Source: a virus (taxonomy: Duplodnaviria > Heunggongvirae > Uroviricota > Caudoviricetes). Taken from it: 33,032 bases of DNA. The notes beneath the pieces are model-generated. The model worked only from the letters and a program-made list of their open reading frames with translations, did not search any database and had not been told where the DNA came from. Location of the stretch: IMG/VR virus record IMGVR_UViG_3300032018_000003. One strand, given 5' to 3'. The position numbers and the translations under genes are program-made. The first letter of the stretch is position 1, and each line of letters begins with the position of its first letter. This document shows, in pieces, positions 1 to 33,032 of this stretch.

Positions 1-1
1 T

Positions 2-871
2 GCAAATGGGCAAACAACTCCTTTGGTATATATCACATTTCAATTATCTGACACATTATCGCAATATCCGGTTGCAGGGCTTTATATTAGTAGATATATT
101 AATACTACATACGCAACAATAACTGCTGATTATACTGATATAGAGAATAAAGTAGCGTCTTATTTAGTACAGAACGTTTATTACAATGTAGATTTATATT
201 CGAATGGAGTATTAGCGAAAAATTTAGGGCAATATGATGCTGATGTAACTGGTACGAAGATATTGACTTTGTTTGGTATTACTATTACTCCATACGTAAC
301 TGGAATTAATACACCACACGTATTTTTTCAAGCATCAAACGCTACCGGGTTATTGATTATAAACGGAACTTTTATTGACCCTAGTAATACTACAACATCA
401 ATAAGATTTGAATTGTATAATGGGACAATAAAAAATTCGACGTTTTTAATCAATTCACAAGTAATAAATGCAGCAACCGGATTTTTCACATATGATGCAA
501 CAGCATATTTTTATGATGAGATTGATGCAAGATTTTCATATATACAATCAACACAACCAACAATAACACAAACTATTGGTGGTGACGTTGTATGGTATTT
601 AACTGGTATATGGGTATTTCCATTAATGACTTTTATTGGACCATTAGCATTACATATCGCAATAATGATATTATTAATAGTATTAACATTATACGCAACA
701 ACAGGAAATGTTGCAGAAATATCTATGGTGGCTTCGTTTTTAGGATTGGTGTTTACTATTATGGGTTGGTTGGATACACGATTAATGCCAGTAATGGCAG
801 TTTTATGTATAATGAATGGTATTAGTATATTTAAAAAAGGAAATAAACGCGCGGATGTGATGGGACAATGA
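2..871 (+). CDS. 5'-truncated membrane-anchored protein, probable virion/envelope component
   Basis: Frame is open from base 2, so the gene likely starts upstream of the window. N/T/Y-rich ectodomain with sequons (NTT, NAT, NGT, NST) followed by about three C-terminal hydrophobic segments. Confidence 0.6.
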   Translation, partial: ANGQTTPLVYITFQLSDTLSQYPVAGLYISRYINTTYATITADYTDIENKVASYLVQNVYYNVDLYSNGVLAKNLGQYDADVTGTKILTLFGITITPYVTGINTPHVFFQASNATGLLIINGTFIDPSNTTTSIRFELYNGTIKNSTFLINSQVINAATGFFTYDATAYFYDEIDARFSYIQSTQPTITQTIGGDVVWYLTGIWVFPLMTFIGPLALHIAIMILLIVLTLYATTGNVAEISMVASFLGLVFTIMGWLDTRLMPVMAVLCIMNGISIFKKGNKRADVMGQ

Positions 872-1485
872 GAATACCTTTTCAATTATTTTTATGGACA
901 ATGGGAGTTAATTTAATGTTTGGATTAACTATAGCAACTTTCCCTGGATTTACTGGTGCGATAATAGGTTCTGAACCAACTGGGCTTTTACAATCGCCTG
1001 TTGGACAATACGCAGATACGAGCGTATTTAGTAAAGGTAGTAGTACAACAATAGGTGATGGGTCAGGAGTTAGTTGGCACAATGACCCAAGTGTGGGATA
1101 CGCATCTGCTAACCCCATTTCGTATACATTATCAACAATAGAAGCACAGAATTTAAACGTATCACAATCATCTACTGGAAGCGGATACGTATCAAGCGGA
1201 AGCGCTGGTGGGGGATTATTTAATTCCGTGTTTGATTTAAATAATGTTTTCTTGATTGCAAAAATGGCGAATTTTATATTTACGACATTGTATGGGATAC
1301 CAATTTTAATACAAGGTATTTTTGGCACATATTTAGGGAATGCAGGAGTATCAGTTGGGTCTTTTGCAGGAATAGTTTTATGGTCTCCTATAGAAGCAAT
1401 ATTAATAATTTTATGCACAGTATCATACGCATTAGGTATAGCATGGTTCTGGACAGGTAGAAACGTAGTGAGGGAGAGTCTTTAA
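868..1485 (+). CDS. Membrane protein with S/G-rich loop, probable structural protein
   Basis: ATGA overlap with the upstream gene; N-terminal hydrophobic segment and C-terminal TM segments. Confidence 0.6.
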   Translation: MRIPFQLFLWTMGVNLMFGLTIATFPGFTGAIIGSEPTGLLQSPVGQYADTSVFSKGSSTTIGDGSGVSWHNDPSVGYASANPISYTLSTIEAQNLNVSQSSTGSGYVSSGSAGGGLFNSVFDLNNVFLIAKMANFIFTTLYGIPILIQGIFGTYLGNAGVSVGSFAGIVLWSPIEAILIILCTVSYALGIAWFWTGRNVVRESL

Positions 1486-1486
1486 A

Positions 1487-1783
1487 ATGGTAACTGATAC
1501 AACTGCAGCATATACATTATTATTGAATGGTAGTATATTCCCAGCAGTAAATTCATATTATAACACCATCTTAAATGGTTATTTTTGGGGTAGTATATTA
1601 ATAGTTATCTTAATGGTACTGTTTATTAAAACAAAATCTCCGATTACATTATTTACTGCAGCAACTATAGGTTCAACAATATTATATTTAACTGGATTAT
1701 CTAACAGAGGAACAATGGGAATATTATTATTAATGATAGTATTCTCTGGCGGTTCAATGTTTTATACTTGGTTAGCTAAATAA
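1487..1783 (+). CDS. Small three-TM membrane protein
   Basis: 98 aa, mostly hydrophobic, starts 1 nt after the upstream stop. Confidence 0.65.
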   Translation: MVTDTTAAYTLLLNGSIFPAVNSYYNTILNGYFWGSILIVILMVLFIKTKSPITLFTAATIGSTILYLTGLSNRGTMGILLLMIVFSGGSMFYTWLAK

Positions 1784-1798
1784 AAGAGGTATACAAAT

Positions 1799-2155
1799 AT
1801 GGCAATACAAAATAGTACAATGAATACACAACAAATGTGGAAACAAAACAAATCCCCACAAGAGAATGCGCAACAACAAAGTCTTACTAAAAATGGTATG
1901 AGAAATGTTCAACAACATACTGGTGAAGAGTCATTGACCCAGCCATCAGTAAGACAGACGACAGAAATGAATATATTTCCACAAGGTAATGCTAAACAAA
2001 ATTCAGTATTATATTTTAATAAAGTTAAAGAAATTGATAAAATACAAACAATGCGAAACTTAATCGGCGGTTCAAAGAATATAAAGCAATATAAAGATGT
2101 CCCACAGAAAAAAGTTGAGAATACACTTAAAAAAATAATGGGAGGAAAAGTATAA
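1799..2155 (+). CDS. N/Q/K-rich low-complexity protein with IxGG motifs
   Basis: SD GAGGT upstream; contains MRNLIGGSK and C-terminal LKKIMGGKV. Confidence 0.7.
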   Translation: MAIQNSTMNTQQMWKQNKSPQENAQQQSLTKNGMRNVQQHTGEESLTQPSVRQTTEMNIFPQGNAKQNSVLYFNKVKEIDKIQTMRNLIGGSKNIKQYKDVPQKKVENTLKKIMGGKV

Positions 2156-2541
2156 TGGTAATTGTACCAGGACAAGAAGGAGAGTTTGTTGAAGAAAATA
2201 ATAATCAAACAAACGGATTTAAACCTCCGAAATTAAATAGACCTTTAAACGAGTGTGGGTTTTTAAAAAATAAAGCTAATGAAATGCAGAATAAGATATT
2301 GTATTCATACAATAAAAATGAAATTGATGAAAATAAAATGACTGATATGCGTAGTAAAATAATTGGCGGTAATAAACCACAAGTTTTTAATAATATACAA
2401 AGAGAAGCCAAACCACCATTTTCGCCAGCAAGTTTTTTGGGTGGGAACAAACAGAATATTATTATTAATACTGCAAACAGAACATCGCTTAATAATGATC
2501 AGATAGTAAAGAATAAAGTAAAAGATATATTAGGAATATAA
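2155..2541 (+). CDS. N/K-rich low-complexity protein with IxGG motifs
   Basis: TAATG coupling to the upstream gene; contains MRSKIIGGNK, SFLGGNK, KDILGI. Confidence 0.7.
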   Translation: MVIVPGQEGEFVEENNNQTNGFKPPKLNRPLNECGFLKNKANEMQNKILYSYNKNEIDENKMTDMRSKIIGGNKPQVFNNIQREAKPPFSPASFLGGNKQNIIINTANRTSLNNDQIVKNKVKDILGI

Positions 2542-2546
2542 GGACT

Positions 2547-2565
2547 AAACAAATATATATATAAA
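2547..2565 (+). promoter_or_regulatory. Archaeal-type BRE+TATA promoter
   Basis: AAACAAATATATATATAAA, identical to 4600..4618; intergenic. Confidence 0.65.
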
Positions 2566-2619
2566 GATACAATAATATATTATATTTGTTAGTTAATACT
2601 ATAATAAAAGGTGACTAAG

Positions 2620-4320
2620 ATGACTATGAATTTTAATAGTTTTGATGTAAAAAATAAGATTAATAGTATTATAGGTGGTAGTTCTTTAACAAAACCACAT
2701 GTAAACTCTAATATAGGAAACGATATTGTTAGTAAAATTATGGGAAAAAATAAAAGTGTTGATACGAATAGTAAAATTCTTGGTAAATCTATGCTTAGTT
2801 CACTTAATAAGACATCTTCTGTTGGTAATTCTGTAGTACATAATATTATGGGTGGTACTAGTACTAAGAAAAATATATCGTTTGGTGGAATCCAAAACAA
2901 TCCTATTAAACATATCCTAGGTAAAGATGTAAATAGAAATAACATATTTAATAAAACTGTATCTAATAATACTACTACTAAAAATATATATAAGATGGGT
3001 GTTTGGGACAACCCCGAGAAAATCGCAACCAATCGTATTGCGGTACAACGGATGATCCCTAGAAGCCAAATGTTTAAAGATAAAGATAAAGATGGGTTTC
3101 TTAATGTAATGGATTGTCAACCTTGGAATAAAAGAAAACAAGGGCCATCAGAAAATGCTATTACTGATCAACTTACTGGGCAGAAGAAATTAGAAACTTA
3201 CGAAGTAGCTAAAATTGAACCCTTAGAAGTACCATCTATTAATAAAGAAAACGCAAACGCTTACAGAGAACAACAAGAAAGTACTGGAGAAGATTACAGA
3301 GGTAATAAAACAAAAGTTTCTGGAAAAGAACCGGATTATATTCCTGTCGATAAAATACAACCTCAAGAAACATATACTAAAACAGCAATGGGTAGATTTA
3401 AACAAGTTGCAGGAAAAATATTTAATGCCCCAGCAAAGTTTGTTGATAGAGTTAGTACACCAAAAGAACAAACGGAAGAAGAAAAATTAAAACAAAAAGA
3501 ATTTAACGATATAAGAAAAGAAGCTAGAGAATTATATGCTAAAGATTTAGGTAATTTAGATGCTTATCAAAGATCACAACGACTTATACAAGAAAAAAAA
3601 CGTATTAAATTAGAAATAAATGACCAAATAAAAGCTAGAAAAAATCCGGTTGGTTATGGTATTGGTAAACTAGGCGAAGGACTAAAAGGATTTGCACAAG
3701 GTACTAGTGGTATTGCGTCGTATGATCAGTTTGGTAGACAAACACAAACACCTGCAAGTGGTTTATTTGCCGTTAATTCGCAACGTTCTCATACAGCCAA
3801 TATGATGGGTATATCAGGTTGGAGTTCGCCTCAATCGAAATCTGGTATGTTGGGTGGTACACAATCCGCAGGAACTAACGTCGAATATACTAAACAAATG
3901 ATGTCATTAGGTAATACAGGTTCATCTTATGTTAAACAATCCGAATCAATGCCGTTTGATGTTAAGATGGCGTTGTATACTGGGAATAAACAGAAAGCTG
4001 AAATGTTAATGGCGCAACGAAGAAGTACATTTACTCCGGCACAACCGGAAGTACAACAACCTAAACAGGTAGTACAAGCTGCGCCAAGACAGATAGTAGT
4101 GCAACAAGAACAACCACAAGTTATTGTTAGACAACAACCAGTTGTAGTGCGTGACCCTTACGATTCAAATAGAACTGCTGTAGTACAAGGACAACAGTAT
4201 AGTCCTTTAAGTAGAAGATACGTTAGATATCCTAGAGGACCATATAGACAAAAGAATTATAGTGCTGCAGACCCAAATCAAACAAGTACTTCTTTATTGG
4301 CGCCAACATCGTATGAATAA
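2620..4320 (+). CDS. Large disordered protein, putative virion core/scaffold, with IxG(G/K) repeats and one DxDxDG Ca-binding-like motif
   Basis: ATG at 2620 follows AAGGTGA (the ORF track's GTG at 2611 overlaps this SD). Six IxG(G/K)-like motifs near the N-terminus, DKDKDGFLNVMDCQPWN motif, Q/V-rich C-terminus. Confidence 0.7.
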   Translation: MTMNFNSFDVKNKINSIIGGSSLTKPHVNSNIGNDIVSKIMGKNKSVDTNSKILGKSMLSSLNKTSSVGNSVVHNIMGGTSTKKNISFGGIQNNPIKHILGKDVNRNNIFNKTVSNNTTTKNIYKMGVWDNPEKIATNRIAVQRMIPRSQMFKDKDKDGFLNVMDCQPWNKRKQGPSENAITDQLTGQKKLETYEVAKIEPLEVPSINKENANAYREQQESTGEDYRGNKTKVSGKEPDYIPVDKIQPQETYTKTAMGRFKQVAGKIFNAPAKFVDRVSTPKEQTEEEKLKQKEFNDIRKEARELYAKDLGNLDAYQRSQRLIQEKKRIKLEINDQIKARKNPVGYGIGKLGEGLKGFAQGTSGIASYDQFGRQTQTPASGLFAVNSQRSHTANMMGISGWSSPQSKSGMLGGTQSAGTNVEYTKQMMSLGNTGSSYVKQSESMPFDVKMALYTGNKQKAEMLMAQRRSTFTPAQPEVQQPKQVVQAAPRQIVVQQEQPQVIVRQQPVVVRDPYDSNRTAVVQGQQYSPLSRRYVRYPRGPYRQKNYSAADPNQTSTSLLAPTSYE

Positions 4321-4339
4321 AAAGTGGGTTTAATTATAT

Positions 4340-4570
4340 ATGGTAAGACGGACAGTTGTCACAACAAACAACAAAGAAATATACGATAAATTGATTTCTC
4401 TTAATTTTAAGAACGAAACGTTCTTTTCTAATTTTAAATATGGCGCACAGATAGGTAGAATACTTAAAAATATTAATAGTACTCCAGGAACGTTAGATGT
4501 ACAAAAAATTAATAATGGTATTCTTGTCAAGAAAATAAAACCTATTAATTATGACGTTTATCTAAAATAG
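4340..4570 (+). CDS. Hypothetical protein (76 aa)
   Basis: ATG ORF in the same orientation filling the intergenic space. Confidence 0.55.
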   Translation: MVRRTVVTTNNKEIYDKLISLNFKNETFFSNFKYGAQIGRILKNINSTPGTLDVQKINNGILVKKIKPINYDVYLK

Positions 4571-4599
4571 TCTATTTTAACGATTATACGTCGCAAAAT

Positions 4600-4618
4600 A
4601 AACAAATATATATATAAA
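4600..4618 (+). promoter_or_regulatory. BRE+TATA promoter of the putative major capsid gene
   Basis: AAACAAATATATATATAAA upstream of 4697. Confidence 0.65.
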
Positions 4619-4696
4619 TCTAAATGAACACCATTATATTATGAGTTGATATAATGTATCGATTCAGAGAAAACACAACAAGGAGGTTGATGTCAA

Positions 4697-4921
4697 ATGT
4701 TTATGGAAATAGCAATTGGAGCTATTGGTATTGGAATTGTACTAATGGTAGGATATTTAGTAATCGCACAAGTAAGAGCAGCTTTACCAACATCAGGATT
4801 AAATGAATCTGTTACTGCCGGTATGAATAGTACTCAAGCAACAGTATTCGCAGGATTCGGATTAGTAGCAGTTGGAATAATCGTTCTAGCAGCTTTCGGA
4901 TTGATAAATATTTTCAAGTAA
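4697..4921 (+). CDS. Putative major capsid protein, spindle-shaped-virus-like hydrophobic helical hairpin
   Basis: 74 aa with two hydrophobic helices joined by a polar loop carrying sequons NES and NST. IGIVLMVGYLVIAQV resembles fusellovirus VP1 IGIVLLPVIVSQV. Own promoter, strong GGAGG SD and own terminator. Confidence 0.5.
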   Translation: MFMEIAIGAIGIGIVLMVGYLVIAQVRAALPTSGLNESVTAGMNSTQATVFAGFGLVAVGIIVLAAFGLINIFK

Positions 4922-4934
4922 GTAATTACTTGAA

Positions 4935-4961
4935 TTTTTTTTTTATTTTAGATTATTTTTT
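4935..4961 (+). terminator. Oligo-T terminator
   Basis: T10 run plus further T tracts just after the 4697..4921 stop. Confidence 0.6.
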
Positions 4962-4974
4962 AGAATACTTCTTA

Positions 4975-4993
4975 GAAACAAAAACTATATAAA
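4975..4993 (+). promoter_or_regulatory. BRE+TATA promoter of the glycosylation cassette (probably leaderless mRNA)
   Basis: GAAACAAAAACTATATAAA; ATG lies about 22 nt downstream with no SD. Confidence 0.6.
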
Positions 4994-5014
4994 CCCATTT
5001 AACTTAACAAACAT

Positions 5015-5389
5015 ATGTTTAAATTAGTGGGCAAATATTTAACATCATCTACTATAGCAACACTTATCGATTGGTTAATATTTTATATATTATCTACATG
5101 TACTGGATTATTATATATAATAAGTTATATAATATCTTTTGGTACAGGGTTTATTGTTAAATTTATACTAAACAAAGAATTTACATTTGTAATAAAAGAA
5201 TATAATAAGAAAATGTTTCTTTCGTATTGTTTAGTTAATGTGGGTACATTTATATTGGGCGCAATATTAATGTGGTTGTTTGTTGATGTTATACACCTTG
5301 TTAGTTTTACTGGTAGAGTATGGACAACTATAATAGTATTTATATATAATTTTCTAATGGATAAAAAATTTGTGTTTGTGAAAAAATGA
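5015..5389 (+). CDS. gtrA: GtrA-family lipid-phosphate-sugar flippase
   Basis: 124 aa, four TM segments, typical termini KYLTSSTIATLIDW...FILNKEFTF...NFLMDKKFVF. Confidence 0.85.
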   Translation: MFKLVGKYLTSSTIATLIDWLIFYILSTCTGLLYIISYIISFGTGFIVKFILNKEFTFVIKEYNKKMFLSYCLVNVGTFILGAILMWLFVDVIHLVSFTGRVWTTIIVFIYNFLMDKKFVFVKK

Positions 5390-5760
5390 AAAAACTTGAT
5401 AAACTAGGAAGAACATACAAAGGACATTCAAGAGCAATGTTTGAACGATATTGTGTTGTATGTAATACTTTTTTTAGAACAAGAGTGCAACGAAAACTAA
5501 CTTGTACAGTCCCGTGTTCAAATAAAAGAAAAGTAAATTCTATAAAAAGAAAACGTACAGAATATTATAAAACGTTTGTTGAACTTCGCAATAGAGGAAG
5601 ACTTTTATTAGACACTATGTTAAAACAAAAATATAAACATTTATACGAGGTAGTAAAAGAACGTCCTTCAGGAAGAATGTATATTAATAATAAAACATTA
5701 ACTGAATGGAAAGAACATTTAGATATGTTTGAAAAGGAGTTGCAAAATGAAAATTCCTGA
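5386..5760 (+). CDS. Basic zinc-finger protein
   Basis: CVVC...CTVPC motif; ATGA overlap with gtrA. Confidence 0.55.
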   Translation: MKKLDKLGRTYKGHSRAMFERYCVVCNTFFRTRVQRKLTCTVPCSNKRKVNSIKRKRTEYYKTFVELRNRGRLLLDTMLKQKYKHLYEVVKERPSGRMYINNKTLTEWKEHLDMFEKELQNENS

Positions 5761-6460
5761 ACTATCTATAGTGATCCCGTGTTATAATGAAGAAAAGAGA
5801 TTGGATAAAAACTTTTATGTTATTTATAATTACTGTCTAAAAAATATTAAAAAGTTTGAAATAATTCTTGTAGATGATGGTTCTACGGACAGCACACCAT
5901 TTATGATGATGAAACATCATGATAAAAATATAAAATTTATTACATATACAAAAAATATGGGTAAAGGATATGCCGTTAAACAAGGTATAATGAGAGCACA
6001 ATATAAACACGTTTTGTTTATGGATATAGATAGTGCAACACCAATAAATGAAATAGAAAAACTATATCCATATGTAAATAAATATAATGTTGTTATTGGT
6101 AGTAGAGAAATTGAAGATAGTAATATTATTGTACAACAACCTATCAGTAGAAAAGTTATGGGTTGGGTATTTAGAAAAATGTATTATATTATATTAGGAT
6201 TAAAAATTAGAGATACTCAAAATGGATTTAAGTTGTTTGAAACATCGACTGCGCAATTCTTATTTAGCCAATTAACTACTAACAGATGGGCATTTGATAT
6301 AGAGATATTATACTTATATATACATAGAGTTTTTCCTAGTTGTAAAATAAAAGAAGTTGGTATTACATGGATTAATGATAAAGACTCACGTGTCAATCCA
6401 ATAAAAGACGGAATACAAATGTTTATTGCATTATTACAGATAAGGTTTAGACATGGATAA
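5747..6460 (+). CDS. GT2 dolichyl/polyprenyl-phosphate glucosyltransferase (ALG5/AglJ-like)
   Basis: SIVIPCYNEEKRL, VDDGSTD, NMGKGYAV, DxD (DID), DTQNGFKLF, WAFDIEIL motifs. ATG at 5747 follows AAGGAG. Confidence 0.85.
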   Translation: MKIPELSIVIPCYNEEKRLDKNFYVIYNYCLKNIKKFEIILVDDGSTDSTPFMMMKHHDKNIKFITYTKNMGKGYAVKQGIMRAQYKHVLFMDIDSATPINEIEKLYPYVNKYNVVIGSREIEDSNIIVQQPISRKVMGWVFRKMYYIILGLKIRDTQNGFKLFETSTAQFLFSQLTTNRWAFDIEILYLYIHRVFPSCKIKEVGITWINDKDSRVNPIKDGIQMFIALLQIRFRHG

Positions 6461-7631
6461 TAAATTTATTATTACTTGTGTTATTATATTTATAGTTAGT
6501 ATAGTAGGATTCTTATGTATAAAAAATCAAGATCTTTATAGTGATGAATTACCGCATAGTACACAAATAAAATGGTTTGACGAAGAAAATTATTCGATAG
6601 TACCATATTTAACTGTTATTCCCGGGTATCATTTTGTAATTTCTGCATTCACTATACATTTTAAACAAGATACCATACAATTAATACGGTTTACATCGTT
6701 AATTTTATTAATTGGATTGTTGATACCATTATTTTTTAGGTTATCGTTAGACAATAGTATTAAAACATTACAATTATATTTTTTTCCTACATTATTTATA
6801 TTCTTTTTTCTTATTTATACAGACATTTTTAGTGCAATATTAGTTTTATTATCGTATTATTATTTTAAACAGAACAAATATTACATAAGTGGGTTGTTTG
6901 TTTTATTATCGGTATTAGTAAGACAAAACAATGTCGTGTGGTGTGGTTTTTATATATTACTTTTAATTTTAGATTTCAAATTAAAAAATAATTTTGAAAA
7001 TAATTTAAAAATATTTAAAAAAACAATAGTTTATATTATAGGAATTTTGTTTACTGGAGTGTTTATGTTACTAAACCACGGTGGTGTAATAGGAGATAAA
7101 GGAAGTCACCCATTAGCAATACATACAGCAAACATATGGTTTTTATTATTTATGATACCAATATTATTCTTACCGATTTTTTTAGCACGTTTACCAAAAA
7201 TTATAGAATTATTAAAGAACTGGAAGATATGGTTTTTATGTATAGGAATTATGATTTTAGGACTTGGAACTTTTATTAACGATCATATATATAATCAAAA
7301 CACGGTGTTCCTAAAAAATAAATTCTTGGTTTGGGGTACTAGTAATGCTATGAATGAGATAGCTTTTTTTATTATTGTTATTGGTGGATTATTGTTCTTA
7401 ATGACATATAAATGGAATAAAGAACAGATTGTGTTTGGAATATGTACGATACCATATTTGTTAATGAGTTGGATGGTGGATGTAAGATATTATACAATAT
7501 TTTTTATATTTTTTATACTATGGCGACAACAAGAAGATAAACCTATTTTTGAATGGTATCAGTTAATATATTGTATTTTGTTTGCGTTAATAATGTTTTG
7601 GGGAGTATTACAATGGAAGATATTTTGGTAA
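6453..7631 (+). CDS. ALG10/DIE2-like GT-C alpha-glucosyltransferase
   Basis: Multi-TM protein with YSDELPH, TVIPG, FPTLFIFFFLIYTD, RQNNVVW, GGVIGDKGSH, VRYY and terminal FW, colinear with remembered ALG10 motifs (YMDEIFH, TTLPG, FPTLYFFNFLYYTE, RQTNIIW, GGIVIGDRSSH, FRYF, FMW). Confidence 0.8.
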   Translation: MDNKFIITCVIIFIVSIVGFLCIKNQDLYSDELPHSTQIKWFDEENYSIVPYLTVIPGYHFVISAFTIHFKQDTIQLIRFTSLILLIGLLIPLFFRLSLDNSIKTLQLYFFPTLFIFFFLIYTDIFSAILVLLSYYYFKQNKYYISGLFVLLSVLVRQNNVVWCGFYILLLILDFKLKNNFENNLKIFKKTIVYIIGILFTGVFMLLNHGGVIGDKGSHPLAIHTANIWFLLFMIPILFLPIFLARLPKIIELLKNWKIWFLCIGIMILGLGTFINDHIYNQNTVFLKNKFLVWGTSNAMNEIAFFIIVIGGLLFLMTYKWNKEQIVFGICTIPYLLMSWMVDVRYYTIFFIFFILWRQQEDKPIFEWYQLIYCILFALIMFWGVLQWKIFW

Positions 7632-7633
7632 TA

Positions 7634-7650
7634 TACACAAACTATATAAA
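7634..7650 (+). promoter_or_regulatory. BRE+TATA promoter
   Basis: TACACAAACTATATAAA immediately after the ALG10-like stop. Confidence 0.55.
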
Positions 7651-7686
7651 TAACATACACAATACTAATTGTGTGAGGCATAGATT

Positions 7687-8019
7687 ATGTTAATAGAATT
7701 ATATATCTTGTTTGAGATTGCGATGTTAGTATGTTTTACATTTGCTTATTTTACTAAACAAGAATTGTTGTGGTCAATAACTGTGGTATTAGCAGGAGTT
7801 TTAATGTTTTCTAGTCATGCAATAGAATATCATATTGTAGTAGATAACGATGTAGTTGTTAAGATATACGATTTGATGTATATGGTAAGTATAAATTTTC
7901 TATTTATGTTATTAGCAACAATATTGTTTTTGTTCGATTTGTTTGAGAAATATGGTATAGAACTAATGTGTAAATTTTTTAAGAAAAAAGATGGAATAAA
8001 TAACAAAGTATATAAGTAA
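7687..8019 (+). CDS. Small three-TM membrane protein, paralog of 11881..12192
   Basis: MLIELYILFEI...KQELLWSITVVLA aligns with MIIELFIFFEI...RKELLWALTLVLS. Confidence 0.7.
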   Translation: MLIELYILFEIAMLVCFTFAYFTKQELLWSITVVLAGVLMFSSHAIEYHIVVDNDVVVKIYDLMYMVSINFLFMLLATILFLFDLFEKYGIELMCKFFKKKDGINNKVYK

Positions 8020-8077
8020 GTTATACTATATAATATATAATATAAGGAAATAGTTAGTGGGCAAGTAAGGAATAAAC

Positions 8078-8746
8078 ATGGAATCGTTTGAACAATTCAT
8101 TAAAAATCAAGAAAATGAAGAGAATTCTCAAAAAAGAGTAATAGATCACATTAAACCACCAAATTTTCAAGAAGTGTTTAATGGCAACAACCAACAAGTA
8201 AGATATCCTGCACAACAGATGGGTGGACAACCCCAACAACAATATCCTGTTCAGCAATCTCAACAACGTTCTCTACAACAAATGCAGGATCCGTTCCAGA
8301 TGGCAGCTTACCAGAATGTTAATGTTCCGAACACCCCAATAAGTTATGGTGGGGGAATGGCGGATTCTTTACTAAACAATAGTGAGATACCACAAGAAAT
8401 AATGGAGAAGTATTGGGCGTTTGTGCATAAGGACAATGTTCTTTCGTTCCAGGATGTAATAACCAAAAATGAAAAACTTATTAATTTCGATATTGTTAAA
8501 GTAGATTTACTTACCAATACACCATATTACGATTATGATTTTAAGATGGAACTTGAGTTTAATACTATGCGACACGTATTAGATACTAAATTAGATAGAG
8601 CCAAAGGATTCAGTACTGGCGGTAAACCATTAAACGAACGTATAATTTTACAATCACAGTTTTCTGAAAATAGAAATATTAATGAGAACAACGATTCTGA
8701 TATAAAAACGGGCTTTTTCAAAAGATTGTTAGGGCGCAAAAATTAG
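8078..8746 (+). CDS. Hypothetical protein with Q-rich disordered N-terminus
   Basis: 222 aa; QQ/PQ-rich first half and globular-looking second half. Confidence 0.7.
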   Translation: MESFEQFIKNQENEENSQKRVIDHIKPPNFQEVFNGNNQQVRYPAQQMGGQPQQQYPVQQSQQRSLQQMQDPFQMAAYQNVNVPNTPISYGGGMADSLLNNSEIPQEIMEKYWAFVHKDNVLSFQDVITKNEKLINFDIVKVDLLTNTPYYDYDFKMELEFNTMRHVLDTKLDRAKGFSTGGKPLNERIILQSQFSENRNINENNDSDIKTGFFKRLLGRKN

Positions 8747-8839
8747 TATTGTCTAGTGACAAAATGAAAAAAATAAATAAATGGAATTATTGGAATAAAA
8801 AAAATTAGGATTAAGAAAGTAAATTATGAGGTATAAATT

Positions 8840-9535
8840 ATGGCAGGATTAGCATTACCAGCAGTGCCCCAGATGGGCGGAATATTAACAAACGTTTATT
8901 TATGGATAGGTGCAACGTTATTCTTTTTATTATTGTTCGGAATATTATTAATATTTGTAATAATGATGGCAAAGAAAACACACGCGATAATAGAGTTTAA
9001 AGCGTGGATGACAGGTAAGCCAATAGCTTTGTTTTTTTCAGAGAACAGAAATGTTGTATGGCGACCAGTTAAAGCAGAAGCCGGGATAATCGACGATGAA
9101 GAGTTTGGGGCATTTATTATTAATGAACGTGCTACATATGTTGATAGAACTACCCGTAATGTTATAATTCCGTTTGATACGAGTGTCGCGCCTAGTATTA
9201 ATGTTCACGCAGCTAAATTAATGGATGATTTACAATATATTGTTAAAGATGAGGAAGAAATGAAAAAGTTCAGATATGCTATCGCACATAACATGATGGA
9301 CGAGAATGCTAGTATTGATAGTGTTAGAACAAGTATACATTTTGGTGCAGTTAAAAGTATGATGACTTCTATGATTCCTCATAGTATAAGTGCAAAAATA
9401 GAGATGGTAATTGCACAACGTCTTAAAGGTGTAGGAAAAATAAATATCATGCAAGCCCTTTTTGTATTTGCCGCCTTCCTTGGGGCTATTATAATAGGAG
9501 CATTAATAGTAAAAATGATGGGGAAAAATAAATAG
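8840..9535 (+). CDS. Membrane protein with N- and C-terminal TM helices
   Basis: SD GAGGT; hydrophobic segments at both ends around a soluble domain. Confidence 0.7.
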   Translation: MAGLALPAVPQMGGILTNVYLWIGATLFFLLLFGILLIFVIMMAKKTHAIIEFKAWMTGKPIALFFSENRNVVWRPVKAEAGIIDDEEFGAFIINERATYVDRTTRNVIIPFDTSVAPSINVHAAKLMDDLQYIVKDEEEMKKFRYAIAHNMMDENASIDSVRTSIHFGAVKSMMTSMIPHSISAKIEMVIAQRLKGVGKINIMQALFVFAAFLGAIIIGALIVKMMGKNK

Positions 9536-9546
9536 GAGTGATATAG

Positions 9547-9996
9547 ATGACGAATGAATTATTAACATACAATTATTTAATGGATTTAAAGAAAAAAGAA
9601 ATTGACCCGGTAGCACGGGCAACTATAATAACAGATTATCTTAAAGCAACAAACAAATCGCAACGCCAATTAGCAAAAGACATCGGTATGCCGTATAGTA
9701 CAATACGAGATTGGTGTTTGTTTAGTAAAGTAACAAAAGAAGAATACGACAATATTAAAAGTACCGGATTAACGGACACAGATATATATAGAGAATTAAG
9801 AAATAATAGTTGTAAAAGTAAAAAAGATTTGTTTAAATTTAATAAAATTCAATTAGAATTAAATGAGGCTATTAAAAATTTAGATGGATGTAAACGAGAA
9901 GTTGATAATACCGCAACCACTAAAGAACTTATTGTTAAATTACAAAATATATTGAATATAATGTTAATGTACAATGAAAAGAAAGCTAAGGTATAA
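9547..9996 (+). CDS. Helix-turn-helix protein (ParB/KorB-like HTH, no catalytic domain)
   Basis: IDPVARATIITDYL...KSQRQLAKDIGMPYSTIRDW, followed by a coiled coil. Confidence 0.65.
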   Translation: MTNELLTYNYLMDLKKKEIDPVARATIITDYLKATNKSQRQLAKDIGMPYSTIRDWCLFSKVTKEEYDNIKSTGLTDTDIYRELRNNSCKSKKDLFKFNKIQLELNEAIKNLDGCKREVDNTATTKELIVKLQNILNIMLMYNEKKAKV

Positions 9997-9999
9997 ATA

Positions 10000-10680
10000 A
10001 TGGCACTACCAGGAGCACCGTCTGCCGGATATAAATTTAACAACGCACAAGAGATTAAGTCGCATTCTTCAGTATTATACAACGAAAGAATGGCAATATT
10101 ATTATATCTGCTTGATATGAAAAGTATGCAGATGAATAAATCGTATTCATTAGAAGATATTCAAGACGTTAGATCAACACTATACCAAATATATAAAAAC
10201 ATAAGAATGTTGATTAGGTTCAATCCTGTAATGAGAGTTACAATGAACCTAGAAACTAAAGATAATGGAATTTATGTTACAGATTTAATGTTTAATACTG
10301 TAGACAAAATGATAGAATATTGCGAACAGTTCGGGTATACATTAAAAAGATTATATATTATTACACAAGAAATTAATAGAACTGAACTTGTCATCAAAGA
10401 TATGTTGCAATATTATCATTATTTCATAAGACCTGACTTTAAACAAAAACCTGACATTGAGGTAGCAACAGAAAAATATAAAGAAATGGCAGATAAGAAA
10501 ACTGTTGAAGAACTACGTTCATTGGTAGGAATGAAACACCACGTAGATTTTGATGGGTTTGGTAGTCAACGAATAGAAATGAAAGAAGTTGATGTAGCAG
10601 ATTTGGAAATAGAAGAAAAATCAGATTACTTAGATGAAGAAAGTGAGGAATTTGAAAATGAAACAAATGAAAAACTTTAA
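10000..10680 (+). CDS. Hypothetical helical protein with acidic tail
   Basis: 226 aa, closely spaced in the operon; C-terminus rich in E/D. Confidence 0.7.
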   Translation: MALPGAPSAGYKFNNAQEIKSHSSVLYNERMAILLYLLDMKSMQMNKSYSLEDIQDVRSTLYQIYKNIRMLIRFNPVMRVTMNLETKDNGIYVTDLMFNTVDKMIEYCEQFGYTLKRLYIITQEINRTELVIKDMLQYYHYFIRPDFKQKPDIEVATEKYKEMADKKTVEELRSLVGMKHHVDFDGFGSQRIEMKEVDVADLEIEEKSDYLDEESEEFENETNEKL

Positions 10681-10912
10681 GGTTACAGGTAACGAATATC
10701 TAGATATATATGTGTTTTTGAAAGAACATACTGGAGAACAGTTTACGAAAAAAGAATTGATTAAAATGTCTAAATATTGCGAAACCCCAGTAGATACAGC
10801 ATTAAAAAATTTAGCTGTACGAAGACTTATAATTAAAGATAGAGACAACGCAGGGTCAAGAGTTACTTGGTTATACCACCATAGTAAAATTTGCGATAAT
10901 ATGGAAGATTAA
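10658..10912 (+). CDS. Winged-HTH DNA-binding protein
   Basis: ATG at 10658 after GAGG; DIYVFLKEH-FTKKELIKM-VDTALKNLAVRRLI-TWLY pattern. Confidence 0.55.
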   Translation: MKQMKNFKVTGNEYLDIYVFLKEHTGEQFTKKELIKMSKYCETPVDTALKNLAVRRLIIKDRDNAGSRVTWLYHHSKICDNMED

Positions 10913-11826
10913 TGAAATCACACATTACAGACCCAGCTATGTTTGGGTTGTGGTTAGATAGTCATAAACAATTATCAGAAAGTACTAGAACCATGTATAT
11001 TAGTTCTCTTATATCTTTTCTTAAAAAAAATCCAGAAATAGATAAACTTGATACATATAACGAGTTTATTATAAAAACATGTATAAAGAAACGTAGTACA
11101 CATTTTTATACAGTTCTACACGATTATATAACTTTTAAGATAGAAGACGCTTCGTTAAGAAGAGTATTATTAGATGGGTTAATACGACCAGACATAAAAA
11201 TGGATATTTTTAGAGAACGAAAATATATATCAGAAGAGAAAATAATAGACGTTATAAATAATCTAGCCGATATTAAACATCGAACTATTGCACTTATTCA
11301 ATCAATGACCGGTGTTCGAGCTGGAGATATAATGAGACTTAAAAAAGGTCTTATTATGCCAGAAGAGTATGAAGGTAAACCTGTATTAAAACTCAGTTTA
11401 ACTGGGAAAAGAAAGAAACGTAATGTTGTTTTTATACACGACGAAGTCGCACAATCTCTTATTATGTATTATATTACTGAAGTTCTGCCTAGCCGAAGTA
11501 CGTTTGACGAATACTATTTTATAGATTTCGGTAGTAGAAATAAACGTCGTGGGGATATAACAAACCATTTTAAGATGTATAAAATGAATTATAATTGGTA
11601 TTGGGGCGATCTTAAACAAGCGCTTGAAAATAGTGGTGTAGACAAAGATATGTTTGCGACACACGATTTCCGTAGATGTTTTGCGCGTAGGGCATGGGAA
11701 CGATATAAAGACATACACGTATTACAAAGTTTACTTAGTCACCAGGATCCTAAAACTACACTTAGATATTTAACCCAAAGTGGGTTAAGAAATATTGATT
11801 ATCATAAGGATATGCAAACGCAATAA
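10912..11826 (+). CDS. Tyrosine recombinase / integrase
   Basis: Catalytic set GVRAGD (R), GKRKK (K), HDFRR (HxxR), LLSH, TLRY (Y). Confidence 0.9.
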   Translation: MKSHITDPAMFGLWLDSHKQLSESTRTMYISSLISFLKKNPEIDKLDTYNEFIIKTCIKKRSTHFYTVLHDYITFKIEDASLRRVLLDGLIRPDIKMDIFRERKYISEEKIIDVINNLADIKHRTIALIQSMTGVRAGDIMRLKKGLIMPEEYEGKPVLKLSLTGKRKKRNVVFIHDEVAQSLIMYYITEVLPSRSTFDEYYFIDFGSRNKRRGDITNHFKMYKMNYNWYWGDLKQALENSGVDKDMFATHDFRRCFARRAWERYKDIHVLQSLLSHQDPKTTLRYLTQSGLRNIDYHKDMQTQ

Positions 11827-11849
11827 CAAAGAATAGTTATATATATAAA
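11826..11849 (+). promoter_or_regulatory. Probable TATA promoter of the surface-protein operon
   Basis: ACAAAGAATAGTTATATATATAAA, about 33 nt upstream of 11881. Confidence 0.5.
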
Positions 11850-11880
11850 GGAGTACCCACATAATAAACATTGATATAAT

Positions 11881-12192
11881 ATGATAATTGAACTCTTTAT
11901 ATTCTTCGAGATTGTCACTGTCGGGTTGTTTGTACTTTCTTTCTATGAAAGAAAAGAACTTCTGTGGGCACTAACCTTAGTATTATCTGCAATAATGGCA
12001 ATTAATAGTTTTTTTGTAGAGAAAACATATTATATATTTAATGGTAGTACTGCATATGTACCAACAGTAATATCTAACTCTTACCCTTATATAGCAACAA
12101 TAAACATTTTATTTTTCTCATTGTCTATGTTGTTTATGTTATATGGTATTTTCGCAAATAGATTAGAAAAAAAGCAAGAAGAAGGATTCTAA
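11881..12192 (+). CDS. Small three-TM membrane protein, paralog of 7687..8019
   Basis: Shared N-terminal motif and INxLF motif. Confidence 0.7.
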   Translation: MIIELFIFFEIVTVGLFVLSFYERKELLWALTLVLSAIMAINSFFVEKTYYIFNGSTAYVPTVISNSYPYIATINILFFSLSMLFMLYGIFANRLEKKQEEGF

Positions 12193-14310
12193 GTGGTGTT
12201 AAATGTGCATAAAAAAACACATATATTGGTTGGTTTTATAATGGGTATGCTATGTTTAGGTTTGATAGGTTGTGAAACCGGAATGCCTCCGGGGAATATT
12301 AATATAAACAATACTTTTAATAATGCCACGATTGTATATAATACAACAAACATTAATATAACAAATGTGTATAACATAACAAACATATCAAACTATTATA
12401 ATATAACAGGTACAACGGTCGGCGGAAACAATTCACAAATTCAGTTTAATGATAATGGTAATTTAAGTGGTGATATTGGGTTTACATATAATAAAACATC
12501 TAAAACTGGATATATTAATGGTTCTATAATATGTACATTAAATGGTAGTGTTTGTAATTTAACTGGTCCGCAAGGGCCAAAAGGAGAAAAAGGAGACCCC
12601 GGTACTCCAGGATTACCAGGAAGTAATGGTATAGACGGTATTAACGGAACAAATGGTATTAACGGAACAAATGGTATTAACGGAACAAATGGTATTAACG
12701 GAACAAATGGTATTAACGGAACAAACGGAGCAAGTTATAACCAATCTCTTAATACTACGGATAATGTTCAATTTAATAATGTAACCGCTAATAATTTTAT
12801 TGGACATATAAATGCTTCTTATGTAGACAATGCCCCGTGGGGAACAGGAAGTTCTAACGTCAATATGTCTAACATTTATAATAAAACAGAAATTGATGAA
12901 CAACAACAATCACAAAACGATACAATTATTGCAAACAATAATTCTGCTGCGCAAAAACTAACTTCTGTTGATTGTGGTTCAGAATATTTGTACAATGTCA
13001 CATTTAATGGTAGTTATAAATGTCGTCCCGCTGGAACTGGTAGTGGTGCAAGTTATAACCAATCTCTTAATACTTCTGATAATGTGATGTTTAATAACGT
13101 CACCGCAGCAAATTTTATAGGGCACATTAACGCGTCATATGTAGACAACGCACCTTGGGGTACCGGTTCAGGAAATGGTTCCAGCGATGGTAACTATTCG
13201 CAATATACAAACATATCAAACTTACCAGTTAATACTACAACACTAAAAACAACTGATGGTTTTTTAGATATAGTATTATCATTTTTTACAGATTTGTTTT
13301 ATACCAAACCTGAAGTGTATAATACGTCGCAAATAGACAATAAACTACCTACTTGTCCTCCGGGACAATATCCAAACGGTGGCGTGTGTTCCACTCCCGC
13401 AGGTGCGGGTGGAGTTGTTAATAATTTAGCCGCAACAACTCTTATAACAACAACTACAACAACACAAAATATTGATAGTAGATTGTTTTCCAATATGGCA
13501 GCAACAATGTTTTTTAGTTACAATAGTTATTATAACCAATGCTTATTAGACAACACAACTTTAATTCGTGATATTAATAATATCACAAGCGTAAATCAAA
13601 CGTGGCTTAATAATACAATACAGAATTATCCTTTTAATAATGTTTCATACTTTAAATTTTTAAATAATATTAATATGACAGATAATAATATAACAAGAGT
13701 ATCTAACATTAATCCAATGGGTAGTCCTTTAACTATTGGTGGTAATGTTACTATTAATAATAATGTTTACGTAGGTAATATAACATATCTCGACACTTAT
13801 TGGGATGATGTAGCAACTCCAGGAACTAGTTTTGCAAATGGAATAAATGCACCAACAATGACAGATTGGAACGATACTATAATTCGTATTCCTTGTTTTG
13901 CAGGTTCAGTACAAAACGATTTTGTTTATGGTTCTTTTGAATTACCTCATAGTTGGAAAGAAGGTAGTGAAGCAGAAATGCACGTTCATAGTGCTAAATC
14001 AACAACTGCAGTAGGCAACTATACTTTTAATCTTCGATATTTAATAATGAATGTAAGTGGTGGATACTCTAAATATGGAGAAACAAACATTACTGTAATA
14101 ACAGGAGATAAATGGGTAGATGTGCTTAGTGATTTAACTGTAACTAATATTGATATGTCTGGTTTTGCAACAGGAACACAAGTTTCATTTAGATTTGAAA
14201 GAGAACAAAATGACCCACTTGATAATTATGGTGATTGTGTTGGTGTAAAACAAATATCAATGCATTTTCAATCTGATAGTCCAGGAAGTAGAACAGAATA
14301 CGTAAAATAA
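12193..14310 (+). CDS. Secreted/lipid-anchored surface glycoprotein with collagen-like segment (fibre/spike candidate)
   Basis: Signal peptide ending LGLIGC (lipobox-like), seven NxS/T sequons in about 40 aa near the N-terminus, GPQGPKGEKGDPG collagen segment, GINGTN repeats, and a 41-aa internal duplication. Confidence 0.7.
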   Translation: MVLNVHKKTHILVGFIMGMLCLGLIGCETGMPPGNININNTFNNATIVYNTTNINITNVYNITNISNYYNITGTTVGGNNSQIQFNDNGNLSGDIGFTYNKTSKTGYINGSIICTLNGSVCNLTGPQGPKGEKGDPGTPGLPGSNGIDGINGTNGINGTNGINGTNGINGTNGINGTNGASYNQSLNTTDNVQFNNVTANNFIGHINASYVDNAPWGTGSSNVNMSNIYNKTEIDEQQQSQNDTIIANNNSAAQKLTSVDCGSEYLYNVTFNGSYKCRPAGTGSGASYNQSLNTSDNVMFNNVTAANFIGHINASYVDNAPWGTGSGNGSSDGNYSQYTNISNLPVNTTTLKTTDGFLDIVLSFFTDLFYTKPEVYNTSQIDNKLPTCPPGQYPNGGVCSTPAGAGGVVNNLAATTLITTTTTTQNIDSRLFSNMAATMFFSYNSYYNQCLLDNTTLIRDINNITSVNQTWLNNTIQNYPFNNVSYFKFLNNINMTDNNITRVSNINPMGSPLTIGGNVTINNNVYVGNITYLDTYWDDVATPGTSFANGINAPTMTDWNDTIIRIPCFAGSVQNDFVYGSFELPHSWKEGSEAEMHVHSAKSTTAVGNYTFNLRYLIMNVSGGYSKYGETNITVITGDKWVDVLSDLTVTNIDMSGFATGTQVSFRFEREQNDPLDNYGDCVGVKQISMHFQSDSPGSRTEYVK
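12637..12726 (+). repeat. 18-bp coding tandem repeat x5 (GGTATTAACGGAACAAAT = GINGTN)
   Basis: Four perfect copies plus a fifth with a terminal T>C change. Confidence 0.95.
12727..13167 (+). repeat. 123-bp in-frame direct duplication (12727..12849 and 13045..13167)
   Basis: 38 of 41 amino acids identical (GASYNQSLNT...YVDNAPWGTG). Confidence 0.9.
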
Positions 14311-14318
14311 GGTGAATT

Positions 14319-17300
14319 ATGAAAAAAATAATACTATTTTTAATATTCATTTGTTGTATGAGTTATATATTTGCAGATACTACTATTTCTGTATGTACTT
14401 ATAACGTAACTACTTCTGGTAAATATAATTTAACTGCAACTTTGACTTGTCCTGTAAATGCTATTAATGTAAAAGTATCAGATGTAGAAATTAATTGTCT
14501 TGGTAATACTATAAATTTTGGTTCAGGTGGTGCAGCAAATACAAATGGTATTTATGCAATTAATACAACAGTTACAGCAAAATCTAATTTAACAATTAAA
14601 AATTGTATAATATCAAGAAACTCAACAGTGTTAGCAAACAATTACGGAATTTTCTTAGCAAACTTTTCATCTTCATATATTTTCAATAATACAATTAGTA
14701 CAAATGGTACAACAGATAATTATGGTATTTATATCATTCAATCAGATTATACTAGAATTGATGGAAATATATTAAGAGCAAAAGGTTCAACAACAAATAA
14801 TTATGGTATCTTTGTTGCTAGAGGGAATGATTACGTTAATATAACATCTAATACTATAACATCAGCAGGTACAACAGGTTCAACAGATATATTTTTCGCA
14901 GTAGGTACAGAACCGACTTCTAACATATTAGTAAAAGGAAACAATTTACAAGCAAAACTAGGAACAACGGCAGGGTATAATATTTATATTAATGCAAACG
15001 TAACTTCTTTAATTGTAAGAGATAATAATATGTCAGTACTAGCAACAGGTGCAGGAACTGCAGTATCCGTTTATTCTTTAGGAGTAGCTGGTTCTAATAC
15101 TGATAATAATGTTTTCATTAATAATACTCATGATGTAAGAAGTACTGGAGCAGGTACTAATTATATTTATCAATTTGGTGGTAATAATAATTTTAATAAT
15201 ATTACCGATAATACTGGATTTGTAAACGGCACAGCCTCAGTATCAGCAGTTTATGGAATAGGAACAGCAGTACTTCCAATTTATAATATTAATATTTTAA
15301 GAAATAAATTTGATGTTAATTCAACAGTAGCTTCTAATCACGTTATTTATTTAACAGCGAATTTAAATAATACAAACATATCTTATAATAATCTATCTAG
15401 TACAGGTGGTACTACTCCAAATTATGGTGTTTATATTCTTGGTACTACTGCATTAATCGCACAAAACAATGATGTTTCTTATAACAGAATAAACATAACT
15501 GCATCTGGTGCAGATGCAACAGGTATTTTAATTTCTACTAATGCAGATAATAATAACGTAGTTGGGAATACTATTAATGTAGCAGGTACAACTACTTGTG
15601 ACGGAATAAGATTTCTAGGAACTACATTAGTATCAACTGCTAATAATTTTGTAAGTAGCAATACTGTTTATGGACGAGGAACTGGTGGAAGAGGAATACA
15701 TTCCACAATTAATACAGACGGAAATACAATAACTAATAATAATCTTTTCATAGGAAATGCAACATCTTTAACATTAAATCTTGGTGTTTATGTGTTTGGT
15801 TCTACAATGCACTCTAATAATAATATAATTACAGGAAATAATATTAGAACTCTTGGAACGGGAATTACTAATAATGGTATATTTGTATCAACAAATGCCA
15901 GTAATAATTTAATTCAAAATAATATAGTTAATATGACAGCAGGTGGTGCAGGTACTTCTTATGTAATACAAATACTAGGTACTGCAGGATTTCCAGCAGA
16001 TGGAACAATAATAAATAGAAATAATATTACTTGGAATTGTCCTTTACTTTGTATGGGGATATATGCAACTTCTAACGTACATTATATTAATATTACAAAC
16101 AACAAAGTTAGAAATGATAAATTTACAGCAAATGGTGGAAGTACAGGACAAGGAATTTCTGTTGTAGGTTCTACACTAGCAACACTTAATGTTACTGATG
16201 TAAGAATAATAGGAAACGATGTTTTTATTGATGCAAATTCAACAGCAACAACTGTGTATGGTGTTCAAGTATCTACTTCAATAGATAGAGTATTTATTAA
16301 TAATAATGTGATTGTAGTTAATGGTTCATCAGCAGGATATGGTATAATTCATATATCAGCAGTAGCATCACCAGGAAATGATTTTACTATTACATTTAAT
16401 AATATAACTACTTATGGAACAGCAGGTTCTAATAATGCTATTTTGTTTTCAACTACTTTAAGTAGATTTACTATAAATGATAACATTATTAACGCAGGTA
16501 TAGGTGGAACTACTTTAAATAGAGGTATAATGGGGACAGGTCTTGCTAACACAACAATAGGTCCGGGATATATTCAAAGAAACAAAATTTATACTTATGG
16601 TTCTGGAATTACTAATGATGCAGTTTATTTAGCTACATCATATAGTAATGTAAATATAACAGATAATTTATTGATTGCACAAGGTTCATCTACCAATGGA
16701 ATTGTAGTTACTGGTGTTGCACTTGGTAATATGGAAAATTATACAATCATTAATAATATAATTAATGTTACAAATAATACGGCACTTGGAACAAATGTAG
16801 GAATAAATTTAATTTCAGCTATATATAATCATTATGTGTATAATAACACTATAAGAGTTTATGGTACTACTTCAAATAAAGGAATTATAATTATAGGTGT
16901 TGCAGCACTTCCAGTTAATAATAATATCATTGATAGTAATAATGTTGGTGTTTATACTCCATTAGCAGGTGGAGCAACAACTTACGGAATAGAATTATCT
17001 GCGATGTGTGATAATAATAGAGTTACTAATAATATAATAGACGCAACAGGTACAGCAACTTTATCTGGAATACATTTACTTAGTGCAGTTACAACACCTT
17101 GTAATTATAATGTTATTGATAGAAATAATATTACTATGGTTGGTGGAACAACTGGTAACTATGGAATATACGAATCTAACACTTGGCATTATTCTAATAT
17201 AACAAACAATAGACTTAATTTAAACGCAGGTACTACTGGTCCAATAGGAATAGTTATGCTAGGAATTGAAGGTGACCCGTCAATAGATAATAATATTGTA

Positions 17301-18971
17301 GAAAATAATAATATTCAAGTTTATAGCGGAACAACTACAACTTATGGAATATCAATGTCTACAAACATTCAAAATAATATAGTAAGATATAACAATTTTA
17401 ATATTAGTGCAGACACAGAAGCAACAGGATTTTATTTTATTGGTGTTGCTGATGGGGACACTAATAACAACTTAATAACTTTTAATAATTTTACTTCTAC
17501 AGTAACAGGTTCTGCTGGAATGGGTGGAATTATGGGATATACAATGGATAACAATACAGTATCTAATAATAGATTTATTATAAATGATAAAACTATTGGC
17601 TGGGGAATAGAAATAATATCTTCATCAGCAAATGATATGGGTACTAATTATATTAACGATAATTATATTTGGGTAAATTCAAGTGGAAATGGTAATACTG
17701 TTAGAGGTATTTATGGAATTGCCAATGTTAATAATTTTGAGATTTATAATAATAACATAATAGTTTATACAAACAAAACATCAGAAGGTATTTATTTTAT
17801 TGGTTCTACTAATCCAGTTACAGATAATAAAATTTATAATAATTCAATAGTAATAGAAGGACCACAAACAGGTGCTGCAGCAGTTACTGGATTAGTTGGA
17901 ATAAGATTAAACATTGGGGTTAATGGTAATAATATATCAAATAATTACATTTCAACAAAAGGTAGAGCAGCAGGATATGGTGTTAATATTATAACTTCTG
18001 GTGACAATATAGTTTATAATAACAAAATTGTAACTATGGATACAACAAATACTAGTGCAGCAATTTATATTGTAGGTAATTCTAAAAGAAGTATAATAGA
18101 AAATAATCTTATTGATGACGCGGATGGAAGTGCTTTTAGATTAGATTACGTAGGTTTCCCACCAGACGATACTATAATTAAAGGTAACACAATAAACAAT
18201 GTTAGTATGTTTGATTTGTATGTAGTAAATACTGCAATTAAAAGTATAGATAATCTACAAATCATAAATCAACATTTAAACGATTATAATTTCACGTTAA
18301 GTGGTACAAGTAACTTAATTATAGAAAATACAAGTACAGGTAAAATACAATTCTCACAAAATATAATTGGTTATGGTGTAAATTTATCAAACAGAATAAG
18401 ACTAGGACCTAATAATCTTAGCATAGATACTTCTGATGGCGTAATAATTTGGAATAAATCCGCAACACTAACTTTTTATAATGTGCCTAGTTTATCATCT
18501 CCTGCAGCATATAGAGATGGAGAACTGTGTACTGGAGGTATCTGTGGAACATTAACTTATTTAGGTAATAATGTATATACATATACAGTTACAGGCTGGA
18601 GTAGTTATTCAGTATCACAAGATTTTGGTATCTTTAAAACACCTTGTACTATTTGTCATACACTTCAATGTTTAGCTACTTTTAATACAAACAGTAATAC
18701 TACTTGTATAGAATTTGATTACATATTAACTAACTTAGAAACAACATTTAAGATGGGTGGAAACGCAGGACTAGTTATGAACACTACAGCTTGTGACCCA
18801 GGAACTAGTATAGCAGTATCATCAGGTGGTAATTTATGTGATTGGATGAGAGGAGTTATTGATTCAAGACATGCAACATTATCCAATACTAGTTTAAATA
18901 GAACATCAACTTATATGGGTGGAATTGCTAATAATACAATCAACTCAACAACAATAATAGTGACGGGGTAA
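14319..18971 (+). CDS. Large secreted right-handed parallel beta-helix (pectin-lyase-like) protein, probable adhesin/receptor-binding protein
   Basis: Signal peptide MKKIILFLIFICC; many repeats of the type GIxx...xNxIxxNxI; very rich in N, T and G. Confidence 0.75.
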   Translation: MKKIILFLIFICCMSYIFADTTISVCTYNVTTSGKYNLTATLTCPVNAINVKVSDVEINCLGNTINFGSGGAANTNGIYAINTTVTAKSNLTIKNCIISRNSTVLANNYGIFLANFSSSYIFNNTISTNGTTDNYGIYIIQSDYTRIDGNILRAKGSTTNNYGIFVARGNDYVNITSNTITSAGTTGSTDIFFAVGTEPTSNILVKGNNLQAKLGTTAGYNIYINANVTSLIVRDNNMSVLATGAGTAVSVYSLGVAGSNTDNNVFINNTHDVRSTGAGTNYIYQFGGNNNFNNITDNTGFVNGTASVSAVYGIGTAVLPIYNINILRNKFDVNSTVASNHVIYLTANLNNTNISYNNLSSTGGTTPNYGVYILGTTALIAQNNDVSYNRINITASGADATGILISTNADNNNVVGNTINVAGTTTCDGIRFLGTTLVSTANNFVSSNTVYGRGTGGRGIHSTINTDGNTITNNNLFIGNATSLTLNLGVYVFGSTMHSNNNIITGNNIRTLGTGITNNGIFVSTNASNNLIQNNIVNMTAGGAGTSYVIQILGTAGFPADGTIINRNNITWNCPLLCMGIYATSNVHYINITNNKVRNDKFTANGGSTGQGISVVGSTLATLNVTDVRIIGNDVFIDANSTATTVYGVQVSTSIDRVFINNNVIVVNGSSAGYGIIHISAVASPGNDFTITFNNITTYGTAGSNNAILFSTTLSRFTINDNIINAGIGGTTLNRGIMGTGLANTTIGPGYIQRNKIYTYGSGITNDAVYLATSYSNVNITDNLLIAQGSSTNGIVVTGVALGNMENYTIINNIINVTNNTALGTNVGINLISAIYNHYVYNNTIRVYGTTSNKGIIIIGVAALPVNNNIIDSNNVGVYTPLAGGATTYGIELSAMCDNNRVTNNIIDATGTATLSGIHLLSAVTTPCNYNVIDRNNITMVGGTTGNYGIYESNTWHYSNITNNRLNLNAGTTGPIGIVMLGIEGDPSIDNNIVENNNIQVYSGTTTTYGISMSTNIQNNIVRYNNFNISADTEATGFYFIGVADGDTNNNLITFNNFTSTVTGSAGMGGIMGYTMDNNTVSNNRFIINDKTIGWGIEIISSSANDMGTNYINDNYIWVNSSGNGNTVRGIYGIANVNNFEIYNNNIIVYTNKTSEGIYFIGSTNPVTDNKIYNNSIVIEGPQTGAAAVTGLVGIRLNIGVNGNNISNNYISTKGRAAGYGVNIITSGDNIVYNNKIVTMDTTNTSAAIYIVGNSKRSIIENNLIDDADGSAFRLDYVGFPPDDTIIKGNTINNVSMFDLYVVNTAIKSIDNLQIINQHLNDYNFTLSGTSNLIIENTSTGKIQFSQNIIGYGVNLSNRIRLGPNNLSIDTSDGVIIWNKSATLTFYNVPSLSSPAAYRDGELCTGGICGTLTYLGNNVYTYTVTGWSSYSVSQDFGIFKTPCTICHTLQCLATFNTNSNTTCIEFDYILTNLETTFKMGGNAGLVMNTTACDPGTSIAVSSGGNLCDWMRGVIDSRHATLSNTSLNRTSTYMGGIANNTINSTTIIVTG

Positions 18972-18977
18972 ATATAT

Positions 18978-19370
18978 ATGAATAAAAAAATAATAGTGGG
19001 CATAGTAGTTATAATTAGTCTTATTTTAGTAATAGGACTTATATTTGCTATAAAAGATAAATTTAAAACACAAGATGTTATAACAATAGAAAAAGTTGTT
19101 TGTGAAAATGATTTTGAAACTAATCGTGGAGTAATTAATAATTTAATATATTCATTAAACAATCCACAAAACCAACCAAATAAACCAAGAATATTAGAAG
19201 AAAAAGAACAATTATATAAATTAACAGTTTGTGTATTATCACAACAAAACAGTACACATAAAATTATTGGATTAGAAAATATAACAGAAGAATTATATAA
19301 TAGAGAAATTGAAATGTCTACACCACCAACGGATAAAATCAAATATCCTGAATTGGTTATTACTGAATAA
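18978..19370 (+). CDS. N-terminally membrane-anchored protein
   Basis: MNKK followed by a 20-aa hydrophobic helix. Confidence 0.65.
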   Translation: MNKKIIVGIVVIISLILVIGLIFAIKDKFKTQDVITIEKVVCENDFETNRGVINNLIYSLNNPQNQPNKPRILEEKEQLYKLTVCVLSQQNSTHKIIGLENITEELYNREIEMSTPPTDKIKYPELVITE

Positions 19371-19380
19371 GGTTGAAAAT

Positions 19381-19719
19381 ATGAATAAAATAACGTGGGT
19401 ATTTATTTGTATAATATCTATAAACATATGTTTCTCATATAGTATTTCTGATGTATATACATTAGTTAATCCTACATATACAACAAATGATACATGTGTA
19501 GAAGATTGGGTACAAAGTTATAGTCTTTGTACAAACGAAACAGAAGTTTTGTATTACACCGATATCAATAATTGCAATACCACAATAGATTTACCAATAG
19601 ATAACAGTACACTAAAAAGTTGTAATACTAAACCTAATGAAAAACTTATTTTACTTATAGTAGGATTTATAGGAATATTTGTGTTTTTAGCGATACTTTT
19701 AATATTGTGTTTTGGATGA
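19381..19719 (+). CDS. Small secreted, C-terminally anchored Cys-repeat protein
   Basis: ATG at 19381; signal peptide, CVEDW...C...DINNC motif, C-terminal TM. Confidence 0.65.
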   Translation: MNKITWVFICIISINICFSYSISDVYTLVNPTYTTNDTCVEDWVQSYSLCTNETEVLYYTDINNCNTTIDLPIDNSTLKSCNTKPNEKLILLIVGFIGIFVFLAILLILCFG

Positions 19720-19724
19720 AAAAC

Positions 19725-19743
19725 GAAACAATATATATATAAA
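19725..19743 (+). promoter_or_regulatory. BRE+TATA promoter of the small-protein operon
   Basis: GAAACAATATATATATAAA, identical to 22470..22488. Confidence 0.65.
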
Positions 19744-19774
19744 CTACTAATACTTATATTATAGATGATATAAA

Positions 19775-19936
19775 ATGGTAAATTACGAATTAAAACAAGA
19801 GAATTTTACATTAACAACATTGAAAGCAAACGATGATAAACATGCTTGGGACATACTTAAACGTATGGGTATCCGCAATAGAAGTAAAACACTTAAACTT
19901 ATCAGAATTGATAATGACGAGGTACAACAATGGTGA
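19775..19936 (+). CDS. Small hypothetical protein (53 aa, not in ORF track)
   Basis: MVNYELKQENFTLTTLKANDDKHAWDILKRMG...; first ORF after the promoter, overlaps the next start. Confidence 0.55.
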   Translation: MVNYELKQENFTLTTLKANDDKHAWDILKRMGIRNRSKTLKLIRIDNDEVQQW

Positions 19937-20178
19937 ATAAAAATATTAAGAACGCGAAAGATACAATGAAATTAGGAATAGGCAGTATGGCTGGAATGGG
20001 TGCTATCGGTGCTATGTCTACAATGCCAGGAATGCCTAAAAACAACGTTGCTGGGATAGCTAGTGCCGGTATTGGATTAGCCAACGTTGGACAATTAAGC
20101 AAGACTGGTATGGATTTAGCGGGTTCTATGGGATCCAGTAGTAAGAAATCTAAATTAACTAAACATAAAATGTGGTAA
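19930..20178 (+). CDS. G/M/A-rich small protein with basic termini, putative virion protein
   Basis: 82 aa; GIGSMAGMGAIGAM and AGIASAGIGL segments. Confidence 0.6.
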   Translation: MVNKNIKNAKDTMKLGIGSMAGMGAIGAMSTMPGMPKNNVAGIASAGIGLANVGQLSKTGMDLAGSMGSSSKKSKLTKHKMW

Positions 20179-20219
20179 TTAATCATTGTTATAATATATT
20201 ATAACGGAAAGGTAAACCT

Positions 20220-20384
20220 ATGGTAAAAATGTATTCGGTAGTTCTAAGAAAATCTGTGGACATCCCAGAAAAAGATATTAAGTATGTTAAAAAAGGCGGG
20301 CGTAATATGATGCAAGGAACTTATATGGCAAACGGGGTCAAGAAAGTTGCTACTCAATTTTGTGCAGCAGGAAAAGGTAAGTAA
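20220..20384 (+). CDS. Small basic protein, DUF5679/Cren7-like DNA-binding candidate (54 aa, not in ORF track)
   Basis: MVKMYSVVLRKSVDIPEKDIKYVKKGGRNMMQGTYMANGVKKVATQFCAAGKGK; SD AAGGT. The Y.V...K.V.I...K.GR....GT...G.K pattern was recognised by eye only. Confidence 0.5.
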   Translation: MVKMYSVVLRKSVDIPEKDIKYVKKGGRNMMQGTYMANGVKKVATQFCAAGKGK

Positions 20385-20385
20385 A

Positions 20386-20442
20386 ATGAAAACTACTAAG
20401 CCCAAGAAAACAAAAAAAGTTTCTAAAAAGAAGAAAAAATAA
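20386..20442 (+). CDS. 18-aa lysine-rich peptide
   Basis: MKTTKPKKTKKVSKKKKK (11 K); starts 1 nt after the upstream stop and is followed by a terminator. Confidence 0.4.
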   Translation: MKTTKPKKTKKVSKKKKK

Positions 20443-20455
20443 GTCCTAAAAAGAC

Positions 20456-20472
20456 TTATTTTATTTATTTTT
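20456..20472 (+). terminator. T-rich terminator
   Basis: TTATTTTATTTATTTTT between the operon end and the next promoter. Confidence 0.5.
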
Positions 20473-20489
20473 CTAAGAATACCCTATAA

Positions 20490-20508
20490 GAAACACAAAC
20501 TATTTAAA
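20490..20508 (+). promoter_or_regulatory. BRE+TATA promoter (leaderless first gene)
   Basis: GAAACACAAACTATTTAAA, 24 nt upstream of ATG 20533. Confidence 0.6.
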
Positions 20509-20532
20509 TAACCTTTACTTATTATATTTATT

Positions 20533-20691
20533 ATGGTAAAAATAACTTATATACATAATGACGTAAAAGATGTGGATAGAATGCAAAAAGAGTATTACAA
20601 ACAACATCAAGACAAATTTCCTAATATTGTAGATGTTTGGAAAGTTGATAAAGATAGACATCTTAAAGAAATTGAATTGTCTTCACAATAA
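20533..20691 (+). CDS. Small hypothetical protein (52 aa, not in ORF track)
   Basis: MVKITYIHNDVKDVDRMQKEYY...; directly follows the promoter. Confidence 0.5.
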   Translation: MVKITYIHNDVKDVDRMQKEYYKQHQDKFPNIVDVWKVDKDRHLKEIELSSQ

Positions 20692-20714
20692 TACTCAAAA
20701 TATATTCATAACTT

Positions 20715-20978
20715 ATGGTAATTACTAAAAAAGATAGAAAACGTAAAGGTAGAAGAATTACTGTTATATACCACCCGAAAGAAGAACCGTACGAAGAAGT
20801 TTATTGGGACGATTGGCGTGATAGACGTGATGGACAACGGAATCTTACTGATAGAAGTTTAATAAGAACAGAAAATTCACACTTTTCAAAATATTATAAT
20901 GTAGAACAAGATAATAAAAAACTTAAAAAATTAGTAAAAATACGTGGGCTAAAGAAAAATGTTAGAAACAATATGTAA
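20715..20978 (+). CDS. Basic hypothetical protein
   Basis: 87 aa, R/K-rich, contains YWDDWRDRRDG. Confidence 0.6.
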   Translation: MVITKKDRKRKGRRITVIYHPKEEPYEEVYWDDWRDRRDGQRNLTDRSLIRTENSHFSKYYNVEQDNKKLKKLVKIRGLKKNVRNNM

Positions 20979-21159
20979 AGACAATTATTTAAATACTGTG
21001 TATGATAAAGAATTCGGTACTATGTATTTCTGTACTGCTAAAATACCGTGTACACATCAAGCACATCTTGGTTTATCAATAAGTGTTTGTGATATAAAAC
21101 AAATGTCAGATTCATTAATAAAATATTTTCATTATGAGAGGTCTAAAAAAAATGGTTGA
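20959..21159 (+). CDS. Small Cys/His-containing hypothetical protein
   Basis: 66 aa, overlaps both neighbours. Confidence 0.5.
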   Translation: MLETICKDNYLNTVYDKEFGTMYFCTAKIPCTHQAHLGLSISVCDIKQMSDSLIKYFHYERSKKNG

Positions 21160-21733
21160 TATTAAACAAGCCGCGGAATGGATGTTGGAAGGACATCTTA
21201 TTAAACGAAAAAGTAAAGAGTTTCTTATTGTATACGATTATAATAAACCTGAAGAAGAGTTTGGACTTAACATTGATGATTTACGTGCTAATGATTGGGA
21301 AATTAATAAACGTAAATTCGCGCCGGTTAAGGCGGACTATATTATGTACATCTTTGCTAATAAAAAACATAAAATGTCTCCTGGTAAATTAAGTAAAATG
21401 GTTGCTGATGGCGCCTGTTTCGGCGCACTTAATACAGATAAAGAAACAGTTAGACAATGGATCCAACAAGGTTTTAATAAAACTATATTTGAAATCATGG
21501 ATGAATATCAATTAAAAGAAATTCAGCATAACCTTATCAAATTAGGTGTTGAGAGTTATATTATTCTTGATAAAGATGCTGATGTTAATACTGCGCTCGG
21601 TGTACAAATTGTTGATAAAAATAAATATAAAGAATTTTTTGATAAATATAAATTATATAAAAAAGTATCTTTATTTGATAAAATTAAAGAATTTTTTAGT
21701 AAATTTAAAAAGAAAAAGGACGAATACAAATGA
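21152..21733 (+). CDS. Fusion of a DUF2829(Tad2)-like N-terminal domain and a peptidyl-tRNA hydrolase 2 (PTH2)-like domain
   Basis: N-terminus IKQAAEWMLEGHLIKRK...IDDLRANDWEI; C-terminus KMSPGK...W...GFNKTIF...ILD...TALGV...YKLY. ATG at 21152 after GAGGT. Confidence 0.6.
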   Translation: MVDIKQAAEWMLEGHLIKRKSKEFLIVYDYNKPEEEFGLNIDDLRANDWEINKRKFAPVKADYIMYIFANKKHKMSPGKLSKMVADGACFGALNTDKETVRQWIQQGFNKTIFEIMDEYQLKEIQHNLIKLGVESYIILDKDADVNTALGVQIVDKNKYKEFFDKYKLYKKVSLFDKIKEFFSKFKKKKDEYK

Positions 21734-22023
21734 AACCAGAAATAAAAATTAACGGACAATTCCCTGATGGGTTACGTATAACAATAGAAAAAATGGAAGT
21801 GTTGGTAGATAACAATAAACAAGTATCATTGTTTTTAGATTTGTTCGACAAATTTCAATTAGAAATCGATAAGAAAATAAATAAACCATTTCAAGAAGAA
21901 CTTGCTAATATGTTAAGAGAAAAAAATAGTTTCCCTATGTTAGACGGACAAAAACTATCCGATGCTATAGATAATACTACTTTCAAAAAAGTTAAATTAA
22001 CTACTAAGGTAATTAAGAAATGA
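21730..22023 (+). CDS. Hypothetical protein
   Basis: 97 aa, ATGA overlap. Confidence 0.6.
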   Translation: MKPEIKINGQFPDGLRITIEKMEVLVDNNKQVSLFLDLFDKFQLEIDKKINKPFQEELANMLREKNSFPMLDGQKLSDAIDNTTFKKVKLTTKVIKK

Positions 22024-22178
22024 AAGAAAAAAAGTTAGAAGAAAAAATTGAAGAACTCGATCAATGTTCCGCGTGTCAGAACTCTAACCATTCAGTATTA
22101 ACAATATATTCGTGTGATAGAGATGGTGTATGTCCATTAAAAACGTTTTATTTTAATGATATACTAAAACAAAGGTAA
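22020..22178 (+). CDS. Small four-Cys protein (52 aa, not in ORF track)
   Basis: ATGA overlap; CSAC...C...C. Confidence 0.5.
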   Translation: MKEKKLEEKIEELDQCSACQNSNHSVLTIYSCDRDGVCPLKTFYFNDILKQR

Positions 22179-22184
22179 TGATGT

Positions 22185-22469
22185 ATGACAACTAAAATAT
22201 ATCCTGGAGTTAAAATTGAAGGTAATAAAGTACAACAAAGAACTTATTCTCAACACCAACAAGATATGAAAGATAAAATTGTATGGATGCAAATGTTAGA
22301 GAAAATGACTCTACAAGAGAACGCAGTATCGTTAATAGATAAAATAAGAAAATACTATTCTACAGAAGAAAAAATGTCAAGAGAACTGTTTAATTCGTTT
22401 GTTGAAGAAACTGCAAAAGAAGTTAAACACATGGAATTTAAAAAAATGAAAGAAAAGATTAAACAATAA
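22185..22469 (+). CDS. Hypothetical protein
   Basis: 94 aa, helical and charged. Confidence 0.6.
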   Translation: MTTKIYPGVKIEGNKVQQRTYSQHQQDMKDKIVWMQMLEKMTLQENAVSLIDKIRKYYSTEEKMSRELFNSFVEETAKEVKHMEFKKMKEKIKQ

Positions 22470-22488
22470 GAAACAATATATATATAAA
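22470..22488 (+). promoter_or_regulatory. Promoter of tRNA operon 1
   Basis: GAAACAATATATATATAAA. Confidence 0.65.
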
Positions 22489-22541
22489 TAGGTAATACAT
22501 ACTATATTATACTTATATTTATTTGGTGAGAAAAACAAATG

Positions 22542-22649
22542 ATAACAACAACATTCAGTAATTGTATAATGTACTTACTGACAAGTCTCACTACATCCAA
22601 TAATTCAACATTATTGGCGATGTGTGATTAATCACACTGTTGTTGTTAT
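22542..22649 (+). ncRNA. Putative structured RNA, four-way-junction cloverleaf
   Basis: Perfect 12-bp closing stem 22542-53/22638-49 enclosing three hairpins: TCAGTAA/TTACTGA, CCAATAAT/ATTATTGG and the GTGTGATTAATCACAC palindrome. Confidence 0.5.
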
Positions 22650-22714
22650 AAAATTTCTACAATTTTTATATAACCCTTATTAAAATTTTCTAACAATAAC
22701 GGTTATAACCATAT

Positions 22715-22788
22715 ACAGCGATACAAAATTGGATTTTTGGAGTGGCTCATAACCATTATAAGAGAAGGTTCGATTCCTTCTCGCTGTA
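22715..22788 (+). tRNA. tRNA-Met(CAT)
   Basis: ACAGCGA/TCGCTGT acceptor; AGTGG-CTCATAA-CCATT; TTCGATT T-loop. Confidence 0.85.
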
Positions 22789-22802
22789 TTTTTTATTATT
22801 AT

Positions 22803-22873
22803 GGCTATGTAATATAAAGGTATTATATCTGACTGTTAATCAGAAAATATGGGTTCGATTCCTATCGTAGCCG
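22803..22873 (+). tRNA. tRNA-Asn(GTT)
   Basis: GGCTATG/CGTAGCC; TCTGA-CTGTTAA-TCAGA; G73. Confidence 0.85.
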
Positions 22874-22876
22874 TAT

Positions 22877-22963
22877 GACAGTATGCCCCGAATCTGGTAA
22901 GGGAATCGTTTGCTAAACGATGTCAGACCTGACAATTGGGTTCAAATCCCAATACTGTCGCCA
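22877..22963 (+). tRNA. tRNA-Ser(GCT)
   Basis: GACAGTA/TACTGTC; long variable arm; G73; encoded CCA. Confidence 0.9.
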
Positions 22964-22964
22964 T

Positions 22965-23048
22965 GCGCGGGTACTAAATTGGAAAATAGAATGGGTTTAG
23001 ACCCCATGTGATAAGTTCACTGTAAGAGTTCGAATCTCTTTCCGTGCA
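22965..23048 (+). tRNA. tRNA-Leu(TAG)
   Basis: GCGCGGG/TCCGTGC; ATGGG-TTTAGAC-CCCAT; long variable arm; A73. Confidence 0.9.
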
Positions 23049-23056
23049 TTAGTTAT

Positions 23057-23183
23057 ACCGGATTGGCAGAGTAGTCAAATGCGGCAGACTTAAGATACGA
23101 TATATCAAACTGCAATCAAGTTTGACTATATGAGTAATCTGTTACCCGTAGGGGTTGCGAGGGTGCAAATCCCTTATCCGGTA
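23057..23183 (+). tRNA. tRNA-Leu(TAA) with 42-nt intron at 37/38 (23095..23136)
   Basis: ACCGGAT/ATCCGGT; GCAGA-CTTAAG|intron|A-TCTGT; canonical BHB motif; long variable arm. Confidence 0.85.
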
Positions 23184-23192
23184 TTTTTATTT

Positions 23193-23277
23193 GGTAAGGT
23201 ACGGAAATGGTAAACCGCTTCCGCTTGAGACGGAATGTTGTGAATAACATACGCAGGTTCGAGCCCTGCCCTTATCG
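23193..23277 (+). tRNA. tRNA-Ser(TGA)
   Basis: GGTAAGG/CCTTATC; TTCCG-CTTGAGA-CGGAA; long variable arm; G73. Confidence 0.9.
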
Positions 23278-23286
23278 TTTAGAAAT

Positions 23287-23362
23287 GTGTCTATAAGCCA
23301 ATTGGTAGACTACCTCGTTTGCACCGAGGACGCTTCGGGTTCGAATCCCGATAGATACACCA
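23287..23362 (+). tRNA. tRNA-Ala(TGC)
   Basis: GTGTCTA/TAGATAC with the G3:U70 identity pair; encoded CCA. Confidence 0.9.
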
Positions 23363-23364
23363 TT

Positions 23365-23437
23365 GTCATCGTAGCTCCAAAGGTAGAGCGGTCGGCCTGT
23401 ACCCGACAGGATAGGGGTTCAAACCCCCTCGATGGCT
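23365..23437 (+). tRNA. tRNA-Thr(TGT)
   Basis: GTCATCG/CGATGGC; GTCGG-CCTGTAC-CCGAC; U73. Confidence 0.9.
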
Positions 23438-23441
23438 TTTC

Positions 23442-23513
23442 GGCTCGTTGGACAAATAGTAAGTCGTTTGGTTGCAACCCAAAAGAATATGCGTGCGAAT
23501 CGCATACGAGTCT
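23442..23513 (+). tRNA. tRNA-Cys(GCA)
   Basis: GGCTCGT/ACGAGTC; TTTGG-TTGCAAC-CCAAA; U73; D-loop AG, T-loop TGCGAAT. Confidence 0.85.
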
Positions 23514-23522
23514 TAATAGAAT

Positions 23523-23537
23523 GACAATATATATAAA
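23523..23537 (+). promoter_or_regulatory. Promoter of tRNA operon 2
   Basis: GACAATATATATAAA, a variant of the recurring motif. Confidence 0.55.
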
Positions 23538-23573
23538 TAAGTTGTTTCATATAGGTATATTATGTTAAACTTA

Positions 23574-23673
23574 AATCATAAACAACAATATTGGAAGGAA
23601 CGAGGCAACTCACAGATAATTAGAGTGATTCCCGGGTTCTTTATAGATAACCAATAGTTACGTTGTTATGATT
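23574..23673 (+). ncRNA. Putative structured RNA, long irregular stem with GNRA hairpin
   Basis: AATCAT.AACAAC/GTTGTTATGATT closing stem, TTGG/CCAA, AAGGAAC/GTTCTTT and GAG-GCAA-CTC. Confidence 0.4.
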
Positions 23674-23772
23674 CAAATTCTATAAAAAAATATTAAATAA
23701 ACAATACCCCACAACATTTGGGTCATAATATATGTAATAATTGGAATTCTATATTGTTTATGTTTAAAAGAT

Positions 23773-23844
23773 GTACTGTTCGTTCAACAGTTAGGATTAT
23801 GGGTTTACACCTCATAGATACCCGTGCAATTCGGGTACAGTATA
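23773..23844 (+). tRNA. tRNA-Val(TAC)
   Basis: GTACTGT/ACAGTAT; ATGGG-TTTACAC-CTCAT; D-loop AG, T-loop TGCAATT. Confidence 0.85.
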
Positions 23845-23853
23845 TTAGAATAT

Positions 23854-23928
23854 GCGGTTGTAGTGTAGTCGAGCCAATCACGTCGTGCCTTCGCCACGAA
23901 GACTTGGGTGCGAATCCCAACTACCGTA
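23854..23928 (+). tRNA. tRNA-Glu(TTC)
   Basis: GCGGTTG/CTACCGT; TCGTG-CCTTCGC-CACGA; D-loop AG, T-loop TGCGAAT. Confidence 0.85.
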
Positions 23929-23933
23929 TTTAT

Positions 23934-24006
23934 GTGGTATTAGTGTAATCTGGTATCACCAGGCGTTTGGAACGCTTTAATGCCGGTTCGAATCCGGTGT
24001 ACCACA
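23934..24006 (+). tRNA. tRNA-Pro(TGG)
   Basis: GTGGTAT/GTACCAC; AGGCG-TTTGGAA-CGCTT. Confidence 0.9.
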
Positions 24007-24008
24007 TT

Positions 24009-24081
24009 GGCTGAGTAGTATAATTAGATAGTACACAAGATTGTCGATCTTGAGAAACGGGAGCATAACCCGTCTCAGTCG
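24009..24081 (+). tRNA. tRNA-Asp(GTC)
   Basis: GGCTGAG/CTCAGTC; CAAGA-TTGTCGA-TCTTG; G73; atypical T-loop AGCATAA. Confidence 0.85.
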
Positions 24082-24086
24082 TATAT

Positions 24087-24158
24087 ACAGGGTTAGCTTA
24101 ACGGTAAAGCAAAGGTCTTATATACCTTCGAGTACGCGTTCAAATCGCGTATCCTGTA
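24087..24158 (+). tRNA. tRNA-Ile(TAT)
   Basis: ACAGGGT/ATCCTGT; AAGGT-CTTATAT-ACCTT; anticodon at 24119..24121. Confidence 0.85.
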
Positions 24159-24163
24159 TTCGT

Positions 24164-24235
24164 ATCGCTGTAGCTTAATGGTAAAGCATTTGCCTGATAT
24201 GTAAACGAGTGTGCGTTCGAATCGCACCGGCGATA
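24164..24235 (+). tRNA. tRNA-Ile(GAT)
   Basis: ATCGCTG/CGGCGAT; TTTGC-CTGATAT-GTAAA. Confidence 0.9.
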
Positions 24236-24239
24236 TCAT

Positions 24240-24314
24240 AGGCGTGTAGTATAACTTGGATTAGTACACGAGTTTTCTAAACTCGTTATATGGGTTCAAA
24301 TCCCGTCACGCTTG
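24240..24314 (+). tRNA. tRNA-Arg(TCT)
   Basis: AGGCGTG/CACGCTT; CGAGT-TTTCTAA-ACTCG. Confidence 0.9.
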
Positions 24315-24315
24315 C

Positions 24316-24390
24316 GGACGTGTAGTGTAACTTGGATAACATATTCGGTTTCGACCCGAAAGAATTTGCGTTCAAATCGCAACACGTTCA
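24316..24390 (+). tRNA. tRNA-Arg(TCG)
   Basis: GGACGTG/CACGTTC; TTCGG-TTTCGAC-CCGAA. Confidence 0.9.
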
Positions 24391-24393
24391 TAC

Positions 24394-24468
24394 GGATCGG
24401 TAGCTCCAATAAGTTAGAGCAAGGGACTTTTAATCCCGAGGTTGTGGATGCAAATTCCACCCGGTTCA
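24394..24468 (+). tRNA. tRNA-Lys(TTT)
   Basis: GGATCGG/CCGGTTC; GGGA-CTTTTAA-TCCC; D-loop AG, T-loop TGCAAAT. Confidence 0.85.
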
Positions 24469-24478
24469 TTTAGTAAAT

Positions 24479-24550
24479 AGGGTATGAGACTGACGGAATG
24501 GTCGCGAGTCTTTGGAACTCGAGGAACCGGTTCAATTCCGGTATACCCCA
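24479..24550 (+). tRNA. tRNA-Gln(TTG)
   Basis: AGGGTAT/ATACCCC (1:72 mismatch); CGAGT-CTTTGGA-ACTCG. Confidence 0.85.
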
Positions 24551-24553
24551 TAT

Positions 24554-24628
24554 GGTAGAGGTCGTTCAACGATAGGATAAGGGTTTGTGACACCTTTGAA
24601 GCGGGTTTAACTCCCGTCCTTTACCCCA
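24554..24628 (+). tRNA. tRNA-His(GTG)
   Basis: Encoded G-1:C73; GTAGAGG/CCTTTAC; encoded CCA; D-loop GA, T-loop TTTAACT. Confidence 0.85.
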
Positions 24629-24633
24629 TATAT

Positions 24634-24706
24634 GTCAATGTAGCTTAACCTGGGAGAGCAACTGACTGAAGCTCAGAAGACGAGGATTCAAATTCCTCCT
24701 TTGACA
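24634..24706 (+). tRNA. tRNA-Phe(GAA)
   Basis: GTCAATG/CTTTGAC; CTGA-CTGAAGC-TCAG. Confidence 0.85.
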
Positions 24707-24729
24707 TTTTTATATTTAGAGGATAACCA

Positions 24730-25275
24730 ATGGAAAAAGAAAAAAATAATTACGAAACATATCGTAACCAATTAAGTAAAGAAGAATATTTTAAACGATT
24801 TAAAACTGAAGACGCAGAAAAAATCGGTGACGAATTAAAAGAAGACTTGTATCAGAAATACATTGTGAAATGTATTGTCTTCAATAGAGATAATTTCAAA
24901 TGTCAAAACATTAATTGTAAAGCTCCCGATAGTCCATTAACAATGCATCATGTTAAATGGCAAAAGAACGGTGGTAAAGATAGTCAACGAAATTGTGTTA
25001 TATTATGTATGAGTTGTCATAAAAATTATCACCGAGGAAAATTTATAATAACTTTTAACAATAATGAAAAATTACCACAACATATCAAAGGACATACTTT
25101 CAGATTAGAAAAAGCAGATGAAGTTGACTGGAAACAAATTAAAAACGATATGAAAAAAATTAGAAAACAATTGAAATATTCAACAAATGTTTCAAAAGGA
25201 ATCTGGTATAAAATTGAATGGAGTAAAGTAGAACATTTAATGAAAATATTAGAAGAATGGTTAAAAGAATATTAA
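24730..25275 (+). CDS. HNH endonuclease inside the tRNA cluster
   Basis: FNRDNFKCQNINC...LTMHHVK...NCVILCMSCHKNYH. Confidence 0.85.
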   Translation: MEKEKNNYETYRNQLSKEEYFKRFKTEDAEKIGDELKEDLYQKYIVKCIVFNRDNFKCQNINCKAPDSPLTMHHVKWQKNGGKDSQRNCVILCMSCHKNYHRGKFIITFNNNEKLPQHIKGHTFRLEKADEVDWKQIKNDMKKIRKQLKYSTNVSKGIWYKIEWSKVEHLMKILEEWLKEY

Positions 25276-25287
25276 TTTTTTATTTTT

Positions 25288-25359
25288 GCACTGTTGGTGA
25301 TAACGGTATCATGCGGGACTTCCACTCCTGATTTGCGGGTTCAAATCCCGTGCGGTGCA
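25288..25359 (+). tRNA. tRNA-Gly(TCC)
   Basis: GCACTGT/GCGGTGC; CGGGA-CTTCCAC-TCCTG; A73 (archaeal/eukaryal type). Confidence 0.9.
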
Positions 25360-25366
25360 TTTTTAT

Positions 25367-25442
25367 CTATTGGTAGAACAACAGCTTAGTTCAGTGGGTT
25401 GTAACCCCATTAATCCGTGTGCAACTCACGGCCAATAGACCA
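25367..25442 (+). tRNA. tRNA-Tyr(GTA), archaeal type
   Basis: C1:G72 (CTATTGG/CCAATAG), short variable loop, encoded CCA; D-loop AG, T-loop TGCAACT. Confidence 0.9.
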
Positions 25443-25445
25443 TTT

Positions 25446-25517
25446 GGAGTAGTAGTGTAACGGGAACATGTCAGATTCCAGACCTGAAGACTGAGAGTTC
25501 GATTCTCTCCTATTCCA
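25446..25517 (+). tRNA. tRNA-Trp(CCA)
   Basis: GGAGTAG/CTATTCC; TCAG(A)-TTCCAGA-(C)CTGA. Confidence 0.85.
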
Positions 25518-25534
25518 TTTTTTTAATTTTCTTT
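25518..25534 (+). terminator. Oligo-T terminator at the strand-convergence point
   Basis: TTTTTTTAATTTTCTTT immediately after tRNA-Trp. Confidence 0.5.
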
Positions 25535-25864
25535 ATTATTATAATAACTAAAAGAAATCCAACATATTAAATATAATATACAAACTAATCCTGTCAATAT
25601 ATATGCTTTAATTTCAGAATATTTTGTTATTTCATCTATATATTCTTTATTTTTAGCATAGTAAGAATATTCATAATACCCAGCACTATTATTCTTTGCA
25701 GTAAACGGATCAACCAAAATACACGTTTCTGATTTATCTTCTATAACATAATTCTTATAGTCTATCTGGTGTGATCGTTCGTGTATAAATACAGAAAACG
25801 ATACTACTCCTACTGTTAAGAAAAATATTAATATAACATTGGATATATGTTTCAATAGTTGCAT
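25523..25864 (-). CDS. Small membrane protein with HExxH zinc-peptidase-like motif
   Basis: TM1 ends in VFIHERSH; C-terminal TM preceded by EIKAY. Confidence 0.5.
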   Translation of the reverse strand: MQLLKHISNVILIFFLTVGVVSFSVFIHERSHQIDYKNYVIEDKSETCILVDPFTAKNNSAGYYEYSYYAKNKEYIDEITKYSEIKAYILTGLVCILYLICWISFSYYNNKEN

Positions 25865-25952
25865 TGTTATACCCCGCTCGTTTTAAATATTATCATCGTT
25901 AATACTAATAATCCAATTAAAATATATAATAGTGTTTTATCCTCACCCATAT

Positions 25953-26357
25953 TTATTTCACTCTTTTGAAACAATCCACACCGATACTTAATTTATCTTT
26001 TCCATATTTACCAACATGAATAATATTAAACGCATCATATTCTTTATCTAATTTTTGTTTCTTAATTTCTTTTAATACACTTTCTCCCATTTTATTATGT
26101 TTAATAAACTCATTTAGTGTTTGAAAGTTTTTTAATTTAGTAATATCTTTAGGTTTATCTATTTCAATGTCATAAGTATTAACCAAAGTATATCTATCTT
26201 TTGAAAATATTATCCAATTATTATATATTTCTGTAGGATTAATAGGTATATCATAACATACTTTTGGGTTCTTTTTTATAATAGGTTTTAATCTATCACG
26301 TTTCTTTAACATATTATCTACCTTCTTTAACACATTATCTTCCTTCTTGTTTACCAT
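25953..26357 (-). CDS. Hypothetical protein
   Basis: 134 aa, K-rich, overlaps the phosphoesterase stop. Confidence 0.55.
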   Translation of the reverse strand: MVNKKEDNVLKKVDNMLKKRDRLKPIIKKNPKVCYDIPINPTEIYNNWIIFSKDRYTLVNTYDIEIDKPKDITKLKNFQTLNEFIKHNKMGESVLKEIKKQKLDKEYDAFNIIHVGKYGKDKLSIGVDCFKRVK

Positions 26358-27054
26358 ATAGTTCCTCCACTGTATCGCTCTGCCATATTTCTTTAGTATC
26401 TATATCTTTAAATGTAAGTCTTCCTTTCCAACCCGCTCCTGTGTCCATGCAGCATAAATTAACTATATTAATAGGTACATCTCCAACATGGGTGTGACCT
26501 ATATACACTTCGTTGTATGTTGGTAATTTTATATTTGTACCACGTAACTCGTTATGTGTACGTAATATTCTTGCAGTATCTATTATACTCCTATCCCACA
26601 TTAAATAACCACTATCGTTTAATTCTATTGGTTTGGTTGTGTCATAACCACCATGAACAAATAATCTGTTTTGGTTATCAACATAATAGTATTCTGCACG
26701 TTTTAATAGGGTTTTGTGTGCTTCAGGTACGTTTTTATTATTGTCACCATAACTTTGTATGGTTGCTTTACCACCCTGCTCGTACCATGACCTATAACTA
26801 AACTCGTCCTCATGTTTAAAAATATTACCTTTATACATCCACTGTATGCACCAAAAATCATGGTTCGCCATTACATAAATTAGATGTTTAATCTTTAATA
26901 ATTCATCAAAACATTCTTTTGTTTGTGGTAAACCATCACATGTGTCTCCTAAACAAATTAAAGTATCTTCATCGTAGTTAAAACTACTTCGTTTTAAGCA
27001 TTGTTTTAGTGCTTTGAAGTTTCCATGTACATCGGCTGTTACTATCGTTCGCAT
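26335..27054 (-). CDS. Calcineurin-like metallophosphoesterase (PPP/ApaH/lambda NinI-like)
   Basis: DVHG, LGDTCDG, ANHD, FVHGG, IGHT, DTGAG motifs. Confidence 0.9.
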   Translation of the reverse strand: MRTIVTADVHGNFKALKQCLKRSSFNYDEDTLICLGDTCDGLPQTKECFDELLKIKHLIYVMANHDFWCIQWMYKGNIFKHEDEFSYRSWYEQGGKATIQSYGDNNKNVPEAHKTLLKRAEYYYVDNQNRLFVHGGYDTTKPIELNDSGYLMWDRSIIDTARILRTHNELRGTNIKLPTYNEVYIGHTHVGDVPINIVNLCCMDTGAGWKGRLTFKDIDTKEIWQSDTVEELYGKQEGR

Positions 27055-27323
27055 TTTTTAAACTCCTTATTAAGTTTATCCATTTGTTTATAATATGTTA
27101 TTTCATCCATTCTATAAAAAGTAGTGTGACCTAATTTATCAGTCATATAAAAATATATAACATCAAAACCGTCATTGTAAGTTCTATATATTTTACCATT
27201 ATCATTAACATCTAATCTGTTTTTAATTAAAACCTTAATAGAGTTCGTCCAACTATCTACCCAATTTTCTGCTCCAAAAGCATCAAAGTATTGTATTTTA
27301 GTTAGGTTCATTTTGTAACCCAT
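27042..27323 (-). CDS. Hypothetical protein
   Basis: 93 aa in an overlapping operon; start may be 27311. Confidence 0.55.
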   Translation of the reverse strand: MGYKMNLTKIQYFDAFGAENWVDSWTNSIKVLIKNRLDVNDNGKIYRTYNDGFDVIYFYMTDKLGHTTFYRMDEITYYKQMDKLNKEFKKCER

Positions 27324-27594
27324 TTAATTTCTTAGTTCTTTCCCATACAGTTACTTCTCTATCGTTCATAATATAAGTAACTCGTAATATTCTATGCCAC
27401 GGAATATTAACTTCTTCATCATTATCATGTTTAATAATAACACTAAAATTATCTTTAATACTAGTTAAATATCTTTCAAATGTAATAGGTTTTAAATCTT
27501 TTGATATATTATCCCAATACCAAAACACTATTAGTTTTTTATTATATTTTTCACTATACTGAATTTCGTTTAAAAACAATCTTATAGTTTTCAT
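27298..27594 (-). CDS. Hypothetical protein (C-terminal IPWHRI motif)
   Basis: 98 aa; IPWHRILRV resembles MJ1316/DUF504-type RNA-ligase-associated domains, weak match. Confidence 0.5.
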   Translation of the reverse strand: MKTIRLFLNEIQYSEKYNKKLIVFWYWDNISKDLKPITFERYLTSIKDNFSVIIKHDNDEEVNIPWHRILRVTYIMNDREVTVWERTKKLNGLQNEPN

Positions 27595-27600
27595 TCTTAA

Positions 27601-27933
27601 TTACCTTTCAAAGTACCATGTGTCTGAACATTTTGGTTCATCGTTTAGTATTACTACAGACCATTTTAATTTTGTTATTTCAACTTTGTCATAAGTAAAC
27701 AAATTACTACTTTTTGCTTCTTTCTCTAACGAATCTGCCAGTTGTCTTAATTCTTCTATTGTTGTTGTGATAGATTGACGCCTTCGTTGAATTTGTTTTT
27801 CTAACGACTCGCTATGTTTTAATAAGTTTCTGACATTACTTCTTTTACATTTGTCACAACCACTAGGATGTTTTGCAGTACTTTTAAATATATTACCGCA
27901 ACGTTTACATGTTCGCATTCCCATTATTATCAA
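27601..27933 (-). CDS. Zinc-ribbon plus coiled-coil protein
   Basis: CKRC...CDKC. Confidence 0.6.
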   Translation of the reverse strand: MIIMGMRTCKRCGNIFKSTAKHPSGCDKCKRSNVRNLLKHSESLEKQIQRRRQSITTTIEELRQLADSLEKEAKSSNLFTYDKVEITKLKWSVVILNDEPKCSDTWYFER

Positions 27934-28424
27934 ACCTTACCATCATACCACGAAAATAATATTCCTATAGTTATTACGCCAACAATCCCAGACACAAAAC
28001 AATATATTATATGATAATCTGCCGAAACTCTTGCTATATTAAACGCGTATACAAATGATACTACTGAACATACAGCAACAGCACTCCAAAGTAATAACCC
28101 CAATTCTATACACACAAGGTTTATTTTTTTCGTGTGTAACAATTCATAAAGGTCTTTACGTTTACTTTTTTTATAAAACATTGTATTATTAATTATAAAT
28201 AATATTATAGATAGCGTTACACTAATTCCAACGTACCCCAACCAATGAGTTATATAATACAAACCAAACCCAATACCCATTATACCAACTATACTACCAA
28301 TAAAAAGTCCTTTTGATTTTATAAGAAATTCTTTTAGTGTGATAGGTTTTTCATATTTATCATAATATTGTTCTTTTGTTAATTTCTTTTTATCTCGTTG
28401 TCTTAACATAACGTCCTTTTTCAT
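27930..28424 (-). CDS. Four-TM membrane protein
   Basis: Basic N-terminus followed by two TM hairpins. Confidence 0.6.
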   Translation of the reverse strand: MKKDVMLRQRDKKKLTKEQYYDKYEKPITLKEFLIKSKGLFIGSIVGIMGIGFGLYYITHWLGYVGISVTLSIILFIINNTMFYKKSKRKDLYELLHTKKINLVCIELGLLLWSAVAVCSVVSFVYAFNIARVSADYHIIYCFVSGIVGVITIGILFSWYDGKV

Positions 28425-28428
28425 TCAT

Positions 28429-28860
28429 TCATCTCCGTTTTTTATAGATTCTCTTCTTTAGTTTACTATTTGCCCATTTTTGGTTCGCCCATAAATATAA
28501 ATAAACCACTACGGTGCTTCCTATTACTATTCCTATAATCTTTATATTCTTTATAATCCATAACATAAGTGGTACAAACAACTGAACTACAAATATAACT
28601 GTGCCTAAAGTAATTAATCCCATAATAACAAACATAAAACTTAATACCTTCATAAAAAATATAGATGGTTTCGTATATGGTTTTTTAAACTCGGACTCTT
28701 TAAAAAACTCCCTTTTTAATAAATGGTTAAACATAATTTCTATTAATATTATAAAAATTATTGTTGTTATAATCCAATGAGTATAAATAAACCCTTGCGC
28801 AGATATAGGTGTACCTTCATTACTACCCAAAAACCATACAAAAAAATTAAACATTTTCAT
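28429..28860 (-). CDS. Three-TM membrane protein (paralog family)
   Basis: TM1 with internal E; KVLSF; ends WANQKWA. Confidence 0.6.
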   Translation of the reverse strand: MKMFNFFVWFLGSNEGTPISAQGFIYTHWIITTIIFIILIEIMFNHLLKREFFKESEFKKPYTKPSIFFMKVLSFMFVIMGLITLGTVIFVVQLFVPLMLWIIKNIKIIGIVIGSTVVVYLYLWANQKWANSKLKKRIYKKRR

Positions 28861-29198
28861 TCATCTCCTTCATCCATTTCTTTTATTAATTTTTTTATTA
28901 ATTCGTTTTTATGTATTTTATATTCTATAAATGTCTTCGGGTGTTTTTCCATTAAAAAAAGTCTTAATATTTGATAGTTGATAACATCCATTTTATTAAA
29001 CCCTTTAATGGTCCCGGACATTATTAAATGTGTAATAAAACTATCATGAATTTTATTATGACAATCTTCACAAACATATATTTTCAATTGTTTTATTTCA
29101 TTATTATCTTTATTAATCATTTTAGTAACGTGTTGCGGTACTAGATGATGTTTAGTCAATGTAGGAAATTCCTGCCAACATAGTTTGCATTTTGCCAT
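28857..29198 (-). CDS. HNH endonuclease-like protein
   Basis: CKLC...LTKHHLVP...VCEDCHNKIH. Confidence 0.75.
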   Translation of the reverse strand: MAKCKLCWQEFPTLTKHHLVPQHVTKMINKDNNEIKQLKIYVCEDCHNKIHDSFITHLIMSGTIKGFNKMDVINYQILRLFLMEKHPKTFIEYKIHKNELIKKLIKEMDEGDE

Positions 29199-29202
29199 AT
29201 AT

Positions 29203-29409
29203 TTACATCTCTGTTCTTATTTTTTCTTTTCTACTATTGATATATACATTGTATATCTTATATACTGAATTTTTAATTTTATAATTACTGCCATTGTCGA
29301 AAAAGATTCGTCTACTATTACCAGGAATGTTTTTTATACTAATAATTCCTTCGTGTTCTCTACAACGTCTTTCGTTCTTTCTTTTAACTACTTCTATTGT
29401 CCGTTCCAT
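29203..29409 (-). CDS. Hypothetical protein
   Basis: 68 aa; SD GGTGA upstream. Confidence 0.5.
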   Translation of the reverse strand: MERTIEVVKRKNERRCREHEGIISIKNIPGNSRRIFFDNGSNYKIKNSVYKIYNVYINSRKEKIRTEM

Positions 29410-29411
29410 TT

Positions 29412-29777
29412 TCAGTCACCTTTATTATATGTTTTATCTGTCCATTTTTTGTTGTAATATACAATTATACAAAACAATCCAATTACTATAATAGTAATTA
29501 CACCTGTTTTTATATTACTAAATGTTTTAATTAACACCATTATTATTAAACTTAATATTCCTACCATCTCAAAATAACAGGCAAATGCAAATATTTTTAA
29601 TACTCCTATAATACTAAACGGGTATTTTTGTATAACCCTTTTAAATTTATCATTCCTTTTAATTGTTTCTAAATCTTTAGTAGAATTCATTTCTAGAATA
29701 AACCATCTATAAATCAATTCCATTGCAATTAATCCTAATCCAAATAATATCCATAACCCTATCTTCTCATTCATCAT
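29412..29777 (-). CDS. Three-TM membrane protein (paralog family)
   Basis: TM1 IAMELIY; LKIFAF; ends YYNKKWT. Confidence 0.6.
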   Translation of the reverse strand: MMNEKIGLWILFGLGLIAMELIYRWFILEMNSTKDLETIKRNDKFKRVIQKYPFSIIGVLKIFAFACYFEMVGILSLIIMVLIKTFSNIKTGVITIIVIGLFCIIVYYNKKWTDKTYNKGD

Positions 29778-29806
29778 TCAATCAACTCCACGTTTTTAAT
29801 AATTTG

Positions 29807-29817
29807 AAAAAAAAAAA
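29807..29817 (-). terminator. Oligo-T (T11) terminator, minus strand
   Basis: A11 on + immediately after the 29818 stop. Confidence 0.5.
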
Positions 29818-30129
29818 TTAAAGTGTTTTTGCTATTCTATAATTAAACCAAAATAGTGCAAATAATATTCCTAATCCAACTACTGCTCCACCAATTACTT
29901 TTAATAAGTCTAATAAACCATTAAAATTAATGTTTGAAAACAAATCAAACAAAAACATTGTTATTGGTATAACTAGTACAAAAGTTAAAAATTTCAATAC
30001 TGACGAAGTTAAAAAATCAAAGTTTTTATCTCCTATATTTGTTTTCATTGCTTTTGCCGACAATAAAAACACAATTTCTGCAAACACTATTCCTACTATA
30101 ATACTTGCTATTGTTATTGCTGTATTCAT
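29818..30129 (-). CDS. Three-TM membrane protein (paralog family)
   Basis: TM1 VFAEIVF; LKFLTF; ends WFNYRIA. Confidence 0.6.
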   Translation of the reverse strand: MNTAITIASIIVGIVFAEIVFLLSAKAMKTNIGDKNFDFLTSSVLKFLTFVLVIPITMFLFDLFSNINFNGLLDLLKVIGGAVVGLGILFALFWFNYRIAKTL

Positions 30130-30177
30130 TTTTCATTCATCTCCATTCAATCTATATTAAAAAAATAATACTTATAC

Positions 30178-30360
30178 TTAAGCAGTATAAGTTCCTCGTT
30201 TTTCTCTTTTAATTTCATTCTTTTTAACCATTAAATTTAATAAACTTCGAACTGCTGCTGTCTGTAACTTATCACTTGTTACTGTGTTCAGTTCCTTGTA
30301 AATCTCCTTCAATGTTATTGTTTGTTTGGTCTTCACCAATTCCATTATTTTTGTCTTCAT
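30178..30360 (-). CDS. Small winged-HTH protein
   Basis: IMELVK...ITLKEIYKEL...AVRSLLNLMVKKNEIKREKRGTY. Confidence 0.65.
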   Translation of the reverse strand: MKTKIMELVKTKQTITLKEIYKELNTVTSDKLQTAAVRSLLNLMVKKNEIKREKRGTYTA

Positions 30361-31042
30361 TTAAATCGCCTCCAAAATTAAATATACTGTCTTGTCGTAA
30401 TCTATTATTACCATAATCAACCCATTTTTTATCTATTTCAAACCCTATAAATTTTCTGTTTGTTTCTTTACAAGCAATCGGCACCGCCCCACTACCGCAA
30501 AAACAATCCAACACAACTTCATTTTCGTTCGTACTATGTAAAAGTATACGCCGAATAATATCGCGTGGTTTCTCGTGTGGGTGCGTCGATAGGTTATGTT
30601 GCACTACATTAAAATTTAATACATTAGGAAAATTATCAGTATTATATTTAGGTTTACCCTTTTCTAACACCAAGATAAGCTCGTGCTTGTTACGAAACCC
30701 ATACCCCATACCTATATTACTTTTGTTTAATACTACTAACATACGTATATTATAAGTGGTATAACGCAAAACAAACTCGGTTAAAAAAGGATAATGTTTC
30801 CAATTAGTAAAATTATAAATAGTTGCATTCTTTTTAAGTACCCTTTGGGAATCAAAAAGTACTTGTAAATTCAATAAAGGATTCTCATTATTAACAATAC
30901 CCTTATCCATCCGACCATAGTTACTATTATCACCATATGGTGGATCTGTAATTATACAATCAATACTTTCATCGTCTAATTGTTTGATTCCTTCAAGACA
31001 ATCAATACAGTGTATTTTATTAAATAAGTCTTTTGTAGTCAT
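30272..31042 (-). CDS. Beta-class N6-adenine/N4-cytosine DNA methyltransferase
   Basis: Motif IV ITDPPY near the N-terminus, HPHEKP, motif I VLDCFCGSG near the C-terminus. Confidence 0.9.
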   Translation of the reverse strand: MTTKDLFNKIHCIDCLEGIKQLDDESIDCIITDPPYGDNSNYGRMDKGIVNNENPLLNLQVLFDSQRVLKKNATIYNFTNWKHYPFLTEFVLRYTTYNIRMLVVLNKSNIGMGYGFRNKHELILVLEKGKPKYNTDNFPNVLNFNVVQHNLSTHPHEKPRDIIRRILLHSTNENEVVLDCFCGSGAVPIACKETNRKFIGFEIDKKWVDYGNNRLRQDSIFNFGGDLNEDKNNGIGEDQTNNNIEGDLQGTEHSNK

Positions 31043-31074
31043 CGATTCACCTTCATTAAAATAAAATAAAAAAA

Positions 31075-31197
31075 TTAATTATAAATTTCTTCTTCTGTTA
31101 CCGAATCTTCCGGGTATCCAATAATTTTATATATAGCGTTCTCATAAAAATTTATTGTTTGTGGTTCTTCCATATTCATATTTTCGTTTTCGTCCAT
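31075..31197 (-). CDS. 40-aa acidic peptide (not in ORF track)
   Basis: MDENENMNMEEPQTINFYENAIYKIIGYPEDSVTEEEIYN; SD AGGTGA, promoter upstream and T-rich tract downstream. Confidence 0.5.
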   Translation of the reverse strand: MDENENMNMEEPQTINFYENAIYKIIGYPEDSVTEEEIYN

Positions 31198-31251
31198 TTT
31201 TAGTCACCTGTTATTTTGTTTGTTGTTATATTGTTGTAATAGATATGGATA

Positions 31252-31270
31252 CTTATAAAGTTGTTGTTTC
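31252..31270 (-). promoter_or_regulatory. BRE+TATA promoter, minus strand
   Basis: Reverse complement GAAACAACAACTTTATAAG matches the + strand motif. Confidence 0.55.
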
Positions 31271-31272
31271 TA

Positions 31273-31434
31273 TTAATTCTTTTTTCTATTTTCGCACATC
31301 TCTATAATTTCTAAATATTTTTTTCTATCGAGAGTTTCGTTATACTTTAAATGTTTTGTAACTTCAACTAATACATTAAAATATTTTCTAATCTTTTCAT
31401 AATCAGTATCGTTTAACATATTTTGTTTTATCAT
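31273..31434 (-). CDS. Small hypothetical protein
   Basis: ATG at 31434 after GGAGA (the ORF track extends to 31470). Confidence 0.5.
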   Translation of the reverse strand: MIKQNMLNDTDYEKIRKYFNVLVEVTKHLKYNETLDRKKYLEIIEMCENRKKN

Positions 31435-31527
31435 ATTTTTTCTCCATACGTGAAAAAATAAACAACACACAAGGATACAAGAACTCTTTTAATTATACGA
31501 GGTGAATCGGATTATAAAAAAGTACCC

Positions 31528-31728
31528 TTATATGTTGTTTACTTTGTTTTTATATAATATTTTTTCTGTATATATTAAGTGTTTTTTAACTGTGGTAAAG
31601 GCCTTAATAGTAAACCAACAATTACACTCATTACAATGAAACCTTTTGGTTGTAACTTTAACTATATCGTCCTTTAATGCAAACACTTTTATACTTTTAC
31701 ATATCGGACAACTAACGTGTTTTTTCAT
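31528..31728 (-). CDS. Zinc-ribbon protein
   Basis: CPIC...CNEC. Confidence 0.6.
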   Translation of the reverse strand: MKKHVSCPICKSIKVFALKDDIVKVTTKRFHCNECNCWFTIKAFTTVKKHLIYTEKILYKNKVNNI

Positions 31729-31844
31729 TTATTATCACTCATTAAATTGTTTACTGTTTTATCTTCATTGTCACAAACGCATTTATCTAATGATCTACCA
31801 CAATAAAAACAATCGGTTTTTTCTAATTCGTCAGCAAAACTCAT
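31725..31844 (-). CDS. 39-aa Cys-rich peptide (not in ORF track)
   Basis: MSFADELEKTDCFYCGRSLDKCVC...; ATGA overlap with the next gene; SD GGAGA. Confidence 0.45.
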   Translation of the reverse strand: MSFADELEKTDCFYCGRSLDKCVCDNEDKTVNNLMSDNK

Positions 31845-31847
31845 AGT

Positions 31848-32012
31848 TCATCTCCATATCAATATTAAAACAAATAATAATACGCATACTAACATTGATA
31901 CCCTGGTAATAATGAAAATGTGTCGGTTTTTTTTTATGATTTTTTTAACTTCTGGGATTTGATATATGTCCCTGTTTTTATTCTGTTCTATATATTTACG
32001 GTTGTATAACAT
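31848..32012 (-). CDS. 54-aa C-terminally anchored membrane peptide (not in ORF track)
   Basis: Basic N-terminus, hydrophobic C-terminal helix; SD GAGGA. Confidence 0.45.
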   Translation of the reverse strand: MLYNRKYIEQNKNRDIYQIPEVKKIIKKNRHIFIITRVSMLVCVLLFVLILIWR

Positions 32013-32023
32013 TATTTTAATCC

Positions 32024-32275
32024 TCAATACATATTATAATCATCTATAAGTTTTCGTAATATGTAATCTTCTCTTGTATGCCGTTTAATATGATATCTTA
32101 ATCTTGAACTTGATATGTATTTTTTCGGGCTACCATATTTTTCGTTGTATTGCAATTGATATTGTCTATGTGTTTCAGACACGTTTTTAATATTTTGCTG
32201 GGTTAAAATATCTAAACTTTGTCTTGTTAAATTGTGTTCGGCATCTTTAATGTTGTCTATTGTAACAAAATTCAT
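32024..32275 (-). CDS. Hypothetical protein
   Basis: 83 aa, tightly packed operon. Confidence 0.55.
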   Translation of the reverse strand: MNFVTIDNIKDAEHNLTRQSLDILTQQNIKNVSETHRQYQLQYNEKYGSPKKYISSSRLRYHIKRHTREDYILRKLIDDYNMY

Positions 32276-32276
32276 T

Positions 32277-32498
32277 TTAATACTCCTGCATAATTTTAAC
32301 GATGCCTTCTAAATGCTCTTTTGTTAATACTTCCGTTTGCCAACTCTTTTTAAAATATATTTCTCCTTTAGTGGTCTTGTATAATGTACCAACTTTATTA
32401 TTATCTAGCATATCCCAATAGTTTAATGTTTTTTCATATATGACAGTTCTTTCTTCTTGAAAAAAACCTTGTTTTATCTTCTCTATATATAGTTCCAT
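32277..32498 (-). CDS. Hypothetical protein
   Basis: 73 aa, tightly packed operon. Confidence 0.55.
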   Translation of the reverse strand: MELYIEKIKQGFFQEERTVIYEKTLNYWDMLDNNKVGTLYKTTKGEIYFKKSWQTEVLTKEHLEGIVKIMQEY

Positions 32499-32500
32499 TA

Positions 32501-32752
32501 TTATCTAAACACCTTTTTTATTTTTCTTTCCATTTTATATAACCATGTTTTTTCACGTTCTGAATGATGTTTTAGATTATCTACGACGTAATTAAATATA
32601 ATTTTTTCACATTGTTTGAAACTATAACGTCTATCGTAAGTATTGCTTATGTTTTCTAAATAAGTATTAAAACAATCATCTCTTAAATATTGTGGTAGTG
32701 TTTTATCTGTCAATAAATCTTCTATTCCGTTATATGTTGTTAATCTGCTCAT
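32501..32752 (-). CDS. Hypothetical protein
   Basis: 83 aa, SD GAGGT. Confidence 0.55.
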   Translation of the reverse strand: MSRLTTYNGIEDLLTDKTLPQYLRDDCFNTYLENISNTYDRRYSFKQCEKIIFNYVVDNLKHHSEREKTWLYKMERKIKKVFR

Positions 32753-32755
32753 TTT

Positions 32756-32980
32756 TTAATAACCTCTAATATATTTTAAACATAATTCTGATTTACCTAT
32801 TCTTCTTTTAGTATAATCCTGTTCCATTTGATATGGAAACAATCCGTTTATATCTTGATTACACGCAGTTGGTAGTTTAGTCCATATCATAGTGTATAAA
32901 TCTAATTTATGTTGTTCGCAATATTCTATAGCTGCGATTTGGTTCTTATGTTCTTCTATTTTCAATATGTCGTTTATCAT
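32756..32980 (-). CDS. Hypothetical protein
   Basis: 74 aa, tightly packed operon. Confidence 0.5.
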   Translation of the reverse strand: MINDILKIEEHKNQIAAIEYCEQHKLDLYTMIWTKLPTACNQDINGLFPYQMEQDYTKRRIGKSELCLKYIRGY

Positions 32981-33032
32981 TATTGTTTCACTTCCTTTTT
33001 ATTCATCATTTTCTTGATACTTCTTTATTATT

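What the first reader, a model, noticed from the sequence alone, without database searches (positions are those of the whole stretch)
4600..4961. Spindle-virus-like major capsid gene in a genome with a full tRNA set
Seen in sequence: a monocistronic 74-aa gene with its own promoter, the strongest SD in the window and a T10 terminator. The product is a two-helix hydrophobic hairpin with two sequons in the loop, and no HK97 or jelly-roll capsid gene is recognisable in the window. Established: spindle-shaped archaeal viruses (fuselloviruses, halspiviruses and others) use small glycosylated helical-hairpin capsid proteins, and the characterised ones I know of do not carry large tRNA arrays. Inference: this may be an undescribed lineage of large spindle-shaped or enveloped archaeal viruses.
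Basis: inference. Interest (0 to 1): 0.7.

Follow-up and report, generated by a model that had tools for sequence, protein, structure and literature searches.

The report
Spindle-type capsid candidate, large archaeal virus
A tiny two-helix membrane protein with strong expression signals and a sugar-attachment site that is always kept is the best-conserved gene of a widespread group of uncultivated 80-125 kb viruses in which no head-tail capsid genes were found, so it is probably their main coat protein, and they may be the largest viruses built on the spindle-virus plan.

Summary
The 74-aa ORF at 4697-4921 (+) has the strongest Shine-Dalgarno site in the window, a TATA-like element conserved in relatives, and a hairpin plus T10 terminator. 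It folds as a two-helix hydrophobic hairpin.

It belongs to a family of about 970 close homologues. This is the most conserved protein shared with three 82-125 kb IMG/VR viral contigs, two of which have terminal repeats. It often occurs as 2-3 tandem paralogues. The loop is hypervariable, yet 118/120 close and 35/35 diverse members keep an N-x-S/T sequon, against 31% of shuffled loops.

No HK97 capsid, terminase, portal, T4 gp23 or NCLDV capsid family was detected in the relatives. They do share a P-loop ATPase whose only PHROG match is the SSV1 B251/His1 ORF16 family, the second signature gene of spindle-shaped viruses.

The protein itself shows no detectable similarity to SSV1 VP1 or His1 VP21, and fold searches are uninformative for a hairpin.

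Verdict: probably the major virion protein of a non-tailed, likely spindle-shaped, archaeal virus lineage with unusually large, tRNA-rich genomes. It is analogous to known spindle capsid families but not a detectable member of them. The scan had already noted the same family on other DNA.

The parts
4604..4619 (+). TATA-like promoter element AAATATATATATAAA(T)
   Evidence: Conserved upstream of the homologous gene in G1, G2, G3, L024 and L026 (alignment A4). Its function is inferred.
4681..4687 (+). Shine-Dalgarno AGGAGGT, 9 nt before the ATG
   Evidence: Best anti-SD duplex energy of all ORFs in the window, -13.1 kcal/mol. GGAGGT or a near match is kept in most aligned relatives.
4697..4921 (+). 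74-aa two-helix hydrophobic hairpin protein, the candidate major virion or capsid protein, with sequons N36 and N43 in the loop
4915..4944 (+). Terminator: 7-bp stem, GTAA loop, AA, then T10
   Evidence: Read from the sequence. It contains the longest T run on the + strand.
4340..4570 (+). Conserved 76-aa basic protein (pI about 10) immediately upstream; possible DNA-binding virion component (speculative)
   Evidence: 53% identical to the G1 homologue and in the same position in L001, L002 and L005.
2..871 (+). C-terminal end of a giant adhesin-like protein
   Evidence: Matches the C-terminal part of the 1556-aa protein of G1. In relatives the giant gene at this position carries Laminin_G_3.
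5015..7631 (+). GtrA / GT2 / ALG10-like glycosylation cassette inserted just downstream; an accessory module
   Evidence: Pfam matches. The cassette is absent at this position in G1.
7687..8019 (+). Conserved multi-TM 110-aa protein; a paralogue lies at 11881-12192
   Evidence: sequence.
8078..10680 (+). Conserved core block of 222-aa, 231-aa (TM at both ends) and 226-aa proteins, with an HTH gene between; likely morphogenetic
   Evidence: Shared with G1 (51-65% identity) and G2 (35-40%). No family match.
10912..11826 (+). Tyrosine integrase
   Evidence: PF00589, E = 3e-14. Syntenic in relatives.
12193..14310 (+). 705-aa collagen-repeat protein with 50 sequons; likely a glycosylated fibre or adhesin
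   Evidence: PF01391. Sequon excess z = 8.4.
14319..18971 (+). 1550-aa beta-helix protein; likely an adhesin or depolymerase-type fibre
   Evidence: PF13229.
22714..25518 (+). Array of 23 tRNA genes found by ARAGORN, with an HNH gene inside
   Evidence: The relative G2 has 17 tRNAs.

Best explanation
The 74-aa protein is the major virion (capsid-type) protein of a non-tailed archaeal virus with a roughly 97-kb circular genome. Inferred mechanism: it is made in large amounts from its own promoter, strong ribosome-binding site and terminator. It inserts in the host membrane as a helical hairpin with both ends inside and the short loop outside. The host N-glycosylation machinery glycosylates the loop; the adjacent viral GtrA/GT2/ALG10-like cassette may modify that glycan. 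The small-residue-rich helices, nearly invariant among close homologues, pack side by side into a hydrophobic protein lattice around the DNA. Longer-loop paralogues and giant adhesins join this lattice. A B251/ORF16-type ATPase, seen in relatives, drives assembly or extrusion, as proposed for spindle-shaped viruses. Shown: gene anatomy, family size, conservation, sequon selection, no match in relatives to the head-tail or NCLDV capsid families searched, and the ATPase link. Inferred: presence in virions, glycosylation, lattice formation and the spindle shape.
For: (1) Expression signals: strongest SD, conserved TATA-like box, and stem plus T10.
(2) Two-helix hairpin at pLDDT 85.
(3) A family of 969 close homologues and 129 representatives at the 50% level.
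(4) It is the most conserved protein shared with related genomes: 82% identity with G1 against 30-65% for other shared genes, and 74% with G2 against 24-40%. G1 against G2 gives 73%, and the next best is the ATPase at 55%.
(5) Tandem paralogues: three in G1 and L005, two in G2 and L001. SSV1 VP1/VP3 and wyrdvirus capsid protein pairs are similar (bioRxiv 10.1101/2021.07.29.453957).
(6) At least one sequon lies in the hypervariable loop in 118/120 close and 35/35 diverse members, against 31% +/- 4% of shuffled loops. Within the window, sequon excess is highest in this protein and in the 705-aa fibre-like protein.
(7) G1 (82.6 kb) and G2 (125 kb) have terminal repeats. No PF05065, PF03237, PF17289, PF03354, PF04466, PF04860, PF07068 or PF04451 match was found in G1-G3. 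Scans of G1 ORFs of 90-1400 aa against Pfam and PHROGs, plus three ORFs checked separately, listed replication and modification genes only.
(8) No conserved non-replicative, non-giant protein exceeds about 230 aa, which leaves no candidate for an HK97 or double jelly-roll capsid protein.
(9) The conserved ATPase of G1 and G3 has phrog_5484 as its only PHROG hit (E = 7e-6, near full length). That family is SSV1 B251 (2e-103) and His1 ORF16 (6.5e-65). hhalign gives probability 95.6%, E = 1e-8, against 0.4% for the reversed control.
(10) Some members carry N-terminal extensions of 60-240 aa before the hairpin, reminiscent of the SSV1 VP1 precursor.
(11) Integrase and giant adhesin-like genes lie in the same module.
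Against: There is no detectable sequence relationship to known spindle capsid proteins. Pfam VP1_VP3 and His1_capsid do not hit at E <= 10 although positive controls do. BLASTP gives E > 1, while SSV1 VP1 against His1 VP21 gives 6e-6. The hhalign score is below the reversed controls. A helical hairpin is a generic fold. phrog_5484 also rings in 9 of 14 control cell genomes at E <= 0.01, so the ATPase link may be at clade level rather than orthology. No ATPase homologue was found in the window or in the 19.6 kb to its right. About 40 kb of this genome was not read. Automatic taxonomy of Atlas clusters for this family says Uroviricota. Divergent HK97, terminase or single jelly-roll proteins can escape HMMs. 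There are no virion, proteomic or RNA data.
Confidence: 0.55

Rival explanations
1. The protein is a virion membrane or envelope protein of a non-tailed virus with another morphology: pleomorphic and pleolipovirus-like, ovoid, or an internal-membrane icosahedral particle whose true capsid protein is small and unrecognised. It anchors in a lipid envelope rather than forming the capsid lattice.
For: The hydrophobic hairpin, the selected glycosylation site and the absence of head-tail genes fit this equally well. AAA+ ATPases also occur in pleomorphic archaeal viruses (bioRxiv 10.1101/2025.02.15.638363). The conserved 222-, 231- and 226-aa proteins have no assigned role.
Against: The helices are extremely conserved while other structural genes diverge, and tandem major and minor paralogues occur. 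Both fit a lattice-forming subunit better than a lipid anchor. No conserved soluble protein of capsid size exists. The 222-aa core protein is predicted helical, not a beta-sandwich, but only at pLDDT 45.
Confidence: 0.2
2. The genome belongs to a tailed virus (Caudoviricetes) whose HK97 capsid protein, portal and terminase are too divergent to detect. The hairpin protein would then be a non-capsid membrane protein such as a holin, viroporin or superinfection-exclusion factor.
For: Atlas clusters of this family and of the ATPase are labelled Uroviricota where a phylum is known. An earlier scan note, untested here, describes a T4-type clamp loader elsewhere in this genome. Earlier scan notes describe tape-measure-like giant proteins upstream. 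Class II holins are about 70-aa two-TM proteins (my knowledge).
Against: None of five terminase or portal families, two HK97-type capsid families and one NCLDV capsid family matches in 324 kb of three related genomes at E <= 1, while the controls ring. Per-protein PHROG scans of the large unknown G1 ORFs find nothing structural. No conserved ORF of capsid, portal or terminase size exists between G1 and G2. Holins are not normally the most conserved gene. The protein has no charged C-terminal tail, and a selected sequon is unexpected for a holin.
Confidence: 0.12
3. The replicon is a plasmid-like or vesicle-transferred element rather than a virus. The hairpin would be a VirB2/Ced-type pilin or a vesicle coat protein.
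For: The VirB2-type pilins I recall are also helical hairpins (my knowledge). PF18895 T4SS_pilin gave weak sub-threshold hits in 2 of 35 members (E = 0.077). The replicon carries an integrase and a large replication module.
Against: The listed Pfam families of the G1 scan include no VirB4/TraG/HerA-type transfer ATPase or relaxase; 25 of 26 families were shown. IMG/VR classes the relatives as viral contigs with terminal repeats. The tRNA arrays, giant sequon-rich fibres and the B251-type ATPase are virus-like. The pilin hits are far below the cut-off.
Confidence: 0.06

Closest known systems
SSV1 VP1/VP3 (Fuselloviridae; Pfam PF06281; structure 7xdi of SSV19 VP1)
   Same: About 70-90 aa in the mature form, two hydrophobic helices, a short exposed loop with N-x-S/T sequons, and a C-terminal Lys/Arg. 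Paralogous major and minor copies lie in tandem, and some precursors have an N-terminal extension. The genome also carries an integrase, an adhesin and a B251-type ATPase.
   Different: No detectable sequence similarity. The genomes here are 82-125 kb rather than 11-24 kb, with a family B polymerase and clamp loader in G1, PCNA by an earlier scan note on this genome, 7-deazaguanine genes and tRNA arrays.
His1 VP21 (Halspiviridae; Pfam PF25665)
   Same: A 73-aa two-TM protein from an isolated small gene with non-coding DNA on both sides. The ORF16 ATPase belongs to the same PHROG as the ATPase of G1 and G3.
   Different: No similarity by BLASTP, Pfam or hhalign. His1 is a 14.5-kb linear genome with a protein-primed polymerase.
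[quoted passage not shown]
   Same: Hydrophobic helical capsid proteins (two in Itzamnaviridae), a genome split into a structural arm and an enzymatic arm, an RNA-primed family B polymerase and Que genes. They have the largest genomes so far proposed for spindle viruses (72.6 kb).
   Different: The genomes here reach 97-125 kb and carry 17-23 tRNAs, with GC near 30%.
[quoted passage not shown]
   Same: A morphogenetic module of one or two hairpin capsid proteins, an adhesin and a soluble AAA+ ATPase of the B251/pI type. They come from sediment and have low-GC hosts.
   Different: Wyrdvirus capsid proteins are detectable His1 homologues and their genomes are about 15-26 kb. The family here is not detectably related.

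Membership tests
Fusellovirus VP1/VP3 capsid family (PF06281) | Match to the family profile | tested here: not met
   SSV1 VP1 scores 2.4e-19. The window protein and 7 diverse relatives have no hit at E <= 10. hhalign probability is 3%, below reversed controls.
Fusellovirus VP1/VP3 capsid family (PF06281) | About 70-90 aa with two hydrophobic helices and an exposed loop carrying N-glycosylation sites | tested here: met
   Helices 2-29 and 37-72. A sequon is kept in 118/120 and 35/35 members against 31% of shuffles. Glycosylation itself was not shown.
Fusellovirus VP1/VP3 capsid family (PF06281) | Structural match to the solved VP1 (7xdi) | tested here: inconclusive
Fusellovirus VP1/VP3 capsid family (PF06281) | Most abundant protein of purified virions | not testable with these tools
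   No isolate exists and no RNA or proteome data are available.
His1 capsid family (PF25665) | Match to the family profile | tested here: not met
   His1 VP21 scores 1.5e-37 and the family here has no hit. BLASTP finds no alignment.
Spindle-shaped virus morphogenetic module | B251/ORF16-type soluble AAA+ ATPase in the genome | tested here: inconclusive
   Present in G1 and G3 (phrog_5484, about 1e-7; it is the only PHROG hit) and fractured in G2. Not found in the window or the 19.6 kb to its right. The rest of this genome is unread.
Spindle-shaped virus morphogenetic module | Large adhesin or end-filament gene next to the capsid gene, plus an integrase | tested here: met
   Giant Laminin_G_3, beta-helix and collagen proteins and a tyrosine integrase flank the gene.
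Caudoviricetes (head-tail viruses) | HK97-fold capsid protein, large terminase and portal | tested here: not met
   No match for 7 Pfam families in G1-G3 or in the G1 ORF scans. None in the window. The limit is HMM sensitivity, and about 40 kb of this genome is unread.
VirB2/T4SS-type pilins (PF18895) | Profile match and an accompanying VirB4-type ATPase | tested here: not met
   Best E = 0.077, at 11-12 bits against a cut-off of 26.6. No transfer ATPase among the families listed for G1.
Class II holins | Two TM helices plus a charged cytoplasmic C-terminal tail, next to a lysin gene | tested here: not met
   The C-terminus ends one residue after helix 2. No lysin family lies nearby. One member has a weak BlyA hit at E = 0.5 only.

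The most novel reading that the evidence does not exclude
This is a new sequence family of hairpin capsid proteins. It builds spindle-shaped or otherwise non-icosahedral virions able to package 80-125 kb of DNA with a near-complete tRNA set. That would define a widespread, undescribed high-rank lineage of archaeal viruses and the largest genomes known for this virion plan.
Probability: 0.4. Interest if true: 0.8.

Novelty: new variant of a known kind. Interest (0 to 1): 0.65.

Why it matters
Spindle-shaped viruses are archaea-specific and are thought to date back to the last archaeal common ancestor. Known or predicted genomes are 11-73 kb. If this hairpin protein is the coat of 80-125 kb genomes, the scalable spindle lattice carries far more DNA than known. 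These genomes carry replication genes, 7-deazaguanine DNA-modification genes, glycosylation cassettes and near-full tRNA sets. In that case genome complexity of the 'jumbo' kind evolved outside the head-tail and nucleocytoplasmic lineages. The family has about a thousand near-identical homologues across sediment, lake and marine metagenomes. It therefore gives a simple marker for finding this lineage, which is currently mis-binned into bacterial MAGs and auto-labelled as tailed phage. The strictly kept but mobile sequon offers a tractable system for studying archaeal virion glycosylation.

Tried and rejected
- Foldseek against PDB and BFVD, VIA-align wide and the Atlas shape search returned only generic helical hairpins or the family's own clusters.
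- phmmer and a profile search against PDB found nothing.
- tblastn and megablast against phage records found nothing.
- No whole genome is held for this window.
- Genome contigs gave only short, evidently mis-binned MAG contigs labelled Bacilli, Thermotogaceae, Rhodobacter, Burkholderiales and Clostridia, so they give no host clue.
- Walking along the near-identical 96.9-kb sibling assembly worked to the right and across the window. It failed to the left: proteins of 205, 98 and 128 aa and P0251 were not on record. An exact-pattern scan of the metagenome contigs found nothing. About 40 kb of this genome therefore stayed unread.
- No RNA holder was listed for this DNA, so expression could not be examined.
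- SSV1 B251 used as a single query found nothing in G1-G3. Only the PHROG profile and hhalign did.
- Pfam Zot does not hit G1-G3. The Zot/pI link rests only on language-model neighbours.
- The divergent members P0245 and P0141 sit on contigs under 1.2 kb and give no context.
- The AlphaFold model of the 222-aa core protein was too poor (pLDDT 45) to search with.
- Accessions for NSV1 and the ANME-1 virus PBV082 are not in the collections.
- Wu, Liu and Ni 2024 on DPANN viruses could not be read.
- Complex prediction was not used, because self-association would not separate the rival explanations.

Full report
**1. The observation**

The window (33,032 nt, about 30% GC) holds a 74-codon ORF at 4697-4921 (+). 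It is separated from the preceding 76-codon gene by 126 nt and from the following GtrA-like gene by 93 nt.

- AGGAGGT at 4681-4687 gives the strongest predicted pairing with the 16S 3' end of all 59 ORFs: -13.1 kcal/mol against -9.9 for the runner-up.
- Just after the stop codon a 7-bp stem (4915-4921 / 4926-4932) is followed by T10 at 4935-4944. That is the longest T run on the + strand.
- A sigma-70 scan is no better than shuffles.
- An A/T element, AAATATATATATAAA (4604-4619), is conserved upstream of the homologous gene in all six aligned relatives where that region is intergenic. GGAGGT or a near match is kept in most aligned relatives. This is what an archaeal TATA-box promoter would look like. 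No transcript data exist.
- AlphaFold2 predicts two long helices, 2-29 and 37-72, at pLDDT 85. The loop carries NES and NST.
- ARAGORN finds 23 tRNA genes at 22.7-25.5 kb.

**2. The protein family**

A word-indexed search found 969 homologues of 72-79 aa at 77-93% identity, all from metagenomes. An exhaustive profile search found 129 representatives at the 50% level.

Among 25 close homologues both helices are almost invariant and rich in small residues, while the loop is hypervariable in sequence and length. Even so, 118 of 120 close members and 35 of 35 diverse members keep at least one N-x-S/T in the loop. Only 31% +/- 4% of shuffled loops do, with a maximum of 45%. The sequon moves about but is never lost. 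That argues for selection for N-glycosylation of an exposed loop, and so for a host with an N-glycosylation system.

Within the window, sequon excess is highest in the 705-aa collagen-repeat protein (50 observed against 20 expected, z = 8.4) and in this protein (z = 3.3).

Variants include:

- longer, Cys-containing loops of 96-128 aa;
- N-terminal extensions of 60-240 aa;
- large ectodomain proteins that end in family-like helices.

The gene is often tandemly multiplied: three copies in G1 and L005, two in G2 and L001, one here. Earlier scan notes e1-1859404 and e1-5387026 saw such tandem copies on other DNA.

**3. The genome**

No whole genome is held for this window.

- The window's own PTH2 protein is recorded on a 97,032-nt contig.
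- A 96,932-nt ENA assembly is 100% identical over every overlap read. It appears rotated relative to the positions that earlier notes give for the window's contig, which suggests a circular genome of about 97 kb.
- IMG/VR holds three relatives: G1 (82.6 kb, 104-nt terminal repeat), G2 (125 kb, 87-nt repeat, 17 tRNAs) and G3 (116 kb).
- The shared core is a 76-aa basic protein, the hairpin protein, a multi-TM protein of about 105 aa, three proteins of about 190-230 aa, a tyrosine integrase and giant adhesin-like proteins.
- The hairpin protein is the best conserved of all: 82% and 74% identity against 24-65% for the others. Between G1 and G2 it is 73%.

Contigs carrying the gene in GTDB genomes are short and sit in bins of unrelated bacteria, so they look mis-binned.

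**4.

Eight Pfam families were searched in six frames over G1-G3, and none matched at E <= 1 while the control genomes rang:

- PF05065 (HK97 capsid)
- PF07068 (gp23)
- PF03237, PF17289, PF03354 and PF04466 (terminases)
- PF04860 (portal)
- PF04451 (NCLDV capsid)

Scanning the G1 ORFs of 90-1400 aa against Pfam and PHROGs, plus three ORFs checked separately, listed these and nothing structural:

- a family B polymerase, clamp loader, helicases, UDG and a PD-(D/E)XK nuclease;
- FolE/QueD/QueE/TGT (7-deazaguanine pathway);
- ThiF/JAB and an integrase.

Each summary showed only the first 25 families. Between G1 and G2 no conserved protein outside the replication genes and the giants exceeds about 230 aa, so there is no candidate of HK97 or double jelly-roll size. 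The window and the 19.6 kb to its right also lack such genes.

About 40 kb to the left could not be fetched. Earlier scan notes on that part list replication genes and giant LamG or tape-measure-like proteins, but no capsid or terminase. I did not check those notes.

**5. A second signature gene**

G1, G2 and G3 share a P-loop ATPase of about 350 aa. In G2 it is fractured.

- Its only PHROG match is phrog_5484 (E = 7e-6, positions 25-230 of 239).
- That family is the SSV1 B251 / His1 ORF16 ATPase family, which scores 2e-103 and 6.5e-65. G1 and G3 score about 1e-7.
- A local hhalign against B251 plus ORF16 gives 95.6% probability and E = 1e-8 over 113 columns, against 0.4% for the reversed control.
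- Language-model neighbours carry Zot/pI, AAA and nSTAND3 labels.

The literature defines the spindle-virus morphogenetic module as a hydrophobic helical capsid protein plus this kind of AAA+ ATPase plus an adhesin (bioRxiv 10.1101/2025.02.15.638363; 10.1101/2021.07.29.453957).

Caveats: phrog_5484 also rings in 9 of 14 cellular controls. Weak tblastn hits are to DnaC-like loaders. Pfam Zot does not hit. The ATPase was not found in the readable part of this genome.

**6. Membership against analogy**

With positive controls in the same run (SSV1 VP1 to PF06281 at 2.4e-19; His1 VP21 to PF25665 at 1.5e-37), the window protein and seven diverse relatives hit neither family at E <= 10.

| Comparison | Result |
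|---|---|
| BLASTP, window protein against SSV1 VP1 | E > 1 |
| BLASTP, window protein against His1 VP21 | no alignment at E <= 100 |
| BLASTP, SSV1 VP1 against His1 VP21 | E = 6e-6 |
| hhalign, 35-sequence profile against 11 fusellovirus/His1 capsid proteins | score 16.2 |
| Same hhalign with reversed controls | score about 22 |

Fold searches in PDB (including the wide VIA search), BFVD and the Atlas return only generic hairpins or the family's own clusters. The solved VP1 (7xdi) is not among the listed rows.

The family therefore works like a spindle-virus capsid protein in every feature that can be read from sequence and context. It is not a detectable member of the known capsid families.

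**7. Rivals**

- An envelope protein of a pleomorphic or other non-tailed particle fits most of the data. It is less consistent with the very strong helix conservation and the major/minor paralogues.
- A tailed virus with undetectable hallmark genes is argued against by the broad negative searches and by the lack of conserved ORFs of suitable size. The automatic Uroviricota labels and the limits of HMMs keep it alive.
- A pilin or plasmid reading has only sub-threshold support, and no transfer ATPase was listed.
- An attempt to test for a single jelly-roll in the 222-aa core protein gave a low-confidence, mostly helical model.

**8. Novelty**

In the papers I could search, the largest predicted spindle virus is the 72.6-kb Tepeuvirus PBV144 (PMC9894754). 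I found no description of 80-125 kb genomes with tRNA arrays and a hairpin capsid candidate. One relevant paper could not be read: Wu, Liu and Ni 2024, Nat Microbiol, on DPANN viruses.

I rate this as a new variant of a known kind. It has a new capsid-type sequence family and a new genome-size class on the spindle-virus plan, with morphology unproven.

Noticed in passing
G2 = IMGVR_UViG_3300005264_000029, 69667-71746 (L043, L044): The conserved B251-type ATPase is fractured just before Walker B. The N-part lies in a 474-residue open frame and the C-part in a separate 255-residue open frame in another reading frame. This looks like the split-intein or HNH 'fractured gene' layout that earlier scan notes describe for this ATPase family.
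   Followed up: partly
window 12193-14310: The 705-aa protein has a collagen G-x-y run and 50 N-x-S/T sequons where 20 are expected (z = 8.4). It is probably a heavily glycosylated fibre.
   Followed up: partly
window 4340-4570: A conserved 76-aa protein with pI about 10 sits directly upstream of the hairpin gene in the relatives whose upstream genes were read. By position and charge it resembles SSV1 VP2, but there is no evidence of DNA binding.
   Followed up: partly
window 7687-8019 and 11881-12192: Two paralogous multi-TM proteins (110 and 103 aa) bracket the conserved core block and the integrase. G1 and G2 have one copy each.
   Followed up: no
P0190 (634 aa); also P0219, P0222, P0238: Large proteins match the hairpin-family profile near their C-terminus. 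The one read, P0190, is sequon-rich and appears to carry the two helices in swapped order. They may be spike proteins that plug into the same lattice.
   Followed up: no
window 1-5000 compared with the sibling assembly ena:ERZ27247706:k141_3839829: The sibling contig is 100% identical from window 14.7 kb rightwards. However, the window's 205-, 98- and 128-aa proteins and its exact hairpin protein are not on record for it. Either the adhesin-proximal region differs between the two assemblies or the index is incomplete.
   Followed up: partly
L024-L029 (GTDB MAG contigs): Hairpin-gene contigs of 3-12 kb are binned into Bacilli, Thermotogaceae, Rhodobacter, Burkholderiales and Clostridia MAGs. 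This is almost certainly viral contamination of those bins.
   Followed up: no
G1 (L012-L016, L030): The complete 82.6-kb relative encodes FolE, QueD, QueE and a TGT/DpdA-like enzyme, which implies 7-deazaguanine modification of its DNA. It also has ThiF/JAB and DprA-like genes and, unlike G2 and the window's genome, no tRNAs.
   Followed up: partly
window 24086-24159: tRNA-Ile with anticodon UAU is present alongside tRNA-Ile GAU. From my own knowledge, this decoding solution is uncommon in cells and is used by some DPANN and Korarchaeota lineages.
   Followed up: no

What the first reader, a model, noticed from the sequence alone, without database searches (positions are those of the whole stretch)
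22715..25517. 24 tRNAs forming exactly the minimal non-redundant set for the whole standard genetic code
Seen in sequence: 24 cloverleafs covering all 20 amino acids with no duplicated anticodon. All eight family boxes have only a U34 tRNA (Leu TAG, Val TAC, Ser TGA, Pro TGG, Thr TGT, Ala TGC, Arg TCG, Gly TCC). Every NNY box has one G34 tRNA and every NNR box one U34 tRNA. Ile has GAT plus TAT, and C34 occurs only in Met and Trp. Established: archaeal hosts usually carry many more anticodons (G, U and C wobble bases), while one-per-box superwobble sets are typical of mitochondria and mollicutes. Inference: the element can replace the host tRNA pool entirely, for example after host shutoff or tRNA-cleaving defence, or in a tRNA-poor reduced host. 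A weaker reading is tuning to A/U-ending codons.
Basis: partly seen in the sequence, partly recalled or inferred. Interest (0 to 1): 0.9.

Follow-up and report, generated by a model that had tools for sequence, protein, structure and literature searches.

The report
Complete one-per-box viral tRNA set
An uncultured virus of archaea from sediment carries 24 real tRNA genes, exactly one for each codon box or half-box. Two related viral elements keep the same set, which suggests selection for the set as a whole, but whether it can replace the host's tRNAs is untested.

Summary
Window 22714-25518 (+) holds 24 tRNA genes: 23 called by ARAGORN, plus Leu(UAA), which has a 42-nt archaeal-type intron. 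There are 24 different anticodons. All eight family boxes have only a U34 tRNA, NNY half-boxes have G34, NNR half-boxes have U34, Ile has GAU plus UAU, and C34 occurs only in Met and Trp. No other tRNA lies in the 33-kb window.

The genes are archaeal in type:
- Tyr is class I with C1:G72.
- Gly and Trp have A73.
- Only His has an encoded G-1.
- The intron sits in a bulge-helix-bulge motif at 37/38.
- A PTH2 gene lies upstream.

New here:
- One relative (L006; PTH2 55% identical) has the same 24 anticodons in the same order, with 199 two-sided compensatory stem changes.
- A more distant 129-kb element (L009) has 23 of the 24 in another order and no extra isoacceptor.

The set therefore appears to be under selection as a set.

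Caveats:
- There is only one Met tRNA, so a separate initiator or elongator is missing.
- 14.9% of codons would need four-way U34 wobble, which is untested in archaea.
- The host, expression, and the other 64 kb of the genome could not be checked.

Phage T5 shows a similar but incomplete pattern, and HGTV-1 carries a redundant set. This scan has noted comparable sets on other DNA. I class it as a new variant of a known kind.

The parts
21134..21733 (+). PTH2-type peptidyl-tRNA hydrolase gene with an N-terminal extension, 1 kb upstream of the array
   Evidence: Pfam PF01981 scores 42.2 bits against a cut-off of 23. Homologues at 55-64% identity lie beside the syntenic arrays.
22470..22713 (+). 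Non-coding leader ahead of the first tRNA block
   Evidence: No ORF of 70 aa or more. A similarly organised leader, closed by AACAAC...GTTGTT, precedes the array in L001 (by eye).
22714..22789 (+). tRNA-Met(CAU), the only CAU tRNA; A1:U72 and A73
   Evidence: ARAGORN. Identity table. Not reported by Rfam RF00005 at E<=1. The L006 orthologue scores 47.4 bits.
22802..22874 (+). tRNA-Asn(GUU)
   Evidence: ARAGORN; Rfam 66.4 bits.
22877..22963 (+). tRNA-Ser(GCU), class II, G73, CCA encoded
   Evidence: ARAGORN. The Rfam general model is weak. The L006 orthologue scores 44.2 bits.
22964..23049 (+). tRNA-Leu(UAG), class II
   Evidence: ARAGORN; Rfam 47.8 bits.
23057..23183 (+). tRNA-Leu(UAA) with a 42-nt intron (23095-23136) at position 37/38
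   Evidence: Rfam 40.6 bits. ARAGORN calls Leu(taa) after splicing. A strict bulge-helix-bulge motif appears only in the 37/38 register.
23192..23278 (+). tRNA-Ser(UGA), class II
   Evidence: ARAGORN; Rfam 47.7 bits.
23287..23362 (+). tRNA-Ala(UGC), G3:U70, CCA encoded
   Evidence: ARAGORN; Rfam 57.3 bits; identity table.
23365..23437 (+). tRNA-Thr(UGU), U73, with an unusual C33
   Evidence: ARAGORN; Rfam 53.6 bits; identity table.
23442..23513 (+). tRNA-Cys(GCA), U73
   Evidence: ARAGORN; Rfam 55.6 bits.
23514..23771 (+). 258-nt spacer between tRNA blocks 1 and 2
   Evidence: No tRNA or Rfam match here. An equivalent spacer of about 250 nt lies at the same place in L001/L006.
23772..23845 (+). 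tRNA-Val(UAC)
   Evidence: ARAGORN; Rfam 44.7 bits.
23853..23929 (+). tRNA-Glu(UUC)
   Evidence: ARAGORN; Rfam 45.7 bits.
23933..24007 (+). tRNA-Pro(UGG)
   Evidence: ARAGORN; Rfam 52.6 bits.
24008..24082 (+). tRNA-Asp(GUC)
   Evidence: ARAGORN; Rfam 49.5 bits.
24086..24159 (+). tRNA-Ile(UAU), reads AUA
   Evidence: ARAGORN; Rfam 66.1 bits. ATA is 54% of Ile codons.
24163..24237 (+). tRNA-Ile(GAU)
   Evidence: ARAGORN; Rfam 68.1 bits.
24240..24315 (+). tRNA-Arg(UCU)
   Evidence: ARAGORN; Rfam 56.4 bits.
24316..24390 (+). tRNA-Arg(UCG)
   Evidence: ARAGORN; Rfam 57.6 bits.
24394..24468 (+). tRNA-Lys(UUU)
   Evidence: ARAGORN; Rfam 51.4 bits.
24478..24551 (+). tRNA-Gln(UUG), with a conserved A1.C72 mismatch
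   Evidence: ARAGORN; Rfam 43.1 bits; identity table.
24554..24628 (+). tRNA-His(GUG) with encoded G-1 (24554), C73 and CCA
   Evidence: ARAGORN; Rfam 44 bits. It is the only tRNA with G at position -1, both here and in L006.
24633..24707 (+). tRNA-Phe(GAA)
   Evidence: ARAGORN; Rfam 59.6 bits.
24730..25275 (+). HNH endonuclease gene inserted between tRNA blocks 2 and 3
   Evidence: Pfam PF01844, E 4.2e-8. L001/L006 carry three HNH genes at other points of the same array.
25287..25360 (+). tRNA-Gly(UCC), A73
   Evidence: ARAGORN; Rfam 48.6 bits; identity table.
25367..25442 (+). tRNA-Tyr(GUA), class I, C1:G72, A73, CCA encoded
   Evidence: ARAGORN; Rfam 51 bits; identity table.
25445..25518 (+). 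tRNA-Trp(CCA), G1:C72, A73
   Evidence: ARAGORN; Rfam 60.2 bits; identity table.

Best explanation
The block is a virus-borne decoding kit for an archaeal host: 24 functional tRNA genes, one per codon box or half-box.

Shown here:
- The genes are well-formed tRNAs that follow archaeal identity rules.
- Relatives keep the same anticodon set.

Inferred:
- The tRNAs are transcribed in two or three blocks.
- Host enzymes mature them (RNase P, tRNase Z, splicing endonuclease plus ligase for Leu-UAA, CCA-adding enzyme), and host synthetases charge them.
- Together they can read every sense codon of the virus's A/U-rich genes. U34 tRNAs take NNA and NNG, and possibly NNY in family boxes. G34 tRNAs take NNY. 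UAU takes AUA.
- Viral protein synthesis therefore does not depend on how much of each elongator tRNA the host supplies, or has left during infection.

The neighbouring PTH2 gene, and in relatives a CCA-adding enzyme and Ro60, point to a tRNA-maintenance module. The selective trigger is not resolved. It could be host tRNA loss through shut-off or a tRNA-cutting defence, or simple shortage of supply.
For: - 24 genes and 24 anticodons.
- Identity elements are correct and conserved between the window and L006: G-1 only on His, G3:U70 on Ala, C1:G72 with A73 and a short variable arm on Tyr, A73 on Gly and Trp, U73 on Cys and Thr, G73 on Ser, Asn and Asp.
- A strict bulge-helix-bulge motif at 37/38 in five of six introns tested.
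- L006 has the same 24 anticodons in the same order, although PTH2 is only 55% identical. Of the stem pairs, 262 are unchanged, 26 changed on one side and 199 changed on both sides.
- L009, whose GT-C protein is 46% identical, has 23 of the same 24 anticodons in another order and on both strands. No extra isoacceptor appears in 50 kb of that contig.
- All 9138 sense codons of the window's ORFs are readable by the set.
- No G34 or C34 family-box tRNA exists, although NNU is about as frequent as NNA.
- PTH2 lies next to the array in all three elements. L009 has a CCA-adding enzyme, and L001 has Ro60 and a radical SAM gene.
Against: - There is only one CAU tRNA in each element, so the set is one short of a self-sufficient system unless that tRNA both initiates and elongates.
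- 14.9% of codons need U34:U or U34:C reading. Four-way wobble is known from mitochondria, plastids and Mollicutes (PMC8879553) but not from archaea. Host G34 tRNAs may simply read these codons.
- The L001/L005 variant lacks Leu-UAA and has a fused Leu-UAG/Ser-UGA. If this is real and not an assembly collapse, completeness is dispensable.
- Arg-UCU was not found in L009.
- The other 64 kb of this genome could not be scanned.
- There are no expression data.
Confidence: 0.55

Rival explanations
1. Codon-usage top-up only. The virus adds tRNAs for its preferred A/U-ending codons to a host pool tuned differently. Covering all boxes is a by-product, and host tRNAs remain essential throughout.
For: - 81% of third positions are A or T.
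- NNA is the top codon in most family boxes.
- ATA is 54% of Ile codons and is matched by tRNA-Ile(UAU).
- This is the standard explanation for viral tRNAs (PMC13532342, PMC10264068).
- The L001/L005 variant seems to tolerate loss of Leu and Ser tRNAs.
Against: - It predicts G34 tRNAs for abundant family-box NNU codons (GGT 45%, GTT 40%, ACT 39%). None is present in any of the three elements.
- It does not predict single-codon Met and Trp tRNAs, or G34 tRNAs that any host must already have.
- It does not explain why exactly the same 24 anticodons persist over deep divergence.
Confidence: 0.3
2. A selfish or hitch-hiking mobile tRNA cassette. The array spreads between viruses with its HNH homing endonucleases and is kept by linkage, not by benefit to translation.
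For: HNH genes sit inside the arrays at different positions in the window and in L001/L006. This is a habit known from T4- and T5-type phage tRNA regions (own knowledge).
Against: 199 two-sided compensatory stem changes and conserved identity elements show selection on each tRNA's function. The L009 array has no HNH gene among the called genes yet keeps the set.
Confidence: 0.05
3. Not viral. The block is the tRNA cluster of a very small cellular genome or a plasmid that was mis-assembled or mis-classified.
For: No capsid, portal or terminase gene was recognised in this 33-kb window.
Against: - The window holds a collagen-repeat protein that matches phage tail-fibre families, a tyrosine integrase, an HNH gene, a DNA methylase and dozens of small orphan ORFs. 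It has no housekeeping genes and no rRNA.
- Earlier unchecked notes describe the 97-kb contig as a virus with its own split PolB.
- Relatives are 42- to 129-kb contigs of the same style.
Confidence: 0.05

Closest known systems
tRNA cluster of Halogranum tailed virus 1 (HGTV-1, Halomagnusviridae), the only published archaeal virus with a near-complete tRNA set
   Same: It is an archaeal virus with a dense tRNA cluster that covers (nearly) all amino acids. One tRNA has an intron, and tRNA-metabolism genes lie nearby (PMC8651126, PMC13532342).
   Different: HGTV-1's set is redundant. ARAGORN gives 37 calls with 35 anticodons: 16 G34, 12 U34, 8 C34 and 1 A34, with up to three isoacceptors per family box. 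The published recount gives 34 genes and no His (PMC13532342). The set here is strictly one per box. There is no sequence similarity to any record in the phage collection beyond a 50-nt tRNA-Lys match. The GC content is 30%, and the source is a sediment, not a saltern.
tRNA region of coliphage T5 and relatives (Tequintavirus)
   Same: About 24 tRNA genes lie in one region interspersed with small ORFs and endonuclease genes. Family boxes are mostly served by a single U34 tRNA: Leu-UAG, Val-UAC, Pro-UGG, Thr-UGU and Ala-UGC.
   Different: The tRNAs are of bacterial type. By ARAGORN's default calls the set is not clean. It has two CAU tRNAs and extra Ser and Gln isoacceptors, and no Gly, Trp or Arg-CGN tRNA was called. 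In bacteria a modified U34 (cmo5U) is known to widen reading (PMC8879553). No equivalent is known for archaea.
Minimal superwobble tRNA sets of mitochondria, plastids and Mollicutes
   Same: One U34 tRNA per family box, G34 for NNY and U34 for NNR. tRNA-Ile(UAU) occurs in Mycoplasma mobile, a nanoarchaeon and a korarchaeon (PMC3575796, PMC3895270, PMC8879553).
   Different: Those sets are the only tRNAs available in their compartment or cell, and U34 is known to be unmodified. Here a host pool coexists and the modification state is unknown. Mollicutes also keep a separate initiator.
tRNA gene clusters of large and huge bacteriophages (15-37 clustered genes; up to 67 tRNAs)
   Same: The cluster is dense (8.6 tRNAs per kb here). 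Eight of the surveyed viral clusters carry all 20 isotypes (PMC6409571).
   Different: Those are bacterial viruses with variable, often redundant sets. Only one archaeal virus was found in that survey (PMC6409571).

Membership tests
tRNA genes (Rfam RF00005) | Cloverleaf that scores above the curated cut-off of 29 bits | tested here: met
   22 of 24 score 40.6-68.1 bits. Met and Ser(GCU) fall below E<=1 in the window but are ARAGORN cloverleafs. Their L006 orthologues score 47.4 and 44.2 bits.
tRNA genes (Rfam RF00005) | Stems kept by compensatory change in orthologues | tested here: met
   Window against L006: 199 two-sided changes, 26 one-sided changes and 262 unchanged pairs. Only positions paired by ARAGORN were counted, so broken pairs cannot appear.
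Archaeal-type tRNAs | tRNA-Tyr of class I (short variable arm) with C1:G72 and A73 | tested here: met
   Seen in the window and in L006. Bacterial tRNA-Tyr is class II (own knowledge; PMC8879553).
Archaeal-type tRNAs | Introns in a bulge-helix-bulge motif (3-nt bulges flanking a 4-bp helix), cut at 37/38 | tested here: met
   A strict motif appears in only one register for the window's Leu-UAA and for L006 Leu-UAA, Arg-UCU, Gln and Gly. L006 Trp is relaxed, with 3 of 4 helix pairs.
Archaeal-type tRNAs | A73 on Gly and Trp, G1:C72 on Trp, and encoded G-1 on His | tested here: met
   An encoded G-1 argues against a eukaryotic host (own knowledge).
Viral tRNA gene cluster (at least 15 tRNAs at 2 or more per kb, PMC6409571) | Number and density of genes | tested here: met
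   24 genes in 2.8 kb.
Viral tRNA gene cluster (at least 15 tRNAs at 2 or more per kb, PMC6409571) | Lies on a virus genome | tested here: inconclusive
   Tail-fibre-like protein, integrase, HNH and methylase genes are present, but no capsid or terminase gene was recognised in the window. The viral nature of the 97-kb contig rests partly on earlier unchecked notes.
Superwobble minimal decoding system | A single U34 tRNA gene for every family box | tested here: met
   Eight of eight boxes in the window and in L006. The same eight U34 anticodons occur in L009.
Superwobble minimal decoding system | U34 unmodified and shown to read all four codons | not testable with these tools
   This needs tRNA mass spectrometry and translation assays.
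Superwobble minimal decoding system | No other tRNAs available to the ribosome | not testable with these tools
   The host is unknown. DPANN MAGs that hold homologues of a viral gene have 21-40 tRNA hits each.
Self-sufficient tRNA complement | Separate initiator and elongator tRNA-Met | tested here: not met
   There is one CAU tRNA in the window, in L006 and in L009. A1:U72 is present but is shared with Leu-UAA, both Ile tRNAs and Arg-UCU, so it is not diagnostic in the window.
HGTV-1-like tRNA set | Sequence relationship or the same anticodon repertoire | tested here: not met
   No blastn match to HGTV-1. HGTV-1 has 35 anticodons with G, U and C at position 34.

The most novel reading that the evidence does not exclude
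The viral U34 tRNAs read all four codons of each family box inside an archaeal cell, which would be the first case of superwobble decoding in Archaea. The single Met tRNA serves both initiation and elongation. The virus could then keep translating after the host tRNA pool has been destroyed, either by the virus itself or by a tRNA-cutting defence. It would be a portable, minimal archaeal decoding system of 24 tRNAs.
Probability: 0.2. Interest if true: 0.8.

Novelty: new variant of a known kind. Interest (0 to 1): 0.6.

Why it matters
Published work knows one archaeal virus with a near-complete tRNA set (HGTV-1), and that set is redundant.

Here a lineage of uncultured, AT-rich archaeal viruses keeps exactly one tRNA per codon box over deep divergence. 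That makes two questions testable:
- Can archaeal ribosomes use four-way U34 wobble?
- How small can a working archaeal tRNA complement be?

The set also gives a compact, natural 24-gene template for minimal-translation and cell-free work. It provides a marker (class I Tyr, bulge-helix-bulge introns, PTH2) for recognising archaeal viruses in metagenomes. If the set proves to be only a codon top-up, it remains an unusually tidy example of a known habit.

Tried and rejected
- **Source contig.** An exact 44-nt search of IMG/VR found nothing. Looking up the window's own 566-aa protein returned "not on record". No whole genome is held. The other 64 kb of the 97-kb genome could therefore not be scanned for tRNAs.
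- **Relatives by single protein.** The 569-aa, PTH2 and metallophosphatase proteins gave nothing in IMG/VR.
- **PTH2 alignment.** It found nothing in IMG/VR or GTDB genomes, and only a 3.7-kb contig in JGI metagenomes.
- **Conserved tRNA stretches as exact patterns.** These gave nothing in IMG/VR and two chance cyanobacterial hits in GTDB.
- **The 569-aa protein.** It has no homologue other than itself.
- **Host identification:**
  - GT-C homologues are spread over CPR bacteria, DPANN archaea and others at 25-38% identity.
  - A PTH2 search of 401 genomes of one DPANN phylum gave ordinary cellular PTH2 plus one better hit (G296, 35% identity). Its 32-kb neighbourhood has only two tRNAs and no array.
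  - A 727-aa protein from the L010 contig found nothing in GTDB.
  - The host lineage stays open.
- **Expression.** No RNA holder was listed for the array. The only listed DNA run is a sediment metagenome that may be the source.
- **ARAGORN at low thresholds.** It produced mostly false calls and was used only to type candidates already supported by Rfam.
- **ARAGORN's low-threshold call for 23056-23184.** It read this gene as Ile(tat), with the intron placed inside the anticodon. I rejected this because only the 37/38 register gives a bulge-helix-bulge motif.
- **A bacterial (CPR) host.** Rejected because of the archaeal identity elements.
- **Earlier notes by sequence.** A look-up with the L009 GT-C protein found nothing.

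Full report
**1. What is there**

ARAGORN finds 23 tRNA genes, all on the + strand, between 22714 and 25518. Rfam's tRNA model adds a 127-nt match at 23057-23183 (40.6 bits). Read directly, this gene has an anticodon arm with the loop CUUAAG, followed by 42 extra bases (23095-23136) before the 3' strand of the stem. With those bases removed, ARAGORN calls it tRNA-Leu(taa).

- Eight family boxes each have only a U34 tRNA.
- Every NNY half-box has a G34 tRNA and every NNR half-box a U34 tRNA.
- Ile has GAU plus UAU.
- C34 occurs only in Met and Trp.

22 of the 24 pass Rfam's curated cut-off. Met and Ser(GCU) do not reach E<=1 with the general model, but both are clean cloverleafs, and their orthologues in a relative score 47.4 and 44.2 bits. 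A permissive Rfam scan of the whole window (E<=5) finds no other tRNA-like sequence.

The genes lie in three blocks of 9, 12 and 3. A 258-nt spacer and an HNH endonuclease gene separate the blocks.

**2. Domain of the host**

The tRNAs follow archaeal rules:
- Tyr has a short variable arm, C1:G72 and A73.
- Gly and Trp have A73, and Trp has G1:C72.
- Thr and Cys have U73.
- Ala has G3:U70.
- His is the only tRNA preceded by a G at position -1, both in the window and in the relative L006.

For the Leu-UAA intron I tested seven splice registers. Only the canonical 37/38 register gives a 5-bp outer helix, a 3-nt bulge, a 4-bp helix and a second 3-nt bulge. The same holds for four of five introns in L006, and the fifth is relaxed. 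This motif is the substrate of the archaeal splicing endonuclease (established knowledge).

The gene 1 kb upstream is a PTH2-type peptidyl-tRNA hydrolase, the archaeal/eukaryal type (Pfam 42.2 bits).

A bacterial host, including CPR bacteria, is therefore very unlikely. The encoded G-1 argues against a eukaryote.

**3. Context**

- The window is the right-hand third of a 97,032-bp contig with about 30% GC.
- It comes from a sediment metagenome.
- It holds a collagen-repeat protein that matches phage tail-fibre families, a 1550-aa beta-helix protein, a tyrosine integrase, a DNA methylase, a GtrA/GT2/ALG10-like glycosylation cassette and many small orphan ORFs.
- Earlier notes of this scan, which I did not check, describe the rest of the contig as a virus with a split family-B polymerase. 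They report only a T-arm-like fragment, and no tRNA genes, in the other window.

**4. Relatives, the key new evidence**

*L001/L005 and L006.* The PTH2 protein has five homologues at 55-64% identity. One lies on a 42-kb JGI contig (L001/L005) and on a 14-kb contig from a second sample (L006).

L006 carries Met, Asn, Ser-GCU, Leu-UAG, Leu-UAA, Ser-UGA, Ala, Thr, Cys, Val, Glu, Pro, Asp, Ile-UAU, Ile-GAU, Arg-UCU, Arg-UCG, Lys, Gln, His, Phe, Gly, Tyr and Trp. That is the same 24 anticodons in the same order. Five of these genes have introns, against one in the window. Three HNH genes sit at other positions in the array.

The tRNA sequences have diverged a great deal. Over the stems, 262 pairs are unchanged, 26 differ on one side and 199 differ on both sides while still pairing. 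The count covers only positions that ARAGORN pairs, so it cannot show broken pairs.

*L009.* A more distant element is a 128,946-bp ENA scaffold (L009/L086/L092/L093) with 29% GC. Its ALG10-like protein is 46% identical to the window's. It has 19 ARAGORN tRNAs. Four more were found by Rfam and typed by hand: Met, Cys, Gly-UCC with an intron at 37/38, and Asn with a D-loop insert.

These are 23 of the same 24 anticodons, in a different order and on both strands. Arg-UCU was not found. No additional isoacceptor appears in the 50 kb of that contig that I could read. PTH2, a CCA-adding enzyme and a radical SAM gene lie nearby.

**5. Codons**

The window's ORFs use A or T at 81% of third positions, and ATA is 54% of Ile codons. 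With only the viral tRNAs, the 9138 sense codons would be read as follows:
- 51.2% by Watson-Crick pairing,
- 33.9% by G:U or U:G wobble,
- 14.9% (family-box NNU and NNC) only by four-way U34 wobble.

Family-box NNU codons are about as common as NNA (GGT 45% against GGA 40%; GTT 40% against GTA 45%). A set built only to match codon demand should therefore include G34 family-box tRNAs, and none exists in any of the three elements. This is the main argument that the design is "one per box" and not merely "most-used codons".

**6. Limits of the autonomy reading**

- Each element has a single CAU tRNA. It has A1:U72 and A73, the archaeal initiator hallmark. In the window, however, A1:U72 also occurs in Leu-UAA, both Ile tRNAs and Arg-UCU, so it is not diagnostic there. 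The L009 copy has the three G:C pairs next to the loop that are typical of initiators (read by hand). Either way, one of the two Met functions is missing unless the tRNA is dual, as in animal mitochondria.
- Four-way U34 reading is documented for mitochondria, plastids and some bacteria (PMC8879553), not for archaea.
- L001/L005 differs from L006 by a 231-nt deletion between identical T-arm sequences. The deletion fuses Leu-UAG to Ser-UGA and removes Leu-UAA. If this is a real variant, a complete set is not indispensable. It may equally be an assembly collapse.
- The host is unknown. GT-C homologues occur in CPR bacteria and DPANN archaea, and five such DPANN MAGs have 21-40 tRNA hits. This gives no support to a tRNA-poor host.

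**7. Comparison with known systems**

- *HGTV-1.* It is the only published archaeal virus with a near-complete set (PMC8651126, PMC13532342). It gives 37 ARAGORN calls with 35 anticodons: 16 G34, 12 U34, 8 C34 and 1 A34. That is a redundant, cell-like repertoire.
- *Phage T5.* It gives 24 calls with 23 anticodons. Its family boxes are mostly U34-only, but it has two CAU tRNAs and extra Ser and Gln isoacceptors, and no Gly, Trp or Arg-CGN was called. T5 is the nearest functional analogue and shows that the U34-per-box habit is not unique to this virus.
- *Viral clusters in general.* A survey found clusters of 15-37 genes, eight of them with all 20 isotypes, and only one from an archaeal virus (PMC6409571).
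- *tRNA-Ile(UAU).* It is known from a nanoarchaeon, a korarchaeon and a few bacteria (PMC3895270).
- *This scan.* It has earlier noted comparable complete tRNA sets on other virus-like archaeal DNA. I could not link those notes to the loci studied here.

**8. Verdict**

The best explanation is a functional, non-redundant, archaeal-type decoding kit selected as a set. It buffers viral translation against the host's tRNA supply. Complete replacement of the host pool is possible on paper but unproven, and it falls short by one Met function. I rate this a new variant of a known kind (viral tRNA clusters), of moderate to high interest.

Noticed in passing
window 23057-25442 (e.g. Leu-UAA, Cys, Val, Glu, Lys, Tyr); L006 3363-7424: Many tRNAs have a T-loop that starts UGC instead of UUC (G55). 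Most of those in the window also have a D-loop with AG in place of the usual GG. This affects 7 of 24 tRNAs in the window and 16 of 24 in L006. It looks like a covarying, non-standard elbow that would lack pseudouridine 55.
   Followed up: partly
window 23365-23437; L006 4024-4098: tRNA-Thr(UGU) has C at position 33 (loop CCUGUAC) in both elements. U33 is otherwise nearly universal.
   Followed up: no
window 24478-24551; L006 5873-5966: tRNA-Gln(UUG) has an A1.C72 mismatch at the top of the acceptor stem, conserved in both elements.
   Followed up: no
L001 10681-10770 against L006 3623-3939: L001/L005 lacks 231 nt present in L006. The break lies in a 15-nt sequence shared by the T-arms of Leu-UAG and Ser-UGA. 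It leaves a hybrid gene whose acceptor strands do not pair, and no Leu-UAA. This is either a natural deletion or an assembly collapse.
   Followed up: partly
L006 3363-3447: The Met(CAU) orthologue is 85 nt long and has an extra stem-loop in the variable region. This is unusual for tRNA-Met.
   Followed up: no
L009 5740-5833 (- strand): A tRNA-like gene appears to be circularly permuted. A T-arm and 3' acceptor strand come first, then a short linker, then a 5' acceptor strand, D-arm and anticodon-stem strand. The strands are complementary, and any permuted join gives an ARAGORN cloverleaf. The anticodon could not be determined.
   Followed up: partly
L009 5590-5668 (- strand): A 67-nt tRNA-like element with a 7-bp acceptor stem and a normal T-arm but an aberrant D-arm and anticodon arm. 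Rfam does not call it.
   Followed up: no
L001 15020-17580; L009 16983-19972: Relatives carry further RNA-handling genes near the arrays. L001/L006 have a Ro60 (TROVE) protein and a radical SAM enzyme. L009 has a CCA-adding enzyme, PTH2 and a radical SAM enzyme.
   Followed up: no
window 22500-22660 and 23553-23673; L001 10200-10340 and 11080-11200: Both tRNA blocks are preceded by long structured non-coding leaders closed by AACAAC...GTTGTT-type stems. Similarly organised leaders stand at the same places in L001 (by eye only).
   Followed up: no
window 5015-7631; L009 9306-11233; L085 8367-11218: A GtrA / GT2 / ALG10-like GT-C glycosylation cassette is shared by this virus and its relatives. 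Cellular homologues at 25-38% identity occur mainly in CPR bacteria and DPANN archaea.
   Followed up: partly
window 22714-25518: 21 of the 24 tRNAs are preceded by T at position -1, and many are followed by a T-run. The T-runs may act as archaeal terminators or processing signals.
   Followed up: no
window 26335-27054 (-); L001 9430-10083; L002 3986-4636: A calcineurin-like metallophosphoesterase gene stays close to PTH2 and the array in the relatives. A role in RNA-end repair is conceivable but was not tested.
   Followed up: no

What the first reader, a model, noticed from the sequence alone, without database searches (positions are those of the whole stretch)
23057..25442. Rewired tRNA elbow: perfect D-loop/T-loop covariation (A18-G55, A19-U56, A54-U58)
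Seen in sequence: 16 tRNAs have the canonical D-loop GG with T-loop TTC. Seven (Leu-TAA, Cys, Val, Glu, Asp, Lys, Tyr) have D-loop AG, and all seven have G at T-loop position 55 (TGC, or AGC in Asp). His has D-loop GA with T-loop TTT, giving A19-U56 in place of G19-C56. Asp also swaps T54-A58 for A54-T58 (AGCATAA). The covariation holds in 24 of 24 tRNAs. Established: G18-psi55, G19-C56 and T54-A58 are near-universal tertiary contacts read by RNase P, psi55/m5U54 enzymes and other elbow binders. Inference: these are compensatory changes under selection rather than decay. They could make the tRNAs independent of host psi55 modification, or invisible to a host elbow-recognising nuclease or degradation system.
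Basis: partly seen in the sequence, partly recalled or inferred. Interest (0 to 1): 0.85.

Follow-up and report, generated by a model that had tools for sequence, protein, structure and literature searches.

The report
Viral tRNAs with a rewired elbow
Eight of the 24 tRNA genes of this uncultivated archaeal virus replace "universal" corner contacts of tRNA with matched substitute pairs (chiefly A18 with G55), a working alternative design that also occurs in many other viruses and in a few archaeal cell tRNAs and that I could not find described in the literature.

Summary
Observation confirmed. The window holds 24 tRNA genes (22714-25518). Sixteen have D-loop GG with T-loop TTC. Seven (Leu-UAA, Cys, Val, Glu, Asp, Lys, Tyr) have AG with NGC. 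His has GA with TTT. Asp also swaps 54/58. There are no exceptions (Fisher p = 3e-6).

The changes are compensatory, not decay. Four related viruses have syntenic clusters, and 15 of 24 shared tRNA identities differ in elbow state between viruses, always as matched doubles. Glu, His and Lys show three states, including U19-A56. In 365 unique viral tRNAs, A18 pairs with G55 61 times and I found no uncompensated G18/G55 or A18/U55 (p = 2e-64).

Structurally, the swap turns the tRNA-type T-loop (UUCRA plus intercalating G) into the generic UGNRA T-loop with an intercalating adenine, as in riboswitches.

The swap is not virus-only. All tRNA-Thr genes recovered from four Woesearchaeota-type genomes carry it, as do some Asgard tRNA-Cys genes.

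The host is archaeal (class I tRNA-Tyr with C1-G72, bulge-helix-bulge intron, PTH2). Its lineage is not pinned.

Function is untested. G55 and A54 remove the U54-U55 that a published T-loop-cutting defence nuclease (Cash) needs, but neutral two-state drift is equally possible.

The scan has noted this swap more than 20 times on other DNA.

The parts
22714..25518 (+). tRNA gene cluster, 24 genes, one per codon box or half-box, interrupted by one HNH gene and one non-tRNA structured element
22715..23048 (+). Met-CAU, Asn-GUU, Ser-GCU, Leu-UAG: canonical elbows (GG / TTC)
   Evidence: Met and Ser-GCU found by ARAGORN only
23057..23183 (+). tRNA-Leu(UAA), A18 G19 (D-loop AGTAGTCAA) with T-loop TGCAAAT; 42-nt intron at 23095-23136 between positions 37 and 38
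   Evidence: Rfam 40.6 bits; sequence read
23193..23437 (+). Ser-UGA, Ala-UGC, Thr-UGU: canonical elbows
23442..23513 (+). tRNA-Cys(GCA): D-loop AATAGTA (A18 G19), T-loop TGCGAAT (G55)
   Evidence: (alignment)
23574..23673 (+). conserved structured non-tRNA element between tRNA-Cys and tRNA-Val (not part of the elbow finding)
   Evidence: also in relative L135, 24 predicted pairs, 3 kept through changes on both sides
23773..23844 (+). tRNA-Val(UAC): AACAGTTA / TGCAATT (A18/G55)
23854..23928 (+). tRNA-Glu(UUC): AGTCGAGCCAA / TGCGAAT (A18/G55)
23934..24006 (+). tRNA-Pro(UGG): canonical
24009..24081 (+). tRNA-Asp(GUC): AATTAGATA / AGCATAA (A18/G55 plus A54/U58)
24087..24390 (+). Ile-UAU, Ile-GAU, Arg-UCU, Arg-UCG: canonical
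24394..24468 (+). tRNA-Lys(UUU): CAATAAGTTA / TGCAAAT (A18/G55)
24479..24550 (+). tRNA-Gln(UUG): canonical
24554..24628 (+). tRNA-His(GUG) with encoded G-1 and CCA: AACGATA / TTTAACT (G18 A19 with U55 U56, i.e. A19-U56)
24634..24706 (+). tRNA-Phe(GAA): canonical
24730..25275 (+). HNH endonuclease gene inside the cluster, at the same place (Phe | HNH | Gly) in relatives
   Evidence: Pfam PF01844; relatives
25288..25359 (+). tRNA-Gly(UCC): canonical
25367..25442 (+). tRNA-Tyr(GUA), class I, C1-G72, encoded CCA: AACAGCTTA / TGCAACT (A18/G55)
25446..25517 (+). tRNA-Trp(CCA): canonical
21134..21733 (+). PTH2-type (archaeal/eukaryotic) peptidyl-tRNA hydrolase gene just upstream; used to find the relatives
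   Evidence: Pfam PF01981

Best explanation
These are working tRNA genes of a tailed archaeal virus in which the D-loop/T-loop contacts that lock the tRNA corner have been rebuilt by matched double substitutions. Shown: three tertiary pairs co-vary, namely 18-55 (G-U or A-G), 19-56 (G-C, A-U, and U-A in relatives) and 54-58 (U-A or A-U). Orthologous tRNAs flip between states in related viruses, always as matched doubles. Inferred from solved non-tRNA T-loops: U54-G55-C56-R57-A58 with A18 is the generic T-loop design (UGNRA, with an adenine intercalating between positions 4 and 5 and hydrogen-bonded to the sugar edge of the G at position 2). The L-shape and the flat G19-C56 outer face would therefore be kept while U55, the pseudouridine site, is lost. 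Selection on the fold maintains whichever of the two stable states a gene is in. Flips recur often in viral tRNA sets. Inferred and not shown: whether the A18/G55 state itself gives an advantage. It could give resistance to enzymes that need U54-U55, or freedom from T-loop modification.
For: Window: 24/24 association, p = 2.9e-6. Relatives with syntenic clusters were found through the neighbouring PTH2 and HNH genes (L135, L144, L145, L147). 15 of 24 shared tRNA identities are polymorphic for elbow state, and three have three states. That is at least 18 coordinated changes with no uncompensated G18/G55 or A18/U55 state. On an unedited MAFFT alignment of 74 family tRNAs, 69 cells are G-U or A-G and the other 5 are one-column misplacements of the dinucleotide; 0 of 100000 shuffles reach this. 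In the same alignment 19-56 is paired in 98.6% of cells and 54-58 in 100%, both with changes on both sides. All cloverleaf stems co-vary (95.8% paired, 689 doubly changed cells, 0/500 shuffles). Pooled over 365 unique viral tRNAs: A18&G55 61, the single apparent G18&G55 cell is a classification artefact, Fisher p = 2e-64. Scans seeded only on T-arm sequence always returned AG D-loops. Structural precedent: riboswitch T-loops are UGNRA/YGNRA with an intercalating A bonded to G at position 2, and UGNAA is favoured (bioRxiv 10.1101/2022.12.26.521914). Variant tRNA loops are likewise enriched for A57 (44/62 vs 118/264, p = 2e-4). Single mutants at G18, U55, G19, C56, U54 and A58 are not tolerated in yeast SUP4oc (PMC4117946). 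Each variant tRNA is the only gene for its codons in this set.
Against: There is no structure, probing or expression data for any A18/G55 tRNA. The A18-G55 geometry is inferred by analogy. The assignment of 18-19 in variable-length D-loops depends on register. 'Orthology' by anticodon plus synteny could hide gene replacement. Two tRNAs (Met, Ser-GCU) are ARAGORN-only calls, though both are canonical. The sample of viral contigs was seeded on variant T-arms, so variant frequency (not the association) is inflated.
Confidence: 0.8

Rival explanations
1. Anti-defence adaptation. The changes at 54, 55 and 56 are selected because they remove the U54-U55-C56 motif that T-loop-cutting defence nucleases (Schlafen/Cash type) or other elbow-reading host factors need. 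The partner changes at 18, 19 and 58 only repair the fold, and the flip-flop among relatives reflects an arms race.
For: CbCash cuts tRNAs 5' of U55 in a UUC motif. Single substitutions of U54 or U55 abolish cleavage, and the authors say phage tRNAs are untested (PMC13462974). All variant classes seen in viral tRNAs (G55, C55, A54, U/A/G56) alter exactly these three bases. Variants are frequent in viral sets: 26-59% of tRNAs in this family and 5 of 24 tRNAs sharing one T-arm in IMG/VR. They are confined to one identity in the archaeal genomes examined.
Against: Only 8 of 24 tRNAs here lack UUC, so a broad T-loop nuclease would still disable translation. The changed subset differs between close relatives and shows no link to codon demand (p = 0.21). 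Reversals to GG/TTC are as common as gains. The host and its defences are unknown. Cellular tRNA-Thr and tRNA-Cys carry the same swap without any obvious defence context.
Confidence: 0.3
2. Neutral two-state drift. G18/U55 and A18/G55 (and the Watson-Crick alternatives at 19-56 and 54-58) are near-equal in fitness. Viral tRNA genes cross between them by occasional double changes because their populations are huge and many cellular 'users' of the elbow (modification enzymes, long-term stability) matter less in a short infection.
For: Patchy distribution over tRNA identities, with gains and losses in both directions among five relatives. No link to codon usage. The same states are fixed in single cellular tRNA families, which shows that the archaeal processing and translation machinery accepts them.
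Against: It does not explain why the state seems much commoner in viral and mobile tRNA sets than in the cellular sets examined. The absence of uncompensated G18/G55 or A18/U55 states in 365 tRNAs shows the valley between states is deep. Cys and Tyr are A18/G55 in every relative that has them.
Confidence: 0.35
3. Independence from T-loop modification. G55 cannot become pseudouridine and A54 cannot become m5U or m1-psi. The variant elbow would therefore fold correctly as a bare transcript, which suits tRNAs made in bulk late in infection or in hosts with reduced modification machinery.
For: By established knowledge, U54 and U55 are the sites of Pus10/TruB and TrmA-type enzymes (review PMC7912444). 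The set also uses Ile-UAU instead of a modified CAU and U34 in every four-codon box. The Woesearchaeota-type genomes with variant tRNA-Thr also use Ile-UAU.
Against: Two thirds of the set keep U54-U55. In the Woesearchaeota-type genomes only tRNA-Thr is changed. No modification data exist.
Confidence: 0.2
4. Host mimicry or inheritance. The virus simply copied host tRNAs that already had A18/G55.
For: A18/G55 is native to tRNA-Thr of Woesearchaeota-type archaea and to tRNA-Cys of some Asgard archaea. The viral tRNA-Cys is A18/G55 in all four relatives that have it.
Against: The viral tRNA-Thr here is canonical. Seven different identities are variant here and other sets in relatives. Orthologues 70-80% identical differ only by the coordinated switch. 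Viral tRNAs are only 50-75% identical to any archaeal tRNA tested.
Confidence: 0.07
5. Decaying pseudogenes, or an artefact of tRNA annotation or alignment.
For: Variant tRNAs score somewhat lower with Rfam (40-56 bits) than the best canonical ones.
Against: All score above the 29-bit threshold. Stems are intact and co-vary. Each is the sole decoder of its codons. The states are conserved or switched coherently in relatives. Association with the D-loop was found when searching on the T-arm alone.
Confidence: 0.02

Closest known systems
Canonical tRNA elbow (G18-psi55, G19-C56, T54-A58)
   Same: Same cloverleaf, 7-nt T-loop, R57, G53-C61, D-loop dinucleotide docking on T-loop positions 55-56. 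16 of the 24 genes are fully canonical.
   Different: Seven genes have A18 with G55, one has A19 with U56, and one also has A54 with U58. U55, the near-universal pseudouridine site, is absent from seven.
Generic T-loop / T-loop-receptor module of FMN and cobalamin riboswitches, introns and rRNA (UGNRA or YGNRA with an intercalating adenine; bioRxiv 10.1101/2022.12.26.521914)
   Same: Loop positions 1-5 read U-G-C-R-A. The partner loop supplies an adenine. A at position 4 is preferred, as in UGNAA.
   Different: Here the module sits in a tRNA and keeps the tRNA-specific G19-C56 Watson-Crick pair. The geometry is inferred, not solved. The Asp loop (A-G-C-A-U) reverses the 1-5 pair, which that consensus does not cover.
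Cellular A18/G55 tRNAs found here: tRNA-Thr (UGU, CGU, GGU) of Woesearchaeota-type archaea and tRNA-Cys of some Asgard archaea
   Same: Same AG D-loop with TGCAAYT T-loop; archaeal context; several also carry introns.
   Different: In cells the swap is fixed in one amino-acid identity per lineage (2-3 of about 40 genes). In the virus family it is spread over many identities and differs between relatives.
Phage T5 tRNA-Ile(GAU)
   Same: D-loop GA with T-loop TTTAAAT, i.e. A19-U56 as in this window's tRNA-His.
   Different: T5 and Cronobacter phage CR3 have no A18/G55 tRNA.
Phage tRNAs that escape tRNA-cutting defences (Azam et al. 2024, PMC11555353, cited in PMC13462974; not read here)
   Same: Virus-borne tRNA sets whose sequence differs from host tRNAs at positions a nuclease reads.
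   Different: The published cases concern the anticodon loop. Here the changes are in the elbow, and no nuclease or resistance has been shown.
tRNAs lacking the canonical elbow: staphylococcal non-proteinogenic tRNA-Gly (PMC4574755), tRNA-Pyl and type II mitochondrial tRNAs (PMC7609411)
   Same: They depart from G18, G19, U55 and C56.
   Different: Those tRNAs lose or replace the D/T-loop interaction and serve special roles or systems. Here the interaction is rebuilt by matched pairs in ordinary elongator tRNAs for many amino acids.

Membership tests
tRNA (Rfam RF00005) | Score at or above the 29-bit gathering threshold | tested here: met
   22 of 24 score 40.6-68.1 bits, including all 8 variants. 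Met-CAU and Ser-GCU are ARAGORN-only calls.
tRNA (Rfam RF00005) | Four cloverleaf helices kept by compensatory change | tested here: met
   74 family tRNAs: 95.8% of cells paired, 689 cells changed on both sides, 0/500 shuffles, and slid controls 34-50% paired.
Canonical tRNA elbow | G18 with U55 | tested here: not met
   A18 with G55 in Leu-UAA, Cys, Val, Glu, Asp, Lys and Tyr.
Canonical tRNA elbow | G19 with C56 | tested here: not met
   Met in 23 genes. His has A19 with U56.
Canonical tRNA elbow | U54 with A58 | tested here: not met
   Met in 23 genes. Asp has A54 with U58.
Generic T-loop motif (UGNRA + intercalating A) | Loop positions 1-5 = U/Y-G-N-R-A | tested here: met
   TGCRA in 6 of the 7 variant genes. 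Asp (AGCAT) does not fit. Pooled: 39 TGC-R-A loops.
Generic T-loop motif (UGNRA + intercalating A) | An adenine from the partner element intercalates between positions 4 and 5 and bonds to G at position 2 | not testable with these tools
   The sequence is consistent (A at 18 in every G55 tRNA). No 3D data.
Archaeal bulge-helix-bulge intron | Two 3-nt bulges separated by a 4-bp helix, with cuts after the second base of each bulge | tested here: met
   Leu-UAA: C32-A35 pair with UGAG at 23131-23134 (one G-U). The bulges are A36-G37-A and U-A-A38, which places the intron at 37/38 (read by eye). The same layout is seen in introns of relatives.
Archaeal bulge-helix-bulge intron | Cleavage by the archaeal splicing endonuclease | not testable with these tools
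   -
Viral tRNAs that evade tRNA-targeting defence nucleases | Changed bases coincide with the determinants of a known nuclease | tested here: inconclusive
   U54 and U55 are required by CbCash (PMC13462974) and are changed in 7 genes. The host and its nucleases are unknown.
Viral tRNAs that evade tRNA-targeting defence nucleases | Demonstrated resistance and rescue of infection | not testable with these tools
   -

The most novel reading that the evidence does not exclude
The rewired elbow is a counter-defence. By exchanging U55 (and U54 or C56) together with their D-loop partners, viruses of archaea and bacteria make tRNAs that fold and decode normally but cannot be cut by T-loop-directed immune nucleases of the Schlafen/Cash kind. 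The rapid flip-flop between elbow states among close relatives would then record an arms race at a site thought to be invariant in all life.
Probability: 0.25. Interest if true: 0.85.

Novelty: new variant of a known kind. Interest (0 to 1): 0.68.

Why it matters
G18-psi55, G19-C56 and T54-A58 are textbook "universal" contacts and are used as fixed landmarks by tRNA finders, modification enzymes, RNase P, T-boxes and the ribosome. This virus family gives a natural experiment showing all three contacts can be re-coded by matched pairs. The A18-G55 solution is the same one that non-tRNA T-loops use. Three consequences follow.

1. It supplies clean evolutionary covariation for tertiary, partly non-Watson-Crick, tRNA contacts.
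2. It predicts tRNAs that lack psi55 by design, in viruses and in whole archaeal lineages (tRNA-Thr of Woesearchaeota-type archaea). This can be tested by tRNA sequencing.
3. It gives a direct test of whether T-loop-cutting immune nucleases can be escaped.

It also warns that gene finders and covariance models under-score such tRNAs.

Tried and rejected
**Finding relatives**
- The phosphatase next to the cluster found no relatives in IMG/VR.
- Val and Arg D-arm 19-21-mers found none either.
- The single metagenome scan with the PTH2 alignment gave one 3.7-kb contig without tRNAs.
- Records behind encoding-contig loci could not be searched whole.
- GT-C homologue contigs (L139-L141) gave no tRNA information.

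**Host assignment**
- No tRNA fragment lies beside the tyrosine recombinase.
- tRNA similarity to five archaeal genomes does not discriminate, at 50-75% identity.
- The viral PTH2 clade was not found in 401 genomes of the Woesearchaeota-type phylum. The one hit is a cellular PTH2 at 33% identity.
- The listing of cluster members gave no names.
- The only run holding the window is a sediment metagenome, probably its source.

**Virus versus cell frequency**
The one TGC hit lies in a phage-like 13-tRNA cluster binned in a 'genome'. No reliable ratio resulted.

**Other tests**
- Codon demand versus elbow state: no link.
- Expression: no RNA holder listed.
- The count of structure pairs cannot score A-G as a pair, so 18-55 was tested by my own shuffle.

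**Literature**
- Searches for A18/G55, G18A/U55G and phage tRNA elbow found nothing describing the swap.
- Marck & Grosjean 2002 is not held.
- The ornate-RNA preprint's 'A18/G55' tokens are unrelated.
- Staphylococcal tRNA-Gly was considered as a precedent. It lacks the contacts rather than re-coding them.


Full report
**What is there.** The window is AT-rich (29.6% G+C). It carries a tail-fibre-like collagen-repeat protein, a tyrosine recombinase, a glucosylation cassette and a DNA methylase. Between 22714 and 25518 on the + strand lie 24 tRNA genes. ARAGORN finds 23. Rfam RF00005 adds an intron-bearing tRNA-Leu(UAA) at 23057-23183 and confirms 21 of the others. The set has one gene per codon box or half-box, with U34 in every four-codon box and Ile-UAU for AUA.

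**The observation.** I read D-loops and T-loops from ARAGORN's structure strings and read Leu-UAA by hand.
- Sixteen genes have GG with TTC.
- Leu-UAA, Cys, Val, Glu, Lys and Tyr have AG with TGC.
- Asp has AG with AGCATAA.
- His has GA with TTTAACT.

For A18/G55 the table is 7/0/0/17, Fisher p = 2.9e-6. The register is not arbitrary. Short loops such as AATAGTA (Cys) match AATGGTA (Ile-GAU) base for base, and MAFFT puts the dinucleotide in one column pair without help.

**Host domain.** Several features point to an archaeal host.
- tRNA-Tyr is class I with C1-G72, the archaeal/eukaryotic type.
- tRNA-His encodes G-1.
- The 42-nt insert in Leu-UAA (23095-23136) fits a bulge-helix-bulge intron at 37/38. 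C32-A35 pair with UGAG at 23131-23134, flanked by the 3-nt bulges A36-G37-A and U-A-A38.
- Short introns of the same layout occur in relatives.
- A PTH2-type peptidyl-tRNA hydrolase sits just upstream.
- Relatives add eRF1-like and Ro60/TROVE genes beside the cluster.

Earlier notes of this scan describe the contig as an approximately 97-kb virus with a split family-B polymerase. The window's own proteins lie on a 97,032-bp contig. I accept an archaeal virus at about 0.85.

**Are the changes compensatory?** IMG/VR holds no close relative. The PTH2 gene and the HNH gene inside the cluster led to four related metagenomic contigs with syntenic clusters: L135, L144, L145 (= L146) and L147 (overlapping L148). 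Orthologues are 70-80% identical.

Of 24 tRNA identities present in at least two of the five viruses, 15 differ in elbow state. These are Ala, both Arg, Asp, Gln, Glu, His, Ile-UAU, Leu-UAG, Lys, Met, Ser-GCU, Thr, Trp and Val.
- Glu is AG/TGC, GG/TTC or GT/TTA.
- His is GA/TTT, GG/TTC or AG/TGC.
- Lys is AG/TGC, GT/TTA or GG/TTC.

That is at least 18 coordinated double changes and no uncompensated G18/G55 or A18/U55 state. Cys and Tyr are A18/G55 in every relative.

On an unedited MAFFT alignment of 74 class I tRNAs of the family:
- 69 cells at 18/55 are G-U or A-G.
- The five others are one-column misplacements of the dinucleotide (TG-G, GA-G, AG-GG and similar).
- None of 100000 shuffles reaches 69.

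The count of structure pairs on the same alignment gives the following:
- 19-56 is G-C 70, U-A 2, A-U 1.
- 54-58 is U-A 73, A-U 1.
- The four stems are 95.8% paired with 689 doubly changed cells (0/500 shuffles; slid controls 34-50%).

These are therefore constrained, functional-looking tRNAs, and the elbow changes are true tertiary covariation.

**How general is it?** Scans of IMG/VR seeded only on variant T-arm sequences returned tRNAs of other identities in unrelated contigs, and every one had an AG D-loop. Several are bacteriophages: L100 has a class II tRNA-Tyr, L056 has a suppressor tRNA(CUA), and L069 lies on a 481-kb contig.

A scan that accepted either TTC or TGC in one T-arm gave 19 TTC and 5 TGC tRNAs. 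Its 38 loci revealed more re-coding:
- 19-56 as A-U, U-A and C-G.
- A54-U58 in otherwise canonical loops.
- C55 with G18.

Pooling 365 unique viral tRNAs gives A18&G55 61, and the single apparent G18&G55 cell is a classification artefact, Fisher p = 2e-64. I found one real oddity, an unclassifiable tRNA-like gene.

Among cultured phages, T5 and CR3 have no A18/G55, but T5 tRNA-Ile(GAU) has A19-U56. Notes of this scan show the A18/G55 swap was flagged more than 20 times on other DNA, mostly phage and mobile tRNA arrays, and earlier follow-ups also found no paper describing it.

The genome scan was swamped by chance matches, but it gave handles on archaeal genomes.

I read 77 tRNAs from two Asgard genomes and one Poseidoniaceae genome. 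All had canonical G18/U55, G19/C56 elbows; the one T-loop departure was A54 in an Asgard tRNA-Met.

In two Woesearchaeota MAGs, however, the tRNA-Thr genes are AG/TGC. Two more complete genomes of the same phylum gave 42 and 39 tRNAs. In these only the Thr isoacceptors (UGU, CGU, GGU) are variant, with D-loop AGTAGCTA (AGGAGCTA in one G034 gene) and T-loop TGCAAYT or TGCAAGT. A 14-mer of that T-arm hits 20 of 301 genomes of the phylum (23 hits against 1 for the reversed control), essentially all in tRNA-Thr. The same 14-mer in 201 Asgard genomes gave 14 hits; of the 10 fetched, three are tRNA-Cys genes with AG D-loops and seven are chance hits.

So A18/G55 is native to some archaeal cells, but there it is fixed in one identity per lineage (about 5-7% of genes). 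Archaeal processing and translation machinery can evidently use it. I could not pin the host.

**Mechanism.** The review literature treats the three contacts as near-invariant. In yeast SUP4oc no single mutation at G18, U55, G19, C56, U54 or A58 is tolerated (PMC4117946).

Outside tRNA, T-loops are overwhelmingly UGNRA (88.7%) or CGNRA. An adenine intercalates between positions 4 and 5 and makes two hydrogen bonds to the sugar edge of the G at position 2, and UGNAA is the favoured form. The tRNA-type UUCRA is the exception (bioRxiv 10.1101/2022.12.26.521914). U54-G55-C56-R57-A58 with A18 is that generic design placed in a tRNA.

In line with this, variant loops are enriched for A57 (44/62 against 118/264, p = 2e-4). 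This step is inference from solved non-tRNA structures. The 19-56 changes are ordinary Watson-Crick covariation. How A54-U58 pairs is not clear to me.

**Function.** Three readings remain open and are not exclusive.

(a) *Counter-defence.* A CRISPR-associated Schlafen nuclease (CbCash) cuts tRNAs 5' of U55 in the UUC motif and is blocked by single changes of U54 or U55. Its authors state that phage tRNAs are untested (PMC13462974). Every variant class alters exactly these bases.

(b) *Independence from T-loop modification.*

(c) *Near-neutral two-state drift.*

Against (a) and (b): only a third of this set is changed, the changed subset differs between relatives, reversals are common, and there is no link to codon demand (p = 0.21).

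Against (c): the apparent excess in viral sets and the complete lack of uncompensated G18/G55 or A18/U55 states.

I therefore commit to the structural explanation (0.8) and rate the counter-defence reading at about 0.25-0.3.

**Verdict.** The 'compensatory, not decay' reading is supported. The functional readings are open. It is a new variant of a known kind: a natural second design of the tRNA elbow.

Noticed in passing
L333, L338, L342, L344, L393-L414, L434, L451 (genomes G006, G007, G034, G036 and 16 others): All tRNA-Thr isoacceptors recovered from Woesearchaeota-type (DPANN) genomes carry A18/G55 (D-loop AGTAGCTA, T-loop TGCAAYT), while the other ~40 tRNAs of the same genomes are canonical. 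This looks like a lineage-wide, identity-specific feature.
   Followed up: partly
L492, L500, L501: tRNA-Cys(GCA) of three Asgard genomes also has AG / TGCAAYT. The viral tRNA-Cys is A18/G55 in all four related viruses that have it.
   Followed up: partly
window 23095-23136: 42-nt intron in tRNA-Leu(UAA) that fits an archaeal bulge-helix-bulge motif at 37/38. Relatives carry 16-25-nt introns of the same layout in Arg, Gln, Gly, Pro, Phe, Tyr, Met and Ile genes.
   Followed up: partly
window 23574-23673; L135 about 11083-11183: Conserved ~100-nt structured element between tRNA-Cys and tRNA-Val, with a long closing stem and 3 pairs kept through double changes. No Rfam match. Relatives encode Ro60/TROVE nearby, so a Y-RNA-like partner is one possibility.
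   Followed up: partly
L135 15020-17580; L145 12481-14079 and 4183-4837; L147 9410-10990 and 5797-6168; L144 205-1120: Relatives flank the tRNA cluster with Ro60/TROVE+vWA, eRF1-like (eRF1_1/2, acVLRF1) and radical SAM genes, forming a viral translation / RNA quality-control module.
   Followed up: no
L157, L163, L165, L168, L172, L175, L179: Other viral tRNA sets re-code 19-56 as C-G (GC + TTG), U-A (GT + TTA) or A-U (GA + TTT), and 54-58 as A-U in U55 loops (ATCGTAA and similar). L172 has about nine of the latter.
   Followed up: partly
L262, L227, L261 (records filed as bacterial or archaeal MAGs): Dense 9-13-tRNA clusters, one with a suppressor tRNA(CUA) and two A18/G55 tRNAs, sit in 'genome' records. 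They are probably phage contigs binned into MAGs (L227, labelled Nitrososphaerota, has a bacterial-type class II tRNA-Tyr).
   Followed up: no
L149 8211-8287 (phage T5): T5 tRNA-Ile(GAU) has D-loop AGCGATCTA and T-loop TTTAAAT, i.e. A19-U56, in a classical cultured phage.
   Followed up: yes
window 5729-7631: GT2 glycosyltransferase followed by a DIE2/ALG10-family GT-C enzyme. The closest homologues are on uncultivated contigs, and one is in a Candidatus Moranbacteria MAG.
   Followed up: no
L370 13176-13301 (Asgard genome G009): tRNA-Met with T-loop ATCGAAA (A54), the eukaryotic-initiator-like T-loop, in an Asgard archaeon.
   Followed up: no
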